A DNA stretch of 64,000 nt from Planctomycetota bacterium (GTDB lineage: Bacteria > Planctomycetota > UBA1135 > GCA-002686595). The position numbers were made by a program, and so were the translations under genes. Where the stretch lies: positions 49,785 through 113,784 of the forward strand of contig JAXMBZ010000005.1 in NCBI GenBank assembly GCA_046349615.1, read 5' to 3'. Shown one piece after another: positions 1 through 64,000 of this stretch. The notes below the pieces were generated by a model that saw only the letters and a list, made by a program, of their open reading frames with translations, ran no database searches and had not been told where the DNA came from. Numbering within the stretch: position 1 is the stretch's first letter; every line of letters starts with the position of its first letter.

Positions 1-600
1 GGCGCGGCCGACGTCTACGGGACGAACCCGACGACGTGCCAGCCCGACGGCATCCCGGACAGCTGTCAGCCCGCGCCCGACTGCGATCACGATGGACTGC
101 CGGATGCGTGCGAGCTCGCGGCGGGAGCGGTCGACCGCTACGGCGTGAACCCGCGCACGTGCCAACCCGACGGCATCCCGGACTCGTGCCAGCCCGAGGC
201 GGACTGCAACCTCGACGGCATCCCGGACCACTGCGAGATCGAAGCGGGAGCGCCGGACTGCGACGGGAACAAGCTCCCCGATGCCTGTCAGCCCGACTGC
301 AACGGCGACGGCACGCCCGACACCTGCGAACCGGACTGCGATCACGACGGGACGCCGGACGCGTGCGAGCCGCTCCAACTCGACTGCAACGCGAACGGAA
401 TCCTCGACGAGTGCGACCTGCTCGACCCGAGCCGAGTCGACTGCGACGCGGACGGCCGACTCGACGAATGCCAGACGGACTGCGACGGCAACGAGTTGCC
501 GGACACCTGCGATATCGCGCTCGCTCCGGAGAAGGACCGCGACGGCGACGGGATCCTCGACGCGTGCCAGTGTCAGGAAGTGAACCGCCGCGTTCCGGGT
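1..600 (+). repeat. Tandem 36-39-nt coding repeats within the 1..1476 gene. Each encodes a DC(D/N)x(D/N)GxPDxC(E/Q) unit.
   Basis: Near-identical nucleotide blocks recur, e.g. tgccagcccgacggcatcccggac at about nt 38 and about nt 158. The protein-level periodicity is visible in the ORF translation. Confidence 0.6.
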
Positions 601-1476
601 AGCCTGCTGCTCTATCCGGAGTACGACAACCGCACCGCGGACACGACGTTGATCTCGTGCACGAACGTGCTGTCGACGGCGGTCGAGGTCCACTTCAAGT
701 TCGTCGACGGAACGTCGTGCCTCGAGTTCGACTTCCGCCGCACGCTGACGCCGAACGACACGCTCACGTTCCTGACGAGCTTCGTGAACCCGAACTCGAC
801 CCAGGGTTACGTGTACGCGTATGCGCAGGATCCGACGACGCACACTCCGATCGTGCACAACGGTCTGATCGGTCAGGTCGTCGCGCTGCAGGGACTCGAG
901 GGCATCGGCCACTCGTTCGATGCCGTGACGTTCCGCGGCATCGGCGACGGCGTGGTCACGGACCTCGACGGCGACGGGCACCGCGACCTGAACGGTCTCG
1001 AGTACTCCGGCGCGCCGGAGGAGATCCTGATCCCGCGCTTCCTCGGTCAGGACGTCACGCCGCGGAGCGAGCTCGTGCTCATCGCGCTCTCCGGCGGACG
1101 TGCGTTCACGACGACGCTCGACTTCGCGATCTTCAACGACAACGAGGAGCCGTTCTCGGCGCAGTACACGTTCCAGTGCTGGGAGCGCGTCCCGCTGCCG
1201 GCGATCTCCGGCGTCTTCGACCAGGACTTCCTGGCGATGGCGACCGCGCAGGACCCGAACGAGATCCTCGGCCAAGCCACCAAGGAAGCGGGATGGATGA
1301 AGCTCGACGGCAACGTCGCGCAGTCCAGCGTGAAGGAGATCACGGACCCTGCGTTCTACGCGGTGCTCATCGAGCGCTCGGGCCCGCTCGCCGCATCCGA
1401 CCTGCCGTTCGAGCTGTGCGAGCAGAAGAACGGCTCGCTCCTGCCGCTCGCTCTGACGGGGGACAACGAAGACTAG
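1..1476 (+). CDS. Secreted Cys/Asp-rich tandem-repeat protein, 5' end outside the window. Calcium-binding-like repeats of pattern DCxxDGxPDxC[EQ] are followed by a ~290-aa C-terminal domain.
   Basis: Frame 1 is open from nt 1 and continues the same repeat (GTNPTTCQPDGIPDSCQP...) into ORF 145..1476. There are at least eight 12-13-aa repeats. Amino-acid composition is diverse after the repeats. Stop at 1474-1476. Confidence 0.6.
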   Translation, partial: GAADVYGTNPTTCQPDGIPDSCQPAPDCDHDGLPDACELAAGAVDRYGVNPRTCQPDGIPDSCQPEADCNLDGIPDHCEIEAGAPDCDGNKLPDACQPDCNGDGTPDTCEPDCDHDGTPDACEPLQLDCNANGILDECDLLDPSRVDCDADGRLDECQTDCDGNELPDTCDIALAPEKDRDGDGILDACQCQEVNRRVPGSLLLYPEYDNRTADTTLISCTNVLSTAVEVHFKFVDGTSCLEFDFRRTLTPNDTLTFLTSFVNPNSTQGYVYAYAQDPTTHTPIVHNGLIGQVVALQGLEGIGHSFDAVTFRGIGDGVVTDLDGDGHRDLNGLEYSGAPEEILIPRFLGQDVTPRSELVLIALSGGRAFTTTLDFAIFNDNEEPFSAQYTFQCWERVPLPAISGVFDQDFLAMATAQDPNEILGQATKEAGWMKLDGNVAQSSVKEITDPAFYAVLIERSGPLAASDLPFELCEQKNGSLLPLALTGDNED

Positions 1477-1551
1477 TCACGTGGCCCGGTGCAACGGGGC
1501 GAGGCCGCGGAGGCGACTCCGCGGCCTCGCGTTTTTCGAAGGAGAATCGGC

Positions 1552-2574
1552 TCAGACCGCGTGCACGGGACCCGCGCCGCGCGCCGCGGCTTCGAGCGTG
1601 CGACGCACGTACACCGGGACCATCGCGCGGCGCCAATCCGCGTCGCCGGGGACGTTCGGCATCGGGTGCGCTTGACGCTGGGCCTGCTCCGCGACCGCGC
1701 GCGCGGCGGGCTCGAACTCCGCGCCGTCCGTGCGTGCGCCGCGCAGGAGCTCGCTCGCGCGCTTCACCCGCACGGGCCGCGCTTGGAGCGCCGTGAGCAC
1801 GACGTCCGCGTCGGTGACGACGCTCTTCGCGTCGAGCTCGAGCCGGACGGCGACGCCCAGCAGGGGGAAGTCGATCGATGCGCGATCGCGCAGCTTCCCG
1901 TACGCGCCGCGATGCCCCGCGGCGGTGGGGGGGAGGCGCACCTCGACGAGCACCTCGTCGGCTCCGCACTTCTTGTTCGCGGCGCCGTCGGCGAGCCAGA
2001 GGTCGTCGATCGGCACCACGCGACGTCCGCCGGAGCCGACGAAGAGGAGCTCCGCGCGCAGCGTCATCAGCGCCGGCGCCGTGTCGTTCGAGGCCGCGGC
2101 GACGCACTTGGAGCCGCCCTCGACGACGTGGCACTTCGTGCCGTCCTTCTTGAGGCAGAAGCCGAGCGCCTGCCGCCAGAAGTACGATTGGTTGTACCAC
2201 TGGCAGCGCGTGTCGAGCAGCACGTTGCCGCCGAGCGTGCCCATCGTGCGCAGCTGCGGACCCGCGACGAGTCCGGCCGCCTGCGCGAGCGCGGGCGCAT
2301 GGGCGCGCACGCGTTCGCTCGCCGCGACGTCCGCGAGCGAGGTCGTCGCGCCGATGCGCAGCCAGCCCGCACCCGCGTCGCCGATCCCGTGGAGCGCGTC
2401 GATGCGCGCGAGCGAGACGAGCACGCGCGGCGACAGGAGCTCGTGCTTCAAGTTCGGCAGGAGGTCCGTGCCGCCCGCGACGACGCGCGCGTCGGCGCCG
2501 AACTCCGCGAGCAATGCGACGGCCTCGTCGAGCGTCGTCGGAGTGCGCACTTCGAACTTCGGGAGCCGCAGCAT
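1552..2574 (-). CDS. Xanthine dehydrogenase / CO dehydrogenase family, FAD-binding (medium, CoxM/XdhB-like) subunit.
   Basis: The last 340 aa of ORF 1552..4917 (MLRLPKFEVRTPTTLDEA...AGGTDLLPNLK...) are typical of the FAD-binding molybdopterin-dehydrogenase subunit. Its ATG overlaps the stop of the upstream large subunit (ATGA). Confidence 0.8.
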   Translation of the reverse strand: MLRLPKFEVRTPTTLDEAVALLAEFGADARVVAGGTDLLPNLKHELLSPRVLVSLARIDALHGIGDAGAGWLRIGATTSLADVAASERVRAHAPALAQAAGLVAGPQLRTMGTLGGNVLLDTRCQWYNQSYFWRQALGFCLKKDGTKCHVVEGGSKCVAAASNDTAPALMTLRAELLFVGSGGRRVVPIDDLWLADGAANKKCGADEVLVEVRLPPTAAGHRGAYGKLRDRASIDFPLLGVAVRLELDAKSVVTDADVVLTALQARPVRVKRASELLRGARTDGAEFEPAARAVAEQAQRQAHPMPNVPGDADWRRAMVPVYVRRTLEAAARGAGPVHAV

Positions 2575-4952
2575 CAGGCGCGACCTCCGGCGTGCGCGGC
2601 CTCGCGCTGGCGCTTCTCGGCGAGCGCGCGCAGGACCTTCGCGGGCGTGAAGGGGAGCTCGCGCAGTCGGATGCCGACCGCGTCGAACACGGCGTTCGAG
2701 AGCGCGGGGAGCGACGGATGCAGCGGACCCTCGCCCGCTTCCTTCGCGCCGTAGGGACCTTCGGGGTCGAGGCTCTCGACGATCAACGCCGCGAGCTCGG
2801 GCGTGTCGACCGAGGTCGGCAGGCGGTAGTCGAGCAGCGACGGTCCCGCGTGCAGGCCGAAGCGGTTGACGCCGTGCTCCTCGAGCAGCGCCTCGGCGAT
2901 GCCCATGTAGGCGGAGCCTTCCATCTGGCCCGCGACGAGCATCGGGTTCAGCGCGCGGCCGCAGTCGTGCGCGATCCACACCTTGTGACACGTGATGCGG
3001 CCCGTCTCGACGTCGACCGAGACCTCGACGACGTGCGCGGTGAACGAGTACGCGGGCGACGCGCCGATCGTGCCGCCGCGGTAGTCGCCGCCGAGCGTCG
3101 GCGTGTTGTAGGAACCGGTGCTGCCGAGCGTGTCGCAGTGCGCTTCGGCGATCTGGAACGCCTCCGCCGTCGTGATGCAGCGTTCGGTGCTCTCGCGATC
3201 GAACACCTTTCCCCCGCGCATGAGGACGCGCTCCGGCGCGACCTGCCATTCCTTCGCGACGGCGCCGACGATCTGCGCGCGGAGCTTGCGCGCGGCGTCG
3301 ATCGTGGCGTTGCCGACCATGAACGTGACGCGCGAGGAGTACGCGCCGAGGTCGACGGGCACGAGGTCCGTGTCCGCGGCGACGACGCGCACGTCGGCGA
3401 CGTCCATGCCGAGCTCCTCCGCCACGATGTACGCGACGACGGAGTTCGAGCCCTGACCGATGTCGTTGCCGCCGGTGAACACGGTGACGCGGCCGGAGCG
3501 CTCGACGGCGAGCTGCACGCCCGACTGCGGCATCTTGTTCGGGTAGACGGGGTAGTTCGTGCCCGAGATGTACATCGAGCCCGCGACGCCCAAGCCGCGC
3601 CCGAATCCGAGCTTCGCGCGGCGCGCCCTCCATCCGCTCGCTCGCTCGACTTCGTCGAGGCACGTGAGGAAGCCGTTCGACGTGATGCGCTGGCCGTTGA
3701 CGGTGCGCGTGAAGTCGCCTTGGAAATTGCGGCGGCGGAGCTCGATCGGATCGAGCGCGAGCCTTTCCGCGAGCTCGTCGAGCTGCACTTCGAACGCGAA
3801 CCGCGGCTGCACGGAGCCGTGCCCGCGCTTGGGTCCGCACGGCGGCTTGTTCGTGAAGACGCGCGTCGAGTCGAAGCGGTAGTTCGGGAAGTGGTACGGG
3901 CCCGTGAGGAGCTGGCCCGAGTAGTACGTCGTCACGAGGCCGAACGAGCTGTACGAGCCGCCGTCGATCAGGATCCTCGCGTCGACCGCGGTGATCCTGC
4001 CGTCCTTCGACGCGCCCGTCTTGTAGTGGAGCTGCATCGGGTGGCGGCCGCGATGGCAGTAGAAGACCTCTTCGCGCGTGTAGAGCATCTTCACCGGCCG
4101 CCCGGTGAGCATCGCGAGCTTCGCGACGCAGAACTCGAGGCTGAACGGGTCGCTCTTCCCGCCAAACGCGCCGCCGAGCGCGGGCTGGACGACGCGGATC
4201 TTCTGGATCGGGAGCCCGAGCACTTTCGCCAGCGCGCGGTGCACGTAGTGAGTGATCTGCGTCGACGACCAGACCGTGAGGAGGCCTTCCGCCGTGTACT
4301 GCGCGAGCGCGCAGTGCGGTTCGATCGCGGCGTGCGTCGTTCCGTGGAAGACGTAGTCGCCCTCGAGCACGACCTCGGCCGCCGCGAGCGCCGCGTCGAC
4401 GTCGCCGAACGCGAGGTCGACGTGCTTGCTCACGTTGCCCGTCTTCGAGTCCTCGTGGATCCTCGGCTCGGGGCGGACGAGCGACTCCTTCGGATCGAGG
4501 AACGCGTGGAGCGGTTCGTACTCGACGTGGATCAGCTTCAGCGCGGCGTTCGCGGTGTCCTCGTCGATCGCGGCGACGGCGGCGACGGCGTCGCCGATGA
4601 AGCGCACCTTGCCGAGCGCGAGCGCGTTCTCGTCCTGCGTCCACGGGATGACGCCGTACTTGACCGGCAGGTCCGCGCCGGTGATCACCGCGTGCACGCC
4701 GGGGAGCGCGCGCGCCTTCGACGCGTCGATCGAGACGATCTTCGCGTGCGCGTGCGGGCTGCGCAGCGTCTTCGCGTGCAGCATGCCGGGCAGCACGAGG
4801 TCGTCCGCGTACTGCGCGCGGCCGGTCGCCTTCGCGAGCCCGTCGACCTTGCGGTGGGGCTTGCCGACGACCTCGAACGCGCGGTTCTCCTTCGCTCCGG
4901 GCGCGGCGTCGCCCCACGGGGCGCCGATGCCGTGTTGGTCGCGTGCGGCCAT
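2574..4952 (-). CDS. Xanthine dehydrogenase family molybdopterin-binding large subunit (aldehyde-oxidase / CoxL-like, with non-canonical active-site loop).
   Basis: The 792-aa ORF contains GGAFGGK and the hammerhead and Mo-binding regions. It lacks the CODH AYxCSFR and AYRGAGR active-site motifs, so the substrate is unknown. Confidence 0.85.
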   Translation of the reverse strand: MAARDQHGIGAPWGDAAPGAKENRAFEVVGKPHRKVDGLAKATGRAQYADDLVLPGMLHAKTLRSPHAHAKIVSIDASKARALPGVHAVITGADLPVKYGVIPWTQDENALALGKVRFIGDAVAAVAAIDEDTANAALKLIHVEYEPLHAFLDPKESLVRPEPRIHEDSKTGNVSKHVDLAFGDVDAALAAAEVVLEGDYVFHGTTHAAIEPHCALAQYTAEGLLTVWSSTQITHYVHRALAKVLGLPIQKIRVVQPALGGAFGGKSDPFSLEFCVAKLAMLTGRPVKMLYTREEVFYCHRGRHPMQLHYKTGASKDGRITAVDARILIDGGSYSSFGLVTTYYSGQLLTGPYHFPNYRFDSTRVFTNKPPCGPKRGHGSVQPRFAFEVQLDELAERLALDPIELRRRNFQGDFTRTVNGQRITSNGFLTCLDEVERASGWRARRAKLGFGRGLGVAGSMYISGTNYPVYPNKMPQSGVQLAVERSGRVTVFTGGNDIGQGSNSVVAYIVAEELGMDVADVRVVAADTDLVPVDLGAYSSRVTFMVGNATIDAARKLRAQIVGAVAKEWQVAPERVLMRGGKVFDRESTERCITTAEAFQIAEAHCDTLGSTGSYNTPTLGGDYRGGTIGASPAYSFTAHVVEVSVDVETGRITCHKVWIAHDCGRALNPMLVAGQMEGSAYMGIAEALLEEHGVNRFGLHAGPSLLDYRLPTSVDTPELAALIVESLDPEGPYGAKEAGEGPLHPSLPALSNAVFDAVGIRLRELPFTPAKVLRALAEKRQREAAHAGGRA

Positions 4953-4953
4953 G

Positions 4954-5601
4954 TCAGCGCGGCTCCTTCGGGGGCGTGTCGTGCGTGCACGACCGAGTCG
5001 CGGCGCACCCGCCGTGCTCGCGCGCCTGCGCGACGGCCGCGGCGTGCTCGCGCGCGCGCCGCTCGGCCTCGGCGGGGGAGAGGCGCTGTTCTTCCCACGC
5101 GCGCGGCGCGGGCGCGACGCCGACGTGCTTCGCGACGGCGAGCTCGACGGCCTCGACGATCTGCGTGTAGCCCGTGCAGCGGCACAGGTTGCCCGCGAGC
5201 GCCTCGCGGATCTCCGCGCGCGTCGGACACGCGTTGCGGTCGAGCAGCGCGCGCGCGGAGAGCATCATCCCGGGCTGGCAGAAGCCGCACTGGAGCGCGC
5301 CGCACTCGTCGAACGCGGCCTGCACCGGATCGGGGCCCGTGCCGCCGCGCTTCACGTGCGCGGGCATCAAGCCCTCGATCGTCGTCACGGCGCGGCCTTC
5401 GCAGAGCGCGGCGAGCGTCAAGCACGCGAGCACCGGCTTGCCGTCGACGAGCACCGTGCACGCGCCGCAGTCGCCCTTGTCGCAGCCCTGCTTCGAGCCC
5501 GTGAGGCCGAGCTCGTAGCGCAGCACCTCGAGCAACGTCCAGTGCTCGGGCGCGGCGACGTCGAGCGCGTCGCCGTTGATCACGAGGTGGAGGACGCGCA
5601 T
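4954..5601 (-). CDS. [2Fe-2S] ferredoxin small subunit of the molybdenum hydroxylase (CoxS/XdhA-like).
   Basis: The two 2Fe-2S cysteine clusters are present: CDKGDCGAC plus C..C at the plant-ferredoxin-type site, and QCGFCQPG...CRCTGY at the second site. It sits 1 nt upstream of the large subunit. Confidence 0.85.
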   Translation of the reverse strand: MRVLHLVINGDALDVAAPEHWTLLEVLRYELGLTGSKQGCDKGDCGACTVLVDGKPVLACLTLAALCEGRAVTTIEGLMPAHVKRGGTGPDPVQAAFDECGALQCGFCQPGMMLSARALLDRNACPTRAEIREALAGNLCRCTGYTQIVEAVELAVAKHVGVAPAPRAWEEQRLSPAEAERRAREHAAAVAQAREHGGCAATRSCTHDTPPKEPR

Positions 5602-5617
5602 GGTCGGGACCTCGCGC

Positions 5618-6484
5618 TCAGGAGCAGAGGAGCACGGACAGCTTGCGCCGGTACTGCTTCGTCAGCGGGTGCTCCTCGCCGAGCACGCCGAACGCGTCGA
5701 CGAGCGCCTTCTTCGGCGCGCCGCCTTCGAACCCGACGTCGAGCTGCGCCGCGCTCCAGAGCTCCTCGAGCGCGCGCTCGTTCTGGCGCGCCGCGAGCAG
5801 GCCGCGACCGAACGCGAGTCGCGCGCCGACGTCCTTCGGCTGCTTCTTCGCGGCCGCTTCGAGCGCGGCGAGGTCGCCCGCCTGCGCGGCGAGGTCGAGC
5901 AGGCTCTTCGCGACCTTCGCGGGCGCGCTCTCCTTCACCTCGTCGGGGAGTCCGTCGTGGAGCTTCTTCGCCTCGTCGGTGCGGCCCGAGAGCGCGCAGA
6001 GTCGCGCGAGCTCGGCGCGCGCGTTCGCGTCGCCGCCGCCCATGACGACGTGCGTGCGCAGGTGGATCACGGCCTTCTCGAGGTCGCCCTGCTTCTCGTA
6101 CTCGAGCGCTTCGGCGACCGGGTCCGCGGCCTTCTTCGCGCCGACGCCGTGGCGCGCGAGGAGTTCGCGGATCTTCGACTCGGGCTGCGCGCCGACGAAG
6201 CCGTCGACGACCTGACCGCCGCTCACGAGCACGACCGTCGGCACGCTTTGGACGCCGAACATGTCGGCGAGTTCGGCGTTCCTGTCGATGTCGATCTTCG
6301 CGAGCACGAACGCGCCCGCGTACTCCCCGGCGAGCTTCTCGAGCACCGGCCCGAGCGTCTTGCACGGCCCGCACCACGTCGCCCAGAAGTCGACGAGCAC
6401 GGGCGTTTCGAGGGAGCGCTGGACGACCTCCTTCTCGAAGGTCTGGGGCGTGATTTCGAGGACCGGGGCCGTCGGCAGGTTCAT
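5618..6484 (-). CDS. Thioredoxin fused to a TPR-like C-terminal domain (YbbN/CnoX-like chaperedoxin).
   Basis: The WCGPC active site lies in the N-terminal thioredoxin fold. The C-terminal helical repeats are TPR-like. It ends 17 nt upstream of coxS on the same strand. Confidence 0.8.
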   Translation of the reverse strand: MNLPTAPVLEITPQTFEKEVVQRSLETPVLVDFWATWCGPCKTLGPVLEKLAGEYAGAFVLAKIDIDRNAELADMFGVQSVPTVVLVSGGQVVDGFVGAQPESKIRELLARHGVGAKKAADPVAEALEYEKQGDLEKAVIHLRTHVVMGGGDANARAELARLCALSGRTDEAKKLHDGLPDEVKESAPAKVAKSLLDLAAQAGDLAALEAAAKKQPKDVGARLAFGRGLLAARQNERALEELWSAAQLDVGFEGGAPKKALVDAFGVLGEEHPLTKQYRRKLSVLLCS

Positions 6485-6601
6485 GGTGTCTCCTCGTCGC
6501 GGGGGGCAAGAAGCCTAACGACGATCGCGCGCGGGATCGAGCCCGGGCGGCGTTCCGCGCGGGCTTCGACCCGGAACGGGAGCGCGCCCACCGCGGACGG
6601 T

Positions 6602-8695
6602 TCAGCCGTCCTTCTTCGCCTCCGGATCGGCGTAGTCGAGCTCCCACGCCGGCATCGCGCCGCCCGGGCCCTGCAGGTAGTGCGCGAACCACTGGTGCAT
6701 GCGGAGCGAGTAGTCGAACTTCGCCGCGCACTTGCGGTTGCCGTGGCCCTCGCCGGGATAGAGGACGAGGCGCACCGGCGCCTTCCCGCGCAGCTTCAAG
6801 TGCCGGTAGAGCTCGCGCGACTGGCCCGGGTTGACGCGCGGGTCGTCCTTCCCGTGCAGGATCAGGAGCGGCGTCTTCGCGTCGCCCGCGTAGCGGATCG
6901 GCGAGCGGTCGAGGAAGAAGTTCCAGTCGTCCCACACGCGGTGGCGCGCGTGCACGAGGAACTCCTCGTTCGGGATGTCCGTCGTGCCGAGCTTGCTGAT
7001 CTTGTCGCTGATGCCGACGAACATGACGCCGGCCGCGAAGCGCTCGCTGAAGCGCGTCGAGCACCACGCCGTCGCGTAGCCGCCGTAGCTCCCGCCCGTC
7101 ACGCCGACCTTCTTCGCGTCGACGAGGCCCTTCGCGACGAGGTGGTCGACCGCGTCGACGAGGTCGTCGAACTCCTTGCCCGCGGGATCGCCCTGGCTGA
7201 GCATGCTGAACGCGACGCCGCGCCCCGTGCTTCCGCGGTAGTTCGGGTGGAACACCGCGAAGCCGCGCGCGGCGGCGACTTGTCCGGGCTTCGCGTAGGC
7301 GGTCTGCCAGCCGTTCTGCTCGTGCGCTTCGGGGCCGCCGTGCACGTAGAGGATCAGCGGATAGCGCGTGCCCGCGACCTCGTCGAGCGGGTGGATCAGG
7401 ACGCCCTGGAGCTCGAGCCCGTCGCGCGCCTTCCACGTGATCGTCTCCTGCTTCGCGAGCCGCTCGTTCGCGAACCACGGGTTCGAATCCGTGCGGCGCG
7501 CGGGCGCGGTCTCGCCGTGGCTCATCGTGAAGAGCTCGGGCGGATGCGTCGGCGCGCTCGCCACGAACGCGGCGTGCTGGCCGTCCTCGGAGAGCGACAC
7601 CTGCGTCATCACGTTCGTGCCGGCCGCGACGAGCGTCTTCCATTCGCCTCCGGCGGCAGGGACCTTCTCGAAGCTCGTCTCCGTGCCGCGGCTGACGACG
7701 GCGAGGAGGTCCGTCGGGGACGTCCACGCGAACGCGTCGACGTCGAGCGCCTTCCCCGCGGTGAGCTCGACGGGCTGTCCGCCGCTCGCCGGGCCGACGA
7801 AGAGGCGCGTCGCGCTCGGGTCGTGCACGTCGGCGCCGCCGAGGAACGCGACCTGCTTCCCGTCCGGACTCCAGTCGAGCTCGCCGAGCTTCCCTTCGTG
7901 CGCGAAGCGTGCGAGCTCCTGGCCCGACGCCGCGTCGACGACCTTCACCGTCTGCGCCATGTACTGGTCGTCGACGAGCGGTGTCGGCGCCGTGGAAACG
8001 AGCAGCGTCTCGTTCGTCGGGTTCCAGCGCACTTGATGCACGTGTCCGTCGATCGCGAGCGCGTGGGGCTTCGCGCTCTCGTCGAAGAGCGTCGCGACGA
8101 AGACGCGCTGGACCTTCGCGTCCTCCTCGTAGATCTCCTGGGTGAAGCCCTTCTCCTTCGCCTTCTTGCGCGCGTCGGCGTCGGGCTCCGTCGCGAGGAA
8201 CGCGACGCGTTTGCCGTCGCTCGCGAAGGAGTACGCGCCGACGCCCGTGTTCCACGCGACGGCCTTGCGCGCTTCGCCGCCGCCGATCGGGAGCGCATAG
8301 AGCGAGCTCGCCTTGTCGTCGCCGCGCTTCTGCGTGAACGTGATCGCGGAAGAGTCCGGCAGCCACGCGACGTTCGCGACGTCGGTCTTGCCCGAGACGT
8401 AGGCGCGCGGCGCGCTCCCGCCGCCCTCGCGCGCGACGACCCAGAGCTCGCTCCAGTTCGGCCCGTCGTCGTCGGTCATCGGTGCGCGCGGGACCGAGAG
8501 CGTGTACGCGATCCACTTCCCGTCCGGCGAGACGGCCGTGCCGGTCACGGCGCGCACGCGGGCGACGTCGAACGGCGTCCACACGGAGGTCGGAGCGAGC
8601 GCGTTCTCCGCGGAGGCAGGGCGCGGCGCCGCGGCCCAGACGGGGAGCGTGAGGAGAACGAGGGTCGACAGGATGAGTGTGCGCGCGTGCTTCAC
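6602..8695 (-). CDS. Secreted S9 family serine peptidase (prolyl-oligopeptidase / acylaminoacyl-peptidase type) with N-terminal beta-propeller.
   Basis: The C-terminal part of the long minus ORF contains a signal peptide (VKHARTLILSTLVLLTLPVWAAA), the GGSYGG nucleophile elbow, and Asp/His catalytic regions (HGKDDPRV, GEGHG). A GTG start was chosen at the signal peptide. Confidence 0.8.
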   Translation of the reverse strand: MKHARTLILSTLVLLTLPVWAAAPRPASAENALAPTSVWTPFDVARVRAVTGTAVSPDGKWIAYTLSVPRAPMTDDDGPNWSELWVVAREGGGSAPRAYVSGKTDVANVAWLPDSSAITFTQKRGDDKASSLYALPIGGGEARKAVAWNTGVGAYSFASDGKRVAFLATEPDADARKKAKEKGFTQEIYEEDAKVQRVFVATLFDESAKPHALAIDGHVHQVRWNPTNETLLVSTAPTPLVDDQYMAQTVKVVDAASGQELARFAHEGKLGELDWSPDGKQVAFLGGADVHDPSATRLFVGPASGGQPVELTAGKALDVDAFAWTSPTDLLAVVSRGTETSFEKVPAAGGEWKTLVAAGTNVMTQVSLSEDGQHAAFVASAPTHPPELFTMSHGETAPARRTDSNPWFANERLAKQETITWKARDGLELQGVLIHPLDEVAGTRYPLILYVHGGPEAHEQNGWQTAYAKPGQVAAARGFAVFHPNYRGSTGRGVAFSMLSQGDPAGKEFDDLVDAVDHLVAKGLVDAKKVGVTGGSYGGYATAWCSTRFSERFAAGVMFVGISDKISKLGTTDIPNEEFLVHARHRVWDDWNFFLDRSPIRYAGDAKTPLLILHGKDDPRVNPGQSRELYRHLKLRGKAPVRLVLYPGEGHGNRKCAAKFDYSLRMHQWFAHYLQGPGGAMPAWELDYADPEAKKDG

Positions 8696-8980
8696 GGGGG
8701 CTCCGAGGCGGGGGACGGGGTGCGGGATTGTTCCGTCGCACGCGCGTCCTGCCAAGCGCGGCCGGTCCGGGGCACGCCGCGGGCTGGGGTGGAACGTCCT
8801 TCCGCGTGGCGGGCTCGTGTTCGCGCGGACTCGTCGGCTCGGCCGCGTCGTCGGAGCGCGCCTCGAGCGCGGCTCCCGGGGACACGAGCCCTCCGGATCG
8901 TCAACTCGAAACGTCGCGGCCTCCGCACGAACCTCGCGTGAGAGTCGTACGCAGGCCGATACGAAGCGAACCGTTCCCGC

Positions 8981-11029
8981 ATGTCCGCTCAAGTACCCGT
9001 CGAGCGCGCTTCCCCGCGCGCGACCGCCGTCGCCGCGCTCGATCGTCGTCGAGCCCCGCTGCGCCGCTTCCTGTCCCGGCCCGCGTCGCTCGGCTCGCTG
9101 GCCGCGGCGTTCGTGCTCGTCACCTCGGTCGCGTGCATCGCGATCGTCGCGCGGGTGTCGATGCGGACCTACCGCGAGCAGTACCGAGCGGACCTGGAGC
9201 GCATCGCCGAGGCCGCCGTCTCGCTGATCGCGAGCGACGCGCACGACGCGATCCGTTCCCCCGAGCAGCAGAACGGGCCCGAGTACGCGCGCGTCGTGGC
9301 TCCGCTGCGCGCGATGCTCTCGCGCGCGAGCGGCGTGCGCTTCCTCTACACGGCGATCGAGCAGGACGGAGAGGTCTTGTTCGTGCTCGACGCGTCCGAT
9401 CCCGGCGACCACGACGGCGACGGACGCGAGGACCAGGCGAAGATCCTGGAGCCGTACGACGACGCCGCGCCCGAACTCCGCGAATGCCTGCGGAGCGGAC
9501 GTCCGACGTCGACCGCCGAGCCGGTGCAGGACGAGTGGGGACGCTTCCAATCCGCCTGGGCGCCGATCGTCGACGCGGAAGGACGCATCCACGGCGCGCT
9601 CGGCGTCGACGTGACCGCGGAGCGCTTCGACGAGGACCTCGCGCGCATGGAGAGAGCGCGTGAACTCGCGCTCGTGCCGGCCGTGCTCCTGAGCCTCGTC
9701 GCGGGCGTGTCCGTCTTCCTGCTCCGTCGTGCGGAGCGTCGCGCGACGATGCAGCTCGGCCGCGCGCTCGACGACTCGGCGCGCAAGGCCGACGAACTGC
9801 TCCGCACCAACGAGGACCTCGCTCGCGCCCGCGTCGAGGCCGAAGCGTCGAGCCGCGCGAAGAGCGAGTTCCTCGCGAACATGAGCCACGAGATCCGCAC
9901 GCCGATGACCGCGATCCTCGGGTTCGCGGATCTGCTCGCTCAGGGCAACGGACCGAGCGACGAGGCCGTCGGGACGATCCGGCGAAACGGCGAGCACCTG
10001 CTCGCGATCCTGAACGACATCCTCGACCTCTCGAAGATCGAAGCGGGCCGCATGACGGTCGAGCGCGTGCCCGTCGACGCGCTCCAACTCGTCCGCGACG
10101 TCGTCGCGCTCGAGCGCGTTCGCGCGGAGCAGCGCGGGATCGCGCTCGTGCTCGCGGCCCCGACGCGCCTGCCGCGCTCGATCGCGAGCGATCCGCTGCG
10201 CCTCCGTCAGATCCTGATGAACCTCGTCGGGAACGCGATCAAGTTCACGCAGACCGGCGGCGTCACGGTCACCGTCTCCGCGGAGGAGCGCGCGGGACGC
10301 ATCGCGTTCGCCGTGAAGGACACCGGCATCGGGATGACCGCGGAGCAGCTCGCGCGGCTCTTCCAACCGTTCACGCAGGCGGACGGCTCGATGTCGCGGC
10401 GGTTCGGCGGCACGGGGCTCGGGCTCACGATCTCGAAGCGGCTCGCGGGGATGCTCGGCGGCGACATCACGGTGAGTTCGGCCCCGGGCGAAGGGAGCAC
10501 CTTCCGGGTCGAGCTCCCGATCGACTCCGCCGTCGCGTGCGAGTGGATGGACCCGAGCGCGCCCGCGCCCGCGCTCGCCGCGCGCGCGCCGAGCGCGGAC
10601 GCCGTGCGGCTCGACGGCGCGCGCGTCTTGCTCGCGGACGACGGCCGCGACAACCAACGGCTGATTTCGATCCACCTCAAGCGCGCGGGCGCCCACGTCG
10701 AGCTCGCGGACAACGGGCTCGACGTGCTGCGGCGGCTCTGCACGAGCGCGGACGCCGACGCGCGTCTCGCGGCCGACGCTCCGTTCGACGTGCTCTTGCT
10801 CGACATGCAGATGCCGGAGCTCGACGGGTACGGGACCGCGGCGCGGCTGCGCGCGCTGGGCTCGAAGCTCCCGATCGTCGCCTTGACGGCGCACGCGATG
10901 AGCGGCGACCGCGACCAGTGCCTCGCGGCGGGCTGCGACGACTACCTGACGAAGCCGATCGATCCCAAGGCGCTGCTCGCGACCGTGAAGCGGTACACGC
11001 TCTCCACCGAGCGAGCGTCGAGCGCCTGA
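8981..11029 (+). CDS. Hybrid sensor histidine kinase / response regulator with N-terminal periplasmic sensor domain.
   Basis: An N-terminal TM helix and sensor region are followed by the H-box [11 protein letters not shown] and the HATPase motifs N (NLVGNAIKF), G1 (DTGIGM) and G2 (GGTGLGL). A C-terminal receiver carries the DMQMPELDG acceptor Asp. Confidence 0.85.
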
Positions 11030-11103
11030 TCGATCGAGCGCGCGGCGCGCGAATCCGGGCTCGCCCGCGGGCGCGCGCACGACGGACCGCGCGTCGTGCC
11101 GCG

Positions 11104-13002
11104 TCAGCTCCCCGCGAGGTGCGCCGCGATCTCCGCGAGGAAGAGCGGCCCGAGGTCCGCCGCCTTCTTGTCGCCGACGCCCTTCGTCGCGCGGAACTCC
11201 TCCGCGGTGCGCGGTTTCGTCGCCGCGAAGAGCGCGAGCGTCTTGTCGTTGAAGATCAGATAAGGCGGCACGCCGCGCTCGGCCGCGAGCTCGCGGCGGA
11301 ACGCGCGCAGCCGCTCGAACAGCGCTTCGTCGACGTCCGCGCCGAGCGCGTCGTCGTCGGCGTCGAGCGCGTGACGCGCGGGCTTCTTCGCGGTCTTCGA
11401 CTCGGGCACCGCGGGCACGTAGAGCGTGACGGGGCGCTCGGCCTTCATCACCTCGACGCCGCTCTTCGAGAGGAAGAGGATCGGGTACTCGCCGTCCGCG
11501 ACGCGGAGGTGGCCTTGCCCGACGAGCTGGTCGATCCACGCGCGCACTTCCTTCGCGCTCTTGTCCGCGAGCAGGCCGTACGTGGAGAGGTCCTGGTGCC
11601 CGTACTGCTGGATGCGCTGGTTCTTCGCGCCGCGCAGGACGTCCGTGACGTGCGCCGCGCCGAAGCGTTGTCCGCAGCGCACGACGCACGAGAGGATCTT
11701 CTGCGCGATCACCTGGCTGTCCGCGAGCGTCGCGATCTCGCCGAGGCACACGTCGCACGCGCCGCAGCCCGGCGCACCGATCGAAGCCTCCGCGCGCGGC
11801 TCCCACGCCTGGCCGAAGTACTCGACGAGCTGCTTGTGACGGCACGTCGCGCTCGTCGCGAGGTTCCACATGTGGCCGAGCCGCTCGAGCGCGTGCGCGA
11901 GCTCGTCCATCGCCGTCTCCGCGCCCGCGGCCGCCGCTTCGCGCGCGCTGCGCTCCATGAGCTGCTTCCAGCCGTGGTAGTCCGCGCCGCCGAAGAAGAG
12001 GACGCATTCGGACGCGAGTCCGTCGCGGCCCGCGCGTCCGGTCTCCTGCGAGTACTGCTCGACGCCCTTCGGCAGGCTCTGGTGCACGACGAAGCGCACG
12101 TCGGGACGGTCGATGCCCATCCCGAACGCGACGGTCGCGACGACGACGTCGACGCGCTCGTTCTGGAAGTCGTCTTGAGCGCGCGCGCGTTCGGCGGAGC
12201 CCATGCCCGCGTGGTAGGGGACGCAGCGCACGCCGCGCGACTTCAAATCGGCGGCGGTCTCCTCGACGTCCGTGCGGCGGAGGCAGTACACGATCCCCGC
12301 GTCGCCCGGATGCCGGCGGATCACGGCGTGGATCTGGTCGGCTGCGTCGCGGCGCGGGAGCGCGCGGTAGGTCAGGTTCGGCCGATCGAAGCCGCCGACG
12401 AGCACGAGCGGGTCGACGAGCCCGAGCTGCTTCTGGATGTCCTCGCGGACCGACGGCGTCGCGGTCGCGGTGAACGCTTGGAGCGCGAGCCACGGGTGGC
12501 GCTTCTTGAGCCCGCCGAGACCGCGGTACTCGGGGCGGAAGTCGTGGCCCCAATGACTGATGCAGTGCGCTTCGTCGATCGCGGCGCCGTTGAGGCCGAA
12601 ACGGCGGAGCTCGTCGAGGAAGCCCTCGACGAGCAGGCGCTCGGGCGAGACGTAGAGCAACTTGAGCTCGCCCGACTCCATGCGGCGCCACGTCGTGCGC
12701 CGTGCTTCGGCGTCCTGCGCGCTGTTCAGCATGCCCGCGCCGACGCCGAACTCGAGGAGGCCCGCGACCTGGTCCTGCATCAGCGAGATCAGCGGGCTGA
12801 CGACGAGCGTCAACCCGGGGCGCACGAGCGCGGGGAGTTGGTAGCAGAGGCTCTTCCCGCCGCCGGTCGGGAGCACGACGAGCGCGTCGCGGCCCGCGAG
12901 CGACGCGCGGATCGCCTCGTCCTGCATCGGACGCAGGCGCTCGAAGCCGAACACGGAGCGCAGGACCTCGCCGACGCGCGCTTCGGCGAGCGCGGGGTCC
13001 AT
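11104..13002 (-). CDS. recQ: ATP-dependent DNA helicase RecQ.
   Basis: Helicase motifs are present (PTGGGKSLCYQLPA, DEAH, Zn-binding cysteines, HRDC-like C-terminus). The start was set at the internal MDPALAE ATG, which has GGGGA 6 nt upstream. The first ATG of the ORF is at 13080. Confidence 0.85.
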   Translation of the reverse strand: MDPALAEARVGEVLRSVFGFERLRPMQDEAIRASLAGRDALVVLPTGGGKSLCYQLPALVRPGLTLVVSPLISLMQDQVAGLLEFGVGAGMLNSAQDAEARRTTWRRMESGELKLLYVSPERLLVEGFLDELRRFGLNGAAIDEAHCISHWGHDFRPEYRGLGGLKKRHPWLALQAFTATATPSVREDIQKQLGLVDPLVLVGGFDRPNLTYRALPRRDAADQIHAVIRRHPGDAGIVYCLRRTDVEETAADLKSRGVRCVPYHAGMGSAERARAQDDFQNERVDVVVATVAFGMGIDRPDVRFVVHQSLPKGVEQYSQETGRAGRDGLASECVLFFGGADYHGWKQLMERSAREAAAAGAETAMDELAHALERLGHMWNLATSATCRHKQLVEYFGQAWEPRAEASIGAPGCGACDVCLGEIATLADSQVIAQKILSCVVRCGQRFGAAHVTDVLRGAKNQRIQQYGHQDLSTYGLLADKSAKEVRAWIDQLVGQGHLRVADGEYPILFLSKSGVEVMKAERPVTLYVPAVPESKTAKKPARHALDADDDALGADVDEALFERLRAFRRELAAERGVPPYLIFNDKTLALFAATKPRTAEEFRATKGVGDKKAADLGPLFLAEIAAHLAGS

Positions 13003-13448
13003 GCCGGTCCCCGCGGTCGCGAGGTCGAGGTCGAAGCCGTCCACGACTGCGGATTGGAGCGCGCGCGCGCGCGCGATCAAGGGCCGAGTGGGCGCTCCGC
13101 CGGAAGCCTGTGCGGCGCGCGCGCTCCCGAGGGAAGAGGTTTGGAGCGCGCGGCGGGCGAGGCGGGCGATTCCCCGGTTCCGTCCCCGCCGCGCGCGGTT
13201 CGTCGCGCCGTCCGCCGACGCTCGCCGCGGGCGCAGCGCGACCCGCCCTCGTCCGGCCGCGCCTCGGCGCCGCGCATTCGGTCGCTCGGAGCTGTTCCGT
13301 GCCGGGGAGACGTCCGACCGCGCACGGGCGACGATCCTCGGCCTGCACGGATTCGACGCGGGGCTTTCCTCGCGCGCGCGCGGTCCGCATCCTCCGCACT
13401 TCGCGCGCCGTGCTCCGCTGCGGCCGCGTTCCCTCGGAGACCGCGCGC

Positions 13449-15815
13449 ATGAACGTCCTCGCTCGCTACGTGAACTGGCTCCACGGTCGCTGGCCCGCCG
13501 GCGCGGTCGAGAAGCTGCCCGACGTCGACGAGCGCGGCGCGACGAACGTGCCCGGGCTCTACGTCGTCGGCGACCTGACGGGGATCCCGCTGCTCAAGTT
13601 CTCCGCGGACTCGGGCGCGCGCGCCGTGCGGACGATCGCCGGCGACGCGTCGTTCCAGAAGGAGCGCGCGTCGAAGGCGGACGGCGTGCTCGACGTCGTG
13701 ATCGTCGGCGCGGGCGTCTCCGGGATGGCGGCGGCGATCGAGGCGAAAGCGCTCGGGCTCGCGTTCGAGCTGCTCGAGGCGAGCGAGCCGTTCTCGACGG
13801 TCGTCAACTTCCCGAAGGCGAAGCCGATCTACACCTACCCGACGGACATGACGCCGCTCGGTGCGCTGCAGTTCACGGCAGAGGTCAAGGAGCCGCTCCT
13901 CGACGAAGTGCGCGCGATCGCGAAGCAGCACGGCGTCGAGCCGCGCATCGCGCGCGCCGAGCGCGTCGTGCGCGACGGCGGCGTGTTCGAGGTCGTGATC
14001 CCCGATCGACCGAGCCTGCGCGCGCTCCGCGTCGTCGTCGCGATCGGCCGCTCGGGCAATTTCCGCAAGCTCGGCGTGCCGGGCGAGGACTCCGGGAAGG
14101 TCTTCAACCGCCTGCACGACCCCAAGGAGTTCGCGGGGAAGCACGCGCTCGTCGTCGGCGGCGGCGACAGCGCGCTCGAGACCGCGATCGCGCTCGCCCA
14201 GTGCGGCGCGCACGTCGTGCTGAGCTACCGCAAGCCCGAGTTCGCGCGCCCCAAGCCCGAGAACGTCGAGCGCCTCGAGAAGCTCCGCGCGGATCCGAGC
14301 GCCGACGTCGCCGTCGAGACGCCGTCCTCCGAGCGCGTGACGACCGCGGTCGGCGGCTACATGGAGCAGCACAAGAAGCCCGGCTCGATCCGGCTCGAGC
14401 TCGCGAGCGCCGTGAAGCGCATCGATCCGAACACGGTCACGATCTCCGACGCGCAGAAGAAGGAGCACGTCCTCCCGAACGACGTCGTGTTCTCGATGAT
14501 CGGCCGCGAGGCACCGCTCGAGTTCTTCCGCAAGTCGGGCGTGCGCATCCGCGGCGAGCTCGGCGCGCGCGCGTGGACCGCGTTCGCGCTCTTCGCGCTC
14601 TTCTGCGTGTTCGTCTACAACTGGAAGGCGGGCGGGATGCTCAAGCACGCCTTCCAGGAGCACGGCTGGTTCCCGTTCAACGTGCCGGGCCTCTTGAAGG
14701 GCCTTTCCGCGAGCGCGGGCGACCCGTCGACGGTCCTCGGCACGCTCGCGATCACGCTCGAGGAGCCGGGCTTCTACTATTCGCTCGCGTATTGCGTGCT
14801 CGTCGTGTTGTTCGGGTTCCAGCGCATTCGCCGGCGGAAGACGCCCTACGTGAAGGTGCAGACCTCGACGTTGATGGCGGTGCAGCTCGTGCCGCTCTTC
14901 CTCCTGCCGTACTTCGTGCTGCCCTACCTCGGGCACAACGGCGCGTTCGACGCGGGCTTCGGGAAGACGCTCGCGGACGACCTGTTCCCCGTCGCGGGCT
15001 ACGGCCACGGTCGCGAGTACTGGCGCGCGTTCGGCTTCGTCCTCGCGTGGCCGCTCTTCATCTGGAACGTGTTCACCGAGCAGCCGATGTGGGCGTGGCT
15101 CGCGATCAGCCTCGTGCAGACGTTCGTCCTGATCCCGCTGCTCGTGCGCAAGTTCGGCAAGGGCGCGTACTGCGGATGGATCTGCTCGTGCGGCGCGCTC
15201 GCGGAGACGCTCGGCGACGCGCACCGGACGAAGATGCCGCATGGGAAGGTGTGGAACCGGCTGAACCTGGTGGGGCAGGCGATCCTGTGGATCGCGCTCG
15301 CGCTGTTCCTGATGCGCGTCGCGACTTGGACGCTGCCCGGGACGTGGATCGGCGAGCACGCGAAGTCGCTCTACTACGGTCTGCTCTCGGGGTGGAACGT
15401 GCTCGGCGTGCAGCTCAACTACTACTGGCTCGTCGACGTGTTCCTCGCGGGCGTCGTCGGCGTCGCGTTCTACTTCTGGTTCTCCGGGCGCGTGTGGTGC
15501 CGCTTCGCGTGCCCGCTCGCGGCGCTGATGCACGTCTACGCGCGCTTCTCGCGCTTCCGCATCCTGCCCGAGAAGAAGAAGTGCATCTCGTGCAACGTGT
15601 GCACGAGCGTCTGTCACCAGGGCATCGACGTGATGAACTTCGCGAACAAGGGCCTCCCGATGGAGGACCCCGAGTGCGTCCGCTGCTCGGCGTGCGTGCA
15701 GAGCTGCCCGACCGGCGTGCTCGAGTTCGGCGAGGTCGATCCGAAGACCGGCGCCGTGACGCAGCGCGCGCGCTTGGCGGCGTCGCTGGTGCGGACGAGC
15801 GAAGCGTCGCACTGA
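13449..15815 (+). CDS. Fusion protein: N-terminal FAD/NAD(P)-binding pyridine-nucleotide-disulfide oxidoreductase-like domain, plus C-terminal multi-pass membrane polyferredoxin (NapH/MauN/FixG-like, two 4Fe-4S Cys clusters).
   Basis: GxGxxG dinucleotide folds occur twice (VIVGAGVSG, LVVGGGDSA). About six predicted TM helices follow. The cysteine clusters are CGWICSCGALAE, CxxCxxCxxxCH and CVRCSACVQSCP. The first 113 codons of the ORF are Arg-rich junk, so the start was set at MNVLARY. Confidence 0.7.
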   Translation: MNVLARYVNWLHGRWPAGAVEKLPDVDERGATNVPGLYVVGDLTGIPLLKFSADSGARAVRTIAGDASFQKERASKADGVLDVVIVGAGVSGMAAAIEAKALGLAFELLEASEPFSTVVNFPKAKPIYTYPTDMTPLGALQFTAEVKEPLLDEVRAIAKQHGVEPRIARAERVVRDGGVFEVVIPDRPSLRALRVVVAIGRSGNFRKLGVPGEDSGKVFNRLHDPKEFAGKHALVVGGGDSALETAIALAQCGAHVVLSYRKPEFARPKPENVERLEKLRADPSADVAVETPSSERVTTAVGGYMEQHKKPGSIRLELASAVKRIDPNTVTISDAQKKEHVLPNDVVFSMIGREAPLEFFRKSGVRIRGELGARAWTAFALFALFCVFVYNWKAGGMLKHAFQEHGWFPFNVPGLLKGLSASAGDPSTVLGTLAITLEEPGFYYSLAYCVLVVLFGFQRIRRRKTPYVKVQTSTLMAVQLVPLFLLPYFVLPYLGHNGAFDAGFGKTLADDLFPVAGYGHGREYWRAFGFVLAWPLFIWNVFTEQPMWAWLAISLVQTFVLIPLLVRKFGKGAYCGWICSCGALAETLGDAHRTKMPHGKVWNRLNLVGQAILWIALALFLMRVATWTLPGTWIGEHAKSLYYGLLSGWNVLGVQLNYYWLVDVFLAGVVGVAFYFWFSGRVWCRFACPLAALMHVYARFSRFRILPEKKKCISCNVCTSVCHQGIDVMNFANKGLPMEDPECVRCSACVQSCPTGVLEFGEVDPKTGAVTQRARLAASLVRTSEASH

Positions 15816-16037
15816 GCGAGCGCCGGGCCGAGACGCGGCGCGTTCGAAGTCTCGCGCTCGCCGCGCGACGCCTCAGAGCCTGTGAAGGAATCAGGGATGC
15901 CCGGCAGGGTTGTCCAGAGGCGTTCCGGCAAGGCGCGATGACGACGCGTATTCGCTGGCAATACTCGGAGGAATCGCAACGCCGCCGGGGCGCCTCTGGG
16001 CGAGCGTGACGGGTGTCTCTGATTTCTTCACAGGCTC

Positions 16038-16796
16038 TCAGTCGAGGATGCGGCCGAGGTTCTCCGTCAGCCCGAACACGAGCTGGAACCCCGGCACGTC
16101 GTCGTTCAACGCAAGCACGCAACCGACGTCGAGCACGAGCAGGCGGCACGGATTCCACGCGACGCCGAGCGTCGCGAACGCGGGCGCGAAGTCCTGCTCC
16201 GGCACCCACGCCTGCACGACTTCGCCGAAGAACGACGCGCGCCCGACGAACGGCGATGCCGCCGAGAGCGCGACGGCGTGTCCGACGTCGGGGTCGCGCG
16301 AGCCGCGCTGACCGTACGCGTCGAACTGGTAGTACGCGCTGACGATCCAACCTTCGAAGACCTGCGTCGCCGCCGCGCCGATGGACACGTCGAGTTCGCC
16401 CGTGCCGAGCCCGGCCTCGCGCACTCCCGTCGGCAGCTTCACGGCGCCCTGGAGCGCGAACCCCGGTCCTTCCGCGCTCGGATCGACGAAGCGGTGCTTC
16501 GCGCCGAGCGTCACGTCGCCCGCGCCGTGGCTGTCGGGGCCCTCGAGCTCCACGTGCTGGAACGGCGCCCAGCCGAGGAACATCTCGGTGTGGTCGCCCG
16601 CGCCGTACTTCAGCGTCGTCGGCAGGAGCAGCGCGTCCGCGGGCTCCGCGACGACGCCGACCTCGACTTCGAACGAACCCGCCGGCGGCGTGCCGGTGTC
16701 CGTCGAGAAGAAGGAACGCTGCGCGGTGACGGGGTCCGTCGCGTCGACCGCGCGACACGCGACGAGCGACGCGGAGAGGGCGAGGAGGTGGCGCAT
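16038..16796 (-). CDS. Secreted hypothetical protein, probably an outer-membrane beta-barrel (MetA-pathway / putative transporter-like).
   Basis: A signal peptide (MRHLLALSASLVACRA) is followed by alternating hydrophobic beta-strand pattern rich in Gly and aromatic residues. The C-terminal residue is not aromatic, so this is not a typical OMP signature. Confidence 0.45.
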   Translation of the reverse strand: MRHLLALSASLVACRAVDATDPVTAQRSFFSTDTGTPPAGSFEVEVGVVAEPADALLLPTTLKYGAGDHTEMFLGWAPFQHVELEGPDSHGAGDVTLGAKHRFVDPSAEGPGFALQGAVKLPTGVREAGLGTGELDVSIGAAATQVFEGWIVSAYYQFDAYGQRGSRDPDVGHAVALSAASPFVGRASFFGEVVQAWVPEQDFAPAFATLGVAWNPCRLLVLDVGCVLALNDDVPGFQLVFGLTENLGRILD

Positions 16797-16922
16797 GGGG
16801 GAGCGGGACGATACGGACGAAGGCGCGGCCCGAAAAGCCCCGCGCGCGAAGCTGGCGGCGCGCGCTCGCGCCTGCGATGCTCCCGAAGACCCGGTCCGCG
16901 GTCGCGCGCCGGCCTCCGACCG

Positions 16923-17444
16923 ATGGCTTCGATCCGCATCGTCCTCGCCTGCGTGCTCCTCGCCTGTCTCTACGGCATCGCGCACGACCAGATCACCGCG
17001 CGCCTCTCGATCGAGTACTTCACGCTCGGCCATCCGCCGCTCGGTCTCGGAGACAGCCCGACCGTGCTCGGCCTCGCGTGGGGCGTGCTCGCGACGTGGT
17101 GGATGGGCCTCGGCATCGGCCTCGCGCTCGCGCTCTCCGCGCGCGCGGGCCGCTGGCCCAAGCTCGACCTGCGCGCGCTGCGCACGCCGATCCTCGCCTT
17201 CGTCACGATCCTCTTCGTGCTCGCGATGATGGCCCTGATGGCCGGCTGGGCCGCCGGCGTCTCCGACCGGTTCCGTCCACCGCCGTCGATCGCCGACCAA
17301 GTACCCTACGAGCGCTGGAAGCACTTCACCGCCGCCGCATGGGCCCACTCCGCGTCCTATTTCTTCGGCACGATCGGCACCCTCGCCCTCTGCACGCACA
17401 CGCTCCTCCTCCGCTGGCGCGCGCGCCGGAGAAGCGGGGGTTGA
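16923..17444 (+). CDS. Small integral membrane protein of unknown function (about 4 TM helices).
   Basis: The hydrophobic segments begin at MASIRIVLACVLLACLYGIAH within ORF 16278..17444. It is followed 60 nt later by a strong hairpin. Confidence 0.4.
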   Translation: MASIRIVLACVLLACLYGIAHDQITARLSIEYFTLGHPPLGLGDSPTVLGLAWGVLATWWMGLGIGLALALSARAGRWPKLDLRALRTPILAFVTILFVLAMMALMAGWAAGVSDRFRPPPSIADQVPYERWKHFTAAAWAHSASYFFGTIGTLALCTHTLLLRWRARRRSGG

Positions 17445-17506
17445 GCCCCCGCTTCACGAGCCGAGCCCCCCAATCTCCGCGCAACGAGATGCTGAGAGAC
17501 CCTAGA

Positions 17507-17555
17507 ACTCGGTGCTCGATCAGGCCGGTTCCTCCGGCCTGATCGAGCACCGAGT
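17507..17555 (+). terminator. Perfect 22-bp stem / 5-nt loop hairpin; likely intrinsic terminator (no U-tract, as is common in high-GC genomes).
   Basis: The sequence is actcggtgctcgatcaggccgg-ttcct-ccggcctgatcgagcaccgagt. It is mirrored in the two spurious ORFs that read LDQAG..GLIEHRV on each strand. Confidence 0.45.
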
Positions 17556-17560
17556 CTGGA

Positions 17561-18949
17561 ATGCGAAGCATCCAAATGTGCGCCTTGGCTCGCAGTCTCC
17601 TTCGCGCTCATCTCCCTCCCGCGCTCCCCCCCGTCATGCTCACCACGACCCTCCTCCTCCTCGCCCTCCAAACCACCCCGCGCTTCCCCGTCGGCGACGA
17701 CTTCGAGTCCCTCCCGCGCACCGGCGCACCCCAACCCGTCTACGCGCCGTCCCCCGACCACCCGCTGAACCAACTCCACGCGCTCCTCTTCCTCGCCGAC
17801 GTCACCCCCGACGAAGTCGGCGCCGCGCTCCCGACCGAGCGCCGCGCGAGCGGCCTCGACGACGCGCACTTCTTCGTCGGCAAGTGGCCGATCCCGCAGC
17901 GCAAGGGCCAACCCACCGACCACCGCTGGTTCGGCGGCGACGTCCGAACCTCGCCGCTCGTCACCCTCGACGCCGAGCACGACGCGAAGCTCGTCGAACT
18001 CTGCACGCGCTTCGACACGCCCGAGGAAGTCGCCGCCGTCCCCGAGCTCGCGAACCCGCTCGCGCGCCTGCTCCTGCAATGGGACGCGCTCCAGGTGCTC
18101 GTGCGCATGGACCGCAAGGATTTCGGCTCCGACGCCGCTCGGCGCGCGCTCCACCGCGTCGTGCGCGCGCTCGCGCAATCGCGTGCGACGCTGCTCGCGC
18201 TCCCTTCGGGGTTCGAGGCCCTGCGCGCGCAATTCCCCGCGGGCTCGCCGAAGGACCGGCGCGCGCCCTTCCTCGATCGCGCGCTCCTCGTGGACCCCGC
18301 GGGCCCGTGGGTCGAGGTCCAGCGCAAGTCGACCGCGCTCTTCGACGCGAAGAACTCGCTCCGTTCGGCGCGCGCGTTCCTCTCGCTCGGCCCCGCGTCG
18401 AAGCGCGCCGACGCGCTCGCGCTCGTCGCCGCCGTCGCGGCCGCGAAGACGGACGCGGAGCTTCCGAAGCTGCCGACGGGCGCGGAGGTCGCGCTCGTCC
18501 TCACGCTCGTGGGCGTCGACACGGACGGCAAACCGGTCGCGACGAACGTGATCGACGAAGTGCGCGTGCGCGCGCTCGTCGGGCCCGAGGAACTCTCCGC
18601 GACGAACGACACGAGCTCGCGCGACGGCTGGAACCACTGGGTGTTCGCGCGCACGCGGCGCGGGAGCCTCGTCGCGCCGGACGAGGGCGCGTTCCGCTTC
18701 GTGCCGGACACGGCGCAGTCGCTCTTCCTCGAATACGGCACGGCGAAGCACACGACGTACGCCGCGCAGTGCGCGCTCTGCCACCGCGCGACGAACGGCG
18801 GCGGTCAAGCGCCGTCGGGCGTGCGCATGCTCTCGCGGTTCGCCGAACCGAAGTCGATCACCGATCCGCGCACGCGGCTCGACCAAGCCGAGGGCGAGGT
18901 CGGGCCCGTGCTCGAGAGCCTCGCTCGGCGCTACGGATCCGCGCGCTGA
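17561..18949 (+). CDS. Hypothetical secreted protein with a single C-terminal CxxCH heme-binding motif.
   Basis: An N-terminal hydrophobic stretch (LTTTLLLLALQ) is present. Composition is diverse. The motif AQCALCHRATNGG lies near the C-terminus with a downstream Met (RML). The start is uncertain; alternative ATGs lie at about 17576 and 17636. Confidence 0.5.
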   Translation: MRSIQMCALARSLLRAHLPPALPPVMLTTTLLLLALQTTPRFPVGDDFESLPRTGAPQPVYAPSPDHPLNQLHALLFLADVTPDEVGAALPTERRASGLDDAHFFVGKWPIPQRKGQPTDHRWFGGDVRTSPLVTLDAEHDAKLVELCTRFDTPEEVAAVPELANPLARLLLQWDALQVLVRMDRKDFGSDAARRALHRVVRALAQSRATLLALPSGFEALRAQFPAGSPKDRRAPFLDRALLVDPAGPWVEVQRKSTALFDAKNSLRSARAFLSLGPASKRADALALVAAVAAAKTDAELPKLPTGAEVALVLTLVGVDTDGKPVATNVIDEVRVRALVGPEELSATNDTSSRDGWNHWVFARTRRGSLVAPDEGAFRFVPDTAQSLFLEYGTAKHTTYAAQCALCHRATNGGGQAPSGVRMLSRFAEPKSITDPRTRLDQAEGEVGPVLESLARRYGSAR

Positions 18950-19004
18950 CGCGCGCCCGACGCGGCGAGGTCCGCGTTCGGCGCGCGTTCACCGGGAGCC
19001 GGGC

Positions 19005-19403
19005 TCAGCCCGCGTCGCGCTTCTTGCGGAAGCCGTGGTGCGACTCGAACTCCGCGCGGACCCGGTCGGGGTTCTCGGCGTGGAGGTAGATCAGCTTCTG
19101 GAGGTGCTCCCAGCTCTCCGCGTCGATCTCGATGAACTCGACGCCGTGACCGAACGGCGTGCAGCGCTCGATGCGCCCGCGCGCGCGGATCACGAAGCCC
19201 TCGGTGCGGCCCTGCGGGAAGATCTCGAGCTTCACCAGCGTGCCGTCGGAGAGCATCGGGTCTCCGGCGTAGAGCACGCCGCGCGCGCAGATGTCGTGCA
19301 CGTGGCCTTCGGACACCTGGTTCGTGTCGGTGGTCAGCGTCGTGCTCATGAGCACGGGAACGCGGGTGAATTCTCGGTCCTGGGGGAACGGTTGCTGCGT
19401 CAT
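19005..19403 (-). CDS. PilZ-domain protein (c-di-GMP receptor).
   Basis: Start taken at the internal MTQQPF ATG; the ORF's first ATG is at 19451. The RxxxR ... DxSxxG-like PilZ pattern is present (REFTRVPV ... DICARGV). Confidence 0.55.
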   Translation of the reverse strand: MTQQPFPQDREFTRVPVLMSTTLTTDTNQVSEGHVHDICARGVLYAGDPMLSDGTLVKLEIFPQGRTEGFVIRARGRIERCTPFGHGVEFIEIDAESWEHLQKLIYLHAENPDRVRAEFESHHGFRKKRDAG

Positions 19404-19561
19404 GGGTGGTCTCGCTCGACGTCGAGAACCCAGGGTCGGCGCTTCCCGCACAGGTTCTTGAGCAGGCGCGCTGCGATCCTCTCACGAGAGCGCCCGGTCC
19501 GCATTGACGCTGCGGCGGACTGCGCACCGTCGCGCCCTCCCCAAGGGCGATCGTCGGGGAC

Positions 19562-20503
19562 TCAGACGTCTCCGCGCGCTTCGAGCGAGCGGTAGTACAC
19601 CGCCTGTCCGCCGCCCATCGCCTTCGCCGCGTGGAGCGCGCTCTCCGCGTGCAGTCGCAGCGTCTCGAGCCCGTCGAGGTCCGTTCCGTCGTACGTCTCG
19701 AACCCGATGCTGGTGCTGACGACGAGGCCGCTCGCGCGCGTCGAAAGCTGCGGCGAGAGGCGCGCGACCGCGTCGCGCAGTCTGCGCACGGCGTGCGCGG
19801 CCTCGATTCGGCCGGTGTAGGGGAGGAGCACGGCGAACTCGTCGCCGCCGAGACGTCCCGCGACGTCCTCCTGACGGAGGTTCTTGCGGATCGCCTCGCC
19901 GACCTTCTCGATCACGAGGTCGCCGACCGTGTGGTCCCACTGCTTGTTGATGCGACCGAAGCCGTCGAGATCGAGGATCAGGAGCGCGAGCTCGAAGTGG
20001 TGACGCTGCGCGGCGCTGACGTGCTCGACGAGCCGGCGCTGGAACGCGTCCGGGCGCAGGAGGTCCGTGCGGTCGTCGTGCGCCGCGCGGTGTTCGAGCG
20101 CGAGCACGCGCTGGCGTTCCGCGGCGAGCGCGAGCACGCGCTCGAGCCGCAGCCGGAACTCCTCGTCGCGCGCGTCGCGCGCGAGCCAGTCGATCCACGG
20201 ACTCGCGTGGGCTCGCAGGGCCTCGATCGCGGCCCGCGGATCGGTCGGATCCGCGAGCAGGAGCCCCGGCACACCGTCGCCCGCTCGGGCCCGGAGCGCA
20301 GCGAGCTCCTCGGCGCCGCCGCCGACCCAGGGGTCGAGCACGAACGCGTCGATCGGCCGCTCCAGGGCGGCGAGGGTGTCGCGGACCGAGGTCGTCCGTT
20401 CGACCGGCGTTCCGGCGTGGTCCCAGGCCCGTGCCCGCTCGGCGAGCCCGGCTTCGGGGCGTCCGCCGTGGTCGGCGAACAGGATCCGGAGGGGTGCGGA
20501 CAT
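19562..20503 (-). CDS. Response-regulator-like (receiver) domain fused to GGDEF diguanylate cyclase.
   Basis: The GGDEF motif is intact (RLGGDEFAVLL). An N-terminal REC-like fold is present. The start was set at MSAPLRILFADHG; the ORF start at 20602 gives an Arg/Gly-rich N-terminus. Confidence 0.8.
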   Translation of the reverse strand: MSAPLRILFADHGGRPEAGLAERARAWDHAGTPVERTTSVRDTLAALERPIDAFVLDPWVGGGAEELAALRARAGDGVPGLLLADPTDPRAAIEALRAHASPWIDWLARDARDEEFRLRLERVLALAAERQRVLALEHRAAHDDRTDLLRPDAFQRRLVEHVSAAQRHHFELALLILDLDGFGRINKQWDHTVGDLVIEKVGEAIRKNLRQEDVAGRLGGDEFAVLLPYTGRIEAAHAVRRLRDAVARLSPQLSTRASGLVVSTSIGFETYDGTDLDGLETLRLHAESALHAAKAMGGGQAVYYRSLEARGDV

Positions 20504-20725
20504 GGTGCGGAGCGGGTGGGACCCGAGATCGAAGTCTATCCCGCCCCGGGAAGTCCGGGCTCCGGTGGGTCCTGGCCCCCTTCGGTGGTGGACGGCCTCC
20601 ACAGGGCGAGCGGTGGGGGAAAGAGGGCCGACCCGCGCCGGTTCCGGCCCACGAATCGGTCCCCACCCGCGAAGGGGGCCGGGAGCTCGAGGGGGGCGGT
20701 GGGCGCGGCCCCGCCCGCGCTCGGA

Positions 20726-20753
20726 TTGACTCGCCCCCCTCCATGGATAGAAT
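20726..20753 (+). promoter_or_regulatory. Sigma70-like promoter candidate (TTGACT, 16-nt spacer, TAGAAT) upstream of rpsB.
   Basis: The sequence is ttgactcgcccccctccatggatagaat. It lies in a 550-bp intergenic region and would give a leader of about 300 nt before rpsB. Confidence 0.35.
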
Positions 20754-21056
20754 CCCCGCTCCTTTTCGCGCCCGGACCCCCCGCGCGCCTTCGAGGACGG
20801 CCGATCCGGCGCCGGGCCCGCGTGGTCCGTGAGGCGAGCCCCGCGCTCGCACGCCGACGTCGACCGTCGCGCCCGCGCGGCGTCGGAGGCCTGGGAGGAT
20901 CGTGAGCGGAGAGTCTCACCTCACCGGCCGTCTCGGCCGCGCCGCGCGTTCCAAGTGGAGCGCACGACGCGCACCGCGGCGCGCCACCGACGCGCGACGA
21001 GTGCGCGTCGGACCGGCACTCGGGGCGTACCCGAGCTCGTCCCCAACTCACCATTC

Positions 21057-21923
21057 ATGGAAACCGTCAGCGTTCAAGAACTCATCGATGCAGGTGTGCA
21101 TTTCGGATGCCGCGTGTCGCGGTGGAATCCGAAGATGGCCCCGTACATCCACGGGCGGCGCAACCTCATCCACATCATCGACCTGCGCGAGACCATCAAG
21201 GGCATCCTCCGCGCACAGAACCTCCTCTACCACCTCGCCGCCGAAGGCTCGCCGATCCTCTGGGTCGGCACGAAGCGGCAGGTGAAGGGCGTGATCCACG
21301 AGGCCGGTGAAGCGACCGGCATGCCGATCGTGACCGAGCGTTGGATCGGCGGCACGCTCACGAACTTCTCCGTCATCCGCTCGCGCCTCAAGCGCCTCGA
21401 AGAGCTCGAGAAGATGGAGGAGGACGGCACGATCCACAACTACTCGAAGAAGATGATCAGCTCGATCCGCCGCGAGAAGCGCAAGATCGTGCGCAACCTC
21501 GGCGGCATCCGCGAGATGACGAACATCCCCGGCGCGATGGTCGTCGTCGACCCCGCGCGCGAAGCGAACGCGATCAAGGAGGCCCGCAAGATGGGCCTCG
21601 TGGTGATCGGCGTGCTCGACACGGACTGCGATCCGTCGGACGTCGACATCGTGATCCCGGGCAACGACGACGCGCTCAAGTCGGTGCGTCTGATGGTCGT
21701 CCAACTCACGAAGGCCGTCGTCGAGGGCCGCGCGAACCACTCCGAGCGCATGGCGTCGCTCGGCTCGGCCGAGAAGCGCGAAGACGGCACGATCGCCCCG
21801 GGCGACGAGCCGCGCCCGACGCGCGACAACAAGCTGCCCGACGGGCTCCAGCGCGGCGGCCGCCGCGACTTCGGCGGCGGTGGCGGCGAAGAGGAAGAGG
21901 GCGGCCGCGGCCGTCGGCGCTGA
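21057..21923 (+). CDS. rpsB: 30S ribosomal protein S2, with a Gly/Arg/Glu-rich C-terminal extension.
   Basis: The sequence METVSVQELIDAGVHFG...RWNPKM...GGTLTNF is unmistakable S2. The start was set at the internal ATG; the ORF's first 76 codons are junk. Confidence 0.9.
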   Translation: METVSVQELIDAGVHFGCRVSRWNPKMAPYIHGRRNLIHIIDLRETIKGILRAQNLLYHLAAEGSPILWVGTKRQVKGVIHEAGEATGMPIVTERWIGGTLTNFSVIRSRLKRLEELEKMEEDGTIHNYSKKMISSIRREKRKIVRNLGGIREMTNIPGAMVVVDPAREANAIKEARKMGLVVIGVLDTDCDPSDVDIVIPGNDDALKSVRLMVVQLTKAVVEGRANHSERMASLGSAEKREDGTIAPGDEPRPTRDNKLPDGLQRGGRRDFGGGGGEEEEGGRGRRR

Positions 21924-22128
21924 GCTCCACGCTGCTCCGGTTCCGACCGGAGCGGATCCCGCGGCCGCTCGAGCGCGCCGCGACCCGGCGCCGTGCCCCC
22001 GTGGGCGCGGCGCCGTCGTACCACACAACGAGAACCAGGGCCGCGATGGCTCCGGAGCATGGAGTCCTCGCGCGCGACGCGCGTGAGAGGTTCGCTGCCC
22101 GCCCCACACGAATTCCGAGGAGATCGAG

Positions 22129-22989
22129 ATGGCTGAAATCACCGCGAAGATGGTCAACGACCTGCGTGAGCGCAGCGGCGCTCCGATGATGGACTGCAAG
22201 CGCGCGCTCAGCGCGACGAACGGCAACGTCGAGGCCGCGTTCGACGAGCTGCGCAAGGCCGGGCTCAAGAACGCCGAGAAGAAGTCGACGAACGAGATGG
22301 GCGAAGGGCGCCTCGCGGCCTTCGTCGCGCCGGGCGGACGCGTCGGCGCGATGGTCGCCGTCACGTGCCAGACGGACTTCGTCGCGAAGGGCGACGAGTT
22401 CCAGGCGCTGCTCGCGGAGCTCGCGAGGCAGATCGCCGAGAAGAACCCGGCGAACGCGGAGGCGCTCGGCGCGCTCAAGCACTCGAAGACGGGCGTCGCC
22501 CTGAGCGAGACCGTCAAGCTCCTCGCGGGCAAGACGGGCGAGAACATGGCGATCGCCAAGTTCCAGCGCTACGAGAACGCGCAGGGCCGCGTCGGCTGCT
22601 ACGTGCACCACGACGGCAAGAAGGGCGCGCTCGTCAACGTGACGAACGGCGCCGACGAGGCGGTCGCGACGGACTTCTTGAAGAAGCTCTCGATGCACGT
22701 CGTATCCGCGATGCCGATCCCGGTCGCGAACTCGCGCACGGAGATCCCGCAGAGCGAGGTCGACCGCGAGCGCGGCGTGCTGCTCGAGCTGCCCGACCTC
22801 AAGGGCAAGCCGGCGGAGCTGCAGGAGAAGATCCTGAAGGGCCGCATGGAGAAGTTCTTCGCCGAGCGCGTGCTCTCGGAGCAGGCGTGGATGCTCGACG
22901 ACAAGCTGACCGTGCAGAAGGCCGTCGAAGCGGCGCTCGGGAAGGGCGCCAAGATCGAAGGGTTCGCGCGCTTCCAGATCGGGAAGTGA
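22129..22989 (+). CDS. tsf: Elongation factor Ts.
   Basis: MAEITAKMVNDLRERSGAPMMDCKRAL is the UBA-like N-terminus and TCQTDFVAK the dimerisation core. An AGGAGA Shine-Dalgarno sits 7 nt upstream. Confidence 0.9.
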   Translation: MAEITAKMVNDLRERSGAPMMDCKRALSATNGNVEAAFDELRKAGLKNAEKKSTNEMGEGRLAAFVAPGGRVGAMVAVTCQTDFVAKGDEFQALLAELARQIAEKNPANAEALGALKHSKTGVALSETVKLLAGKTGENMAIAKFQRYENAQGRVGCYVHHDGKKGALVNVTNGADEAVATDFLKKLSMHVVSAMPIPVANSRTEIPQSEVDRERGVLLELPDLKGKPAELQEKILKGRMEKFFAERVLSEQAWMLDDKLTVQKAVEAALGKGAKIEGFARFQIGK

Positions 22990-23861
22990 ACGGCGATTCG
23001 TTCGACGAGGACGAGCTCAGGAAGTGGTTCGAACGCCACTTCCCGGGCTCGTCCGATCGTTTCGGCGGGATGAAGGACGCGCTGCGGCGCGCGAACGGCG
23101 ATGTCGACGCCGCGTTCGACGAGTTGCGCAAGGCGGGGCTCTCGGAGGAGCGCAAGCGCGGGACGGTCCACCGGAGCGGCGGCATCGCGACCGCGTTCGC
23201 CGCGGACGCTCGCGCGGGAGCGATCGTGCTGCTCGCGTGCCAGACGGACTTCGTCGCGCGGGGAGATTCGTTCCGCGCGCTGCTCGCGGAGCTCGCGCGG
23301 CTCGTGCTCGAGCATGCGCCGAGAGACGTCGAAGCGCTCGGAGCTCTCGAGCACCCGACGAGCGGCGTCACGGTGCGCGAGGCCGTGGAGCGGCTCGGGC
23401 GCGAGACCGGTGAGGAACTCAAGCTCGCGGCGTGCGAGCGCTTCGCGAACGCGACGGGGCGCGTCGGCGGCTACGTGCACCACGACGGCAAGAAGGGCGC
23501 GCTCGTGAGCGTGACCACGGGCGCCGACGAAGCGCAGGCGAACGCGTTCTTGAAGCTCCTGAGCATGCACGTCGTCTCCGCGTGGCCGACGCCGATCGTG
23601 GTGACGCGGGACGAGATCACGCCGGCGGTGATCGAACGCGAGCGCGGCGTGCTGCTCGAACTCCCTGACTTGAAGGGCAAGCCGGCGGAACTCCAGGAGA
23701 AGATCCTGAAGGGCCGCATGGAGACGTTCTTCGCCGAGCGCGTGCTCTCCGAGCAGGCGTGGATGCTCGACGACAAGCTGACCGTGCAGAAGGCCGTCGA
23801 AGCGGCGCTCGGGAAGGGCGCCAAGATCGACGGGTTCGCGCGCTTCCAGATCGGGAAGTGA
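22986..23861 (+). CDS. Second, divergent EF-Ts paralog in tandem with tsf (291 aa).
   Basis: Its GTG start overlaps the tsf stop (GTGA). The central region shares the EF-Ts core (LLACQTDFVARGD, GGYVHHDGKKGALV). The last ~85 aa are nearly identical to tsf. The N-terminal ~45 aa (VNGDSFDEDELRKWFERHFPGSSDRFGG) is unlike a standard EF-Ts. Confidence 0.7.
   Translation: MNGDSFDEDELRKWFERHFPGSSDRFGGMKDALRRANGDVDAAFDELRKAGLSEERKRGTVHRSGGIATAFAADARAGAIVLLACQTDFVARGDSFRALLAELARLVLEHAPRDVEALGALEHPTSGVTVREAVERLGRETGEELKLAACERFANATGRVGGYVHHDGKKGALVSVTTGADEAQANAFLKLLSMHVVSAWPTPIVVTRDEITPAVIERERGVLLELPDLKGKPAELQEKILKGRMETFFAERVLSEQAWMLDDKLTVQKAVEAALGKGAKIDGFARFQIGK
23610..23861 (+). repeat. Direct repeat: 3' ~250 bp of the tsf paralog is a near-identical copy of 22738..22989 (the 3' end of tsf).
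   Basis: Long identical nucleotide runs are shared, e.g. gagcgcggcgtgctgctcga, aagggcaagccggcgga, gagaagatcctgaagggccgcatggag, and ctgaccgtgcagaaggccgtcgaagcggcgctcgggaagggcgccaagatcga. Confidence 0.8.
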
Positions 23862-23901
23862 ACGCGGTGCGGTCCATGGGCTCGCACGCACGACGCAGGA
23901 C

Positions 23902-23921
23902 GGGCCAGCGCGCGCTGGCCC
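23902..23921 (+). terminator. GC-rich hairpin downstream of the tsf paralog (gggccagcgcgcgctggccc) followed by a T-containing tract.
   Basis: The stem is 8-9 bp and is followed by gtctgcattt. Confidence 0.4.
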
Positions 23922-23992
23922 GTCTGCATTTGGGGGGGGCGGCAGAGGAGGGACTCGCGGTGACCCCGACGGGGCTGGAGACTAGCTCCCGC

Positions 23993-26614
23993 ATGCCGCG
24001 CGCACGTGTCCTCGCGATCGGGCTCGCGCTCGTGATGCTCGCGATCGCGATTGCGCTCGGCGTGCGGGCGAGTCGCGGGCACGCGCCCGAGGTCGCGCGA
24101 ACGAACGACGCCGCCGCGCGCGACGGCGCGACCTCCACGCTCGACGCGTCGAGTTCCGCGATGGATGCGCCGCGGAACGAACTCGCCGTCGCGCGCGTCG
24201 AGGCCGATCCGTTCGTGCACGAGCCCGCGTACGGGCCCGAGCTCCTGCTGCTCTTCGTCGACGAGGACGGTCGCGCGCTGCCGCGCACGAGCGTGCGCGT
24301 GCTCGATCCCGGGCGCGAGGCCTGGTGCTTCGAGCCCGATCCCGCCGCGCTCGGCGACGATCCGATCGCGGAGGTCGAGCGGCGCGGCGTCGCACGCGCG
24401 AGCGACGACAGTGGACGTCTGCGCCTCGCGCGCGCCGAGCGCCCCGTCGCGCTCCTCGCGCGTTCGGGCGATCGCGCGGCGCTGCTCGAGCTCGCGCCGG
24501 ACGCCGCGAGCCCGTGCGCGATCGTCCTGCATCCGAACCGCGCGCTCGACGTGCGTGTGCGCGACGAGGACGGCGCGCCGCTCGCCGGTGTGCCGCTCGA
24601 GCTGTGCGATCCCGACGACATCACGCCCCTGTGGCGCGGCGCGACGGACGAGCACGGTCGCGCGCGCGTCGAGCGCGTCGCGATCGCGTGGGACGATCCC
24701 GAGCTCGCGGTGCGCGTCACCGCGGGCACGCTGCGGCCCGCGCTCCTCTCGCGCTTCGTCCCGAGCGACTTCGACACCGGTCCGGTCGAGTTCGTCGTGC
24801 CGCGCGGCGATCCGCTCGAGCTCCGCCTCGTCGACGGGCAAGGAAACGTCGTCCCGCTCGCGGGCGAGCTCCGGGTGACGTGCGGTTACCGTGGTCGCGA
24901 GCGTCCGCGCATGTTCGGCGACCCGGAGTCGTTCTCCGTGCCGGTGCGCGACGGGCGCGCGCGGCTCGCGAGCCTCGTGCCGAAGGACGAGACGTTCTCC
25001 GTCGTCTTCGAGGGCATCGATTGGACGATCGACGCGGCGCGCGTGAACCCGCTCACACGGCGCGTCGATCTGCCTCTCGAACCCGCGGGCCGCGTCGTGC
25101 GTCTCCGCGTGCTCGGACCCGCGCGCGAACCGTGGACGGATCGACAGCTCGAACTCCGCGAGCGCTACGAGCCCGCGGGGCACGGGAGCGGCCACACACG
25201 CTCGCGCGCGCCGCTCCGGACGGACGCGGAGGGGCGCATCGTGCTCCTGCGCTCGACGTGGGAAGGAACGGACGTGGCGCAACTGCTCGTCGACCCCGAC
25301 GCGCATCCGCCGCTGTTCGCGTACGTGCCGACCTCGGACGCGCGCGAGCTCGAGCTCGTGCTCCAGCCCGCGCCGCTCGCGCTCTCCGGCCGAGTCGTCA
25401 CGGAGCGCGGTGCGCCGCTTCCGCGCGCAACCGTCGAGCTCGCCGAGCTCGGTCCCGATTCAGCGGGCACGGCCGAGTGCCTCGGCGTCGCGCGCACCGA
25501 TGCGGACGGGCGCTTCGAAGCGTTCGGGTACGGCCGCACGGGACCGGTCGCCGTCTCCGTCGCGCGCGACGGCCACTCGTTCCCCTTCGCGGACGGCGAG
25601 CGCAGCACGTTCCCGCGTTCCATCGGCGCCTACGGCGACCGCGACGTCACCGTGCGCGTCGTCGTCGGCGCGGAGCTCGATGCGTGGATCCTCGTCGATC
25701 CCGCGTGGCTCGACGGCGGCGTGAAGGTCGCGCTCGTCGATGCGGAGGACGCAGAGCGCGACGGTGAAGAGGACGCGGAGCCGGGCGTCGCGGAGGACGA
25801 GGAGACCGGCATCGAGGCCGAGCTTCGACGCGCGGGCGACCGCCTCGTCGCGTCGTTTCGCGGTCTCGACGCGGGCGAGTACGCGCTGCGCGTCGCGACG
25901 CCGACCGCGCGCGCCCCCGTGTTCGTCTCTGCCATCGTGATCCCCGCCGAAGGGCTCGCGCGCGATCCGCGCCTCGAGCCGCTCGACCTGCGCGGCGCGC
26001 TCGGCGATCCCGCGGCCGTCGTCGTCGCCGAACTGCCGACGCTGCGCTTCCAGGACGACGCCGCGCGCGCGTTGGAGCACGGCGTGTGGTGCTACTCCGT
26101 CGACGGCGAATGGCACTCGCCCGTGCCCTGGCTCGGCGGAGAGGTCACTGTGTTCGAGCCCTTCGAGCGCATCGCGGCGTGGAGCCCGGGCCGCTCGCTC
26201 GTCGTGCGGCCCGCTCCGCGCGTTTCGGAGGTCTGGACGCTGCCGCCCGCGCGCCGCGTCACGGTGCGCGTCGACGTGCCTGCGAGCCTGCGTGCGAGCA
26301 CGATCACGTACTCCGCCGTCGTCGAGCTCGACGGCGACTCGAATGCGGCCCTCGCCGAACTCGTCTGGTCCGAGGTCTCGACCGCGCTCGACGCGCGCGG
26401 CGAGGCGCGGTTCGAGCTGCCGGGGTCCGGGCGATGGAAAGCGACGGTGGAAGCGCGCTGGGAGGGCGACGAAGGCGTGCTCCACGAGCTCGAGACGTTC
26501 GTCTTCGAGCTGAGCGAGGACTTCGCCGCGTCGACGCGCTTCGAGTTCGCGGCGGACGAGGAGCGCTGGCTCGCGGTGCTGCGCGAGGACGACGCGCCCC
26601 TCGGTCCGCGGTGA
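23993..26614 (+). CDS. Large N-terminally membrane-anchored hypothetical protein (873 aa) with repeated carboxypeptidase-regulatory / Ig-like beta-sandwich-type segments.
   Basis: A TM/signal anchor (MPRARVLAIGLALVMLAIAIALGV) is present. Motifs such as DEDGAPLAGVPLEL and TDADGRFEAFGY recur. The start was chosen at the ATG after the terminator hairpin; the upstream in-frame ORF region is a read-through of the tsf-paralog frame. Confidence 0.5.
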   Translation: MPRARVLAIGLALVMLAIAIALGVRASRGHAPEVARTNDAAARDGATSTLDASSSAMDAPRNELAVARVEADPFVHEPAYGPELLLLFVDEDGRALPRTSVRVLDPGREAWCFEPDPAALGDDPIAEVERRGVARASDDSGRLRLARAERPVALLARSGDRAALLELAPDAASPCAIVLHPNRALDVRVRDEDGAPLAGVPLELCDPDDITPLWRGATDEHGRARVERVAIAWDDPELAVRVTAGTLRPALLSRFVPSDFDTGPVEFVVPRGDPLELRLVDGQGNVVPLAGELRVTCGYRGRERPRMFGDPESFSVPVRDGRARLASLVPKDETFSVVFEGIDWTIDAARVNPLTRRVDLPLEPAGRVVRLRVLGPAREPWTDRQLELRERYEPAGHGSGHTRSRAPLRTDAEGRIVLLRSTWEGTDVAQLLVDPDAHPPLFAYVPTSDARELELVLQPAPLALSGRVVTERGAPLPRATVELAELGPDSAGTAECLGVARTDADGRFEAFGYGRTGPVAVSVARDGHSFPFADGERSTFPRSIGAYGDRDVTVRVVVGAELDAWILVDPAWLDGGVKVALVDAEDAERDGEEDAEPGVAEDEETGIEAELRRAGDRLVASFRGLDAGEYALRVATPTARAPVFVSAIVIPAEGLARDPRLEPLDLRGALGDPAAVVVAELPTLRFQDDAARALEHGVWCYSVDGEWHSPVPWLGGEVTVFEPFERIAAWSPGRSLVVRPAPRVSEVWTLPPARRVTVRVDVPASLRASTITYSAVVELDGDSNAALAELVWSEVSTALDARGEARFELPGSGRWKATVEARWEGDEGVLHELETFVFELSEDFAASTRFEFAADEERWLAVLREDDAPLGPR

Positions 26615-26874
26615 CGCGGACGTGCGGGCCGACCGCTCGCACGGGCCGGGGGTTCGCTCGGGACGAGCGCGTGCGAGCGCCCGACACGTGCGCGGCCCGA
26701 CCGCGTGTTCCCGCGAGCGCTTCTCGCCCGCGATCGGCGGCGCGCGTCGCGGGAGGCCGGCGCACACGGCGGAGCCCGGCCCGCGCCAAAACCCGCCGCC
26801 CCGCCGCCTCCGACCTCATGGAAAGCGCCCGCTCCCGCCGCTATCCTCCGCGCTCGCTCGCCGCGACCCCACGC

Positions 26875-27591
26875 ATGGCCACTCCGTATCAGCGCGTCCT
26901 GCTCAAGCTCTCCGGTGAGGCCCTCGGCGACCCCGCGACGGGGCACGGGATCGACCCCGAGGCGGTGCAGAAGATCGCGCGGCAGGTCGCGCGCGTAGCA
27001 GGGCTCGGCGTCGAGATCGCGATCGTGGTGGGGGGCGGCAACATCCTCCGCGGTGCCGAGTTCAGCAAGCTCGGCGGCCACCGCGCGAACGCCGACTACA
27101 TGGGCATGCTCGGCACCGTGATCAACGGGCTCGCGCTCTCCGACGCGCTCGAGCAACAAGGCCTCGCGACGCGCGTCGCCACCGCGATCGAGATCCGCCA
27201 GGTCGCCGAGCCCTTCGTGCGCAAGAAGATCCTCGCGCACCTCGAGAAGGGGATCGTCGTCATCCTCTCCGCCGGCACCGGCAACCCGTTCTTCACGACG
27301 GACACCGCCGCCGCGCTGCGCGCGACCGAGCTCGAGTGCGAGGTGCTGCTCAAGGCGACCAAGGTCGACGGCGTCTACACCGCCGACCCGAAGAAGGACA
27401 AGAACGCGAAGCGCTACGAGGAGATCACCTCGATGGAGGCGATCCAGAAGGGCCTGCGCGTGATGGACGGCACGGCGATCACGATGTGCATGGAGAACAA
27501 GCTGCCCGTGATCGTGTTCAACCTGTTCGAGGAAGGAAACCTCGAGCGTGTGGTGCGCGGCGAACGCCTCGGCACCCGGATCGTGAGCTGA
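26875..27591 (+). CDS. pyrH: UMP kinase.
   Basis: The sequence MATPYQRVLLKLSGEAL...VVGGGNILRG is diagnostic. It runs 238 aa from the internal ATG. Confidence 0.9.
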   Translation: MATPYQRVLLKLSGEALGDPATGHGIDPEAVQKIARQVARVAGLGVEIAIVVGGGNILRGAEFSKLGGHRANADYMGMLGTVINGLALSDALEQQGLATRVATAIEIRQVAEPFVRKKILAHLEKGIVVILSAGTGNPFFTTDTAAALRATELECEVLLKATKVDGVYTADPKKDKNAKRYEEITSMEAIQKGLRVMDGTAITMCMENKLPVIVFNLFEEGNLERVVRGERLGTRIVS

Positions 27592-27593
27592 AG

Positions 27594-28154
27594 ATGACCA
27601 CGCAAGACATCACCAAGAACACCAAGGAGAAGATGGAGAAGGCGGTGCACCACCTCGCGGAGCACCTCAAGCAGATCCGCACGTCGCGCGCGTCGAGCGC
27701 GCTCGTCGACAACATCAAGGTCGACTACTACGGCGTGCCGACTCCGCTCTCCCAGATGGCGTCGATCTCGATCCCCGAGCCGCGGCAGATCCTGATCAAG
27801 CCCTTCGACGGCTCGATCCTGAACGAGATCGGCAAGGCGATCCAGAAGAGCGACCTCGGCATCCAGCCGCAGAACGACGGCAAGGTGCTGCGCCTCACGA
27901 TGCCGCCGCTCTCCGGCGACCAGCGCAAGAAGTACGCGGCGAAGGTCAAGGAGATGTGCGAGGAGACGCGCGTCGCGCTGCGCAACGTCCGTCGCGACGA
28001 GAACAAGGTCGCGGACGCGGAGCTCAAGGGCGGCGGCCTCACCGAGGACCAGTCGAAGAAGCTCCACGACGACATCCAGAAGCTCCTGAAGGAGTACGAG
28101 GACAAGGTCACGCAGCTCATGGACAAGAAGACCGCCGAGATCATGGAGGTCTGA
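27594..28154 (+). CDS. frr: Ribosome recycling factor.
   Basis: The product is a 186-aa protein with a typical Frr sequence (LKQIRTSRASSALVDNIKVDYYG). It begins 3 nt after pyrH. Confidence 0.9.
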   Translation: MTTQDITKNTKEKMEKAVHHLAEHLKQIRTSRASSALVDNIKVDYYGVPTPLSQMASISIPEPRQILIKPFDGSILNEIGKAIQKSDLGIQPQNDGKVLRLTMPPLSGDQRKKYAAKVKEMCEETRVALRNVRRDENKVADAELKGGGLTEDQSKKLHDDIQKLLKEYEDKVTQLMDKKTAEIMEV

Positions 28155-28189
28155 TCGCGCGCGGCTCTCCGCGCGACGTCCGAGCGAAG

Positions 28190-28212
28190 CGAGGCGGCCC
28201 CGAGCCGCCTCG
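28190..28212 (+). terminator. Hairpin (9-bp stem cgaggcggc / gccgcctcg, 5-nt loop) after frr, followed by cgcgcttctgt.
   Basis: Direct inspection of the inverted repeat 36 nt past the frr stop. Confidence 0.4.
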
Positions 28213-28300
28213 CGCGCTTCTGTGGGCGGGGTTGGCCCCCGCCGCGTCATCGGGTATCCTCTTCGCCCGCACGCCCGAAACCGGGTGTGCGCGGGCAACC

Positions 28301-28373
<73 letters not shown>

Positions 28374-28461
28374 CCCGCCCCTCCGCCCGCGCGGAGTCGG
28401 GCGGACGCTTGACCGAGAGGGGACCCCGGAGTACTTTCTCGCCCCGCTTTTCTGAAAACGC

Positions 28462-28537
28462 GCCCACGTAGCTCAGTTGGCAGAGCAGGTGACTCTTAAT
28501 CATCAGGTCGTAGGTTCGAGCCCTACCGTGGGCACCA
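28462..28537 (+). tRNA. tRNA-Lys (anticodon CUU), with CCA encoded.
   Basis: The acceptor gcccacg/cgtgggc pairs perfectly. The anticodon stem is ggtga/tcatc with loop ctcttaa. The T arm is gtagg-ttcgagc-cctac, followed by the discriminator A and CCA. Confidence 0.75.
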
Positions 28538-28651
28538 TCCTCGCGCTTCGTGCGTGAGGGGTGCGGTCGAGTCGAGACTCCCGCGCGTCGTTGCGCGAGT
28601 TCGAGCCGTGCGCGAACGTCCGCTCCATCCGGGGCGCCGGCGCCCCAAACC

Positions 28652-29647
28652 TCATGCGCTGCTCGTCGACGGGCGCGGTTCCGAGGACAGGCCGGGCACG
28701 CCGTCGCCGGGGGACAAGCCGCCGAGCGAGCGATAGACGCGCGCCCAATACGCCGCGCGGACGACGCCCAGGAAGCCGGGCAGCAGGAGCAGCAGCGAGG
28801 CGTACAGGAGCTCGAGCGTCTTCACCACCCACGGCTTGCGCACGAAGAGCAGCAGGAGGAGCGCCGGGGCGAGGCAGCAGATGCCGGTGAGCGAGAACAC
28901 GAAGACCACGAACGCGACGCCCTGCACGAGGATCAGCACGAGGAACGCGAGGAAGTCGACGAGCACCGCCCGCGCCGTCGCCCACGCGTCGTGGCGCGCG
29001 ATGCGCCAGGCATGGAGCAGAGCGGAGGCGGTGCCGCGCCGGTTGTGCACGAGGCTCTGCAGGGCGAGCTGGTAGAGCACCGAGAGCACGAAGCCCATCA
29101 CGAGGACCACCGCGACGAACGGGCCGAGGATGAGCGCGGAGACAGCGTTCGCGTCCTCCGTGGCCGCACCGGGCGTCCAACCCCAGTGTTCGAGCAGGTA
29201 GAGCGGCGGCGCGAGGACGACGAGCGAGGGGATCGCGAGCATCAGCAGGACGAGGAACCACAGCCCCAGCGTGCTCCAACCGAGTCCGCGCCCCGCGCGC
29301 CAGACGTCGCGGATCCGCGGAGTGCGACGCTCGCGCGTGTGCTCGCTCCACGCCTCGGGCGATCCGAGCCGCGCGAGCCCGGCGGTCATGCGCGCGCCGA
29401 GCACGGCGAAGAGCACGCCGATGCCGATCACGATGCGTCCGCCTTCGGAGACGCCGGTGCCGCGCTTGTAGAGCAGGCTGAGCAGGAGCTCGCCGCCGTT
29501 CCCACCGAGGAACGTGAGCGCGGGATAGAAGAACCCGCAGAGCCAGACGAGTCCCGGGCGGCTGACCTGGCGCGCAGCCGCGCCCATCGCGTCGGTCGCA
29601 CGCGACAGCGACCACGGCTCGCCGGGAATCCCGATCAAACTCGACAC
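28652..29647 (-). CDS. Polytopic integral membrane protein of unknown function (about 8 TM).
   Basis: Strongly hydrophobic helices run throughout (LVLLMLAIPSLVVLAPPLYLL, FVAVVLVMGFVLSVLYQLAL, and others). The start is uncertain; an internal ATG gives MGAAARQ. Confidence 0.5.
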   Translation of the reverse strand: MSSLIGIPGEPWSLSRATDAMGAAARQVSRPGLVWLCGFFYPALTFLGGNGGELLLSLLYKRGTGVSEGGRIVIGIGVLFAVLGARMTAGLARLGSPEAWSEHTRERRTPRIRDVWRAGRGLGWSTLGLWFLVLLMLAIPSLVVLAPPLYLLEHWGWTPGAATEDANAVSALILGPFVAVVLVMGFVLSVLYQLALQSLVHNRRGTASALLHAWRIARHDAWATARAVLVDFLAFLVLILVQGVAFVVFVFSLTGICCLAPALLLLLFVRKPWVVKTLELLYASLLLLLPGFLGVVRAAYWARVYRSLGGLSPGDGVPGLSSEPRPSTSSA

Positions 29648-29715
29648 GCGGGCTCCCTACGCTCGTCGCGCACGGCTCTTTCTCGGTCGCGCTCGGCGCG
29701 GGCTCGCATGCTCGC

Positions 29716-31047
29716 TCAGCGCGCGGCCTTCTCGAGCACGCGCCCCTGGCACGCGGCCTCGACCTCGTCGACGCCCTTCGGGATGCCGTGCGTGAGGCTC
29801 TCGCTCCCCGTCGCCGTCACGAGCACGTCGTCCTCGATGCGGACGCCGATCCCGCGCCAGCGCGCGTCGAGCGTGTCGTCGTCCACGGCGAAGTAGAGGC
29901 CGGGTTCGATCGTGAGCACCATCCCGGGCTCGAGCGGCCGCGACGCGCCGTCCTTCGAGTACGCGCCGCAGTCGTGCACGTCGAGACCGAGCCAGTGGCT
30001 CGTCCGGTGCATGTAGAAGCGCTTGTAGGCTTCGCTCGCGAGCTCCGTCTCGACCGAGCCCTTCAGGACCCCGAGGCGGACGAGCCCGCGCACGAGCACT
30101 TCGACCGCGCGATCGTGGACGTCCGTGAAGCGCACGCCGGGGCGCACGTACGCGATCGCGGCGAGCTGGGCCTCGAGGACGAGCTCGTACACCGCGCGCT
30201 GGTCGGGCGAGAAGCGGCCGTTCACGGGGAACGTGCGCGTCACGTCGCAGGCGTACCAATCGAACTCCGCGCCCGCGTCGATCAGGAGCAGGTCGCCGTC
30301 GACGAGCGGCTGGTCGTTCTCGATGTAGTGCAGGTAGCAGGCGTTCGCGCCGCCCGCGACGATCGGCGTGTACGCGGCGCCGGTGCCGCCGCTCTTGCGG
30401 AAGGTGTATTCGAGCACGGCGTCGAGCTCGGCCTCGTTCACGCCGGGCTTCGCGCGCTTCATGCACTCGAGGTGCGCCTCGCGCGTGATGCGCGCCGCGC
30501 GGCGCATGCGCTCGAGCTCGTCGGGCGACTTGAAGAGGCGCAGCTCGTGCAGCGTCGGCGCGACGTCGACGAGCTCGGCCGGCGGCGCGACGTTGCCGCG
30601 CGCGCTCCAGCGCAGGCGCGTCGTCGTCTCGAGCAGCCGCGCGTCGCGCACGGGGTCGATCCCCGTGCGGTAGACGATCCGCGCGTGGTTCGCGAGGAGC
30701 TTCGGGAGCTCCGCCCACAACGTCTCGATCGGGCGCGCCTCGTCGACGCCGAGTGAATCGGGCGCCGCGGCGACGCCGAGCCGACGGCCGGTCCAGATCT
30801 CGCGCTCGCGGTCCTTCTCGCGCAGGAAGAGCACGCTGCGCGGTGCTTCGCCGTCGGCGAGTCCGGGCAGGAGCACGAGGCAGGCGTCGGGCTCGTCGAA
30901 GCCGGTGAGCCACCAGAAGTCGCTGTCCGGCCGGTAGCGATACTCCGCGTCGTGGTTGCGCACCTTGTGCGCCGCGGACGGGATCACGGCGGCGGCGCGC
31001 TGCGCGCGGAGGAGCTCGAGGAAGCGGCGGCGATGGTCGCGGTGCAT
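29716..31047 (-). CDS. pepP: Xaa-Pro aminopeptidase (M24B, PepP).
   Basis: The N-terminal creatinase-like domain is followed by the pita-bread metal ligands (DAGAEFDWYACDVTRT, HRTSHWLGLDVHD, the EPGMVLTIEPGLYF loop, and the E residue in GVRIEDDVLV). Confidence 0.85.
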   Translation of the reverse strand: MHRDHRRRFLELLRAQRAAAVIPSAAHKVRNHDAEYRYRPDSDFWWLTGFDEPDACLVLLPGLADGEAPRSVLFLREKDREREIWTGRRLGVAAAPDSLGVDEARPIETLWAELPKLLANHARIVYRTGIDPVRDARLLETTTRLRWSARGNVAPPAELVDVAPTLHELRLFKSPDELERMRRAARITREAHLECMKRAKPGVNEAELDAVLEYTFRKSGGTGAAYTPIVAGGANACYLHYIENDQPLVDGDLLLIDAGAEFDWYACDVTRTFPVNGRFSPDQRAVYELVLEAQLAAIAYVRPGVRFTDVHDRAVEVLVRGLVRLGVLKGSVETELASEAYKRFYMHRTSHWLGLDVHDCGAYSKDGASRPLEPGMVLTIEPGLYFAVDDDTLDARWRGIGVRIEDDVLVTATGSESLTHGIPKGVDEVEAACQGRVLEKAAR

Positions 31048-31184
31048 GGGGCGAGGGAGAGGCTACCCGGCCGCGGCGGGGGAGGAAAAGGGCGCCGCGG
31101 GTCGAAGGTGAGCGAGGAGCCGTTTGGAAACGACGCGGGGCGGCCGCGACGCCGCCCCGCGCGAACTCGGACGTGCGAAGCGGG

Positions 31185-32816
31185 TCAGCCCTTCTTCGCC
31201 GCGCTCTCCGCCGCGCCGTCCGCGGACTTCACGCCCTCGTCGACGAGCTTCCCGAAGTACTCGGGCATCTGCACGCCGCCGATGTCCTTCATCATCTGCA
31301 TCGTCGGCGGGAGCGCGCCCGCGATGCCGCGGAGGAAGTTCGCCGTCGCGTTCTTGCCGTCCGCGCCGCCGCCGTCCCACACGACGATCTTGTCGAACTT
31401 GATGTTCGAGATCGCCTGCGCCGCGGTCTTCGAGAGGCCGTCGATGTGCTCGAGCATGAGCATCTGGAACGCCTGCTGCGAGCCTCCGCAGCTCTCGACG
31501 ATGCGCTTCAAGCCCTCGCCCTTCTTCGCGAGCATCTCGTACTGGCCGCGCGCTTCCGCTTCGAGTCGCGCGTAGATCGCGGCCGCTTCGCCTTGCGCCT
31601 CGATGCGGCGCCGTTCGGCCGCGGCCTCGGCGTCGACGATGATCTGCGCCTTGACGGCCTTCGCGACGGCTTCGAGCTCGGCGCGCTTCTCGGCCTCGAC
31701 CTTGGCTGCCTGTGCTTCGGCGGCGCGCGCCTGCGCCTTGTACTGGGCTTCGAGCACGGCGGCCTGCGCTTCGCGCTGGCGCGTCTCGCCGATCTGGTAC
31801 GCCTCGGCCTCGCGCACGCGCAGCTCGGCGTTCGCGCCCGCGATGTCGGCCTTCGACTTGTTCTCGCCGCTGACCGCTTTGGCGTTCGCGTCGGCGACGG
31901 AGATGCGCATCGTCTGCTCGGCGGCGCGCACCTGCATTTCCTGCTCGAACGCGGCCTTCTGCTGGCCGATCTGGCGTTCCTTCTCGAGCTCGGCAAGGCG
32001 CACGGCGCGTTCGCGCTCGGCGGTCTTCGTGCCGATGTCGCGCGACTTCTCGTTGTTCGCGACCTCGATCGCCTGGTCGCGCGACGCTTCCGCGACGCCG
32101 ATCGCGCCGCGCTTGACCTGCTGCGCGACGTCGATCTCGGCCTGCTGGATCGCCTCGGAGGCGGCCTTCTTGCCGATCGCCTCGATGTAGCCCGACTCGT
32201 CCGTGATGTCCTTGATGTTCACGTTGATCAGCACGAGGCCGATCTTCTTGAGCTCGGGCTCCAGGTTGCTCTGGATCTTGTTCAAGAACGTGTCGCGGTC
32301 GCGGTTGATCTCGTCGATGCGCATCGACGCGATCACCTGGCGGAGCTGGCCGAAGATCATGTCTTCCGCCTGCTTCACCACGGCCTGCGTCGGGAGCCCG
32401 AGCAGACGGATCGCGGCGTTCGTCATCGTCTCCTCGTCCGTGCCGATCGCGACGGTGAAGACGCTCGGCACGCTGACGCGGATGTTCTCGATCGAGAGCG
32501 CGCCCGAGAGCGGGATCTCGATCTGCACCGGGTCGAGCGCGAGGTACTCGTAGTTCTGCACCAGCGGCCACACGAACGCGCCGCCGCCGTGGAGGCACTT
32601 CGCGGAGCGGCCCGCGCCCGTCTTGCCGTAGATCACGAGGATGCGGTTCGACGGGCAGCGCTTGTAGCGCCGCGCGAGGACGAGCACGAACGTGAAGACG
32701 ATGATCGCGAGGGCGACGATGCCCAGGACGAGCACGAGCGTGCTCTTCGTGTCGTCGTCGATGAGCGGCTGCTGCGTCGCCGCGCCGCGCTGGAGGATCC
32801 AAGAGAGGGGAAGCAT
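31185..32816 (-). CDS. Flotillin-like SPFH/band-7 protein (FloT/YqiK type).
   Basis: An N-terminal TM helix is followed by the SPFH domain and a long Ala/Glu-rich coiled coil (AEAQAAKVEAEKRAELEA...). The product is 543 aa. Confidence 0.85.
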   Translation of the reverse strand: MLPLSWILQRGAATQQPLIDDDTKSTLVLVLGIVALAIIVFTFVLVLARRYKRCPSNRILVIYGKTGAGRSAKCLHGGGAFVWPLVQNYEYLALDPVQIEIPLSGALSIENIRVSVPSVFTVAIGTDEETMTNAAIRLLGLPTQAVVKQAEDMIFGQLRQVIASMRIDEINRDRDTFLNKIQSNLEPELKKIGLVLINVNIKDITDESGYIEAIGKKAASEAIQQAEIDVAQQVKRGAIGVAEASRDQAIEVANNEKSRDIGTKTAERERAVRLAELEKERQIGQQKAAFEQEMQVRAAEQTMRISVADANAKAVSGENKSKADIAGANAELRVREAEAYQIGETRQREAQAAVLEAQYKAQARAAEAQAAKVEAEKRAELEAVAKAVKAQIIVDAEAAAERRRIEAQGEAAAIYARLEAEARGQYEMLAKKGEGLKRIVESCGGSQQAFQMLMLEHIDGLSKTAAQAISNIKFDKIVVWDGGGADGKNATANFLRGIAGALPPTMQMMKDIGGVQMPEYFGKLVDEGVKSADGAAESAAKKG

Positions 32817-32856
32817 GGGGATGGGGTCACTTTCTCGTGCTCTAGGGCGGCGCGCC

Positions 32857-33432
32857 TCAGGCGAGCTCGACCTCGAACGTGTCTTCGGTGATCTGGCGGA
32901 CGATCTTCACTTCGGCGCCGGTCGGGATCTCCGTGCCCTTCGTCGACGCGGCGTACTCCTGCGTGCGACCTTGGATCGAGACGGTGATCTTGCCCTTGCC
33001 GGCGTTCTGCGCCGGGATCTTCAGGTAGACGCGCGCGACGCGGCCGACGGCGTTCTTCGGGTCGAGGTTGCCTTGGGCGTAGAGCGCGCGCTGCAGGCTG
33101 AAGAGCCAGGCGACGAACACGAGCATCACGAGCCCCGCAGCCGTCGCGCTGCCGAGCGTCGCGAGCGAACTCCACCCCCGCGCTGCGCCGAACATCCCCG
33201 TGAGTCCGAAGAAGCAGAGGAACGCGGCGACGCTGCGGATCGAGATGAGCCCGAACCCGGTGTCGTGGCCCGTCGGCTCGCCGCTGTCGGAAACTCCGAT
33301 GTCCGGCGCCGCGTCGACGTGAGGGACGTCGTGATCGCCGCCGCCCGTGAAGAGCAGGACGGTCTGGATCAAAAGCACGACTCCGCCGGCGACGGCGCAG
33401 CCCACGTACACGGTTTGGATCGACCAGTCCAT
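32857..33432 (-). CDS. NfeD-like membrane protein (YqiJ/YuaF type), partner of flotillin.
   Basis: Hydrophobic N-terminal helices are followed by a C-terminal OB-fold-like soluble domain (GKITVSIQGRTQEYAAST...VKIV). It sits immediately upstream of the flotillin gene on the same strand. Confidence 0.7.
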   Translation of the reverse strand: MDWSIQTVYVGCAVAGGVVLLIQTVLLFTGGGDHDVPHVDAAPDIGVSDSGEPTGHDTGFGLISIRSVAAFLCFFGLTGMFGAARGWSSLATLGSATAAGLVMLVFVAWLFSLQRALYAQGNLDPKNAVGRVARVYLKIPAQNAGKGKITVSIQGRTQEYAASTKGTEIPTGAEVKIVRQITEDTFEVELA

Positions 33433-33499
33433 CGAGCGTCTCCCGTCGACGGTCGGGTCCGTCGCAGGCGCAGAGCCTACTCGGCCCCGCCGTCCGCAT

Positions 33500-34642
33500 T
33501 CAACGTCGGTCGCCGCGGAGCGCGAAATGCTCGAGCGCGGAGACGAGCCACGCGAGCTTCTCCTGCTGGGTTTCCGCGAGCGTGAGGTCGACGACGACGC
33601 CGCCGGGCGGAACCGTGCCGACTTCCGCGACCGCGCACGCGATCCCGAGCTCGGGGAGCGCGAGCTCCTTCGCGAGCGCGGCGTACGTCGCGCGCCGCGG
33701 ATCGTCCTTCGCGAGCACGATCCACACGCCGTGCTCGCGCACCGCGGCGGGGAGTTCGTCGGGGGCGCGCGTCGGCCACTTCGGGTCCTTCGGCTCGAAG
33801 CGCGCGAAGAGCACGTGCGGTTCCTCGCCCTCCTTCACCTCGACGACGAGCGGCGCGCCGACCGTGGGTTGCTTGTCCCAGTCGACGTACTCCGCGCCGA
33901 CGCCGTAGTCCTCGACCCGCGGGAGCTCGAGCGCGACGCGCGCGGGCGGACCGGAGAGATGGCGCACCTCCGCCTGGACGCCTTCGTGTTCGACGGAGAG
34001 CGTGAGCTCGATCCGCGTCGCGCCGAGCTCGAGCCCGACGACGTGGAACGCGCGGCGCTCGCCCTCGACCGTCGGTGCGGGCGGGAGCGCGGGCCGGAGC
34101 ACCGTTCCGGCGGCGAGCGGCTGCGGGCGTCCACCGCGCGCGAGCGGCGTCCCCGCCGGGACCCCGGGCGCGAAGCGCGGGAGGAGCGCGGCGAAGAGCG
34201 CGCGATCGCTCGCGACGTGCGCGAAGTGCTCGTTCGCGTCGCGGTAGCGTCCCTGCTCGAGCGCGACGAGCGCGAGCACGGCCCTCGCGCGGGCGTCGCT
34301 CGGGTTCGCGCGCACGGCGATCAGTGCCGCGCGCCAACGCGCCCAGGTCGTCGACTCCTGGAGCGCTCCCCCGGTGAGGCCGGGCGCCGTGCGCTCGTTC
34401 GACTTCGAAGCCCCGCCGAAGCCCTCGGGCGCGGCTGCGGGCTCGACGTCGACCGGGAGCGCCGCGAGCGCGTCGCGCACCGGGCCCGAGGGGAACTCGA
34501 GCGTCATCCCCGCCGACTTCGGAGCCGTCTCCGCCGGGCTCCCCGTGCGTTCCTGCGCGCTCGGAGGCCGCGGCGCGACGGTCGGCCGCGCCGGCACGGA
34601 GGGGGACAGAGCGAGCGCGAGCGCGAGGAGGCCGAGCGACAT
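33500..34642 (-). CDS. Secreted hypothetical protein.
   Basis: A signal peptide (MSLGLLALALALSPSVPA) is present. Composition is diverse and no family was recognised. Confidence 0.45.
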   Translation of the reverse strand: MSLGLLALALALSPSVPARPTVAPRPPSAQERTGSPAETAPKSAGMTLEFPSGPVRDALAALPVDVEPAAAPEGFGGASKSNERTAPGLTGGALQESTTWARWRAALIAVRANPSDARARAVLALVALEQGRYRDANEHFAHVASDRALFAALLPRFAPGVPAGTPLARGGRPQPLAAGTVLRPALPPAPTVEGERRAFHVVGLELGATRIELTLSVEHEGVQAEVRHLSGPPARVALELPRVEDYGVGAEYVDWDKQPTVGAPLVVEVKEGEEPHVLFARFEPKDPKWPTRAPDELPAAVREHGVWIVLAKDDPRRATYAALAKELALPELGIACAVAEVGTVPPGGVVVDLTLAETQQEKLAWLVSALEHFALRGDRR

Positions 34643-34719
34643 GCCCGGAGGCTCCGCTCGCGTCTCGCGGCTGTCAAGCGCTTGAGCCCGGAGCGCCGCT
34701 CGGACATCCTGTGCGCTCC

Positions 34720-34971
34720 ATGGCCGCCATCGACAAGGACCTGCTCGCCATCCTGATCTGCCCCGAGAGCCACCAGCCGCTCGCGGAGGCGTCGAGCGAG
34801 CTCCTCACGCGCGTCAACGACCGCATTCGAACAGGCGGCGCGAAGAACGTCGGCGGCGCCGACGTGAAGGACCCGCTCGAGGCGGCACTCGTCCGCGCCG
34901 ACGGGAAGCGCGTGTACCCGATCCGCGACGGCATCCCGCTGCTCCTCGTCGACGAGGGGCTCGCGCTCTGA
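34720..34971 (+). CDS. Trm112-like small protein (DUF343).
   Basis: LLAILICPESHQPL ... YPIRDGIPLLLVDEGL matches the Trm112p-like zinc-ribbon-like fold pattern. An alternative ATG lies at 34711. Confidence 0.6.
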   Translation: MAAIDKDLLAILICPESHQPLAEASSELLTRVNDRIRTGGAKNVGGADVKDPLEAALVRADGKRVYPIRDGIPLLLVDEGLAL

Positions 34972-34996
34972 GCGCGGTCCCTCCCGGAGCGCGCGC

Positions 34997-36328
34997 GTGG
35001 ACTGGCGTCCGAACGTCGACGACGGACGGCGGCTCCGCCTCGGGTACGGCCTCAACCTGCACGCGCCGCGGACGCTCGCGGAGCTCGAGGACGGCCTCAC
35101 CGCGGTCACGCTCCCGTTGCGCGCGCGCGTCGCGCCGAACGCGCGCTTCGGCGTCGGGATGTACCTGCCCGCGGAGCTCGCGCACGCACTCGATCCCGCG
35201 CGCGATGCGCACGCGCTCGAACCGCTCGCCGCGTTCCTCGTCGAGCACGCGCTCGATCCGTTCACGTTCAACGCGTTCCCGTACGAGCGCTTCCAGTCGG
35301 ACGGATTGAAGGAGCGCGTCTTCGCGCCCGCCTGGTGGGAGCGCGCGCGGCTCGACTACACGCTCGCCGTCGCGCGGATCGCGGTCGAGCTCGCGGCGCG
35401 CGGAGCGAGTGGAGGTGCGGCGCGCGATGCGGGCCGACACGTCTCGATCTCGACGCACTGCGGGCAGTTCGGCGCGTTCGTCGAAGGGAGCGCGAACGAG
35501 CTCGCCGCGATCGCGCACTTCGCGCGCGCGGCGCTCGAGCTCGCGCGGCTCGAGGACGCGCGCGGCGTGCGCGTCGTGCTCGCGCTCGAACCCGAGCCGC
35601 GGTCGGCGTGCAACGACCTCGCGGCGCTCGCGCGCTTCCGCCCGCGGCTCCTCGAGCGCGGAGCACGCTTCCTCGCGCGCGAGCACGCCGTCGCGTCGTC
35701 GCGCGCCGAAACGCTCCTCGCGCGGCACGTCGGCGCGTGCGTCGACGCCTGCCACGCCGCAGTCGAGTTCGAGGACGCGTCGACCGCGGGCCGCGGCACC
35801 GGCGCGCTCGCGAAGCTCCAGTTCACGAGTGCGCTCGTCGTCCGCGAGCCGGCGACGAACGCGCGCGGACGAGCCGCGCTGCTCGCGCTCGACGAGCCGC
35901 GCTTCCTGCACCAGGTCACGGGGCGCCGCGGCGCGGAACTCCTGCGCGCGCGCGACCTCGGCGAGCTCTCCACGGGCCTCGAGCGCTGGCTCGCGTGCGA
36001 CGAATGGCGCTGCCACTTCCACGTGCCGGTCGACCTCGAGGAGGCGCGCGACGAGCGCGGCGCGCCGCTCGGGCTCGCGACGACGCGCGGGTTCGCGGAC
36101 GCGGTGCTCGAGCGCGTGCTCGGCTCTCAGGGCGCGGGGCATGGCGGCGCGGGCGGCGACCTCGGCGAGCTCCACCTCGAGATCGAGACGTACACCTGGG
36201 ACGTGCTCCCCGCCTTCGCGCGCCCGGGAGGGGACGCGAGCGACCGGCTGGTCGAGGGCCTCGCACGCGAGTACGCACACGTCGCGAGCGTGCTCGCGCG
36301 GGCCGGCTGGACGCCGGCGGGCGGCTGA
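34997..36328 (+). CDS. Hypothetical protein, possibly a xylose-isomerase-like TIM-barrel (sugar phosphate isomerase/epimerase) enzyme.
   Basis: The product is 443 aa. Weak pattern resemblance (HVSISTHCG, LALEPEP, HLEIETYTWDV) is to TIM-barrel isomerases. Composition is Ala/Arg-rich. Low confidence in the function. Confidence 0.35.
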   Translation: MDWRPNVDDGRRLRLGYGLNLHAPRTLAELEDGLTAVTLPLRARVAPNARFGVGMYLPAELAHALDPARDAHALEPLAAFLVEHALDPFTFNAFPYERFQSDGLKERVFAPAWWERARLDYTLAVARIAVELAARGASGGAARDAGRHVSISTHCGQFGAFVEGSANELAAIAHFARAALELARLEDARGVRVVLALEPEPRSACNDLAALARFRPRLLERGARFLAREHAVASSRAETLLARHVGACVDACHAAVEFEDASTAGRGTGALAKLQFTSALVVREPATNARGRAALLALDEPRFLHQVTGRRGAELLRARDLGELSTGLERWLACDEWRCHFHVPVDLEEARDERGAPLGLATTRGFADAVLERVLGSQGAGHGGAGGDLGELHLEIETYTWDVLPAFARPGGDASDRLVEGLAREYAHVASVLARAGWTPAGG

Positions 36329-36431
36329 GGGAAAGGGGCCTCCGGCGGGGTTGACAGCCCCCGGGTGGGACAGTACTTTTCCCGCCCTCTTCGCGGCAGG
36401 CCGACGCGGAGACGTCTCCGACGAACACGGC

Positions 36432-36509
36432 GGTCCCATCGTCTAGCCCGGCCTAGGACACCAGGTTTTCATCCTGGCGACAGGGGTTCAAATCCCCTTG
36501 GGATCACCA
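36432..36509 (+). tRNA. tRNA-Glu (anticodon UUC), with CCA encoded.
   Basis: The D arm cgtctagcccggcctaggacacc closely parallels the E. coli tRNA-Glu D arm. The anticodon stem is ccagg/cctgg with loop ttttcat. The T arm is agggg-ttcaaat-cccct. The acceptor ggtccca/tgggatc has one G-U pair. Confidence 0.8.
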
Positions 36510-36512
36510 TCC

Positions 36513-36557
36513 AAGCGGGCGGTGTCGACCTCGGTCGGCGCCGCCCGCTTTCTTTCC
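36513..36557 (+). terminator. Intrinsic terminator after tRNA-Glu (stem aagcgggcgg ... ccgcccgctt, then tctttcc).
   Basis: A 10-bp GC stem with an 18-nt loop is followed by a T-rich run, directly downstream of the tRNA. Confidence 0.5.
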
Positions 36558-36592
36558 CGCTCCCTTTCTCCCTCCATGGGGTCGCGCCCTCG

Positions 36593-37267
36593 ATGGACAC
36601 GCTGATCGTCATGGCCAAGGCTCCGCGGGCGGGCGTCGCGAAGACGCGCCTCGCCGCGGCGCGCGAGGTCGGTCCGGACGGCGCGGCGCGGATCGCGGCG
36701 GCGCTCCTCGAGGACACGCTCCGGACGGCGCGCGCCTTCGTCCACGCGGCGGGGGAGCGCGAGCTCGTCCTCGCCTTCGCGCCCGACGACGAACGCGCGT
36801 GGTTCGCCTCCGCGGCGCCGGATGCGCGCCTCCTCGAGCAGGGCGCGGGCACGCTCACGCCTCGGCTCGTGCGCGCGACGCGCGACGCGTTCGAGCGCGG
36901 CGCACGGCGCGTCGTCGTCGTCGGGACGGACGCGCCCGAGTTGTCGGTGAACGACCTCGAGCGCGCGTTCGAGGCGCTCGCGCGGCGCGCGGTCGTGCTC
37001 GGGCCGAGCGCGGACGGCGGGTACTGGCTCGTCGGGCTCGCGCGCGCGTGCGACGCGCTCTTCGAGGGCGTGCCGTGGAGCACGGCGCAGGTCCTCGCCT
37101 CGACGCGCGCGCGCGCGGCGGAGCTCGGGCTCGAGGTCGAGCTCCAGGACCTCCACTTCGACGTCGACGAGCCCGCGGACCTCGCGCGCGCAAAACGATG
37201 GCTCGCTTCGACGGCGGTGGAGCGCGCGCCCGCGCTGCGCGCCGAACTCACGCGCCTTCGGACCTGA
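36593..37267 (+). CDS. DUF2064 / TIGR04282-type nucleotidyltransferase-fold (MobA-like) protein.
   Basis: MDTLIVMAKAPRAGVAKTRL...VVVVGTDAP...GPSADGGYWLVGL is characteristic of this family. An alternative ATG lies 18 nt upstream. Confidence 0.65.
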   Translation: MDTLIVMAKAPRAGVAKTRLAAAREVGPDGAARIAAALLEDTLRTARAFVHAAGERELVLAFAPDDERAWFASAAPDARLLEQGAGTLTPRLVRATRDAFERGARRVVVVGTDAPELSVNDLERAFEALARRAVVLGPSADGGYWLVGLARACDALFEGVPWSTAQVLASTRARAAELGLEVELQDLHFDVDEPADLARAKRWLASTAVERAPALRAELTRLRT

Positions 37268-37282
37268 CGCGAACGGCGCTGC

Positions 37283-40172
37283 TCAGAGTCCGTGCGCTTC
37301 GAAGCCGCCGAGCAGCTCTTGCTGGTGCGGGGTCGGCGTCAGCGGGTTCGCGTCGTCGTCGTCGAGCACGAGCCAGCGCCGCTTGATCCCCGGGTGGATC
37401 GCGAACTCCGGGTACGTCGAGCACCAGGCGCGAAAGAGCGCGTTCGCGATCGACGCGCCGGTCGTCGCGCCGTGCACCGCGACGAGCCGTGCGCGGACCT
37501 GCCAGAGCGCGCCCAGGACGACCTCGCCCTTCTTGTGCGGGTCCCCGAGGAACTGGTCCGCGTAGCTCGCGTACTGCCTGCAGGTCTCGCCGGAGCGCGC
37601 GCACGTCTCCGCCGAACAAAAGTAGGGGAAGAGCTCGGGTTGACCGGTCACGTAGGTCGCCCAGACGTCCGCCAGGCCTTCGTTGAACGCGCTCGGGGCC
37701 TCGATGCCGAAGTCGAGGTCGTTCATCCAGTGCCCGAGCTCGTGGACGAGCACCGTCGCGTTCGCCTTGTTCGTGCACGCTCCGTCGAACGCTCCACAGC
37801 ACCCGCAGCCGGCGGGCTGGATCGGGAAGAGGCCGCAGGCGCCGCCGCCGATGCTGAACCAGGTCTCGGGGCTGCCGACGCCGCCCGGCAGCGCGCTCGT
37901 GGGAACGAAGCGCGCGTCGCAGCCGTTGACCGTCTGCGCGAGGTTGACGCGCGTGAGCTTCGCGTACCCATCGGATTCCCACGCTGCGTCCGCCGGGTTG
38001 ACCTCGGCGATCCAGTGCCGGAGGCGCGTCGTCCACCAGTACGCGTTCGCTTGCGCAGTCAGCGTGGGGCCGCCCGAGTACGGCGCGGGACCGCCGAGCA
38101 GGATCCGGTTGCCCGCGTCGTTCGTCACGGTCGAGGCCAGCGCGTAGTCCGGCCCCGCTTCGTTGCGCACCACCGCGTGACGGCCGCGGAAGCGCGCCGT
38201 GATCGTCCGCGGCGCGGAGCCGGGGAAGCGGAACGTCCCCTCGGCGTCGGTCCAGACGACGTTGCCGAACTCGTCCTCCAACTCGAGATCGGCGAGCACG
38301 GAGGGCACTTCGGCGCTCGGATCGCCGCTCGAAGCCGGCGTCGCGCACGAGGTCGGCGGACACGCGCCGCACGTCCCGGTGCTGCACGGCGAGCACGTCG
38401 TCTGCGGGATCGCCGCGTGCGCGAGGTCGTCGGGCAGGATGCCGGGCGTGATCCACGCGCCGACTCGCCCCGTGACGTCGAAGCGCAGCACGCGGTCCAC
38501 GCACGCGACGACCGCGCCGCTCCGGGCGTCGACGCGGACCTCGTACACGTCGGGCTCGGGACCGTCCGCGAGCGACTGGACGACCTGCGTCCAGACGAGC
38601 CGCCGCGCGTCGCCGGGTGCGCCGGGTCGCGCGCGAAGAGCAGGTGCGCGGGGGCGAGCGCCTTCCCGCGCGGCTCCAGTGCCCGAGCTCGTGGACGAGC
38701 ACCGTCGCGTTCGCCTTGTTCGTGCACGTCCCGTCGAACGCACCGCAGCACCCGCACGCCGCGGGCTGGATCGGGAAGATGCCGCAGACGCCGCCGCCGA
38801 TGCTGAACCACGTCTCCGGGCTGCCGACGCCGCCCGGCAGAGCGCTCGTGGGCACGAAGCGCGCGTCGCACCCGTTGACCGTCTGTGCCATGTTGACGCG
38901 CGTGAGCTTCGCGTAGCCGTCGGACTCCCACGCCGCGTCCGCCGGGTTCACCTCGGCGATCCAGTGCCGAAGGCGCGTCGTCCACCAGTACGCGTTGGCC
39001 TGCGCGGTCAGCGTGGGGCCGCCCGAGTACGGCGCGGGGCCGCCGAGGAGCAGCCGGTTGCCCGCGTCGTTCGTCACGATCGTCGTCAGCGCGTAGTCGG
39101 GGCCCGCCTCGTTGCGCACGACCGCGTGCCGGCCGCGGAAGCGCGCCGTGATCGTCCGCGGCGCGGAACCGGGGAAGCGGAAGGTCCCGTCCGCGTCGGT
39201 CCACACGACGTTTCCGAGCTCGTCCTCCAGCTCGAGGTCGGCGAGCACGACGGGCACCTCCGCGCTCGGATCGCCGCTCGACGCCGCCGTCGCGCACGAG
39301 GTCGGCGGACACGCGCCGCAGGTCGCGGTGCTGCACGGCGAGCACGTCGTCTGCGGGATCGCCGCGTGCGCGAGGTCGTCCGGCAGGATGCCGGGCGTGA
39401 TCCACGCGCCGACTCGCCCCGTGACGTCGAAGCGCAGCACGCGGTCCACGCACGCGACGACCGCGCCGCTCCGGGCGTCGACGCGGACCTCGTACACGTC
39501 GGGCTCGGGACCGTCCGCGAGCGACTGGACGACCTGCGTCCAGACGAGCCGCCGCGCGTCCGCCGGGTGCGCCGGGTCGCGCGCGAAGAGCAGGTGCGCG
39601 GGGGCGAGCGCCTTCCCGGCGCGGCCGGTGCGCGCCTCGAACGCGTCCCGCGCCGTGCGCGCGGCGGTCTCGGCGACGACGAGCGGCGTCGCGGGCGGGA
39701 GCTCAGGAGCGCTCGCGGCCGTCGACACGACGTCGAGCAGCGCGCCGTCCGTCGCGAGCAGGACGCCGAGCCCACCTTCGACGGCCACTCCCGCCGCGCT
39801 CTGACGGAAGCGCACGGCCACCTTGTCCGTGCTGCCGACGAGCGCGAGCGGGAGGAACGTGGCCCGCTCGAAGACCAGCGTGTCGGCGTCGATCCCGAGC
39901 CGTTCGCACGCGGCGCGGGCGCACACCGTCGCGCGCAGCCGCGCGTCGTCCTCGCTGCGGAGCGCCGTCTCGGGCCGCGGCGCGAGCTCTGCGAGTCGCG
40001 CCGCGTCGAAGTGCACGCTCCCGTCCTCGTCGCGCTCCAGCTCCGACGCCGGAGCGGTCGGGCGCGGCACCGTCGCGGCTTCCCGCGGGTCGCGCGCGTC
40101 CGAGGACGGCGCGAGTCGGTCGACGGTCGCGCCGGTGAGGAGGACCACGAAGGCGGGCGCGGCGAACGGCAT
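37283..40172 (-). pseudogene. Secreted HExxH zinc metallopeptidase gene (propeptide-like N-terminus plus catalytic region) containing an internal diverged tandem duplication. The reading frame is broken at the repeat junction: a disrupted gene, or indel errors in a repeat.
   Basis: Frame A (40172 down) encodes a signal peptide, a propeptide-like region, then module 1 ending ...NKANATVLVHELGHW, then Arg-rich junk with no stop until 37248. The frame of ORF 37283..38743 encodes module 2 (about 97% identical to module 1), which continues past HELGHW into MNDLDFGIEAPSAFNEG... and the true C-terminus. The two frames differ by 1 nt. Confidence 0.55.
37727..39625 (-). repeat. Tandem duplication of a ~948-951-bp unit (two copies, about 95-97% identical) inside the metallopeptidase gene.
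   Basis: Copy A is about 38675..39625 and copy B about 37727..38674. Each unit ends exactly after the HELGHW codons. Copy B lacks 1 nt twice within its first ~75 nt relative to copy A (cgcgccggg vs cgcgcggg; ggcggacgcg vs ggcgacgcg). These create the frame break. Confidence 0.8.
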
Positions 40173-40227
40173 GGAGCCATCGTCGCCGTTCGCCCGGGGA
40201 GCGCAAGGGCCGCCGATTTCCGCGGGC

Positions 40228-41166
40228 CTACCCCGTCGCGCGCGGATGCGCCTTCTCGTAGACGGCGCGCAGGCGCTCGATCGACACGTGCGTGTAGATC
40301 TGCGTCGTCACGAGGTGCGCGTGGCCGAGCAGCTCCTGCACGGAGCGCAGGTCGCAACCCTTGTCGAGCAGGTGCGTCGCGAACGAATGCCGCAGCGTGT
40401 GCGGCGTGCAACGGCGCGTGATGCCCGCCTTGCGCACGCAGCTCTCGACGATCCGGCCGAGCGAACGCGTCGTCAGCCTTCCGCCGCGCGGGTTCAGGAA
40501 CACCGCGCTCGCTCCGACGCCTTTCGGCTTCGGTCGCGCGGGGTCCTCGAGGTACGCCGCGAGCGCTTCACGCGCGTAGCGTCCGAGCCCGACGAGCCGC
40601 TCCTTGCGGCCTTTCCCGCGCACGCGCGCGACGCCGCGCGCGAGGTCGAGGTCCGCGCGGTCGAGCCCGACCGTCTCCGCGGCGCGCGTGCCCGCGCTGT
40701 AGACGAACTCGAGCAGCGCGCGATCGCGACGTCCGGCGGGCGTCTTCGCGTCGGGTGCGCGCAAGAGCGCGTCGACCTCCTCCGTCGAGAGCGCGCCGGG
40801 CAGCTTGCGCTCGCCGCGCCGTTGACGCAGGCCTGCGGCGGGGTGCGTCTCGATCGCGCCCTTCTGCAGCAAGTGACGGAACCACGAGCGCGCCGCGCTG
40901 AGCTTGCGTTGGATCGACGCGCGCGCGAGCTCGCGCCCGTCGAGGTCGGCGAGGTACGCGCGCAACATCCGCGGCGTGATCTCGGCGGGCTCGGCGACCT
41001 CGCGGCCGGCGAGGAAGAGCGCGAACTGCTCGAGGTCCTTCCGATACGCGCGCAGCGTGTGCGGCGAGGCCCCGCGCGTCGCCGCGAGCTCCTTCAAGAA
41101 CGCGTCGATCGAGCCCGCGATGCGCGGGGGGATCGGCGGCGACTCGACCTCGTCGCGCGCGGTCAC
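40228..41166 (-). CDS. Tyrosine recombinase, XerC/XerD family.
   Basis: The N-terminal SAM-like domain (IDAFLKELAATRGASPHTLRAYRKDL) is followed by the catalytic R..HxxR..Y region (HTLRHSFATHLL, LGHAHLVTTQIYTHV). Its GTG start overlaps the stop of the upstream gene (GTGA). Confidence 0.85.
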   Translation of the reverse strand: MTARDEVESPPIPPRIAGSIDAFLKELAATRGASPHTLRAYRKDLEQFALFLAGREVAEPAEITPRMLRAYLADLDGRELARASIQRKLSAARSWFRHLLQKGAIETHPAAGLRQRRGERKLPGALSTEEVDALLRAPDAKTPAGRRDRALLEFVYSAGTRAAETVGLDRADLDLARGVARVRGKGRKERLVGLGRYAREALAAYLEDPARPKPKGVGASAVFLNPRGGRLTTRSLGRIVESCVRKAGITRRCTPHTLRHSFATHLLDKGCDLRSVQELLGHAHLVTTQIYTHVSIERLRAVYEKAHPRATG

Positions 41167-42674
41167 TTCGCCGACTTCTTCGCGCCCGACGCCCACGTCG
41201 CCGGGCGGCGCGCCGTCGGTTCGTGCAGCGCGAACAGCGTCATCGCCGTGCCGTAGCTCTCGCTGCGCGGGAACACGCGGTCGTTCCAGCCGCCGTCCTC
41301 CTCGCGCACCTTCCAGAGCAGCGCGTAGAGCTTCGCGCGGTAGCTCGCGCGCTCCGCCTCGGGCAGGAACTCGATCGCCTGCGCGGCGTAGCGGTGCCCG
41401 TAGAAGAAGAAGTACGGCGCGATCGCATACGGCCCTTCGTGCGTGCCGGTCTTCTTGCGCCGGTCCTCGAGCGCCTGCCAGTGCTCGAAGAACGCGTCGA
41501 CCGCGCCGCGCATGCGATCGATCGAGCCGCGGCCGGCGAGGTACAGCGTCGTCTCGCACACGGCCATGCGCGCGCACGCGCCCGCGACCGCCTCGATGCC
41601 CTTGCCGCTCTTGCGCGCCGGGTTCGTGCTGTACTGGAAGGAACCCGTGTCGAGGCGCGCGTCCTCGAGCGTATTCAGCGCGCGCTCGACGACGCCCGCG
41701 TCGACGTGTTCGCCCTGGCGCGCGGCTTCGAAGAGGATCTGCAGCGTCGGCGCCGTCATGAAGGGCGAAGGCGGCGAGAGCGGAATCGCGTCGTCGCCGA
41801 GCGCGCGCTCCGCGGGCGCCAGCGCCTCGGGCGGCGCTTCGTGCTCCTCCGGCACCTCCTCCGCGGCCGGCGCGGCGATGCCCTGCCGCGCTTCGTCGCG
41901 CCCGGGCTTCTCGGGTTTCTCCGGCTTCTCGGGGCGAGCCGGCGCGTTCGGCTTCTTCTCCTTCGCGCGCTTCGCTTCGAGCGCCTTGCGCATCACGTCC
42001 GCGTGCGTGCCGTTCGGGCGCGAGTAGTTCCAGCCGCCCGACTCGATCTCCGTCGTCTCGAGCATGTGGACGAGCCTGGTGATCTCCTGGTCGACGCGCT
42101 CCGCGAGCTCCTTCGGCACGAGCTTGCGTTCGCGCAGGAGCAGGAGGAACGAGAGCCCGTACGCGTGGCCCCAGCCGCGCACGTCGTAGCCCTGCTCGAA
42201 GTCCTTCGTCATCAGCGGATGTCCGACGCCCTCGAGCACGAAGTCGAGCGCGCGTCGCACCGCGGCGGCGCTCTCGTCGGAGAGCTTGCCGTCCTGCGCC
42301 TCGATCAACGCGCTCGCCGCGATCGAGGTGCCGCCGACGCGGTACCCGATCGGGATCTCGCCGCCGACGCGGTACACGCCCTCGTACGGCCACTCGCGCG
42401 GCCCCGCCTTCGCATCCGTCTTCGGCGCGCGGCCGCGCTCCACGGCGGGGTCGTACGCCTCCTGCTTCGCGAGCAGGAGCGCGAGGCCGCGCTTCACCGC
42501 GTTCGTGAGCTCAGCCGCGTCGGGGGCGCGCGGCGCCGCGTCCGTCTTCGGCGCCGCGTCGTCCGCCTTCGGCGCGGCGGGGGACGGCGCCTGCAGCGCG
42601 CGGACGCTCGGCGTGAGCGCCGCGGCGGCGAGGAGCGGCAGGGCGAGGTTCGAGAACGCGGATCGGCTCGGCAT
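41163..42674 (-). CDS. Secreted hypothetical protein, possibly an alpha/alpha-toroid (prenyltransferase / squalene-cyclase-like repeat) fold.
   Basis: A signal peptide (MPSRSAFSNLALPLLAAAALTPSVRA) is present. GGW-containing repeats recur (ESGGWNY, EDGGWND). A Pro/Glu/Lys linker (PEKPEKPEKP) follows. The fold assignment is tentative. Confidence 0.5.
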   Translation of the reverse strand: MPSRSAFSNLALPLLAAAALTPSVRALQAPSPAAPKADDAAPKTDAAPRAPDAAELTNAVKRGLALLLAKQEAYDPAVERGRAPKTDAKAGPREWPYEGVYRVGGEIPIGYRVGGTSIAASALIEAQDGKLSDESAAAVRRALDFVLEGVGHPLMTKDFEQGYDVRGWGHAYGLSFLLLLRERKLVPKELAERVDQEITRLVHMLETTEIESGGWNYSRPNGTHADVMRKALEAKRAKEKKPNAPARPEKPEKPEKPGRDEARQGIAAPAAEEVPEEHEAPPEALAPAERALGDDAIPLSPPSPFMTAPTLQILFEAARQGEHVDAGVVERALNTLEDARLDTGSFQYSTNPARKSGKGIEAVAGACARMAVCETTLYLAGRGSIDRMRGAVDAFFEHWQALEDRRKKTGTHEGPYAIAPYFFFYGHRYAAQAIEFLPEAERASYRAKLYALLWKVREEDGGWNDRVFPRSESYGTAMTLFALHEPTARRPATWASGAKKSAK

Positions 42675-43368
42675 CGGGTTTCCTCGGTGCGCGCGGCGCA
42701 TCCCGCCGCGGGCGCGCGACGATCGTGCGCGCCGGCGCGAGGCCGCGCAAGAGCCGTCCGAGCGCCGCGGGCTCGGCCGCGTGCTCGACGTCGCGCTCGA
42801 GGCCCGCCGCCGAGAGGAGCTCGACGAGCGCGCGCTCGGTGAGCCGGCGCCGGTGGAGCGGGTGGTGCAGCGCGTCGCGTCCGTCGGGGACGAAGCGCGC
42901 GAGGAGCTCCGCCGCGGTCTCGCGCTCCGGCCAGAGCCACTCGTGCACGACGATGCGGCCCTTCGGCGCGAGCACGGACGGGAGGCTCGCGAGCAGCGCG
43001 ACCGGGTCCTCGACGTGCGCGAGCAGGTCCGCGATCCACACGAGGTCGAAGTCGCCGAGGCCGAGGTTCCAACCGAGCGTGTCGACGTCGCGCACCTCGG
43101 CGCGCAGCTCGAGCGAGCGCGCGAACGCGACGTGGTCGGCGACGCGGTCGATGCCGAGCGAGCCCGCGGAGAAATGGAGCAGGTGCCGTCCGTGCCCGCA
43201 GCCGACGTCGAGCACGCGCGCGGAGTCGAGGTCGAACGCGCGGGCGAGCGCGTCGAGCTCGCGCGGCGGCCCGCTCTCGAAGTGGCGCTTCCACGCGAGC
43301 CAGCGCTCGGGGGGAGCGCCGGGGGCGAGGACGCGGGCCTGCATCTCCTCGAGGGTCAGCACGAGCAC
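42511..43368 (-). CDS. Class I SAM-dependent methyltransferase.
   Basis: VLDVGCGHGRHL is the SAM-binding motif I and DLVWIADLLAHV is motif II-like. The last ~70 codons are Pro/Arg-rich and overlap the 5' end of the downstream gene out of frame, so the true 3' end is uncertain. Confidence 0.6.
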   Translation of the reverse strand: MLVLTLEEMQARVLAPGAPPERWLAWKRHFESGPPRELDALARAFDLDSARVLDVGCGHGRHLLHFSAGSLGIDRVADHVAFARSLELRAEVRDVDTLGWNLGLGDFDLVWIADLLAHVEDPVALLASLPSVLAPKGRIVVHEWLWPERETAAELLARFVPDGRDALHHPLHRRRLTERALVELLSAAGLERDVEHAAEPAALGRLLRGLAPARTIVARPRRDAPRAPRKPDAEPIRVLEPRPAAPRRRGAHAERPRAAGAVPRRAEGGRRGAEDGRGAARPRRG

Positions 43369-43536
43369 GAGGATCGCCGGTGCGCGGCGTCGGCGCCAGG
43401 GGGGAGGCGCTCCGACGGAGCTCCGAGCCGTTCCCGGGACGACGGCGCGGCCGAGTCGATGCGCCGAACGCGCCCGAAAACGACGGCACGCGCGGCCGCC
43501 CGACGGGGACCGCGCGTGCGCCCGACCCGCAGCGGG

Positions 43537-43968
43537 TCAGTTGCGCGCCGCGGGCTTCGCGGCCTCCTTCTTCGCGACCTTGAGCGTCGGCACGTCCTTC
43601 TGGAGCACGGCGCACTGCTCGCGCCAGCCCTTGAGGAGCGCCTCGCGGGACTCGTAGTTGATGCCCGCGGTGAAGCCCTTCTTCTCCGCGTCGTCGAGCA
43701 CCGCTTCCATCGCCTTCGCGTTCTGCGCCTGCGCATCGAGGTACTTCACGACCTGCTCGAGCGCGCCCTTCGTCTCCGCGAGCTCCGCGCCGAGCGCGTC
43801 GCACTTCTGGCGCAGCGCCTCGAGCTCCTGCGCGGCCGCGTCCTTCTTGTCGCCGTCCGCCTGCGGCGCGGCGAGCGCGGTCGAGTCGGCCTGCGCGGAG
43901 CGGTTCGCGAACGAGAGCGCGGCGACGGCCGCGCCGACGACGAGGATCGAGAGCACACTGGTCTTCAT
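43537..43968 (-). CDS. Small secreted coiled-coil protein.
   Basis: A signal peptide (MKTSVLSILVVGAAVAALSFA) is followed by heptad-like QELEALRQKCDALGAELAETKGALEQ. Confidence 0.5.
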   Translation of the reverse strand: MKTSVLSILVVGAAVAALSFANRSAQADSTALAAPQADGDKKDAAAQELEALRQKCDALGAELAETKGALEQVVKYLDAQAQNAKAMEAVLDDAEKKGFTAGINYESREALLKGWREQCAVLQKDVPTLKVAKKEAAKPAARN

Positions 43969-44114
43969 GGGAGTTCCAGATCGGCCGGAGTCCGAGCGGA
44001 CCTGAAGAACGTTCCGGGTCCGGGGTCCAGGGTACGGGAGCGGGCGGCCGCCGTGAGCGCCGGGAGGGCCTCCCAGCCCGACGCCGACCGCTCTTCGCTA
44101 GACTGCGCGGCTTC

Positions 44115-45386
44115 ATGAGCACGAGCCCCGCGCGCGGCGGACGATCCCCGCTCCTCTTCATCTTCCTGACGGTCTTCATCGACCTGCTCGGCTTCGGCAT
44201 CGTCCTGCCGCTCCTGCCGATCTACTCGAAGGCGTACGGGGCGGGGGAGCTCGAGCTCGGCCTGCTCTTCTCGTGCTTCTCGGGGATGCAGTTCCTCTTC
44301 GCGCCGATGTGGGGCCGGCTCTCGGACCGCATCGGGCGCAAGCCGGTGCTCGTCGGCGGCCTGATCGGCACGAGCGCCTCGTACCTGCTCTTCGCGTACG
44401 CGACGTCGATGCCGATGCTGTTCGTCGCGCGCCTGCTCGCGGGCTTCTTCGGCGCGAACATCTCGACCGCGGCGGCCTACATCGCCGACGTCACGACGCC
44501 GGAGAACCGCGCGAAGGGGATGGGCCTGCTCGGCGCCGCGTTCGGCCTCGGGTTCACGTTCGGCCCGTTCGTCGGCGGCGAGCTCACCGCGTTCTCGCCG
44601 ATGTACCCGGGCTTCCTCGCGGCCGGGCTCTCGCTCGTCGCGGCGGGCTTCGGCGCGTGGAAGCTCGTCGAGCCGCCGCGCGAGCTGCGCACCCACAGCC
44701 GCGTGTTCTCGCTCGAGCAGGTGCGCCTCGCGTTCGGCGAGCCGCGCATCGGCGTGCTCTTCGCGCTGTCGTTCCTGTCCGTGCTCGCGTTCTCGGCCTT
44801 CGAGGCGATGTTCGCGCGCTTCGGTCTCGCGACGTTCCCGCACCAGTTCGGGCTCGCGGACTCGATCGAGCACGCGACGATGGACGACGTGCTCAAGGCG
44901 GCCCCGTACACGGGGCGCTACCTCGGCGCGATCGGGATCCTCTCCGCGATCATCCAGGGCGGGCTCATCCGGCGGCTCGTGCCGCGCTTCGGCGAGACGT
45001 CGCTCGCGCTCGCCGGGCAGGCGGTGCTCGCGCTCGCCTTGCTCGTGCTCGGCCTCTCGCAGAGCTGGGGGATCGTGCTCCTCGGCTGCATCCTCATGCC
45101 GTTCGGCTTCGGCCTGAACAATCCGTCGCTCTCGGGGCTGATCTCGCGCGCGACGCCGAGCGACCAGCAGGGCGCGTTCCTCGGGTTGAACCAGTCGCTC
45201 GGGAGCCTCGCGCGCATGACCGGGCCGCCGCTCGCGGGCGAGGCGTTCCAGCACATCGACCCGCACGCGCCGTTCCTGCTCGGCGCGGCCGTGCTCGGGC
45301 TCTCCGTGTTCCTCGCGTACGGCTACCACCGCCGCTTCGGCGCGACGTTCCCGCGCAAGGCGGCCGCCGCGCCGGCCGAGGCCTGA
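44115..45386 (+). CDS. MFS transporter (tetracycline-resistance / DHA-like family).
   Basis: It has 12 TM helices and motif A (GRLSDRIGRKPVL). Confidence 0.85.
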   Translation: MSTSPARGGRSPLLFIFLTVFIDLLGFGIVLPLLPIYSKAYGAGELELGLLFSCFSGMQFLFAPMWGRLSDRIGRKPVLVGGLIGTSASYLLFAYATSMPMLFVARLLAGFFGANISTAAAYIADVTTPENRAKGMGLLGAAFGLGFTFGPFVGGELTAFSPMYPGFLAAGLSLVAAGFGAWKLVEPPRELRTHSRVFSLEQVRLAFGEPRIGVLFALSFLSVLAFSAFEAMFARFGLATFPHQFGLADSIEHATMDDVLKAAPYTGRYLGAIGILSAIIQGGLIRRLVPRFGETSLALAGQAVLALALLVLGLSQSWGIVLLGCILMPFGFGLNNPSLSGLISRATPSDQQGAFLGLNQSLGSLARMTGPPLAGEAFQHIDPHAPFLLGAAVLGLSVFLAYGYHRRFGATFPRKAAAAPAEA

Positions 45387-45399
45387 CGCCGGGCCCGCG

Positions 45400-46794
45400 A
45401 TGAGCGCGCGCGCGTGGTTCCGTCCGCGGGTCGAGGCGCTCGGGCCCGTGCCCGACGCGGGCGAGCTCGTCCAGCGGCTCGCGGGGCATCGCGCGCGCTT
45501 CGCGCTCGACAGCGCGGGCGGCGCGCCGCGGCGGTGGAGCGTCGTCGCGTTCGACCCGCTCGCGGCGGGAGCGCCGCCGAGCGCGCTCCTCGCGCTGCGC
45601 GCGTTCCACGCGCGGCTCCGTCTCGACGGCGGCGACGACGTGCCCGGCCCGTTCCACGGCGGGTTGCTCGCGGCGCTCGCCTACGACCTCGGCGTCGCGG
45701 GCGAGACGCGCGTCGGGCTCCCGCGCGACGCGTGGGGGACGCCGCTCGTCGTCGGGGGGCTCTACGTCGACTTCGTCGTGCGCGACGAGGCGAGCGGCGA
45801 GGGCTGGCTCGTGCTCGGCGAGGAGCCCGGCGACGGCCGTCCGTCGCTCGACGCGCGGCGCGAGCGCGTCCGCGCGGCGCTCGCGGCGGAATCGCCGCCG
45901 TTCGAGCTCCCCCGGCCGCTCGGCCCGCTCGTGCGGCACACGAGCGCCGAAGAGCACATGCGCCGCGTCGACGCGCTGCGCGCGGAGATCGCCGCGGGCG
46001 AGCTCTACCAGGCGAACCTCGCGCACCGGTTCTCGCGCGCCGTCGCGACGCGGAGCGACGCGCTCTACCGCCGCCTGCGCGCCGTCAACCCGGCGCCCTA
46101 CGCGACGTTCGTCGAGTGGGACGAGACGAACTCGGTCGACGCGCTCGCGACGCCGCGCGGCGCGCTGCTCTCCGCGTCGCCGGAGCTCCTGCTCGAGTTC
46201 GACGGCCGCGTCGCGCGCACGCGGCCGATCAAGGGGACGATCGCGCGCGGGAGCACGCCGGCGGAGGACGCCGCGCGCGCCGCGGAGCTCCTCGCGAGCG
46301 CGAAGGACCGCGCGGAGCTCGCGATGATCGTCGACCTCGAACGGAACGACCTCGGCCGCGTCGCGCGCGCGGGCGGCGTGCGCGTCGAGGCCTTCCCACG
46401 CCTCGAGTCGTTCGCGACGGTGCACCACCTCGTCGCCGACGTCGTCGCGGACGTCGCGCCGGGCCGCGACGCGTTCGACCTGCTCGCCGCGCTCTTCCCC
46501 GGCGGCTCGATCACCGGCGCGCCGAAGCTCGCGAGCATGGCTGCGATCGCGGAGCTCGAGGGCGAGGGCCGCGGCTTCTTCACGGGCTCCGCGGGCTTCG
46601 TCGACACGCGCGGTCGCGCGGCGTTCGACATCCTGATCCGCACGCTCGTGTGGCGCGACGAGGGCGGCGGACGCGGCACGGCGTCCTACCACGTCGGCGG
46701 CGGCATCACGTGGAGCTCGGACGCGGCCGCCGAGGACCGCGAGACGCTCGCGAAGGGCGCGGCGCTCGCTCGCGCGCTCGATCCGGAGGCGTGA
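45400..46794 (+). CDS. Chorismate-binding enzyme; aminodeoxychorismate synthase component I (PabB) or anthranilate-synthase-I-like.
   Basis: The C-terminal chorismate-binding core carries the conserved SPELLL, RTRPIKGT, GGSITGAPK and FFTGSAGF blocks. Confidence 0.8.
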   Translation: MSARAWFRPRVEALGPVPDAGELVQRLAGHRARFALDSAGGAPRRWSVVAFDPLAAGAPPSALLALRAFHARLRLDGGDDVPGPFHGGLLAALAYDLGVAGETRVGLPRDAWGTPLVVGGLYVDFVVRDEASGEGWLVLGEEPGDGRPSLDARRERVRAALAAESPPFELPRPLGPLVRHTSAEEHMRRVDALRAEIAAGELYQANLAHRFSRAVATRSDALYRRLRAVNPAPYATFVEWDETNSVDALATPRGALLSASPELLLEFDGRVARTRPIKGTIARGSTPAEDAARAAELLASAKDRAELAMIVDLERNDLGRVARAGGVRVEAFPRLESFATVHHLVADVVADVAPGRDAFDLLAALFPGGSITGAPKLASMAAIAELEGEGRGFFTGSAGFVDTRGRAAFDILIRTLVWRDEGGGRGTASYHVGGGITWSSDAAAEDRETLAKGAALARALDPEA

Positions 46795-47057
46795 GCCCGG
46801 CCGGGAGCGTTCCATCGCGGCGGGATCGAGTCCCGGCCGCGCCGCGCCTTCAGGAAGCCGCGAGGTCCCCCGCGTCGCGGCGTGCGGGTTTCGCCTTCGC
46901 CGGGAAGGAAAACGCGCTCCGGGCATCGACCTTCGCCCTGGACGTCGTCCGCGCGCTTGCAGCGCGCCCGCGCGCTTGCGGTAATGGCGGAAAAGGCTTC
47001 CCTCCGCGCGCGCGTGTCCGCGCGATCCGCTCGGGATAGGAGAGACGCCCCATCCAG

Positions 47058-47867
47058 GTGACGACCATGCTCACGAACGGACTGTTCCTCCTCGCCTCGT
47101 TCCTCCCCGCGGCGCCCGCGCCGACGATCGCCGCGTCCGCGCCTCTTGCGCAGGAGCCCGCGCCGAACACGAACCCCGACAAGCGGCCGGAGGTCGAGAA
47201 GCTCGTCGACGAGCTCGACGGCTTCATCAAGAAGGAAGGCAAGGCCGACCAGGACGCGGTCGGCACGATCGACAAGATGCTCCAGGAGTTCCCGAAGTCC
47301 GGGCCGAAGGACCGCCAGGCGATGGTGAAGGAGCTCTCGAAGTGCTTCGAGCAGCGGCGCATGGTCCCCGAGGGCCAGGCGCCGAACAACAAGCTCTACC
47401 TCGCCTCCGCCGTCGCGCTCGGCCAGATGGGGCCAGAGAGCGTCGAGGTCCTGATGACGTGGATCGACGCGAAGACCTTGAAGAAGGACCTCGCGGTCCA
47501 GCACCGACTGATCCTCTCGCTCGGCAAGACGAAGGACAAGAAGGGGCTGAAGGTCCTCAAGAACATGCTGAACAACAAGGAGAACTCGCTGATCAGCGCG
47601 TCGGCCGAAGCGCTCGGCGAGTTCGCCACGAGCGACCTCGAGACGCGCAAGGACGTCTTCGAGGCGCTCTTGAAGACCGTGATGGAAGCGAAGGGCTTCA
47701 AGGACACGAACCCGGACAACACGACCGCGCGCGACAAGTACGACGTGATCGCGGCGCCGATCATCACGAGCCTCGGCAAGCTCTCGAAGCACGAGGAGCG
47801 GGATCCCGAGAAGTGGCAAACGTGGTGGAACAAGAACAAGAAGGCCGACTGGGACAAGGACAGTTGA
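47058..47867 (+). CDS. Secreted Lys-rich alpha-helical (HEAT/ARM-like repeat) hypothetical protein.
   Basis: A GTG start is preceded by GGAGAG. A signal peptide (LFLLASFLPAAPAPTIAASAPLAQ) is present. Composition is unusual for this genome (many K, D, E) but uses GC-rich codons. Confidence 0.5.
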   Translation: MTTMLTNGLFLLASFLPAAPAPTIAASAPLAQEPAPNTNPDKRPEVEKLVDELDGFIKKEGKADQDAVGTIDKMLQEFPKSGPKDRQAMVKELSKCFEQRRMVPEGQAPNNKLYLASAVALGQMGPESVEVLMTWIDAKTLKKDLAVQHRLILSLGKTKDKKGLKVLKNMLNNKENSLISASAEALGEFATSDLETRKDVFEALLKTVMEAKGFKDTNPDNTTARDKYDVIAAPIITSLGKLSKHEERDPEKWQTWWNKNKKADWDKDS

Positions 47868-48496
47868 GCCGCGGCCGCGCCGCCGCCGCGTTCGTCTGGC
47901 CCTGCGCGCTGCTCGTCGGCGCCGCGGTGCTCGGCTTCGCCGCCCTGCGTCCGCGCGCCTCGCTCTCGGTCGCCGTGCCCGTGCTCGGCGCGAAGGAGCC
48001 CGTCGAGACGTCCGGCCTCGAGGCGCGGCTCGCGGAGCGCGGGCTCCGCGTGCGCGTCGCGCCGTTCCACGCCGATCCGCGGCGGCAGGTGTTCGAGACC
48101 CAAGCGCTCCGCGCGCGCTTCGGCCGCCGCGAAGGCGAGCCGTACCGCGTCGAACTGCTCCTCGACGAGGGCGCGGCGCCGATGCACGTCGACCTCGGCG
48201 CGCTCGCGATCGCCGATGCGCGGGGAGCGGCGCTCGAACCGCTCGTGCGCGTGGACGCGTCGAAGTCCATCGCGCCGGATCCGGTGCGGACGCTCCTCGA
48301 AGCGGGGCCGCTCGAACTCGCGCCGGGAGCGAGCACGACCTGCGTGTTCTGGGGCCGCGCGCCCTCCGACGGCGCGCGGATCACCGGCCTCGACGCCGCG
48401 CCGCTCGCGCTCACCGCGACGCGCTGGGCCACCGCGCCGCTCGACGACGTGCTCGCGCGCGTGCCCGCGCCGCCCGAAGACGAGGCCGGACGATGA
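47864..48496 (+). CDS. Hypothetical membrane/secreted protein (start uncertain).
   Basis: In-frame hydrophobic N-terminus (AAAFVWPCALLVGAAVLGFAAL). A putative TTG start overlaps the upstream stop. Its stop overlaps the next ATG (ATGA). Low confidence. Confidence 0.3.
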   Translation: MSRGRAAAAFVWPCALLVGAAVLGFAALRPRASLSVAVPVLGAKEPVETSGLEARLAERGLRVRVAPFHADPRRQVFETQALRARFGRREGEPYRVELLLDEGAAPMHVDLGALAIADARGAALEPLVRVDASKSIAPDPVRTLLEAGPLELAPGASTTCVFWGRAPSDGARITGLDAAPLALTATRWATAPLDDVLARVPAPPEDEAGR

Positions 48497-49911
48497 GGCG
48501 TTTCGCGCTCGGAATCGCGCTCGCCGCGCTCGCCGCCGCGTGCGAGCGGGTCGACGGCGGGAGCGCGCCGAGCGCGCTCTCCGTGTCCCCTTCGAAGGCG
48601 ACGAACGCCGAGCGCGCCGTCGAATCGACTCCGCGCGCCGAGTCGCGCGCTTCCGACGCGGGAGCATCGATCCCGAGCGCGAACGAGCCCGGTTCGGGCG
48701 CGGTGGACCCGTCGGGAATCGGCGGGAACGGCGCCGGGACGGACGAACTCGCGCGCGCCCGAGCGCGGGTACGCGAGCTCGAAGCCGAGGTCGCGCACCT
48801 GCGCGAGGAGCGCATCGCGCGCGAGCGCGAGTGGCTCGAGTACACGCAGTCGATCGCGCGGCTCCACACGATCGCGGAGCTCTCCACCGCGCGCTTCCAG
48901 CCCGCGCCGGACGTCGTCGGCGCCGAGCGCGCGCCCGCGACGGGCGAGATGCAGGCTCCGCCGCCGCTCGCGCCGCTCGACCCCGAGCACGCGCGCGCCG
49001 CGAAGGAGCGCGACGACGAGCTCCGCGCGAGCCTGCGCGCGCTGCTGATCGCCGAGCAGGTCTCGGGGCTCGAATTGCTCGAGAGCGGACACCTCGCCGA
49101 CGGCGCGATCGGGCCCGTCGTGCTGCGCATGCGCGACGACGCGGGGCGCACGGTCGGCACGCTGTGCGCGGAGCGGATGCACCTCGAGGCGTCGCTCTCC
49201 GCGCGCTCGGTGACGCTCGTCCTCGAGGACGGCTACGAGCGCATCGGCGGCGAGCGGATCCCGTTCCCCGCGGCGAACGACGCGCTCCCGAGCGAACCGA
49301 GCTCGGTCTCGAGTGCGGCGGGTTCGTCGCCGAGCGCAACTCCGAGTCCTGTCTCGTCGACCCCCGCGCCGACGTCCACCGCGTTCGGCGTCGCTCCGTC
49401 CGCGGACGTTCCCGCGCCGACCGCGCCGCTCCTGCGCAGCGGTCGTCGGCGCATCGAGCTCCCGCACGTGGATCCGCGGCCGTGGATCGAGGCCGTGCCC
49501 GAGCTCTTCCGGCCCGCGGACAAGGAGCCGCCGCCCGACGACGGACGCTGGGACCTGCTCTCCGTGCGCACGGGGTTGAACCTCTTGCTCCGCGCCGACG
49601 TCGAGCACGGCACGTGGCGGCTCGAAGGGCTCGCGGGCGTCCAGGAGGGCGTCCTGCGCGACGTGCAGCTCGACGAGCTCGACCGTGAAGGCCGGCTCGT
49701 GAAGAAGCTCTTCGCCGACCGCCTGCGCCTCGTCGCCGAGGAGCGCGGCCTCCGCCTCGAGCTCGAGAGCGGCGCGATCGTCCGCGGCGATGCGAAGACG
49801 CCGTTCCTCGACGGGCGTTACCGGATCTTCCTGCCCGCGGCGAACCTCGCCGATTGGCGCGCCGCCGGGCTCCCGGGCCTCTCCGAGCCGCCGCCGCGCA
49901 AGGCGCGTTGA
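48493..49911 (+). CDS. Hypothetical lipoprotein with coiled-coil and Ser/Pro-rich linker.
   Basis: A lipobox is present (MRRFALGIALAALAAAC). The region RVRELEAEVAHLREERIAREREWLEY is coiled-coil-like. A PSxS linker follows. Confidence 0.5.
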   Translation: MRRFALGIALAALAAACERVDGGSAPSALSVSPSKATNAERAVESTPRAESRASDAGASIPSANEPGSGAVDPSGIGGNGAGTDELARARARVRELEAEVAHLREERIAREREWLEYTQSIARLHTIAELSTARFQPAPDVVGAERAPATGEMQAPPPLAPLDPEHARAAKERDDELRASLRALLIAEQVSGLELLESGHLADGAIGPVVLRMRDDAGRTVGTLCAERMHLEASLSARSVTLVLEDGYERIGGERIPFPAANDALPSEPSSVSSAAGSSPSATPSPVSSTPAPTSTAFGVAPSADVPAPTAPLLRSGRRRIELPHVDPRPWIEAVPELFRPADKEPPPDDGRWDLLSVRTGLNLLLRADVEHGTWRLEGLAGVQEGVLRDVQLDELDREGRLVKKLFADRLRLVAEERGLRLELESGAIVRGDAKTPFLDGRYRIFLPAANLADWRAAGLPGLSEPPPRKAR

Positions 49912-50021
49912 GCCGCGGACGGTGGACTCGTCGCGCTCGGCGTTGACGCGGGCGCCGCCCGCGTGGATAACCGCGCGTTCCATGCCGAGCGCGCGCGACG
50001 TCCAGAGCCGACGAGGTCCCG

Positions 50022-51455
50022 ATGGGTTTGCGCGGCGCTGACGGCCTCTTCGGCGACGATCCGTTCGAGCGGCCGGGGGCCTCCCGTCCGAGCGAGCCCG
50101 CGGGGCCGCGCACGTACACGGTCGCCGAGCTCTCGCGGCAGATCCAAGGCGCGCTCGACCGCCTCGGCCGCGTCGCCGTCGAGGGCGAGATCTCGCGCAT
50201 CACGCGCGCGGCGTCGGGGCACGTCTACTTCGACCTGAAGGATCTCGACGCGAAGCTCTCGTGCACGATCTGGAAGAGCGCGCTCGCCGCCGCCGCGCGC
50301 TTCCCGCTCGAGGAGGGGATGCAGGTCGTCGCGCACGGCAAGCTCGACGTCTACGCGCCGCGCGGCACGTACGCGCTGATCGTGCAGCGGCTCGAGCAGA
50401 AGGGCCTCGGCGCGCTGCTCGCGGAGCTCGAGAAGCTCAAGGAGACGCTGCGCGCGAAGGGTTGGTTCGACCGCAAGCGCCCGCTGCCGTCGATGCCGAA
50501 GCTCGTGGGCGTCGTCACGAGCCGCGACGGGGCCGCGCTGCAGGATTTCCTGCGCACGCGCGCGCTCCGTTGGCCCGACTTCCCCTGCGTGCTCGCGCAC
50601 ACGAGCGTGCAGGGCAAGGCCGCGGCGAAGGAGATCGCGGAGGCGATCCGCCGCGTCGACGCGCTCGGCGTCGACGTGATCTGCGTCGTGCGCGGCGGCG
50701 GTTCGCTCGAGGACCTGTGGGCCTTCAACGAGCTCCCCGTCGCCGAGGCCGTCTGGAACGCGCGCGCGCCGGTCGTCTCCGGCGTCGGTCACCAGACGGA
50801 CGTCACGCTGATCGACTTCGTCGCCGATCACCGCGCGCACACGCCGACGGACGCGGCGCAGAGCGTGATCCCCGACAGGAAGGCGCTGCTCGAGGGCCTC
50901 GAGGCCTCCGCGGCGAACCTGGAGCAGGTCGTGGAGGCGGAGCTGGCGGAGCGCGAGGCTGCGCTGGAGCGCCTCGGCCGCTCGCGCGCGTTGCGCGAAC
51001 CCGGGCTCGCGCTCGAGCTGCGGCTCGTGCGGCTCGAACACCACGCGCGCACGCTCGGGCTCGCGGCGGGGAGCGCGCTCGATCGCGCGCGCACGCGCCT
51101 CGAGCGCGCGGCGGCCGTGCTCGGTCGCGCGAACCCGGCGGCCGAGCTCGAGCGACGCGCGGCGCGACTCGCGCTCGTGCGGCCGCGCCTCTCGAACGCC
51201 GTCGAGCGCGGCTTCGAGCGCCGCGAACGCGCACTCGCGCTCGCCGAGCGCGGGCTCGAGTCGACGTCGCCGTACCGCGTCCTCGCGCGCGGCTACTCGA
51301 TCACGCGCGTCGCGGGCTCGACCGCGCCGCTCTCCGACGCGTCCAGGCTGAAGGCGGGGGACGTGCTCGAGACGCTCTTCTCGCGCGGCGGAGCGCGCTC
51401 GCGCGTCGAGCAGGTCGATGCGAGGCCTGATCCCGCTCCGGCGGAGGACGCGTGA
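50022..51455 (+). CDS. xseA: Exodeoxyribonuclease VII large subunit.
   Basis: The N-terminal OB fold (TYTVAELSRQIQGALDR...VAVEGEISR) is followed by the catalytic core (VGVVTSRDGAALQDF, GGGSLEDLWAFN) and a helical C-terminus. Confidence 0.85.
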   Translation: MGLRGADGLFGDDPFERPGASRPSEPAGPRTYTVAELSRQIQGALDRLGRVAVEGEISRITRAASGHVYFDLKDLDAKLSCTIWKSALAAAARFPLEEGMQVVAHGKLDVYAPRGTYALIVQRLEQKGLGALLAELEKLKETLRAKGWFDRKRPLPSMPKLVGVVTSRDGAALQDFLRTRALRWPDFPCVLAHTSVQGKAAAKEIAEAIRRVDALGVDVICVVRGGGSLEDLWAFNELPVAEAVWNARAPVVSGVGHQTDVTLIDFVADHRAHTPTDAAQSVIPDRKALLEGLEASAANLEQVVEAELAEREAALERLGRSRALREPGLALELRLVRLEHHARTLGLAAGSALDRARTRLERAAAVLGRANPAAELERRAARLALVRPRLSNAVERGFERRERALALAERGLESTSPYRVLARGYSITRVAGSTAPLSDASRLKAGDVLETLFSRGGARSRVEQVDARPDPAPAEDA

Positions 51456-52396
51456 CGCGCGCGCTCCGCATCCACGCCGTCGTCGCGAACTGGAACGGCG
51501 GCGCGGAGAACCTCGAGTGCGTCGCCTCGCTGCTCGAGCAAGGGCTCCTCCCCGCGGAGATCGTCTTCGTCGACAACGGCTCGACGGACGGTTCGCTCGC
51601 GCTCGTCCGGGCGCGCTATCCGGGGCTCACGTTCGTCGAAAACCGGGCGAACCTCGGCTTCGGCGAGGCGTCGAACCAGGGCGCGCGCCTCGCGCTCGAA
51701 CGCGGCGCGGACGCCGTCTACTTCGCGAACAACGACACGACCCTGGAGCCGGGCGCGCTCGACCGCCTCGCGCTCGAGCTCGAGCGCGAGCCGCGCCTCG
51801 GCATCGTCGGCCCGCGCGTGCTCTACAAGACGCCGAACGGCGTCGTGTGGTGCGCGGGCGGGATGATGACGTGGCGGCAGAACCTCTCGACCTTGCTCGG
51901 GCATCGCGAGCCGGATGGTGCGGCGTGGCGCGAACGCCGAACGGTCGACTACGTCGTTGGATGCGCGCTGCTCGCGCGTCGCGCGGCGCTCGAGGAGATC
52001 GGCCTGTTCGACGCGCGCTACTTCGCGTACATGGAGGACGTCGACCTCGGGCTGCGCGCGAAACGCGCGGGCTGGGACGTCGTCGTGCTCGGCGAGGTCT
52101 GCGCGTGGCACACGTCGGCGGGCGCGACGGGCGGCGGCTACAACCCGCGGCGCAAGTACATGATGGGCGTGAACTCCGTCTGGTTCCTGCGCGAGCACGG
52201 GGGCCCGCTGCAGTGGTTCTCGTTCCTCGCGTTCGACGTCGCGAGCCTCCCGTTCGTGTGGCTCGTCGCCGTGCTTCGCGGCGAGGCGGGCGCCGTCCTC
52301 GCGAAGGGCAAGGGCATCCTCGACGGGTTCCGCGGACGGCGCGTGACCGCCGCGAGCATCGCGGACGGCGCGAGCTGGCTCTGGCGCAGGGCGTAG
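51452..52396 (+). CDS. Family 2 glycosyltransferase.
   Basis: VVANWNGGAENLECVASLL and IVFVDNGSTDGS carry the DxD-type GT2 signature. Its GTG start overlaps the xseA stop. Confidence 0.8.
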   Translation: MTRALRIHAVVANWNGGAENLECVASLLEQGLLPAEIVFVDNGSTDGSLALVRARYPGLTFVENRANLGFGEASNQGARLALERGADAVYFANNDTTLEPGALDRLALELEREPRLGIVGPRVLYKTPNGVVWCAGGMMTWRQNLSTLLGHREPDGAAWRERRTVDYVVGCALLARRAALEEIGLFDARYFAYMEDVDLGLRAKRAGWDVVVLGEVCAWHTSAGATGGGYNPRRKYMMGVNSVWFLREHGGPLQWFSFLAFDVASLPFVWLVAVLRGEAGAVLAKGKGILDGFRGRRVTAASIADGASWLWRRA

Positions 52397-52458
52397 CGCC
52401 TTCGCGCCCCGTGCGTGCGATGCTGGGGGCGGCCGTCGAGCACGGCCGGAGGCCCACC

Positions 52459-53217
52459 ATGTCGAGCCGTTCGCCGGATCCCGTCCCGCCCAAGCCCGCG
52501 CCGCCCTCGGCGCAGCGCCGATGCAGTCTCTGCGGTCGAGCCCAGCCTGCGGCGCGATTGGTCCACGCGCGCGGACTGCGGAGCGCGCTCGCGGAGGAGC
52601 TCGCGAAGCGCCATCCTGGCGCGTGGTCGGAGGACGCGCAGGTGTGCCTCGACTGCCGCAGCGCGGCGCGCGTCGATCACCTGCTCGCCGAGCTCGAGCG
52701 CGAGCGCGGCGAGCTCTCCGAGGTCGAGGCGGAGGTCGCGCGCCAGGCCGCGAGCCACCTCGCGATCGCGGAGCAGATCGACGAGCAGTTCGAGCGCGGG
52801 ATCACGCGCGGACAGCGGTTCGCCGATCACGTCGCGCGCGTCGGCGGCTCGTGGCCGTTCGTCATCGGGTTCGGCGTCGTGCTCCTCGTGTGGATCGCGC
52901 TCAACGTGCTCCTGCTCCGCGAGCGCGCGTTCGACCCGTACCCGTTCATCCTGCTGAACCTCGTGCTCTCGTGCGTCGCGGCGCTGCAGGCGCCGATCAT
53001 CATGATGTCGCAGGACCGGATGGCGGCGCGCGACCGGCTGCAGGCCGACCAGGACTTCCGCGTCAACCTGAAGGCCGAGATCGAGGTGCGCAGCCTGCAC
53101 GACAAGCTCGACCACGTGCTCCACGCGCAGTGGCAGCACATGGTCGAGATGCAGCAGCTCCAGATCGATCTCCTGAACGAGATCCTGGCGGCGCGCGGGA
53201 AGGCGGGGAAGGGGTGA
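52459..53217 (+). CDS. DUF1003 family membrane protein with N-terminal Cys4 zinc-ribbon-like motif.
   Basis: The pairs CSLCG...CLDCRS are followed by the DUF1003 core (PFILLNLVLSCVAALQAPIIMMSQDRMAARD). The start is an internal ATG of a longer junk-led ORF. Confidence 0.7.
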   Translation: MSSRSPDPVPPKPAPPSAQRRCSLCGRAQPAARLVHARGLRSALAEELAKRHPGAWSEDAQVCLDCRSAARVDHLLAELERERGELSEVEAEVARQAASHLAIAEQIDEQFERGITRGQRFADHVARVGGSWPFVIGFGVVLLVWIALNVLLLRERAFDPYPFILLNLVLSCVAALQAPIIMMSQDRMAARDRLQADQDFRVNLKAEIEVRSLHDKLDHVLHAQWQHMVEMQQLQIDLLNEILAARGKAGKG

Positions 53218-53232
53218 GCGCGCGCTCGCGCG

Positions 53233-53844
53233 TCACAGCACCCGATCGACGTGCGCCTTGAGCTCCCGCCGCACCGGCGCGCCGAGGTGGTCGAGGAACA
53301 CGCGCAGTCCTTCGCGGCGCGCGAACTTGAACGCCGGCACCATGTCGCTGTCGCCGGTGACGACGACGATCGTGTCGACGAGGCGGCGCAGCGAGAGGCG
53401 CGCGATGTCGAGTCCGATGCGCAGATCGACGCCCTTCTGCTCGATGTGGGGCACCAGGTCCTCGGCGACGAGCCCGCGGCGGGTCGCGGCGATCGCGCGG
53501 AGCGCGCCCGCTCGAATCCTCCACCCGCGGACGGCGATGTCTCCGCGCCGGAGCGAGGTGTCCCGCATCAGCTCCACTTCGTCGAGTAGCGCAGACTGCG
53601 AGGCGAAGACCGCGGTGGCCCCGAGGTTCGTGCGCTTGCCGTCCAGCGGATTGACGAGGCTGCCGCTCGCGGGCAGGGCATCGTAGAAGTAGCGGCGCAG
53701 GAGGACGTGATCCGCCAAGTCAGGACGCTGCTCGATGCGCTCGCAGAGCTGCAGAACGTCCGCGGACGTCACGGGGGAGGCTCCGCGAGGTGACAAGTGC
53801 TTCGTGACGAAGCCTCCGTCGAGGAGGAGGGCGAAGCGCTGCAT
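53233..53844 (-). CDS. NYN-domain (LabA-like, PIN-fold) putative ribonuclease.
   Basis: MQRFALLLDGGFV ... TIVVVTGDSDMVPA matches the NYN/DUF88 acidic-residue pattern. The start was set at the internal ATG. Confidence 0.65.
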   Translation of the reverse strand: MQRFALLLDGGFVTKHLSPRGASPVTSADVLQLCERIEQRPDLADHVLLRRYFYDALPASGSLVNPLDGKRTNLGATAVFASQSALLDEVELMRDTSLRRGDIAVRGWRIRAGALRAIAATRRGLVAEDLVPHIEQKGVDLRIGLDIARLSLRRLVDTIVVVTGDSDMVPAFKFARREGLRVFLDHLGAPVRRELKAHVDRVL

Positions 53845-54285
53845 CAGCCCCTCCCGAGAAGAAGGCGACCCCGCGCACTCGTGGCTCCCTCGCGGGAACG
53901 CTTGGATGTCGACGAACAGGCGGGGTCTGGTTGATGAACGCGCCTCGCGGCTCGTCCGCGTCGAGTATCGGGACCGAACGGGCGGGCCGCAAGTGCGGCC
54001 GAGACCCATCCCGGCTGTGTCGAGCGCGGAGACGGAGAGTCGGGTGCGAGGTGCATGGGCCCTTCACCCGCACGACGCCCGAGGCGCCGATCGGGCACCT
54101 CGTTTCCCGCCTAGATCCGCGACGACTCGTTGGAAACGTCGTCGCCGGCCGTGGTTGCGTTCGAGCGAGCCGGCGTCTCCTCGCGGTCGCGAGCGAGCCC
54201 TTTCCCCGGTCCGGGTTCCGGGGGTCCGGCTCGACGCGGCGCCTCCTCACGCACCGGGTGGGCTCGCGCCCGACCGGCGCGCGCC

Positions 54286-54894
54286 TCAACCCCGCTCGAC
54301 CCCCGTCTCCTTCAGCGCCGCCTCGACCTCGTCCTTCGCGATGCGCGAGTTCGCGCGCACGTCGTCGTGGAACGAGTCGATCTCCGTCGCGGCGTTCGCT
54401 TCGTTCAGCGCGTTCGCGACGCAGTCGGCGTGCACTTTGATCACGGCGTTGCGCACCTGCCCGTAGAACTCGACCGACTGGAGCAGGCCGAAGCGGAACG
54501 CGCCCTCCGCGATGGGCTCCTTGCACTGCGCGCACTTCGAACGACCCGTCGACGCGCGCTCGACGAACGGCGCCTCCTGCTTCTCGGCCTTCTTCTGCTG
54601 CGCCTTCGCGGCCTCGGCGCGCAGCTCCTCGATCGGCGGCTTCTCGACGCCCGGTTGCGTGTAGTCGCCGGCGTAGGCCTCCTCGACCTTCGCGAGGTCG
54701 CGCTTCGCGAGGCAGGGGATGTGGTACCAGAGGTAGCCGGTGCCGTACGGGCCCTCGAGCAACACGCCGATGCGCGGCAGGTCCTTCTCGATGGCGCGCT
54801 TGCAGACCTTGCACTTGCTGCGCGAGGAGCGCGCCTTCTCGATGTTGAAGGGCGCCAGTTGTTCCGGCGCGGGGACTTCTTCGTTTTCGCTCAT
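54286..54894 (-). CDS. Protein with two PARP-type zinc fingers (zf-PARP DNA nick/break-binding modules), 202 aa.
   Basis: Finger 1 reads EKARSSRSKCKVCKRAIEKDLPRIGV...WYHIPC. Compare PARP1 F1: [23 protein letters not shown]...WYHFSC. Finger 2 reads STGRSKCAQCKEPIAEGAFRFG...KVHADC. The start was set at MSENEE; the upstream part of the ORF is Arg/Pro junk. Confidence 0.7.
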   Translation of the reverse strand: MSENEEVPAPEQLAPFNIEKARSSRSKCKVCKRAIEKDLPRIGVLLEGPYGTGYLWYHIPCLAKRDLAKVEEAYAGDYTQPGVEKPPIEELRAEAAKAQQKKAEKQEAPFVERASTGRSKCAQCKEPIAEGAFRFGLLQSVEFYGQVRNAVIKVHADCVANALNEANAATEIDSFHDDVRANSRIAKDEVEAALKETGVERG

Positions 54895-54910
54895 GGTGGC
54901 GTGGGGGAGC

Positions 54911-56365
54911 TCACTTCTTCGCGCCGGACTTCGGCGCAGCGGACTTCGCGCGCGACTTCGGCGCGGTGGAGTGCGTGGGGGCGGGTGCGGCGCGCTTCGC
55001 GGAGTGCGTCGCGCGGGTCGCGGGCTTCGGCGCGTGCGCGGGCCTCGCCGGCGCGCTCGCGGATGCGGAGGCGTTCGACGAGGACTTCGCGAGCGCATAG
55101 CGCGTCTCCTTCACGAGCCGCGGCTTCTCGCGCGCGACCTCGGCGAGGAGCTTCTTCACGAGCTCGTCGCGCCGCGCGAAGAGGCGATAGCCCTCGCGCT
55201 CGCGCAGGTAGCCGCGTGCCTCGGGGTGCTTCGCGAACAGCGCGTCCTTCCCCATGCGCTCCGCCCAGCGTTCGAAGCGCGCGCGCTTCTCGAGCAGCGC
55301 CTTCACGAGGAACGGCATGACCATCGAGTAGTCCGCCTGCATGCTCTCGCACGTCGAGCGGTAGTGCTCCTCGTCGACCTTGCCCCACGTGACGGCCTCG
55401 GCGGGCGGGCACGAGCTGAGCGAGCCGTCCGTCACGGGCGCCGTCGTGATCTGCACGTCGTAGAGGTAGCCCGAGATCTCGGGCAGGCCGAAGATCTGCG
55501 AGAGCGCGGGCTCGGGCTGCAGGTTGTAGTTCTTCGGGACGCCGCCGCCGAGGATCAGCGTGCCGAGCGCCTTCGTCGGCGATTCGCGCAGGCCCCAGAG
55601 GTGGTAGGCGCAGCTCTCGAACACTTCCTCGTGCAGGTCGAGCTCGAAGCGGTGCTCGCCCGAGCCGAGCTTCGCGAGCGCCCACAGCTTCACGGAGTTC
55701 AAGAACACGGAGCCGTCGCCGGGCGCGCCGACGAAGATCGGGATCGCCTTGCGCGTGCAGAGCGCGAGCAGTCCTTCCGCGACGCCGTTCGCGCGCTCCT
55801 GCGCGGCGTAGCGCGCGCCGAGGAGATGCCGGAACTCGGTGCCGGTCATGCGGCGTTGGAACTCCGGCGCCTGGAGGCACGCGCTGACGAACTGGTCCTG
55901 CTCGAGGAGCACGTCCTCGGGGAAGCCGATGTCCGTGACGCGGATCGTCTTCTCGTCGCGCAGCGCGCCGTCGTCGCCGAAGATCGGGACCTCGGTGAAC
56001 GGGTTCTCCTTCGCGCGATTCAGCGCGCGGTGGCCGTCGTGGTAGCACACCGCGTCCGTCGTCGAGATGTACGCGAACCAACCGGTGTCGAGCAGAGGGT
56101 TGAGCCACGCGTAGTGCTGGCCCGACACGGTGACCGGCCCCGCGACGGACATCGTCATCGGGAGGCCTTTGCCGACCGCTTCGTCGAGCAACGTCCAGAT
56201 GCGCCGCAGGTACGCGCCGCCGAACGAGGGCAGGCTCTGCTCGAAGAGCTGGTCGAGCCCTTCGACCTCGGTCACGGGGCGGTTCTTGAGCTCGGCGCCG
56301 CCGTTCGCGGAGCTCGCTCCGGGCCCGAAACAGCGCGCGTTCTGATCCTTGCGGGTGGGGGACAT
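54911..56365 (-). CDS. Deoxyhypusine synthase-like (DHS family, NAD-dependent) protein with a C-terminal Lys/Ala-rich histone-H1-like tail (485 aa).
   Basis: TLILGGGVPKNYNLQ...VTDGSLSSCPPAEAVTWGKVDEE...MVMPFLVKALLE aligns with human DHS IILGGGVVKHH...[21 protein letters not shown]...LVFPLLVAE. The C-terminal ~70 aa is AKSSSNASASASAPARPAHAPKPATRATHSAKRAAPAPTHSTAPKSRAKSAAPKSGAKK. Confidence 0.75.
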   Translation of the reverse strand: MSPTRKDQNARCFGPGASSANGGAELKNRPVTEVEGLDQLFEQSLPSFGGAYLRRIWTLLDEAVGKGLPMTMSVAGPVTVSGQHYAWLNPLLDTGWFAYISTTDAVCYHDGHRALNRAKENPFTEVPIFGDDGALRDEKTIRVTDIGFPEDVLLEQDQFVSACLQAPEFQRRMTGTEFRHLLGARYAAQERANGVAEGLLALCTRKAIPIFVGAPGDGSVFLNSVKLWALAKLGSGEHRFELDLHEEVFESCAYHLWGLRESPTKALGTLILGGGVPKNYNLQPEPALSQIFGLPEISGYLYDVQITTAPVTDGSLSSCPPAEAVTWGKVDEEHYRSTCESMQADYSMVMPFLVKALLEKRARFERWAERMGKDALFAKHPEARGYLREREGYRLFARRDELVKKLLAEVAREKPRLVKETRYALAKSSSNASASASAPARPAHAPKPATRATHSAKRAAPAPTHSTAPKSRAKSAAPKSGAKK

Positions 56366-56629
56366 GGGCGGAGAGTGTACGCGCGCGGAGTGGCGGGGAC
56401 GAGGGGCTGAGCTCGAGGTCCGAGCGCGAGTGGAGCGCCGTCGTCGAGCGCGGATGTTGGGCAGCATCGACCGGCCGGGCGAGCGCGCCAGGACGCGCGG
56501 TTCGAGCGCGAGCGTGCCGGTGCCTTCGATGACCGCGGCGACGCGACGAGCGGCGCGCTCCGCGCCGTTGCGCTCCCCCGCGCGATCGAGGATGCTCTGC
56601 GCGCTCCACACACCAGGAACCCGCCGACC

Positions 56630-57169
56630 ATGACCCAGTTCAACGACAGCGCGAAGGCTCGCTACGGCAAGCAGGACTACAGCCCGAAGAAGAAGATCGA
56701 GGGCGTCGAGATCGTCGAGCTCAAGCGCTTCAACGACGACGGCGGCGCGATGACGGAGCTCGGGCGGCTCGACGGCGGCGTGCACAAGCAGCTCCCGGGC
56801 TTCACGGTGAAGCAGGTGAACTACTCGGTGCTCGAGCCGCTCGCGATCAAGGCGTTCCACCTGCACACGCGGCAGACGGACGTGTGGTACGTGCCGCCGT
56901 CGGACAAGCTCCTGCTCGTGCTCGCCGACGTGCGCAAGGGCTCGCCCACGGAAGGCGTCGTGATGCGCTTCGTGCTCGGCGATGGGAATTCGCGCCTCGT
57001 GCGCATCCCGCCGGGCGTCGCGCACGGGTGTCGCAACCTGCGGCCGGCGGCGCCGAGTGCGATCATCTACTTCGTCGACGTCCAGTTCTCGACGGACGAG
57101 CACTGCGACGAGGGCCGCCTGCCGTGGGACCACTTCGGCACGGCGTTGTGGGAAGTCGAGCGCGGGTGA
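56630..57169 (+). CDS. dTDP-4-dehydrorhamnose 3,5-epimerase-like cupin (RmlC family).
   Basis: The product is 179 aa. GVEIVELKRFNDDGG, HLHTRQTDVWYV and RIPPGVAHG fit the RmlC cupin. No rmlABD genes are nearby. Confidence 0.65.
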   Translation: MTQFNDSAKARYGKQDYSPKKKIEGVEIVELKRFNDDGGAMTELGRLDGGVHKQLPGFTVKQVNYSVLEPLAIKAFHLHTRQTDVWYVPPSDKLLLVLADVRKGSPTEGVVMRFVLGDGNSRLVRIPPGVAHGCRNLRPAAPSAIIYFVDVQFSTDEHCDEGRLPWDHFGTALWEVERG

Positions 57170-57254
57170 GCGCGCCGTTTGCAAGTTTGCAGTCCGACTG
57201 CAAATCTGCAAGCCCCGCGGTTTCTCGAAGAAACCAGGGGAGCTTTCGTCCCCT

Positions 57255-58358
57255 CTACCAGATCACCCGCCACCCGCTCGTGACGTTGAACGTCTCCGGC
57301 GGGCAGAACGCGGCGGCCGCGTTGCGGTAGAAGACCTGGTAGTACCGCACGTCCCCGCTCCCCGGCGCGACGCCGCCGCGCTGCGACAGCGTCACCGTGT
57401 CGCCGACGTCGGGAAACTGGCTCGCTCCGCCGACGTTCGGCTTCGCGTTCAGGCGCACGAGCGTCCCGCCCGCGCAGCGCACGCCGTCCCCGAAGACGAG
57501 GTCGTCGAGCGCGTCGCCCTGCAGGTACACGCACGCGCTCGTCGCCGGCATGCCCGAGGCCGCGAGCACGACCGTGTCGAGCGCCGGGCTCCCGCTCGCC
57601 GTCAGCGCGCCGCCCGCCGGGTTCGCGCTGTTCGCGCACCCGTTCCCGCTCGCGCCGAAGTTCGCGCACGGACAATCCGTCGAGACGTTCGGGTCGAGGT
57701 GGTCGCCCGTGCAGAACGCGCTCCCGCTCGAATCGAGCCGCACGATCTGCACGCCGTTCAGCGAACCGAAGTTGAAGCCCTGCGGCGGCGGCGCGGTGCG
57801 CTGCACCGTGATCACGAGGTCCTGCGGGACGAGCAACGTCGCGTGGTGGAGCGCGTGCGTGACGCCCTGCACGTAGCTCCCCGGGAACGCGCCGCCGACG
57901 ATCTGCACGCCCTCGACCGAACCCACGACGTCGATCGCCGTGCGGTAGTTGGGATCGTCGGGCGCGATCGCGTAGCTCGTGACCTCGTACTCGCCCGGCA
58001 GGAGGCCGGAGATCGTCACGGTGCGCAGGACGCTCCCCGGATCGAGCACGTCGCCGAGGAGCGCGAGGTCGTCGACGCTCGCGCCGGTCAGGTTCGAACT
58101 GGCCGCGGTCGCGACGCCGCCGGAGATCGTCCACGTCACGCTCGTCGCGACGCCCGTCAAGTCGACGAGCGGTTGGGCGACACCCGCGTTCACCGGGAGC
58201 GCGTTCCACGTGCCCGACTTCGCCGCGGCGGCGCCGAAGCTCGCGCTCGGCACCGGGAAGCTCGGGCTCACGCCGAAGTCGACGTTGAAGCTCTGCGCGC
58301 TCGCGAACGTCGTGAGCGCGGCTCCGAGCAGGAAGCAGGGGACGCTGCGGAGGATCAT
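57255..58358 (-). CDS. Secreted protein, paralog A of a four-member tandem family sharing a Cys-rich C-terminal module (367 aa).
   Basis: A signal peptide (MILRSVPCFLLGAALTTFASAQS) is present. The C-terminal ~160 aa read FCTGDHLDPNVSTDCPCANFGASGNGCANS...SGMPATSACVYLQGDALDDLVFGDGVRCAGG...VRYYQVFYRNAAAAFCPPETFNVTSGWRVIW. Confidence 0.6.
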   Translation of the reverse strand: MILRSVPCFLLGAALTTFASAQSFNVDFGVSPSFPVPSASFGAAAAKSGTWNALPVNAGVAQPLVDLTGVATSVTWTISGGVATAASSNLTGASVDDLALLGDVLDPGSVLRTVTISGLLPGEYEVTSYAIAPDDPNYRTAIDVVGSVEGVQIVGGAFPGSYVQGVTHALHHATLLVPQDLVITVQRTAPPPQGFNFGSLNGVQIVRLDSSGSAFCTGDHLDPNVSTDCPCANFGASGNGCANSANPAGGALTASGSPALDTVVLAASGMPATSACVYLQGDALDDLVFGDGVRCAGGTLVRLNAKPNVGGASQFPDVGDTVTLSQRGGVAPGSGDVRYYQVFYRNAAAAFCPPETFNVTSGWRVIW

Positions 58359-58441
58359 GAAGCCTCGCAGGAGCGGAGGGGGGACGAACCAGGTCGCGCT
58401 GGGAAGCCTAGCACGAATCCGAGGACCGGGCGGAAGCGGCC

Positions 58442-59542
58442 TCACCAGACCACCCGGACGCCGTTCGAGACGTTGACCACCGCGGGCGGACAGAACGCAG
58501 CGGCCGCGTTGCGGTACTGCGTCTGGTAGAGCCGAACCACGCCGCTCCCCGGCACGACGGCGGCGCGCGTGGAGAGCGCGGTGTCGCCGGCTCCGGGGTA
58601 GACACCCGCTCCGTTCACGTTCGTCGTCGAGGCGAGGCGGAGGAGCGCGCCTCCGACGCAGCGGACTCCGTCGCCGAACACGACGTCGACGACGGCGTCG
58701 CCTTGGAGCCAGATGCAGCTCGCGCTCGCGGGCGTGCCCTGGAGCGCGAGCTCGAGCGTGTCGGGCTCGGGCGTTCCGCTCCACGTGAGCCGCGCGCCGA
58801 GAGGCTCCACGGAGTTCGCGCACCCGCGTCCGATCGCGCCGAGGTTTGCGCACGGACACGGCGTGTTCACCGCGGGATCGAGCCCGTCGCCGGCGCAGAA
58901 CGCGGACACGCGTTCGAGGAGCACGAGCTGGAAGCCGCTCACGCACGCATAGTTCGGCACGGGCGCCGCGGAGCGCTCGATCGACACGACGATCGGGCTG
59001 CCGTTCACGACGCGCGCGCGATGGCGCGCGTGCGTGACGCCCTCGACGTAGGCGCCGCTCCACGCGCCGCCGACGCTCGCGACGCCGTCGGGCGAGCCGA
59101 ACACGGCCACGTCGGTGCGGTACGCGGCGTTGTCCGGCGCGAGCGCGTACGTGAACACGAGGTAGTCGCCGTCCTGGAGCCCGTCGAAGCTCCAGAGATC
59201 GGGCGAACTCCCGGGATCGCTCGCGTCGGCGAGCAGCGCGCGCGCATCGGGTGGAGCTCCGCCCAGGTTCGCGGTCGATTGGAACGCGACCCCGCCGGTG
59301 GTCGTCAGGGTCGCCGCGAGCGGAGCGCCGTCGAGCGCGACGAGCACCGTCGAGCCGAGGCTCGGAGGCGCGGCGTTCCAGCGGCCGGCTTGATCCGCCG
59401 CGCCCGCGTGGGCGTCGGTCGGCGTCGGGTAGGTGAGGTTGAGGCCGACGTCGACGTTCACGCTTTGCGCGAGGGACGCGGCCGGGAATGCGAGCACCAG
59501 GGCGAGACGGGGGAGCGCGCTCGCGCACGCCCGGAGCTTCAT
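58442..59542 (-). CDS. Secreted protein, paralog B of the same family (366 aa).
   Basis: A signal peptide (MKLRACASALPRLALVLAFPAASLAQS) is present. The architecture and the C-terminal module match paralog A (...YRNAAAAFCPPAVVNVSNGVRVVW). Confidence 0.6.
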   Translation of the reverse strand: MKLRACASALPRLALVLAFPAASLAQSVNVDVGLNLTYPTPTDAHAGAADQAGRWNAAPPSLGSTVLVALDGAPLAATLTTTGGVAFQSTANLGGAPPDARALLADASDPGSSPDLWSFDGLQDGDYLVFTYALAPDNAAYRTDVAVFGSPDGVASVGGAWSGAYVEGVTHARHRARVVNGSPIVVSIERSAAPVPNYACVSGFQLVLLERVSAFCAGDGLDPAVNTPCPCANLGAIGRGCANSVEPLGARLTWSGTPEPDTLELALQGTPASASCIWLQGDAVVDVVFGDGVRCVGGALLRLASTTNVNGAGVYPGAGDTALSTRAAVVPGSGVVRLYQTQYRNAAAAFCPPAVVNVSNGVRVVW

Positions 59543-59744
59543 GGAGTGCGAGCCTAGCACGGAACCGGCGGTCACGGTCGCGGGCGTCGGCGTCCTTCGC
59601 AGCGACGGGACTCCGGAGCCGCGGCCTCGGGAGCCGCGCTCGCGGGCCCCGCTCCCGAGACGAGCGCGGCGCCCGCCCCACTCGGGAGCGAGCGCCGCTC
59701 GAAGGCTCGCGCGCCGTCGTCACGGCGCGTTCAGGCTCCGCGGA

Positions 59745-61349
59745 TCACCAGGTGATGCGGATGCCGTTCGTGACGTTGAACGTCTCGGGCGGGCAGAACG
59801 CCGCGGCCGCGTTGCGGTAGTACGTCTGGTAGTAGCGCACCGCGCCGGAGCCCGGCGTCACGCCGCCGCGCTGCGAGAGCGTGACGGTCTCGACCGAGTC
59901 GGGGAACGACGACGCACCGCCGACGTTCGTCTTCGTCCGCAGGCGGAGGAGCGAACCACCCGCGCAGCGCACGCCGTCGCCGAAGAGCACGTCGTCGAGC
60001 GCATCGCCCTGGAGATAGATGCAGGAGACCGTCGCCGGCATGCCGGAGCCCTGGAGGATCGCGGTGTCGGGGTTCGACGTGCCCGTGGCGACGAGCTGCG
60101 CGCCCGCGGCGTTCGTCGAGTTCGCGCAACCGCGGCCCACCGAGCCGAAGTTGCCGCAGGGGCACGCGGTCGTCACGTTCGGGTCGACGCCGTCGCCCGC
60201 GCAGAACGGCCCGCCGTTGATGCCGGGCACCAGGCGGTCGATCGAACGCGGCGAGAGGATGTTCGTCAGCGAGACGAGGTCGCTGTAGACCTCCGTCATC
60301 TCACCGGCGCCCACCACGCCGTCCGCGTTCGCGTCGGCGAGGCGGAAGATGCGGTCGGGAGTCTGGTCCTCGACCGCGATGACCTCGCCGTTCGAGCCGA
60401 ACGAGACCTGCCACAGGTTGCTCGCCGCGCCGACCGCGTACCAGATCACGCTTTCGTCCGTCAGCGGATTCGGGACGACCGACGGCGGCGAGACCGTGCC
60501 GCTGCCGTCGAGGTCCTTGAAGCGCCAGATGCGCTCGTTCCCCGTGTCGTTCATGTAGTACCAGCCCTGCGCGTCGCGGCGCAGACACCAGTGGAACGCC
60601 GTCGCGGGGCCCGCGGGCGGGAGGAAGTAGGGCGTGACCTCACCGGGCTGATCGATGACGCCGCTCGCGTCCAGGTCATCGAGTCGGTAGACGCCGCGCG
60701 TGAGCACGCCGGATGCGCCGTTCTCGAGGTAGTAGACCTTGCCGTCGAGCCCGACGATCACGCTCGTCGGGATCGAGTCGCCCGTCGCGCCGCCCGGCGC
60801 GGGCGTGAAGTACTGGAGGGACTCGCCCGCGTCGTCGGCGTCGCCGTCGGCGTTCAAGTCCTCGAGGCGGAGGATCGCGTCGACGCCGCCGCCGGTCGTG
60901 CCCGCGTTCGCGACCCACACGACGTTGCTCGCGGGGTCCGCGTACACGTTCTGCGCGGACGCCATCACGATGCCCTGCGCGTTCGTGGTCGAGTGGTAGA
61001 ACACGTGGACCTCGCCGGCGTCGTTCGCGTCGCCGTCGCCGTTGACGTCCTTGAGCCAAAGGACGACGTCTTCGTTCGAGTCGACCGTGTAGATCGTGCC
61101 GTCGGAGTCGACGGAGATCCCGTTCGTCACCGACATCGTCTGACCGCCGACGTTCTCGTCGTAGTACACGACGACGTCGCCGGGGTCGTTGAAGTCGCCG
61201 TCGTTGTTGACGTCCTCGACCGCCCAGAGACGGTCGTCGGTGCCGGTCGAACTGGCGCCGTTGTCGACGACGACGTAGCGGTCGCCCAGAGCGAGGGCCG
61301 GGCACGAGAGGAGAGCGGTGAGGGCTGAGATCGAGAGGATGCGATGCAT
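59745..61349 (-). CDS. Secreted protein, paralog C (534 aa): N-terminal calcium-binding-like DxDxDG repeat (FG-GAP / beta-propeller-like) region plus the shared Cys-rich C-terminal module.
   Basis: A signal peptide (MHRILSISALTALLSCPALA) is present. Repeats such as DVNNDGDFNDPGD, DVNGDGDANDAGE and DLNADGDADDAGE recur. The C-terminus reads ...FCAGDGVDPNVTTACPCGNFGSVGRGCANS...YRNAAAAFCPPETFNVTNGIRITW. Confidence 0.6.
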   Translation of the reverse strand: MHRILSISALTALLSCPALALGDRYVVVDNGASSTGTDDRLWAVEDVNNDGDFNDPGDVVVYYDENVGGQTMSVTNGISVDSDGTIYTVDSNEDVVLWLKDVNGDGDANDAGEVHVFYHSTTNAQGIVMASAQNVYADPASNVVWVANAGTTGGGVDAILRLEDLNADGDADDAGESLQYFTPAPGGATGDSIPTSVIVGLDGKVYYLENGASGVLTRGVYRLDDLDASGVIDQPGEVTPYFLPPAGPATAFHWCLRRDAQGWYYMNDTGNERIWRFKDLDGSGTVSPPSVVPNPLTDESVIWYAVGAASNLWQVSFGSNGEVIAVEDQTPDRIFRLADANADGVVGAGEMTEVYSDLVSLTNILSPRSIDRLVPGINGGPFCAGDGVDPNVTTACPCGNFGSVGRGCANSTNAAGAQLVATGTSNPDTAILQGSGMPATVSCIYLQGDALDDVLFGDGVRCAGGSLLRLRTKTNVGGASSFPDSVETVTLSQRGGVTPGSGAVRYYQTYYRNAAAAFCPPETFNVTNGIRITW

Positions 61350-61523
61350 GGAGTTCCTTGGGGGCGAGCCGGAGCATCGTACCTCCGACTCGAGGATTCG
61401 CCACCTAGTAAATGAGATTCAGTCTCAATACGAACTCGGGCTCATCTCCCGGAGCGCCCGAGAGCACCCGAGCGATTCCAGCGGCCCGCGTGGCGCCTCG
61501 ACGGGCGGACACGTCCACCCAGG

Positions 61524-62087
61524 TCACGGGACCCAGGTCACGCTGACCGCGTTCGTCAGGTTGAAGCCGTCGGGCGTGCAGTACGACGCCGCGTTCCGGT
61601 ACCAACCCTGGTAGTGCATCGTGCCGCCCGCGGCGGGGATGCCGCCGCGCACGGAGAGGACCGGATCGCCCGGGATCCCGAAGCCGAGCGCGACCTGTCC
61701 GCCCGCCGCCGCGCGGACGCCGAGGCGCCACGTCGCGGGTCCCTCGATGCAGCGCAGGCCGTCGCCGAAGACCGCGCCGCTCCCGCCGTTCACCTGCGCG
61801 TCGCCCTGGAAGAAGATGATCGTCGCGGTGGTGGGGAGTCCGGACGCGGCGAGGAGCACGGTGTCGTTCGAAACCTGCGCGTTGCCGGTGCCGACGAGTC
61901 GTCCGCCCTGGCCGAACGAGTTCATGCACCCCGTGCCCGGGACGGGCGGCGCGTTGCCGCAGGGACACGCGCTCGCCGTTCCCGGACAGAACGGCGTGAA
62001 GGTCGACTGCGCGAACAGCGGGAGCGCTGCGAGAGCGAGCGCGGGAGCCGCGGCGAGAGCGGCAGGGTGGGGCAGCTTGAACGTCAT
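61524..62087 (-). CDS. Secreted protein, paralog D (187 aa): a signal peptide plus only a diverged copy of the shared Cys-rich module.
   Basis: The sequence is MTFKLPHPAALAAAPALALAALPLFAQS, then FCPGTASACPCGN...GCMNS...FFQGDA...FGDGLRC...YRNAASYCTPDGFNLTNAVSVTWVP. Confidence 0.5.
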   Translation of the reverse strand: MTFKLPHPAALAAAPALALAALPLFAQSTFTPFCPGTASACPCGNAPPVPGTGCMNSFGQGGRLVGTGNAQVSNDTVLLAASGLPTTATIIFFQGDAQVNGGSGAVFGDGLRCIEGPATWRLGVRAAAGGQVALGFGIPGDPVLSVRGGIPAAGGTMHYQGWYRNAASYCTPDGFNLTNAVSVTWVP

Positions 62088-62211
62088 GGCGCGGTGCGGT
62101 GCGCGCAGGGGATGGGGAGCCGCGGGGAGAACGCGGTCTTCGCACGTGGAACTCGGCGTCTTGCGGAGCGCCGAGGTCGCGCGCGCGAGGCCGAGATTCT
62201 AGCCCGGTCCC

Positions 62212-62880
62212 GTGGGACGGCTAGACGGCTGGCGAGGTTCCGCGCGTGAATCGAGGCGCGTGCGCGAGAACGGAGCGTGCGCTCGTTGCGCGCCCGTGAC
62301 GGCAGCGCGAAGCGAGCCGTCGCAGGCCGGTCTCCCGCCGGCTCCGACTCCCGAGCGTGTGTCCGGTGGGTGCTCGCCCCTTGTCGCGGAACTCCGTGTC
62401 TGTTGGATTCGGGGCGTGGGACTCTTCGACTTCCTCAGGAGCGGCGAGCACGTGGATCCCGAGCTCGGGCCGTTCCGGCGCGCGCGCGGAGCGTGGCGAG
62501 GATCGATCGCGCTCGAGGGCGTCGCGGTGCCGCTCGTGTTGGTCGGCTCCTCGAAGGCGCCGAGTCCGGAGGCGCTCTCCGCCGCGCGCGAGCTCGCGGC
62601 GCGCCACCGCGCACGCCGCCCGGCGATCGAACGCGCGCTGTTCGAGCACTACGCGCCGTACGCGGAGAGCGAGGGCGCGGAGCCGGCCGTCCCGACGCTC
62701 GCGACCTCCGCCGACGTGTGGACGCACGCGACGCTGGTCTTCGTCGCGCTCCTCCCGATCGACGGCGCGCTCACGACGGAGTACGGGTGCGCGGTCGCGT
62801 GGGACGACGATCACACGCTCGGCGCGCGCTTCGTCGGCGAGCGGTTCGTCGAACTGAACGGGAGCGTGCTCCCGCCCTGA
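62212..62880 (+). CDS. Hypothetical protein (start uncertain).
   Basis: The C-terminal ~150 aa have protein-like composition (GVGLFDFLRSGEHVDPELGPF...TEYGCAVAWDDDHTLGARFVGERFVELNGSV). The N-terminal part of the ORF is Arg-rich and probably not translated. An alternative GTG lies near 62415. Confidence 0.35.
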   Translation: MGRLDGWRGSARESRRVRENGACARCAPVTAARSEPSQAGLPPAPTPERVSGGCSPLVAELRVCWIRGVGLFDFLRSGEHVDPELGPFRRARGAWRGSIALEGVAVPLVLVGSSKAPSPEALSAARELAARHRARRPAIERALFEHYAPYAESEGAEPAVPTLATSADVWTHATLVFVALLPIDGALTTEYGCAVAWDDDHTLGARFVGERFVELNGSVLPP

Positions 62881-62887
62881 GCGCGCC

Positions 62888-64000
62888 TCACCGCGCCGCT
62901 TCCGTGATCGCGATCATGCGCTCGAGCGCCTTCCGCGCGTCCTTCACGAGCGTCGCGCGCTCGCTCGCGCCGAGGCGTTCGCGCGCGGCCGTGCCTTCGT
63001 CGACGACGTCGCCCGCGAGCACGCGGTTGATGTCGGGCGCTTTCCCTTGGCGCAGGAGGTCGAGCATGCCCGCCAAGTGCGGCGGGTCGTTGCGGCTCAT
63101 CGTCGCGCAGCCGCAGCCGCCGCCCTGGAACTTCGGGTCGGGGATGTCGGCGAGGTGCATGATCTCGACGCCGCGCGCCTTCGCCTGCTCGCGCGCGTTG
63201 CGCACGAAGTGGCCCTCGGTGCCGATGACGAGCTTCTCGCCCGGCTTCGCGTTCATCACGGCCTTCCACAGGTAGTCCGTGGAGCCCGCGCCGTCCGCGG
63301 CCTGCACGGCTTCGAGCGGCGACTCGGGGTGGATGAGGACCCTCCAACCCTTCGCGTGCCACCAGTCGACCATCGCCTTCGAGAAGATCGTGTGCACGCC
63401 GCAGTAGCTGCCCCACAGGATCATCTCGGCGCGATCGAGCGCCGCGAGTCCGCCCGGCAGCGTCGCGAGGCGTTGGTTCTGCATCCACAGCTTCGGCTCG
63501 GGGAACGCGACGACGCGCGACAGATCCATGCCGAGCTTCCACGCCGTGTTGCGCCCGAGGTGATGGTCGGGCACGAAGAAGATCGTCTTGCCTTCCTTGC
63601 GCAGCGCGTCGCACACGAGGTGCGCGTTCGAGCTCGTGCACACGGCACCGTTCGTGCGGCCCGCGAGCGCCTTCACGCGCCCGCCGGTGTTCATGTACGC
63701 GACGACGGCGAGCTTCGACCCGTAGCGCTCGATCAACTGCTCCGCCGCGGGGAGGACCATCCAGTCCTTCGCGAGCATCTCCATCGTGCAACCCGCCTTC
63801 GGGTTCGTGATCCACACCGCCTGGTCGTCGTGCGCGAGCGTCGCGATCGTCTCCGCCATGAAGTGCACCGCCGATTCGACGAGCACCTTCTTCTCGGGGT
63901 TGCGCGCGGCCTGCAGCGCGAGCTGGTAGCTGTCCGCGACCTTGCCGCCGTAGCGCTCGACGATCTTCACGATCTCGCCGCCCATGTAGAAGTGCGCCAG
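62888..64000 (-). CDS. nadA: Quinolinate synthase NadA. The 5' end of the gene lies beyond the window end.
   Basis: Conserved NadA blocks and the 4Fe-4S Cys ligands are present. The frame stays open to nt 64000 (…LAHFYM…). Confidence 0.85.
   Translation of the reverse strand: MAHFYMGGEIVKIVERYGGKVADSYQLALQAARNPEKKVLVESAVHFMAETIATLAHDDQAVWITNPKAGCTMEMLAKDWMVLPAAEQLIERYGSKLAVVAYMNTGGRVKALAGRTNGAVCTSSNAHLVCDALRKEGKTIFFVPDHHLGRNTAWKLGMDLSRVVAFPEPKLWMQNQRLATLPGGLAALDRAEMILWGSYCGVHTIFSKAMVDWWHAKGWRVLIHPESPLEAVQAADGAGSTDYLWKAVMNAKPGEKLVIGTEGHFVRNAREQAKARGVEIMHLADIPDPKFQGGGCGCATMSRNDPPHLAGMLDLLRQGKAPDINRVLAGDVVDEGTAARERLGASERATLVKDARKALERMIAITEAAR

Follow-up and report, generated by a model that had tools for sequence, protein, structure and literature searches.

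A divergent second EF-Ts gene in tandem with tsf in uncultured Planctomycetota, its 3′ end shared through gene conversion

Introduction

Elongation factor Ts (EF-Ts) is treated as a universal single-copy gene. In the 64-kb stretch of planctomycetotal DNA analysed here (the window), two EF-Ts-like open reading frames stand directly one behind the other, the second with a 3′ end nearly identical to that of the first. This raises the question of what the second copy is: a genuine EF-Ts in use, a protein with a new task, a decaying duplicate, or a product of assembly. In the literature covered by our search, we found no description of a bacterial EF-Ts paralog or duplication.

Results

A tandem pair in the rpsB operon

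The two genes, here called tsf1 and tsf2, lie among the following neighbours.

rpsB, 21057..21923, + strand: 288 aa, encodes ribosomal protein S2 and opens the operon; PF00318 found on the orthologs in L001, L005, L006 and L091
tsf1, 22129..22989, + strand: canonical EF-Ts, 286 aa, with a GAGGAG Shine-Dalgarno sequence upstream
tsf2, 22986..23861, + strand: divergent EF-Ts paralog, 291 aa, GTG start
pyrH, 26875..27591, + strand: 238 aa, conserved right flank; PF00696 found on orthologs
frr, 27594..28154, + strand: 186 aa, conserved right flank; PF01765 found on orthologs

A previous sequence-only reading had described the coordinates, the 291-aa frame and a GTGA overlap, in which the GTG at 22986 shares bases with the TGA of tsf1. 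All three were confirmed, and the NCBI annotation agrees: MFO1010176.1 is identical to the tsf1 product, and MFO1010177.1, named 'translation elongation factor Ts', is exactly the 291-aa product of tsf2. The order rpsB-tsf1-tsf2 ... pyrH-frr is the genomic context of an EF-Ts gene, except that the usual single copy is here a pair; none of 80 other genome loci held a second tsf within about 4 kb. Across the whole window, an Rfam scan returned three tRNAs and nothing else.

Family, predicted fold and catalytic motif

The two proteins align by BLASTP with 177 identities over 263 positions (67%, E = 3e-119), and the CQTDFVA[KR]GD and YVHHDGKKGALV blocks are common to both. Against TIGR00116 (cut-off 104.05 bits), tsf1 scored 196.7 bits and tsf2 137.2 bits over residues 29-290; against PF00889 (cut-off 27 bits), the scores were 176 bits and 155.6 bits, with model positions 1-204 of 204 covered by tsf2. 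With both products above the curated EF-Ts cut-off and 67% identical, the earlier description of the pair as EF-Ts paralogs holds. The AlphaFold2 model of tsf2 (mean pLDDT 92, pTM 0.83) shows a predicted EF-Ts core of subdomains N and C plus a coiled-coil hairpin, which is complete in the window's copy and nearly identical to that of tsf1. When the PDB was searched with this model using Foldseek, the top 20 matches were all EF-Ts, the best superposition being 4pc7_C (TM 0.75 query-normalised and 0.83 target-normalised, rmsd 3.0).

The EF-Ts motif Thr-Asp-Phe-Val acts as a wedge whose Asp and Phe intrude into the nucleotide site of EF-Tu (PMC9529903). It is present in tsf2 as T87-D88-F89-V90, with T, D and F invariant across our 58-sequence alignment, and G142, E143, Y163 and H165 are also kept. 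In the non-converted region (see below), tsf2 retains 16 of the 18 family columns that are at least 90% conserved, compared with about 45% of the variable columns. By profile and predicted structure, tsf2 appears to be an EF-Ts family member that keeps the full fold and the TDFV wedge.

The N-terminal segment

The beginning of tsf2 is altered; it is listed here together with examples of peptides specific to tsf2.

Remodelled N-terminal segment of tsf2, 22986..23072, + strand: residues 1-29, where helix 1 carries a KWF insertion and the loop is longer
tsf2-specific peptides, for example: WFERHFPGSSDR and LVLEHAPR

In canonical EF-Ts, the G domain of EF-Tu is contacted by subdomain N and, within the N-terminal domain, by helix 1 and the first loop. 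The sequence-only reading had proposed that an unrelated acidic segment replaces the UBA-like helix bundle here, and this we do not uphold. Roughly the first 28 residues of tsf2, and no more, cannot be aligned with tsf1; the N-terminal domain from residue 30 on (KDALRRANGDVDAAFDELRKAGL) is a clear homolog of its tsf1 counterpart. For both proteins AlphaFold2 predicts three N-terminal helices, at 8-18, 23-35 and 40-49 in tsf2 (pLDDT 69-86) and at 6-16, 20-29 and 34-52 in tsf1; helices 2 and 3 of tsf2 are conserved in sequence. PF00627 had no match in tsf2, and tsf1 itself scored under the cut-off (20.9 bits). In one alignment (A1), E-L-R and K30 of tsf2 line up with the invariant L-R and K, and the E-L-R motif and the helix 2 Lys can be matched to Arg13 and Lys24, through which canonical EF-Ts contacts EF-Tu. 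In another (A2), tsf2 keeps none of the five near-invariant residues of the first 29 positions. Among the near-invariant N-terminal residues that differ is the Gly-Ala-x-Met-Met-x-Cys stretch of the contact motif. Helix 1 and the first loop thus appear to be remodelled, not replaced, and the loss of near-invariant residues could weaken or abolish binding to EF-Tu.

The motif FDEDELR[KE]WFER is common to tsf2 of the window and its ortholog in L001; the two genes agree in 8 of its 12 codons, and the other codons comprise 3 synonymous differences (AGG/CGG, CGC/AGA and CTC/CTG) and 1 non-synonymous one. A phmmer search for the origin of the N-terminal 30 aa in 1.84 billion representatives returned P0157 (93% identical) and weak repeat-protein matches only. 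We rejected P0157 as a clue to origin: its contig, at 5x coverage, is most likely chimeric, with 181 nt of the tsf1/tsf2 junction amid unrelated Poly_export-like and ATP-grasp-like sequence. The back-translated motif FDEDELRxWFER, scanned as an exact pattern in 241 million metagenome records, was found in the L001 contig only.

Distribution and reality of the second copy

Three further assemblies of the window's species carry the tandem, and two relatives at a greater distance carry an altered version of it. The same arrangement, GTGA overlap included, occurs in L088, L095 and L090 (97.4-99.0% nucleotide identity) and in L001/L002, and L006 carries a diverged tsf2 after tsf1. To the earlier question of whether related genomes have the pair, the answer is that it is present in same-species assemblies, altered in L001 and L006, and missing from the relatives named below. 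In total, tsf2 lineages number only three among 5.8 billion database proteins: a profile made from the tsf2-specific halves ranked nothing but the window's cluster, P0015 and P0140 (L006) above the tsf1 proteins.

The gene is absent from L091-L093, which are 99.3% identical through tsf1, from L089, where a 562-kb contig otherwise has the same synteny, and also from L007, L003/L004 and L005. Because near-identical strains do without it, tsf2 is accessory and dispensable; at least three lineages besides L001 and L006 lack it. Assembler collapse as the cause of absence was considered and ruled out for L089, whose 562-kb contig has the same flanking genes, and for L091-L093, which are three independent assemblies; in these, the tsf1 stop is followed by a different allele with its own hairpin, and there is no jump from tsf1 into the 3′ end of tsf2.

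The opposite error has its own points: a duplicated or chimeric join in a metagenome-assembled genome might have created the second copy or just its near-identical 3′ end. Repeats can cause such mis-joins, GCA_044222285.1 has two contigs that continue differently after tsf1, and the clearly chimeric contig L096 bears 181 nt of the tsf1/tsf2 junction. A duplicated read path, however, would not yield copies that differ in 33% of their residues and, within the repeat, at 10 of 225 positions with a longest identical run of 80 nt. Moreover, ENA, NCBI, JGI and Logan data from different samples each gave the identical arrangement in independent assemblies. We therefore regard an artefact as extremely improbable and accept the tandem as real.

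Gene conversion at the 3′ end

The near-identity of the C-terminal parts, noticed in the sequence-only reading, is real and somewhat shorter than described, comprising the last 74 aa (72 of 74 identical), not about 85.

Gene-conversion tract, copy R1, 22765..22989, + strand: 3′ end of tsf1, encoding the coiled-coil hairpin and the last strands
Gene-conversion tract, copy R2, 23637..23861, + strand: 3′ end of tsf2
Short high-identity patch in tsf2 (GRVGGYVHHDGKKGALV), 23457..23501, + strand: 96% identical to 22585-22629

R1 and R2 share 215 of 225 nucleotides (95.6%), and the wider repeat, 22738..22989 against 23610..23861, shares 231 of 252 (91.7%). The rest of the aligned tsf1/tsf2 sequence is 71% identical, a background at which 10 or fewer mismatches in 225 nt have a probability of 1e-20. 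Synonymous sites were homogenised as well, third codon positions being identical in 66 of 74 codons inside the tract (89%) and 104 of 151 outside (69%, p = 4e-5). For the 23457..23501 patch, either a brief conversion event or strong constraint on a motif could be the cause; a further short patch of high identity (89%) lies at 22222-22266.

Separate phylogenies of the 5′ and 3′ parts, which the sequence-only reading had suggested, gave discordant trees. In region A (codons 24-150), tsf2 of the window, L001 and L006 formed a clade with 99% bootstrap support, apart from all tsf1. In the 3′ trees, each tsf2 joined the tsf1 of its own genome (100% for the L001 pair in region B, 71-83% for the own-genome pairs in region C), and four-point sums agreed with the regional trees. 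The single tsf2 clade of the 5′ half makes the duplication old; the 3′ part of each tsf2, which groups with its own tsf1, has undergone gene conversion. Inside the tract the two copies of a genome are closer to each other than either is to its orthologs, and outside it the opposite holds, which is the pattern of concerted evolution. The tract differs in length among genomes, running in L001 from codon 152 to the end (87-98% nucleotide identity) and starting in the window at codon 213. Strains also share polymorphisms between R1 and R2: L090 and L091 have R2-type alleles in their R1, and L088 and L095 show a mixture.

Could stronger purifying selection on the C-terminal part alone, without conversion, explain the identity? 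The same 74 residues are also the most conserved among tsf1 orthologs (dN 0.01-0.14), as that explanation would have it. Selection on the protein, however, accounts neither for the homogenised synonymous sites nor for the switch in grouping, with tsf2 siding with its own tsf1 in 3′ and with other tsf2 copies in 5′; tract boundaries that vary by genome and alleles that pass between copies among strains speak against it too, and we hold it to be very improbable. Conversion, as the sequence-only reading proposed, is upheld by tree discordance, synonymous identity and allele exchange, and its epithet 'recent' applies in a relative sense only: 10 differences remain, and the synonymous divergence of the tract (pS 0.136) is about as large as the one separating the window from its nearest tsf1 relatives.

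Selection and decay

Between the window and L088, codons 1-217 of tsf2, outside the conversion tract, hold 18.5 synonymous and 12.5 non-synonymous differences, giving a pN/pS of 0.23 (Fisher p = 4e-5); for tsf1, the ratio between strains is about 0.11. In the window's species, then, purifying selection acts on tsf2, and because of this we consider its protein to be in use. In the same two strains, pS is 0.11 for tsf2, five times the 0.02 of tsf1, a disparity for which recombination or codon bias are possible causes. The non-synonymous rate of tsf2 is 2.2-3.7 times that of tsf1, and its subdomain N has diverged about 2- to 4-fold faster than that of tsf1. The dN/dS comparisons of the window with L001 and L006 are read as relative rates only, the selection test resting on close strains. 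Two deeper estimates were set aside as measures of selection: NG86 dN/dS, in which dS is compressed at a GC3 of about 0.95 and even tsf1 gives a ratio of about 0.4, and pairwise maximum-likelihood dS, which is saturated with values of 4-70.

The gene is intact in five assemblies of the window's species (four besides the window's), at 291 aa and free of frame-disrupting indels. The sequence-only reading had counted inactivating lesions in other strains as evidence against a working gene; none occurs in these five, and damage is found farther away. In L001, a 31-aa deletion has removed the second coiled-coil helix, and in L006, a -1 frameshift is joined by a large C-terminal deletion, with pairwise rate ratios of about 0.8-1.4. 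Only this distant relative has the marks of a pseudogene; the copies in the window's species do not.

A more sceptical reading would take tsf2 for a non-functional, decaying duplicate, kept open by chance at 71% G+C and repaired at its 3′ end by conversion from tsf1. Long spurious frames are indeed frequent on both strands here, the gene is missing (L003, L005, L007, L089 and L091) or damaged (L001 and L006) in relatives, it evolves faster at non-synonymous sites and has a lower GC3, and conversion from a constrained tsf1 could import conserved-looking sequence. The pN/pS of 0.23, however, was measured outside the tract, and the 16 conserved columns were likewise counted in the non-converted region. 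Five assemblies without frame-disrupting indels also weigh against decay, as does the N-terminal motif held by synonymous codon changes despite about 50% overall divergence. We consider decay quite unlikely.

Expression signals and the neighbouring gene

Three further features bear on how tsf2 may be expressed and on what surrounds it.

Candidate sigma-70-like promoter, 20726..20753, + strand: TTGACT-16-TAGAAT upstream of rpsB, from consensus match alone
Candidate operon terminator, 23899..23924, + strand: GC-rich hairpin followed by UGCAUUU, 38 nt past the tsf2 stop
Hypervariable membrane-anchored protein, 23993..26614, + strand: 873 aa with a CarboxypepD_reg domain, neighbour of tsf2 in the variable segment

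The promoter candidate matches 10 of 12 consensus positions, with 0.0 such sites expected in shuffles. The hairpin is a perfect palindrome (fold energy -33 kcal/mol, z = -3.3), and in L007 and L091 a similar one with GCAUUU/GCCUUG lies directly 3′ of the single tsf. A scan for T-run terminators called none in 20.5-24.5 kb, and because the hairpin has no U-run, its terminator role is only inferred. No Shine-Dalgarno sequence precedes tsf2, unlike tsf1, and its GC3 is 0.92 compared with 0.97 for tsf1. Given the lack of its own Shine-Dalgarno sequence and a GTG overlapping the tsf1 stop, tsf2 is most likely translated by termination-reinitiation, with an output that would, as its lower GC3 also suggests, be below that of tsf1. 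A programmed -1 frameshift fusing the two was rejected, since ...ATC GGG AAG TGA lacks a slippery heptamer of the form X XXY YYZ.

The 873-aa protein is linked to tsf2 in the variable segment and lies outside tsf function; it has 83% amino acid identity to its L089 ortholog and only 32% to the L091 strain allele. Neither it nor tsf2 matched a PADLOC defence model, and the 64-kb window holds no second EF-Tu-like G domain or any tuf gene.

Discussion

Proposed role of the second copy

On balance, we think it rather probable that tsf2 is a genuine, selected yet accessory second EF-Ts, most likely an auxiliary isoform made at a low level. It stems from a tandem duplication of tsf that took place long ago within a narrow clade of uncultured Planctomycetota. 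The gene lies in the rpsB-tsf operon, with tsf1 before it and the terminal hairpin behind it, and would be expressed at a lower level than tsf1 through reinitiation after tsf1 termination. Its product would retain the EF-Ts fold and the Thr-Asp-Phe-Val wedge, with helix 1 and the first loop remodelled. The 3′ part (subdomain C, coiled coil and last strands) has been repeatedly overwritten by conversion in both directions. Recombination between the near-identical direct repeats is proposed as a route of loss; in the tsf2-less strain at 99.3% identity, the downstream segment has been replaced, unlike a direct-repeat loss. Purifying selection maintains tsf2 in the window's species even though near-identical strains lack it. 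As to function, the part most likely to fit this picture is that of a low-abundance EF-Tu nucleotide-exchange factor, in which altered N-terminal contacts may bring altered affinity or kinetics.

Alternatively, tsf2 may have acquired a new function and have given up general EF-Tu recycling. It might then partner another EF-Tu-like GTPase, regulate EF-Tu by sequestering it, or act as a spare or decoy EF-Ts against toxins or phages that exploit the canonical one. A strain-variable gene next to a hypervariable surface-type protein, a common setting for accessory genes, would suit such a role, and CdiA-CT tRNase toxins exploit the EF-Ts coiled coil (PMC9071432), which tsf2 of L001 and L006 lacks. 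In the window, however, the coiled coil of tsf2 is full and nearly identical to that of tsf1, the PADLOC models went unmatched, a second EF-Tu-like partner is missing from the 64 kb, and the retained wedge and most contact positions point to ordinary EF-Tu binding. We regard a new function as rather unlikely.

A related and, to us, doubtful proposal is that of a specialised isoform, in which nucleotide exchange would be retuned or redirected by the remodelled N-terminal domain and subdomain N, be it to serve a separate EF-Tu-like GTPase or a stress state, or to let translation go on when toxins or phages target the canonical EF-Ts. The sequence-only reading, too, had considered a specialised or regulatory EF-Ts possible; purifying selection speaks for a protein in use and its absence from near-identical strains for an accessory one, and the window shows no second EF-Tu. 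The strain-variable segment between tsf1 and pyrH would be its carrier. Selection would keep the 5′ part distinct, and conversion would keep the interface of the coiled coil with EF-Tu domain 3 identical to that of tsf1.

The locus is a rare case in which the second copy of a core translation factor is old and selected, yet variable between 99%-identical strains. It is also a natural example of region-restricted gene conversion, with a homogenised 3′ part and a distinct 5′ part. If tsf2 does have different kinetics or a different partner, which for this uncultured organism is currently a hypothesis, it would open a new way into the tuning of EF-Tu recycling. There is a practical side as well: GTDB counts TIGR00116 among its bacterial marker proteins (PMC12281837), and because both copies exceed its cut-off, genomes of this clade report a duplicated marker, which can be misread as contamination or lead to the marker being dropped from phylogenomic alignments.

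Comparison with known systems

Compared with canonical EF-Ts (E. coli 1EFU and M. tuberculosis 7VMX), tsf2 is alike in its profile matches, predicted fold, TDFV wedge and operon context. It differs as a probably translationally coupled, strain-variable second copy that evolves 2-4 times faster than tsf1, and by its KWF insertion, its acidic N-terminal half and the loss of GAxMMxC.

The short EF-Ts of Thermus thermophilus works as a homodimer, and nothing suggests a homodimer for tsf2. That protein has no coiled coil (1AIP / 1TFE), a likeness to tsf2 of L001 and L006, which lack part or all of the hairpin; the window's tsf2, in contrast, has a complete coiled coil, probably re-installed from tsf1 by conversion.

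EF-G1A and EF-G1B of P. aeruginosa likewise pair a diverged second elongation-factor copy with a housekeeping one (PMC3832671). Distinct activities of those two have been measured.

In evolutionary behaviour, the pair resembles tufA/tufB, which are also duplicated translation-factor genes with recurrent conversion and differential loss among lineages (PMC6053082, PMC5485169); tsf is not among the concerted-evolution genes of PMC6053082. The tuf copies, however, are dispersed, homogenised over their whole length and functionally equivalent, whereas tsf1 and tsf2 stand in tandem, homogenised only in their 3′ part and distinct in their 5′ part.

Organization of the tsf locus

Two EF-Ts genes stand in tandem in the window (G+C about 71%), the canonical gene tsf1 and, directly behind it, a divergent second gene, tsf2. 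Both products matched PF00889 over their full length and passed the curated EF-Ts cut-off of TIGR00116 (104 bits), with 196.7 bits for tsf1 and 137.2 bits for tsf2. The two proteins share 67% identity across 263 aa, only the first ~28 residues of tsf2 being unalignable with tsf1, and the exact tsf2 protein is found at NCBI as MFO1010177.1, annotated as EF-Ts.

Features of the tsf region
19562..20602, minus strand: GGDEF-domain gene, divergent, upstream of rpsB
21057..21923, plus strand: rpsB, 288-aa S2
22129..22989, plus strand: tsf1, 286 aa
22986..23861, plus strand: tsf2, EF-Ts-like ORF, 291 aa; GTG start and tsf1 TGA overlap (GTGA)
23899-23924, plus strand: GC-rich hairpin after tsf2
23993..26614, plus strand: membrane-anchored protein gene, 873 aa
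26875..27591, plus strand: pyrH
27594..28154, plus strand: frr
28301-28375 and 28462-28537, plus strand: two tRNA-Lys (anticodons TTT and CTT), just 3' of frr (Rfam)
36432-36509, plus strand: tRNA-Glu (TTC), further downstream (Rfam)

Over the whole window, Rfam returned nothing besides these three tRNAs. The GGDEF gene keeps its place upstream of rpsB in the distant relatives L001 and L006 and in loci L089 and L091, and in the last two a PilZ gene lies further upstream. The S2 protein has a long, Gly/Glu/Arg-rich C-terminal tail (...GGRRDFGGGGGEEEEGGRGRRR) and exceeds in length the S2 proteins of relatives, called at 261-272 aa. The 873-aa protein contains a CarboxypepD_reg domain, and its bMG3/Big_1 matches are weak.

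A GAGGAG Shine-Dalgarno sequence lies 7 nt upstream of the tsf1 ATG; the tsf2 start, overlapping the tsf1 stop, has none at a useful distance, an arrangement that would fit termination-reinitiation coupling and a lower output of tsf2. The lower GC3 of tsf2 (0.92 vs 0.97 in tsf1) would point the same way. A candidate sigma-70-like site is present upstream of rpsB. The hairpin after tsf2 (-33 kcal/mol, z = -3.3) is followed by UGCAUUU and is similar to the one directly 3' of tsf in L007 and L091, which have one copy each; its position and this likeness would place tsf2 inside the operon, before the predicted terminator.

Recurrent gene conversion between the two copies

Tandem tsf paralogs with a near-identical 3' repeat had been proposed in the sequence-only reading, and this was borne out with small corrections. 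The repeat (22738..22989 vs 23610..23861) is identical at 231/252 positions and its tight tract (22765..22989 vs 23637..23861) at 215/225 (95.6%), compared with 71% in the remaining aligned gene (p = 1e-20). Third codon positions share this excess, with 66/74 identical within the tract vs 104/151 outside (p = 4e-5). The near-identical protein end, put earlier at about 85 aa, is real and comprises the last 74 aa.

Bootstrapped neighbour-joining trees on the codon alignment were run for each gene region. Over codons 24-150 of tsf1, all three tsf2 copies fell into one clade (99%) separate from all tsf1; for codons 151-212, the tsf2 of L001 grouped with the tsf1 of L001 (100%), and for codons 213-286 every tsf2 grouped with tsf1 from the genome it belongs to (71-83%). 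This conflict implies that the duplication is older than the lineage split and that the 3' parts were homogenised independently afterwards; the conversion tract starts at codon 213 in the window vs codon 152 in L001. The tandem tsf2 is a genuine EF-Ts paralog of old origin, and recurrent gene conversion has homogenised part of it with tsf1. Within the window's species, polymorphisms of the 3' repeat are common to both copies in strain-specific patterns; an Asp allele typical of tsf2 was seen in the tsf1 of L090 and L091, and one tsf2 variant (P0123) has a tsf1-type end. The polymorphisms shared between the copies indicate that conversion is ongoing, in both directions.

Distribution of tsf2

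Besides the window's protein, the 90%-identity cluster of tsf2 contains four variants from other assemblies, each full-length at 291 aa. Three of them (L088, L095 and L090) were compared as DNA and show 97.4-99.0% nucleotide identity to the window; tsf1-tsf2 with the identical 4-nt overlap is present in L088 and L095, and L090 begins with the tsf1 3' end only, followed by tsf2 with the 4-nt overlap. Given the pair's recurrence and the third-position excess, an assembly artefact, or 3' identity from selection only, is highly improbable, even with the two taken together.

Two JGI metagenome contigs (L001/L002) encode a tsf1 76% identical to that of the window and, directly after it with the GTGA overlap, a 273-aa tsf2; the N-terminal motif FDEDELR[KE]WFER...GSS is common to these copies and the window's. 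In L006, tsf1 is 75% identical to the window's and tsf2 (5887-6548) is very diverged: it starts with ATG 25 nt past tsf1, has lost most of its C-terminal third, contains a -1 frameshift near 6255 and looks like a pseudogene. Tsf2-type sequences were confined to the lineages of the window, L001 and L006, both in a profile search of 5.8 billion proteins and when 241 million metagenome records were scanned with a DNA pattern; at 80 other genome loci, no second tsf was present close by.

The L001 tsf2 (6001-6822, P0015) has a 31-aa in-frame deletion corresponding to the second coiled-coil helix, and the larger deletion in L006 also removes the coiled-coil region, apparently independently. The window's coiled coil, complete and inside the conversion tract, may have been re-installed from tsf1. 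In L096 (ERZ773282 NODE_13100, coverage 5), 181 nt (494-674) are 98% identical to window 22905-23085, the tsf1 end plus the tsf2 start, flanked by Poly_export-like and ATP-grasp-like coding sequence; the called 190-aa "protein" starts with the tsf2 N-terminus, and the contig is most likely chimeric.

tsf2 is dispensable, present or absent between near-identical strains. Three assemblies 99.3% identical to the window through rpsB-tsf1 (L091, L092, L093) lack it, the tsf1 stop being followed by a hairpin and then a very different allele of the downstream protein. It is also absent from L089, whose 562-kb contig otherwise has the window's gene order (tsf, large protein, pyrH, frr), from L007, the sole close relative among the recovered genome-collection loci (one genome per GTDB species), and from L003/L004 and L005. 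The 873-aa protein is hypervariable between strains, with 83% amino acid identity to the L089 protein vs 32% to the L091/L092 allele, and the tsf1-pyrH segment behaves as a recombining variable region. One MAG, GCA_044222285.1, contains both haplotypes, L090 (JBGANM010000246.1; tsf1 3' end, tsf2, large protein) and L091 (JBGANM010000194.1; rpsB, tsf1, hairpin, divergent large protein), so that either two strains were binned together or only part of the population carries tsf2.

Selection on tsf2

Since open frames are weak evidence at 71% G+C, where the window holds many long spurious ORFs, we examined selection instead. Deep comparisons were saturated at synonymous sites and give relative rates only, the non-synonymous divergence of tsf2 being 2.2-3.7 times that of tsf1. 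Between the close strains of the window and L088, the part of tsf2 outside the conversion tract (codons 1-217) showed 18.5 synonymous and 12.5 non-synonymous differences (pS 0.111, pN 0.026, pN/pS 0.23; Fisher p = 4e-5), while pN/pS of tsf1 between close strains was ~0.11. In the non-converted region, tsf2 retained 16/18 of the columns conserved at ≥90% in 56 canonical EF-Ts, compared with ~45% at variable columns. Between the window and L001, the N-terminal motif is kept through synonymous changes (Arg AGG/CGG and CGC/AGA, Leu CTC/CTG), which suggests that this segment is translated in this frame in both.

The pN/pS of 0.23, the conserved columns and the synonymous changes in the motif reject a pseudogene in the window's lineage, and tsf2 is under purifying selection in the window's species. 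A duplicate heading for decay might be read from the faster divergence and the L006 copy; set against these signs of constraint, it seems quite improbable. Between the window and L088, pS in tsf2 codons 1-217 (0.111) was fivefold that of tsf1 codons 1-212 (0.020); codon bias acting on tsf1 is one possible cause, a boundary of recombination close to where tsf1 meets tsf2 another.

Protein anatomy and likely role of tsf2

The AlphaFold2 model of tsf2 had a mean pLDDT of 92, and its best PDB matches were all EF-Ts. N-terminal helices were predicted at 8-18, 23-35 and 40-49 (pLDDT 69-86), compared with 6-16, 20-29 and 34-52 in the tsf1 model. An unrelated acidic segment had been thought to replace the UBA-like bundle; instead, the model and the alignment favour a retained three-helix domain in which helices 2 and 3 are conserved in sequence and the first helix and its loop are remodelled. 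Helix 1 has become acidic in its amino-terminal half, its E-L-R can be aligned with the family's invariant L-R and precedes a KWF insertion, and the lengthened loop has lost the G-A-x-M-M-x-C stretch. In the same alignment helix 2 keeps the invariant Lys; the residues at the E-L-R and Lys positions in the M. tuberculosis complex, Arg13 and Lys24, bond to EF-Tu (PMC9529903). A near-invariant Lys in the linker past helix 3 is replaced by Arg in the window tsf2, by Ser in that of L001 and by Ala in that of L006. The N-terminal domain and subdomain N are tsf2-specific in the window as well as in L001, and subdomain C and the coiled coil are tsf1-like. In known structures, the N-terminal domain and subdomain N of EF-Ts face the EF-Tu G domain, and we suggest that this partition may be functional.

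Most likely, tsf2 would serve at a low level as an auxiliary exchange factor for EF-Tu whose N-terminal contacts are altered. A new function of tsf2 is unlikely. The whole account, a selected, converted and strain-variable paralog with an auxiliary exchange-factor role, is in our view somewhat probable, its evolutionary part being much firmer than its functional part.

We found no paper on bacterial EF-Ts paralogs in the literature searched, and the genes reported with long-lasting concerted evolution do not include tsf (PMC6053082). TIGR00116 is a GTDB bacterial marker protein (PMC12281837); with both copies passing its cut-off, quality tools that rely on such markers would register a single-copy gene as duplicated in this genome. 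The finding demonstrates no new mechanism; a second copy is unusual in a gene that serves as a marker and is taken to be single copy, and tsf2 offers a neat case of region-restricted gene conversion.

Follow-up and report, generated by a model that had tools for sequence, protein, structure and literature searches.

The tandem repeat that disrupts a secreted, M4-like metalloprotease gene in this Planctomycetota contig is real in the contig, but ordinary: two strain variants of a normally single-copy segment stand head to tail, most likely through an accident of assembly or of very recent recombination. We give roughly even odds (about 0.5) to the repeat being a chimera from the metagenome assembly of a strain mixture. 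In the following, the window denotes the whole 64-kb stretch of DNA that was analysed, to which all coordinates refer; within it, the disrupted gene (37283..40172, minus strand) was delimited from its open reading frames, six-frame translation and relatives.

The repeat and the reading frames as written

Self-BLAST of the minus-strand gene (40172..37248) returned one direct tandem repeat, gene nucleotides 548-1498 against 1499-2447, with 93.9% identity and 54 mismatches. The duplication announced by the original prediction is thus present, but the 95-97% identity assigned to it was too high, and the actual identity is strongly non-uniform along the unit. The pair is the sole near-identical repeat within the window, and a repeat search spaced the copies by 949-950 nt. 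TRF, which is blind to periods above 500 nt, reported nothing in the region, and the copies were compared by BLAST and global alignment. Copy A (38676..39626, minus strand; 951 nt) comprises codons 183-499 and ends in ...VLVHELGHW, and copy B (37727..38675, minus strand) has 949 nt. Of the unit lengths given earlier, 951 nt holds, whereas the other is 949 and not 948 nt, and of the two only the undeleted unit is divisible by 3; it measures exactly 317 codons, as one unit in three would by chance. At the junction (38674..38675, minus strand), ...CACTGGA is joined to GCCGCGC..., the final A being the first base of the Met500 codon and GCCGCGC starting at the second base of codon 183. At the junction there is no strict microhomology; an imperfect match of 6/7 (GCACYGG) lies close by. 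The join is base-precise, with no Ns in 36000-41000.

Alignment to copy A and to alleles from other assemblies places two 1-nt deletions in copy B, bounding the interval 38610..38668 (minus strand). The first, GCCGCGC[C]GGG at about 38668, removes one C of a CC pair 7 nt past the junction, and the second, CCCGGCG[G]ACGCG at about 38611, one G of a GG pair 64 nt past it; both bases are present in copy A and in the alleles L001, L003 and L006. Two further gaps drawn by BLAST reflect a substitution cluster in codons 289-290, where there are no indels. The coding information therefore shifts from frame 0 to frame 2 and on to frame 1. The frame-0 ORF continues through 475 Arg-rich junk codons to 37248 (974 aa in all), while the frame of the second module and the C-terminus is open over 38743..37283. 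In these respects, the places of the deletions, the course of the frames and all quoted amino-acid differences between the modules, the original prediction was accurate. It had also denied the second frame a start of its own; the NCBI annotation, however, has a 421-aa ORF there with an internal GTG start at 38548 (37283..38548, minus strand; P0009; MFO1010189.1, U1F29_09040) and an identical translation, which contains neither the signal peptide nor the FTP part. Since copy A ends before the predicted third zinc ligand and the frame is broken, the gene as written is non-functional and cannot give rise to an active enzyme, as proposed in the first of three options offered earlier, an inactivated gene.

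A single-copy, thermolysin-like protease gene

By comparison with its relatives, the locus is predicted to encode a single-copy, secreted, thermolysin-like zinc protease of 646 aa. The gene measures 646 codons in every relative and is broken here by the 951-nt tandem repeat and the two frameshifts. The protein is laid out as an FTP/PepSY-like propeptide, a Cys-rich linker, a beta-sandwich and a catalytic domain with HELGH and E515. Codons 1-182 (39627..40172, minus strand) specify a hydrophobic N-terminus, presumably a signal peptide, and an FTP-like part of the propeptide, whereas the C-terminal 147 codons and the stop (37283..37726, minus strand) are found after copy B only and include E515 and D519 of the putative third zinc-ligand motif, NEGLAD. 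H494, E495 and H498 are invariant across 15 sequences, each with a single HE..H, and so are E515 and D519 in NEGLAD, 17 residues past H498.

FTP matches fall just under the Pfam gathering cut-off in six of nine family members, the best being that of the orthologue P0001 (19.4 against 21 bits). None of the nine matches Peptidase_M4 or M4_C in Pfam, the best NCBIfam hit, to a thermolysin model, is not significant (E 0.18; 9.9 bits against a cut-off of 1350), and a phmmer search of the PDB found nothing, which leaves the M4/M36 catalytic models without a significant sequence match in Pfam, NCBIfam or the PDB. The NEGLAD region aligns to the HExxH...NExxSD of aureolysin at E 0.3, which is not significant alone. 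Foldseek, run with a predicted model of a mean pLDDT of only 62.7, retrieved the vibriolysin propeptide 3nqz_A (E 3e-5, TMt 0.52), the PepSY-domain protein YpeB (E 7e-5), Legionella ProA 9h0x (E 1.5e-4, TMt 0.45) and 3nqz_B (E 1.5e-3). The family is tiny, with 8 clusters in 5.8 billion, and all taxonomically labelled matches belong to Planctomycetota.

The repeated unit, residues 183-499, begins within the PepSY-like propeptide fold, after helix 167-182, and ends at W499 within the active-site helix 489-505; copy A hence lacks E515 and D519. Judged on the predicted model, the unit is neither a domain nor a structural module. In a search of about 15 billion proteins, no two-module protein was found among the 8 clusters and 15 sequences, each of which has one HExxH and no internal repeat, and all 14 of the 14 full-length relatives and alleles recovered have one module with one HExxH. 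P0001 is a single-module protein of 646 aa and 94% identity, the other alleles are likewise single-module, and the matches listed in a scan of genome contigs include a distant relative, L005, at 59% identity. Comparing orthologues for single or double modules, as had been suggested, thus gave one answer, namely that all relatives are single-module.

The two copies as alleles of one locus

The differences between the copies are distributed unevenly. There are no substitutions in the first 244 nt (nt 2-245 of the unit), but 57 in nt 246-898 (0/244 versus 57/653; Fisher p = 1.1e-8), and this diverged part shows 8.7% divergence, a dS of 0.29 and a dN/dS of 0.115. In the following, we refer to the strain's own diverged allele as W-type and to the allele found in other samples as O-type. 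Copy A is W-type throughout and differs by about 7-9% from the L001, L003 and L006 alleles across the unit. Copy B, according to a table of variable sites, is W-type in its proximal 210 nt, where it equals copy A apart from the deletions, and O-type in the rest; the switch falls within nt 210-246, where the identical stretch measures only 35 nt. The diverged part of copy B shows no difference over 708 nt from the allele on L006, a Logan contig from an unrelated public run, and nt 246-951 show none from either L006 or L003, an ENA contig, as against 57 from copy A.

The identity with other samples extends beyond the repeat. Over 1,377 nt (37091..38467, minus strand), which cover distal copy B, the C-terminal 147 codons and 192 nt downstream, there are 0 differences from L006 and 2 from L003, and the C-terminal segment is 99.8% identical to L001. 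At 37091/37090 the sequence switches to diverged, and around the tract (island 40700..35700) it is 7-15% diverged, while the outer flanks are 99-99.5% identical to L003. Codons 1-182, which are W-type, share 86% nucleotide identity with L001 and differ from L006 with a dS of 0.28 (0.284) and a dN/dS of 0.39. As the dS of 0.29 within the unit equals that between the W- and O-type N-terminal parts, the divergence arose between orthologous alleles under purifying selection and not after a duplication. The differences between copies A and B are accordingly allelic, and the copies are two strain haplotypes of one locus. An aged duplication in situ is contradicted on three counts: the copies are not each other's closest relatives, their divergence is uneven along the unit, and all relatives have a single module. 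The scattered differences that had been read as a genuine, somewhat aged duplication thus find another explanation in the identity of copy B with L006 and of the first 244 nt with copy A.

Elsewhere the O-type is common: several Logan runs carry it, as do one ENA assembly and one NCBI MAG. In L003, nt 114-180 are W-type and the sequence on both sides is O-type, and the independent assemblies L001, L003, L006 and the window are mosaics of one another in the gene region; real allelic imports are therefore frequent here. Strains recombine heavily in the 5-kb island around the gene. In L001 there is a 960-nt insertion near xerC, which was checked as a candidate second duplication and rejected.

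The junction itself is carried by no other assembly. An exact search of the JGI metagenomes for the junction 20-mer matched only L004, which has nothing else in common with the window and is a chance match, and look-ups of the exact products (the 974-aa ORF, P0009, the neighbouring DUF2064 protein and XerC) found no independent contig.

An assembly chimera or a scar in the cell

As a chimera, the repeat would have formed during the assembly of a mixed population in which two co-occurring haplotypes differed by the 8.7% diverged tract. Such haplotypes would form a bubble that could not be collapsed, both branches would have been kept in one contig, and the outcome would be the strain-level equivalent of a false 'heterotype' duplication. 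The two deletions beside the join would be local mis-join errors, and real cells would carry intact single-module genes, each of either type. That assemblies can duplicate a locus falsely when its haplotypes have diverged is documented, and in such cases the copies are usually separated by a gap (Ko et al., 2022; PMC9516828).

This reading is favoured by the commonness of O-type alleles elsewhere, by the absence of any difference from L006 over 1,377 nt, by a divergence between the copies that matches the one between W- and O-type alleles, by the lack of a two-module relative and by a unit that is no structural module. The source, to go by the GenBank name of P0009, is a MAG, with a contig of 270,960 bp, and as such a population consensus. 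Furthermore, the 99-99.5% identical flank contains 0 indel columns in about 11 kb against the independent MEGAHIT contig L003, which rules out random sequencing indels as a background process; with two deletions within 64 nt of the join, the errors are tied to the join. A weaker indication is that copy A ends 54 nt past the last allele-specific variant (nt 898), which equals k-1 for k = 55, a coincidence that misses the SPAdes convention by one, could arise by chance with a probability of perhaps 0.05-0.1 and is without a matching signature at the start of copy B. Against a chimera stand the seamless join without Ns, an undeleted unit of whole codons and the frequency of real imports. Moreover, as the junction offers no homology for a mis-join in a k-mer graph and contains no Ns, some reads or an unverified scaffold join must carry it, and as the switch from W- to O-type occurs in only 35 identical nt, a real recombinant molecule must exist for k > 35.

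The main rival is a real and very recent recombination scar in the cell, with the gene as a fresh pseudogene, which we consider a serious contender at somewhat less than even odds. It could have formed by two routes. In the first, an in-frame 951-nt duplication in a W-type gene would have been followed by a 1.4-kb homologous O-type import that replaced distal copy B together with the C-terminus and 192 nt downstream of it. In the second, a single one-sided event of the type of homology-facilitated illegitimate recombination (HFIR), of which we know no case in Planctomycetota, would have recombined a donor homologously at the downstream end (about 37090) and joined its other end without homology just past HELGHW, so that the displaced resident segment was retained. 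In both, the -1 deletions in CC and GG runs by the join would be errors of repair synthesis; error-prone repair polymerases are linked to -1 frameshifts in G/C runs.

A blunt and novel junction with no Ns and only the imperfect GCACYGG nearby fits illegitimate joining better than a graph error, and the contig is otherwise collinear with L003 and free of indels against it. Independent assemblies contain real recombinant haplotypes whose breakpoints fall in the same 250 nt (L003), mosaic identity tracts are common between these genomes, and the original unit keeps the frame. HFIR has also been invoked in one study for the displacement of an allele that left remnants of the old one (PMC5361080). 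A scar, however, demands several rare events at one 1-kb site (the junction, the allelic import and two deletions), all so recent that neither the 244 shared nt nor the 1,377-nt import has acquired a substitution; the second route further requires a donor whose first 210 nt are W-type, a state seen in no sampled allele, and the junction was not recovered from the JGI metagenomes, its one chance match aside, or from any other assembly. The more specific claim that the juxtaposition exists in living cells as a one-sided allele import at a recombination hot spot of an uncultured Planctomycetota population is one we make only tentatively, and its odds are distinctly below even. If it is true, the import kept the displaced resident half-gene beside the incoming allele and the locus is a natural snapshot of the process; in the boldest version, retained partial copies would later donate sequence, by gene conversion, to a secreted protease that evolves fast.

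Less probable readings

We regard it as very improbable that the repeat is an aged in-frame duplication and encodes a functional protease of 963 aa in which the module is doubled, the deletions being sequencing errors, although this had been the second option of the original prediction. Restoring both bases does yield an uninterrupted frame of 963 codons, and the low dN/dS (0.12) alone would suggest selection on both copies. The latter is, however, explained by the allelic origin, copy B being identical to the L006 allele and copy A showing the same dS to it as the rest of the gene, and an aged duplication would not leave 244 unchanged nt beside 8.7% divergence (Fisher p = 1e-8). In addition, no relative has two modules, the unit cuts both the PepSY-like fold and the HExxH helix and leaves copy A without E515 and D519, and the background indel rate of 0 in about 11 kb speaks against sequencing errors.

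That two products are expressed separately here, or that programmed frameshifting allows read-through, seems hardly credible in spite of the annotated internal GTG: the upstream product would consist of the propeptide, half a catalytic domain and the 475 junk codons, the downstream one would be without the signal peptide and the FTP-like propeptide part, which acts as a folding chaperone in M4 proteases, no homologue is split, and paired -1 shifts 57 nt apart match no known recoding signal. This third option of the original prediction thus found no support. Finally, a mis-join of paralogues from different loci, named earlier as a possible refutation, was rejected, as the window holds no second copy and is collinear with L001 and L003 on either side of the gene, while its allelic equivalent, two strain haplotypes, is what we see.

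Implications and comparison with known systems

The locus calls for caution in that a diverged tandem repeat with a strong synonymous excess can mimic an old, selected duplication, where here two strain alleles are adjacent. Comparing each copy with alleles from other assemblies settled the question of duplication or allele without reads. An annotation should show a single 646-codon gene here, disrupted or mis-assembled, and neither a two-module protease nor two genes. A side gain is a family of thermolysin-like proteases that is very small, restricted to Planctomycetota and covered by no curated model.

The nearest known systems for the protein are the M4 and fungalysin (M36) preproenzymes with FTP-PepSY propeptides, such as vibriolysin MCP-02 (3nqz), ProA (9h0x) and aureolysin (1bqb). 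Like these, the family has a single HExxH, an invariant Glu 17 residues after the second His and an NExxxD motif, and sub-threshold matches to FTP, PepSY and CarboxypepD_reg recur across its members; unlike these, it separates the propeptide from the catalytic part by a conserved Cys-rich insert (CSPCSxxxCGACPP) and a beta-sandwich.

For the repeat, two known systems come closest. HFIR has been defined experimentally in transformable bacteria and in E. coli conjugation (PMC3240628), and the locus resembles it in that the O-type tract is bounded at about 37090 by an apparent homologous crossover, the repeat junction is a homology-free join and the incoming allele is about 8% diverged; unlike in simple HFIR, the first 210 nt past the junction are resident-type, which needs an extra conversion step or an unsampled donor. 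With false heterotype duplications (PMC9516828), it shares copies that are alleles of an otherwise single-copy locus, a local divergence far above that of the remaining genome and an origin in the assembly of a mixed population. Those cases, however, come from diploid eukaryotes and are gapped, whereas the present one is found in a bacterial MAG and is seamless, with a base-precise novel junction.

Repeat and reading frame

The gene of the secreted HExxH metallopeptidase (window 40172..37283, minus strand) contains a single tandem direct repeat, in which nt 548–1498 align with nt 1499–2447 at 93.9% identity (self-alignment); no other near-identical repeat occurs in the 64-kb window. Copy A, the first unit in gene order (window 39626..38676, minus strand), is 951 nt long, covers codons 183–499 in codon register and ends at VLVHELGHW. 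Copy B (window 38675..37727, minus strand) is 949 nt long and lacks one C near position 38668 and one G near 38611, both of which are present in copy A and in every orthologue. The repeat, the deletions and the frame shifts stand as in the original prediction, while its values for the identity, which is very uneven, and for the length of copy B had to be corrected.

As a result of these two 1-nt deletions, the coding information shifts from frame 0 to frame 2 and then to frame 1. Frame 0 continues through 475 junk codons to yield a 974-aa ORF, and the frame holding the second module and the C-terminus is left without upstream context. A G+C content of about 70% usually yields such long stop-free ORFs, which are not evidence of genes, and it explains why the frameshifted frame stays open for 475 codons. 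Other stop-free ORFs, of up to 740 aa, run antisense or out of frame across the gene (window 38199–40421, plus strand, and other frames of 37248–40421).

A single-module protease family

When the reconstructed single-module protein was compared with 5.8 billion protein clusters, only eight matched. Its nearest relative, the database protein P0001 (646 aa), is 94% identical over its full length, and the 90% cluster of P0001 holds six further alleles, likewise of 646 aa, found in Logan and ENA assemblies as well as a 421-aa GenBank entry, P0009 (MFO1010189.1, ‘MAG: hypothetical protein U1F29_09040 [Planctomycetota bacterium]’). The latter exactly matches the window's own ORF of copy B plus C-terminus when translation begins at an internal GTG (38548), which identifies the window as part of a Planctomycetota MAG. 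The normal state of the gene is one module: the HExxH motif occurs just once in each of the 15 sequences, which counts against a two-module protease, and no internal repeat was found in the long members among them.

Curated family models gave no significant match to the protein. Matches to FTP, PepSY and CarboxypepD_reg recur across family members, all of them under the Pfam gathering cut-offs, and H494, E495, H498, E515 and D519 are invariant. HELGHW...NEGLAD aligns with HEitH...NEsfSD of aureolysin, at an E-value of 0.3 only. The AlphaFold model of P0001, which is of moderate confidence (mean pLDDT 62.7), has the vibriolysin MCP-02 propeptide as its top PDB match (3nqz_A, E 3e-5), followed by the PepSY-domain protein YpeB and the M4 proteases ProA and vibriolysin. 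We take the protein to be a thermolysin-like preproenzyme, with formal M4 membership not established. The family differs from canonical M4 enzymes in its cysteine-rich stretches: a conserved segment, TCSPCSxxTCGACPPTSC (P0001 residues 265–302; window copies at ~39380–39270 and ~38430–38320), lies between the propeptide-like and catalytic parts, and additional cysteines (GCGCCG...C) precede HExxH. Both stretches are modelled at low confidence and could form disulfide or metal-binding knots.

In this model, the repeat unit starts at residue 183, directly after helix 167–182 and within the PepSY-like unit, and ends at W499, within the active-site helix 489–505, so that copy A is left without the third zinc-ligand helix (E515). 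The repeated unit is thus not predicted to correspond to a structural module, and a 963-aa protein translated in frame through both copies would lack structural coherence.

Allelic divergence of the copies

Three outside contigs with the single-module gene served for comparison: L001 (NCBI MAG GCA_044222285.1), L003 (an ENA MEGAHIT contig) and L006 (Logan, SRR6837552). Apart from the two deletions, the copies are identical over nt 2–245, and all 57 substitutions fall within nt 246–898 (Fisher p = 1e-8). At each of these sites copy B agrees with L003, and it shows no difference from L006 in this diverged part, an identity that extends across the last 147 codons of the gene and a further 192 nt past the stop. 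The resulting tract (window 38467..37091, 1,377 nt) matches L006 at every position and differs from L003 at 2; outside it, positions 40700..38676 and 37090..35700 diverge by 7–15% from the same contigs. The outer flanks are 99–99.5% identical to L003, with zero indel columns across ~11 kb.

Between the copies, dS is 0.29 and dN 0.034 (dN/dS 0.115), with 38 synonymous and 15 non-synonymous codon differences. Since the N-terminal region of the window differs from L006 by an equal dS (0.284), this synonymous excess is that of ordinary orthologous alleles. The divergence between the copies is thus a matter of allele, not of age, and the proposed aged duplication is refuted, given that copy B matches outside alleles and that the shared 244 nt of the two copies bear no substitution. 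The window carries its strain's own allele (W-type) from the N-terminal end of the gene through HELGHW, begins again at codon 183 with W-type sequence for 210 nt, continues in the allele of other samples (O-type) until 192 nt past the gene, and then returns to W-type.

Neighborhood

The 7–15% divergence from L003 is confined to a 5-kb island (window 35700–40700), which comprises the 5′ half of the protease gene, a DUF2064 gene (36593–37267), a tRNA-Glu(UUC) gene just upstream of it (36432–36509, plus strand) and part of the next gene. Because the window and the three contigs are mutually mosaic here, the island looks like a recombination hot spot around the secreted protease. On the protease gene's other side lies a XerC/D-like tyrosine recombinase (41097–40228, minus strand), whose ~99% conservation relative to L003 argues for a core gene. 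Between a 444-aa gene and xerC, L001 carries an insertion of ~960 nt (L001:8058–9018) that contains a 303-aa ORF; neither the window nor L003 has this insertion, which does not duplicate neighboring sequence. At L001:2165–3800, two ORFs (236 and 286 aa) are called for a chorismate-binding enzyme, and the window counterpart of this stretch (46200–48700) diverges strongly from L001, with ~100 single-base alignment gaps. A second, older tandem repeat of ~800 nt (22203–22992 and 23078–23864; 80% identity, many indels) overlaps plus-strand ORFs at 22129–22989 and 22365–23861 and probably represents either a pair of paralogous genes in tandem or a domain that is repeated.

Origin of the juxtaposition

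As the O-type tract equals alleles found elsewhere and the 244 shared nt are identical, the events happened either ‘yesterday’ or in silico. This perfect identity is one of the points for an assembly chimera, which we favor with a probability of about 0.5 and in which two co-occurring haplotypes of one mixed population would have been joined head to tail in silico. Diverged haplotypes are a well-documented cause of false duplications (PMC9516828), the source is a MAG, the region's only indels lie within 64 nt of the join, and no other assembly has the repeat-like arrangement. A weaker point is that copy A stops 54 nt past its last private variant, which corresponds to k-1 for k = 55, although for SPAdes this value is off by one.

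The join could also well be a real and very recent recombination scar, produced by a homologous crossover near 37090 and an illegitimate join at 38675/38674. It is seamless, novel, without homology and free of Ns, beyond what a k-mer graph can invent, and it has no gap, unlike most documented false duplications (PMC9516828). Furthermore, the W-to-O switch of copy B is confined to 35 identical nt, the undeleted unit preserves the frame, and the mosaicism of independent assemblies implies that allelic imports are frequent in the region. However, such a scar requires several rare events at one site; if it arose in a single event, the first 210 nt of the donor would have to be of W-type, and no such donor was sampled.

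A functional two-module protease hidden by sequencing errors is very improbable, given that the divergence is allelic, that 244 shared nt bear no substitution, that the unit cuts through folds and that two modules occur in none of the relatives. Expression as two separate products, or recoding, is more improbable still, with an automatic ORF call as its sole support. Paralogues mis-joined from different loci are excluded, as the locus is collinear with L001 and L003 and a second copy is absent from the window.

The original prediction was therefore correct in its observation, but over-read in its interpretation. Whether chimera or scar, the feature leaves the gene as written without function and is of an ordinary kind: a single-copy gene of a MAG is disrupted by a strain-level chimera or by a fresh scar of recombination. 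In the case of a scar, its geometry of crossover plus illegitimate join would resemble homology-facilitated illegitimate recombination (PMC3240628).

Follow-up and report, generated by a model that had tools for sequence, protein, structure and literature searches.

There are four genes in tandem on the minus strand of the window, the 64,000-nt stretch of Planctomycetota DNA that was analysed. These genes, A to D, are listed with their parts in Table 1. They had been proposed as a same-strand group in an earlier sequence-only reading, and they are real: each has an open reading frame with a translation, and the sizes of all four agree with independent public gene calls. The identical 367-aa product of gene A has been called in public MAGs, where its PGAP name is 'hypothetical protein U1F29_09125', and a 366-aa public gene call exists for gene B. 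The stop-to-stop frames of B, C, and D have an in-frame GC3 of 0.90-0.94; that of A, which extends far upstream of the real start, has 0.77. All four proteins appear to carry the signal peptides assigned to them previously. By a heuristic reading, each has a basic n-region, a hydrophobic h-region, and an AxA-Q type site. The array is flanked by nadA on one side and by an rmlC-like gene on the other, and the rest of the 64-kb window contains housekeeping genes only. The terminator-like hairpin at the 3' end of the array is weakly indicated, because the count of such sites in 57000-62400 (one, against a mean of 1.6 expected from shuffled sequence) does not exceed expectation.

Table 1. Features of the four-gene array, in positions of the window.
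Feature	Position	Strand	Basis or remark
Terminator-like hairpin and T-rich tail, immediately 3' of gene A stop (array 3' end)	57236-57254	-	weak
Gene A, 367 aa	57255-58358	-	ORF and translation; no Pfam/NCBIfam match
Gene A stop codon	57255-57257	-	
Gene A C-terminal module, residues 211-367	57258-57728	-	
Gene A, A/B-type N-terminal domain, residues 22-210	57729-58295	-	
Gene A signal-peptide-like residues 1-21	58296-58358	-	
Gene B, 366 aa, paralogue of A	58442-59542	-	ORF and translation; stop-to-stop frame GC3 0.90
Gene B module, residues 211-366	58445-58912	-	
Gene B N-terminal domain	58913-59467	-	
Gene B signal-peptide-like residues 1-25	59468-59542	-	
Gene C, 534 aa	59745-61349	-	ORF and translation
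Gene C module, residues 376-534	59748-60224	-	
Gene C N-terminal region, six repeats with D-x-[DN]-x-[DS]-G loops	60225-61283	-	
Gene C signal-peptide-like residues 1-22	61284-61349	-	
Gene D, 187 aa	61524-62087	-	ORF and translation
Gene D divergent module, directly after signal peptide	61527-62003	-	
Gene D signal-peptide-like residues 1-26	62010-62087	-	
YRNAAAAFCPP codon block, 33 nt	A 57297-57329; B 58484-58516; C 59787-59819	-	the 'conserved 3' nucleotide block' of the sequence-only reading

The four proteins do share a homologous C-terminal module of about 155 aa, as had been noticed (tblastn pairwise E values of 1e-14 to 1e-73), and tblastn finds exactly four copies of it in the window. 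Identity between paralogues within the module is 40-69% for amino acids and 68-74% for DNA, and 51 columns of the four-module alignment are invariant. Among 446 unique modules, six cysteines are at least 99% conserved and the polar residues N25, D83, R94, Y132, R137, and N150 are invariant. A seventh cysteine is found in 38% of these modules, and its position alternates with Ala, Val, or Ser, as that of a buried small residue would. Strong modules of the fetched loci have W as the last residue or end in W-x-P. The last 30 residues of A-D contain no hydrophobic helix (maximum 15-residue Kyte-Doolittle mean of 0.33-1.07).

Ahead of the module, gene B is a relative of gene A (50% identity), and the N-terminal domain of gene A recurs before the module in other genomes. 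The DxDxDG calcium-like repeats noted in gene C are present as six D-x-[DN]-x-[DS]-G loops with a spacing of 54-63 aa, and this region is predicted to be a Ca-binding beta-propeller. The DNA repeats D5, D11, and D12 were detected in gene C. Two weak, sub-threshold matches were also seen in gene C: one to an EF-hand (E 0.053), the other to the PVC-type N-terminal domain TIGR02604, which scored 25 bits (E 1e-5) where the cut-off is 122. Gene D consists of a signal peptide and the module and nothing else, in agreement with its description as the module alone. Its module is about 40% identical to those of A-C, is without the GDGxDP loop, and ends in W-V-P. The exact gene D protein is found on 44 public contigs. 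Relatives of the same size (183-193 aa) extend down to 48% identity; thus, the module-only form is conserved. The array thus comprises a pair of A/B-type paralogues (A and B), a putative Ca-loop propeller protein (C), and a protein that is the module alone (D).

Pfam-A and NCBIfam contain nothing that matches the modules of A, B, and D at E≤1. The module of 69 relatives is likewise covered by no Pfam or NCBIfam family, and a profile search of PDB sequences gave no match. The module also has no tripartite architecture, and the earlier statement that it is unrecognised and is not a known sorting signal holds. No description of this domain was found in the literature. Pfam DUF6087, which is matched by 11 of the 69 relatives, was rejected as the module family; its matches cover about 19 residues each and lie within the N-terminal passengers of propeller-type (Rax2/DUF5122) proteins. 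The AF2 model of the gene C module has a pLDDT of 94.8. The predicted fold is a beta-sandwich of a generic Ig/FnIII-like kind, capped by a Cys-rich segment of about 40 aa; the monomer is complete and confident, and no strand is missing. The suggestion of a 'cysteine-knotted' domain is not borne out by this model. There is no close solved fold for the module, and Foldseek against the PDB returned no match with E≤1e-3 (best TM 0.40). A metal site in place of disulfides was considered, based on the CPC motif and weak fold matches to copper proteins. A BAM-type beta-signal, with a terminal aromatic residue and alternating hydrophobics, was set aside because the module is predicted to be a soluble sandwich and not a barrel. 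Nor is the module an autotransporter (type V) beta-domain, which is a C-terminal outer-membrane barrel of 12 strands and about 250-300 aa.

The module belongs to a large family. A search with the module profile found 9,399 clusters (50% identity) with E≤1e-3 and 2,735 at E≤1e-30. In a set of 5.8 billion proteins there were 318 and 85 matches, and every named one is called 'hypothetical'. GTDB representative genomes, searched with the four-sequence module alignment as the query and with tblastn confirmation, contain at least 499 confirmed matches. The labels of 78 of the 79 best loci are Planctomycetota, Planctomycetia, Planctomycetaceae, or planctomycete, and the other locus (L052) is labelled 'uncultured bacterium'. 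The best Planctomycetota loci are in MAGs of about 65-71% GC. All of the genomes with the module are uncultured MAGs, and the carriers are uncultured organisms of wastewater, groundwater, and lakes. Module copies are numerous and dispersed within a genome; in a partial sample, one MAG already had 19 and two more had 17 each. Two to six copies occur in 50 of 80 loci, and tandem arrangements are frequent. The sequence-only reading had named two results that would count against it, a match to a well-characterised domain and a similarity restricted to the window. Neither was obtained, because the family is very large outside the window.

The position of the module is strict. It ends no more than two residues from the protein end in 150 of the 150 representatives listed, and 149 of these have a single module stretch. 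Of the 142 strong modules in the fetched loci, 139 have at most two residues between their end and the stop. A signal-peptide-like N-terminus is present in 97 of 126 full-length-looking relatives. The passengers of these relatives are mutually unrelated and are typical surface or extracellular domains. They include propellers (Rax2, DUF5122, PD40, FG-GAP, and Kelch) as well as Ig, GBD_T9SS_assoc, P_proprotein, CARDB, beta-helix, CHRD, Lectin_C, and an M36 peptidase. The models nearest to this peptidase are the T9SS-dependent, myxosortase-dependent, and rhombosortase-dependent M36 families, with 'T9SS-dependent M36' the best. Choice-of-anchor domains, which are surface-protein domains with differing C-terminal anchors across lineages (10.1101/2023.03.06.531300), were also matched. 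These were TIGR05002 in five relatives (82-162 bits, cut-off 50), choice_anch_Q in two (27.8 and 28.2 bits, cut-off 25), and choice_anch_E in one (79.9 bits, cut-off 23.8). NCBIfam finds none in A-D themselves. In the neighbourhoods of 79 loci, no sortase, peptidase, or transporter is conserved beside the module genes, and the recurring neighbours are only Ser/Thr kinases and ECF sigma factors. The top neighbourhood 'clusters' were discarded as antisense artefacts of the module genes themselves.

The reading that fits best, to which we give an even chance from sequence comparisons, is that the module serves an uncultured, high-GC clade of Planctomycetota as a lineage-specific C-terminal domain for sorting or anchoring. 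It is suggested by the strict C-terminal position, the single copy per protein, the diverse passengers, and the choice-of-anchor partners. The earlier idea of a 'novel export or anchoring tag' is thus favoured by the comparative evidence; a shared partner, disulfides, and surface localisation are deduced parts of it. Proteins with the module would cross the cytoplasmic membrane via Sec by means of the N-terminal signal peptide that is seen in their sequences. In the periplasm, the module would fold into the predicted Ig-like beta-sandwich. This is likely to be stabilised by disulfides because there are six invariant cysteines in exported proteins. The folded module could then be recognised by a common partner, either a machinery for translocation across or attachment to the outer membrane, or a receptor or polymer of the cell surface. 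Such recognition would deliver or hold the passengers (beta-propellers, Ig, lectin-like domains, and peptidases) at the cell surface, and A-D would be a tandem array of such cargo or display proteins.

Several observations count against a sorting role. No conserved processing or transport gene adjoins the modules in 79 loci. The module has neither sequence similarity nor specific structural similarity to known sorting domains and, to our knowledge, exceeds the folded ones in size. The choice-of-anchor evidence comes from relatives and not from A-D. Conserved module-only proteins such as D carry no cargo, which is easier to reconcile with binding or assembly than with a pure secretion signal.

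Among known systems, the T9SS offers a close parallel. The T9SS CTD is a compact Ig-like beta-sandwich of about 70-100 aa. The machinery includes SprA, PorV, and PorU, among others; PorU cleaves the CTD and A-LPS is attached. The module may resemble the cargo CTD in its sorting logic, without homology. Both are beta-sandwiches (predicted for the module) at the extreme C-terminus of Sec-exported proteins, with one copy per protein. Both are found with very diverse passengers (propellers, Ig, and peptidases) and on many scattered cargo genes per genome within one lineage. The passenger types overlap as well: GBD_T9SS_assoc is among them, as is the M36 peptidase, which is best matched by the 'T9SS-dependent M36' model. 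PorZ, which has two beta-propellers and a CTD (PMC5445135), resembles gene C in its architecture. In contrast, the module does not match TIGR04183/PF18962 (type A, Por_Secre_tail) or TIGR04131 (type B). It is about 155 aa long, whereas the mirolase CTD chain to which it aligns (8qb1) has 88 residues, and it adds a Cys-rich cap (about 40 aa, six invariant cysteines). The T9SS has been described as confined to the Bacteroidetes/FCB group (PMC5445135, PMC12398890), whereas the hosts of the module are Planctomycetota. No T9SS-type machinery was seen in the window. A literature search found nothing on protein transport across the outer membrane and display in Planctomycetota. As a tentative proposal, one that we doubt more than we believe, the module could be the recognition domain of an undescribed outer-membrane translocation and attachment system of uncultured Planctomycetota, an independently evolved analogue of the T9SS. 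Each genome would then encode tens of cargo proteins that are exported in a folded, disulfide-bonded state and are displayed or released after recognition of the module.

The PEP-CTERM/exosortase, MYXO-CTERM/myxosortase, GlyGly-CTERM/rhombosortase, and LPXTG/sortase signals are about 25-35 aa long, and in them a short motif precedes a membrane-spanning helix and a tail of basic residues. Like these, the module is a lineage-specific C-terminal tag on many paralogous, predicted surface proteins with signal peptides, and choice-of-anchor domains and M36 peptidase bear such tags in other lineages. However, A-D end in NVTxGxRxxW, with no basic tail, no hydrophobic helix, and no NCBIfam match, and the module is predicted to be a folded domain of 155 aa. 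Dockerin and SLH modules are also comparable. They are small, usually terminal modules that tie many secreted proteins to a common cell-surface partner. The module differs in that it has no Pfam match and is an Ig-like sandwich rather than an EF-hand pair (dockerin) or a helical SLH, and no cohesin-like partner was identified.

It is rather unlikely, but worth considering, that the module is a ligand-binding domain. A lectin-like or CBM-like domain would target a variety of secreted enzymes and binding proteins to an external substrate or to the bacterium's own exopolysaccharide or holdfast, and would not be a transport or attachment signal. The beta-sandwich is a common fold among binding modules, and the invariant polar and aromatic residues N25, S36, D83, R94, Y132, Y136, R137, and N150 could form a site. 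The conservation of module-only proteins like D and the absence of associated machinery in 79 loci also agree with ligand binding. In known binding modules the position varies and tandem copies are common, whereas this module is single and extreme C-terminal (139/142 strong modules and 150/150 representatives listed) with a conserved terminal W. Many passengers are binding domains themselves and not enzymes that need substrate targeting. No Pfam CBM or lectin family was matched, nor did known CBM or lectin modules give a specific structural match.

A role in self-assembly or cross-linking is improbable. In that case, a surface fibre or protein layer would consist mainly of module-only proteins like D, and the passenger proteins would join via the same module, by strand exchange or by disulfides, into a cysteine-rich envelope. 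It could account for the conserved stand-alone module protein, with its exact sequence on 44 contigs, for the Ig-like fold, whose conserved last strand terminates in W, and for the six invariant cysteines with a seventh in 38% of modules. However, the seventh cysteine swaps with Ala, Val, or Ser, unlike a conserved intermolecular thiol, and the AF2 monomer is complete and confident with no strand missing.

The 3' ends of the genes are less alike at the DNA level than had been thought. The last 60 nt of A-C, described as 'almost identical', are 73-78% identical without gaps and 77-82% identical in a codon alignment. Only the 33-nt YRNAAAAFCPP block reaches 91-94% between copies, and only third codon positions differ within it. 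Where the amino acids agree, codon identity amounts to 73-82% within the block and 60-66% in the rest of the module, values that are not distinguishable because the block has only 11 codons. No two genes share an exact run of more than 20 nt, and the longest run shared by A and C is located elsewhere, in FGDGVRCAG. The shared spurious ORFs on the plus strand that end in VTLNVSGGQNAAAALR are real and arise from YRNAAAAFCPPETFNVT read in antisense; the shared peptide GGQNAAAALRY is the plus-strand translation of the YRNAAAAFCPP block. With 73-82% identity and short exact runs, gene conversion or a special 3' nucleotide constraint is unsupported. The DNA similarity is due to amino-acid conservation and extreme codon bias (GC3 of about 0.9). 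A trivial recent local duplication of no wider significance, with 3' ends kept alike by gene conversion, would fit the tandem same-strand genes and the 33-nt block at 91-94% identity in three copies, but is almost certainly wrong and was rejected, since module identity between paralogues is only 40-69% (DNA 68-74%), no exact run exceeds 20 nt, the block is indistinguishable from the remaining module in synonymous-codon identity, family members are found in thousands elsewhere, and the syntenic locus of another species has a different set of paralogues. The tandem array is dynamic and its duplications are old.

One unnamed domain thus characterises protein clusters in the thousands, and in each genome it is carried by tens of proteins with signal peptides. 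As a sorting or anchoring domain, it would occupy the place that is held in other phyla by T9SS, exosortase, myxosortase, or rhombosortase signals. A profile of the module would annotate many 'hypothetical proteins' as a candidate surface proteome and would provide a handle on the partner machinery through phylogenetic profiling. With such a profile, metaproteomics could be used to test export in this clade. Even if its role is binding or assembly instead, the module would represent a new and abundant extracellular domain.

A C-terminal module of ~155 amino acids is shared by the proteins of four tandem minus-strand genes, A, B, C, and D, as the sequence-only reading had noticed. Comparison of the modules by tblastn gives E values between 1e-14 and 1e-73; when all four are aligned, 51 columns are invariant, six Cys among them. 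No further copy was found by tblastn in the 64-kb window. The module had been called unrecognised, and this was borne out. Pfam-A and NCBIfam gave no match at E<=1 on A, B, and D, and only irrelevant weak matches on C. When 69 module-bearing relatives were scanned, the commonest Pfam family occurred in 12 and the commonest NCBIfam family in six; the top families all map to the passengers, the N-terminal parts ahead of the module, and thus no model covers the module itself. The module is absent from a 2025 copy of Pfam and from NCBIfam release 20.0, a literature search found no description of it, and a profile search of PDB sequences gave nothing below E 0.24. Pfam DUF6087 was present in 11 of the 69 family members (e.g., proteins P0145, P0171, and P0172), barely over the gathering threshold and in ~19-residue segments. 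It looks like a short low-information match in Rax2/DUF5122 propeller-type passenger regions rather than a real domain.

The AlphaFold2 model of the module, built on a 56-sequence alignment (pLDDT 94.8, pTM 0.90), begins with ~40 residues that are largely without regular structure and hold four of the Cys. These are followed by a beta-sandwich of about ten strands, the last closed by the terminal W. Foldseek searches with this model against the PDB and viral models gave no match at E<=1e-3.

The family outside the window is very large, so the module is not peculiar to this array. The C module as query matched 318 proteins in a 5.8-billion-protein set and D matched 85; the named matches are all "hypothetical" and come from Planctomycetes MAGs. 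A 56-sequence profile searched against 1.84 billion 50%-identity representatives gave 9,399 clusters at E<=1e-3, of which 6,016 reach E<=1e-10 and 2,735 reach E<=1e-30. At least 499 stretches were confirmed in GTDB representative genomes. Among the best 79 of these loci, 78 are labelled Planctomycetota, Planctomycetia, Planctomycetaceae, or planctomycete, the exception (L052) being an "uncultured bacterium"; the best loci belong to MAGs of wastewater, groundwater, or lake origin, with a GC of ~64-71%. There are two to six copies in 50 of 80 loci, and these loci alone give at least 19 copies in one MAG and at least 17 in each of two others. The module is thus a real, very abundant, unnamed domain.

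There are four genes in the array, and products identical to theirs, of the tabulated lengths, are called on public contigs. An exact look-up identified them as U1F29_09125 to U1F29_09140 of a Planctomycetota MAG, each named "hypothetical protein." The window has a GC of ~69-76% throughout. For B, C, and D, GC3 in the stop-to-stop frame is 0.90-0.94; for A it is 0.77, in a frame that extends far upstream of the real start. Alternative frames are much lower. Each N-terminus combines a basic n-region with a hydrophobic stretch and an A-x-A/Q-type site, and was read heuristically as signal-peptide-like. A and B have in common an N-terminal domain of ~190 amino acids and are 50% identical overall. 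Gene C contains six D-x-[DN]-x-[DS]-G loops spaced 54-63 amino acids apart, and its matches to EF-hand and the PVC-type N-terminal domain TIGR02604 are below threshold; C was read as a putative Ca-loop beta-propeller. Gene D encodes the signal-peptide-like segment and the module, nothing else. Its relatives of similar length (183-193 amino acids), down to 48% identity, indicate that the module-only form is conserved. The genes are separated by 174, 202, and 83 bp, and a weak terminator-like hairpin lies 3' of gene A. The exact 187-amino-acid D protein is on 44 public contigs, versus 2, 1, and 2 for A, B, and C, so the organism, or gene D, recurs in many metagenome assemblies.

Coordinates of the array, its surroundings, and a related locus (window positions unless a contig is named)
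Feature	Position	Strand	Remarks
Gene A	57255-58358	-	367 aa
Gene B	58442-59542	-	366 aa
Gene C	59745-61349	-	534 aa
Gene D	61524-62087	-	187 aa
Array flank, one side			nadA, DUF6985 gene
Array flank, other side			dTDP-sugar isomerase-like gene, deoxyhypusine synthase, zf-PARP protein
zf-PARP (PARP-type zinc finger) gene directly downstream of deoxyhypusine synthase homologue (PF01916)	54286-55098 and ~54911-56400	-	pairing unusual for a bacterium
Long antisense ORFs over module genes	56884-57330, 56982-58529, 59488-59820	+	many others
Thioredoxin-TPR protein	5621-6514	-	ordinary chromosomal gene
Hybrid histidine kinase/response regulator	8942-11026	+	ordinary chromosomal gene
GGDEF protein	19565-20920	-	ordinary chromosomal gene
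Long high-GC3 ORF	23669-26611	+	981 aa
Long high-GC3 ORF	37286-38947	-	554 aa
Long high-GC3 ORF	41166-43355	-	730 aa
L015 (JBGATX010000041.1)	1585-12468		syntenic locus, another species: nadA (88% identity), four A/B-type module genes, rmlC

The last 60 nt of A-C had been described as almost identical, which is overstated: identity is 73-78% ungapped and 77-82% in a codon alignment. The 33-nt block for YRNAAAAFCPP alone reaches 91-94% among the three genes. Codon identity at same-amino-acid positions is 73-82% in this block versus 60-66% elsewhere, a difference that is not distinguishable with 11 codons. No gene pair has an exact run longer than 20 nt, and the A/C run sits in FGDGVRCAG, away from the 3' end. 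Over its full length the module DNA is 68-74% identical, with ungapped repeat families up to 79-80% on shorter stretches. Amino-acid conservation and a GC3 of ~0.9 suffice to explain the 3' similarity. With these figures, the suggested gene conversion of the 3' ends is not supported, and recent duplication with gene conversion was rejected as an account of the array. The plus-strand ORFs ending in VTLNVSGGQNAAAALR do exist, this ending being the antisense reading of YRNAAAAFCPPETFNVT. Antisense ORFs in related loci cluster like a conserved family of 155 members; those of module genes can easily mislead gene callers and homology clustering when the genome is GC-rich.

The syntenic locus L015 has neither C- nor D-type genes, and its third and fourth module genes are ~4.4 kb apart, with other sequence in between. 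One copy is apparently split over two frames, with its N-terminal domain in ORF 4073-4786 and its module in ORF 4755-5211, and is probably frameshifted or a pseudogene. The same nadA/rmlC site carries a different paralogue set there; the array is thus at a conserved site, with turnover by gene birth and death. The remainder of the window consists of housekeeping genes and includes rpsB-tsf, aminopeptidase P, an SPFH protein, an MFS transporter, and xseA; none of the genes annotated there, from thioredoxin-TPR to xseA, has a secretion role.

The passengers are mutually unrelated and extracellular in type. There are propellers (Rax2, DUF5122, PD40, FG-GAP, Kelch, and LDL-receptor), Ig domains, GBD_T9SS_assoc, P_proprotein, CARDB, beta-helix, CHRD, Lectin_C, Laminin_G_3, TSP3 repeats, and an M36 metallopeptidase with its propeptide. 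The best models for the M36 protein are the "T9SS-dependent," "myxosortase-dependent," and "rhombosortase-dependent" M36 families, with the match confined to the peptidase part. "Choice-of-anchor" families exceed the NCBIfam cut-off in relatives (TIGR05002, five; choice_anch_Q, two; choice_anch_E, one), and NCBIfam finds none in A-D themselves. These families are surface proteins with an LPXTG, PEP-CTERM, or T9SS anchor, depending on lineage (10.1101/2023.03.06.531300). In this clade, the module occupies the position that those signals have in other lineages.

The position of the module is strict. The match reaches the protein end, or stops at most two residues short, in all 150 listed representatives, 149 of which have a single matching stretch. 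In the related loci, 139 of 142 strong modules leave 0-2 residues ahead of the stop codon, and their final residue is W or they finish in W-x-P. Of the other three, one abuts a masked gap, one has variant final residues, and only one (L036, 6490-8320) is truly internal, at residues 251-412 with ~198 further in-frame residues. The one at a gap is an internal module in L051 (825-6450) that adjoins masked or unknown bases; this is probably two genes joined across the gap. Six Cys (C-module positions 8, 21, 23, 33, 87, and 144) and N25, D83, G84, R94, Y132, R137, N150, and W159 are at least 99% conserved in 446 unique modules. A-C have a seventh Cys, at a position that may instead be Ala, Val, or Ser, as is typical of a buried small residue.

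The proposal of a novel export or anchoring tag stands as the best-supported reading: the module would be a C-terminal domain, specific to this lineage, that sorts or anchors proteins, and to this we give roughly an even chance. Sec would export the proteins, the Ig-like module would fold in the periplasm with disulfide bonds, and a common partner would recognise it, so that diverse passengers are brought to or held at the cell surface. Of this, the signal peptides, the predicted fold, and the comparative pattern are what has been shown; the recognition, localisation, disulfides, and any cleavage are what we infer. A ligand-binding module is a less likely explanation; invariant polar residues, module-only proteins, and neighbour clustering are in keeping with it, the last finding no recurrent peptidase, sortase, or transporter at 79 loci (recurrent neighbours were Ser/Thr kinases, ECF sigma factors, and antisense artefacts), but the strict single placement at the C-terminus argues against it. 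An assembly or cross-linking unit is more doubtful still, as the predicted monomeric fold is complete and the seventh Cys non-conserved, although stand-alone D is conserved.

As a sorting or anchoring domain, the module would be alike in logic to the T9SS CTD (PMC5445135), but by sequence it is not a member of that family, and its hosts are outside the phyla known to have T9SS. In architecture it is unlike PEP-CTERM-type signals, as its C-terminus is devoid of a hydrophobic helix. C-terminal tags on surface proteins are a known kind of thing, and this domain is a new example. If the module does mark a new secretion or attachment system, its importance would be considerably greater.
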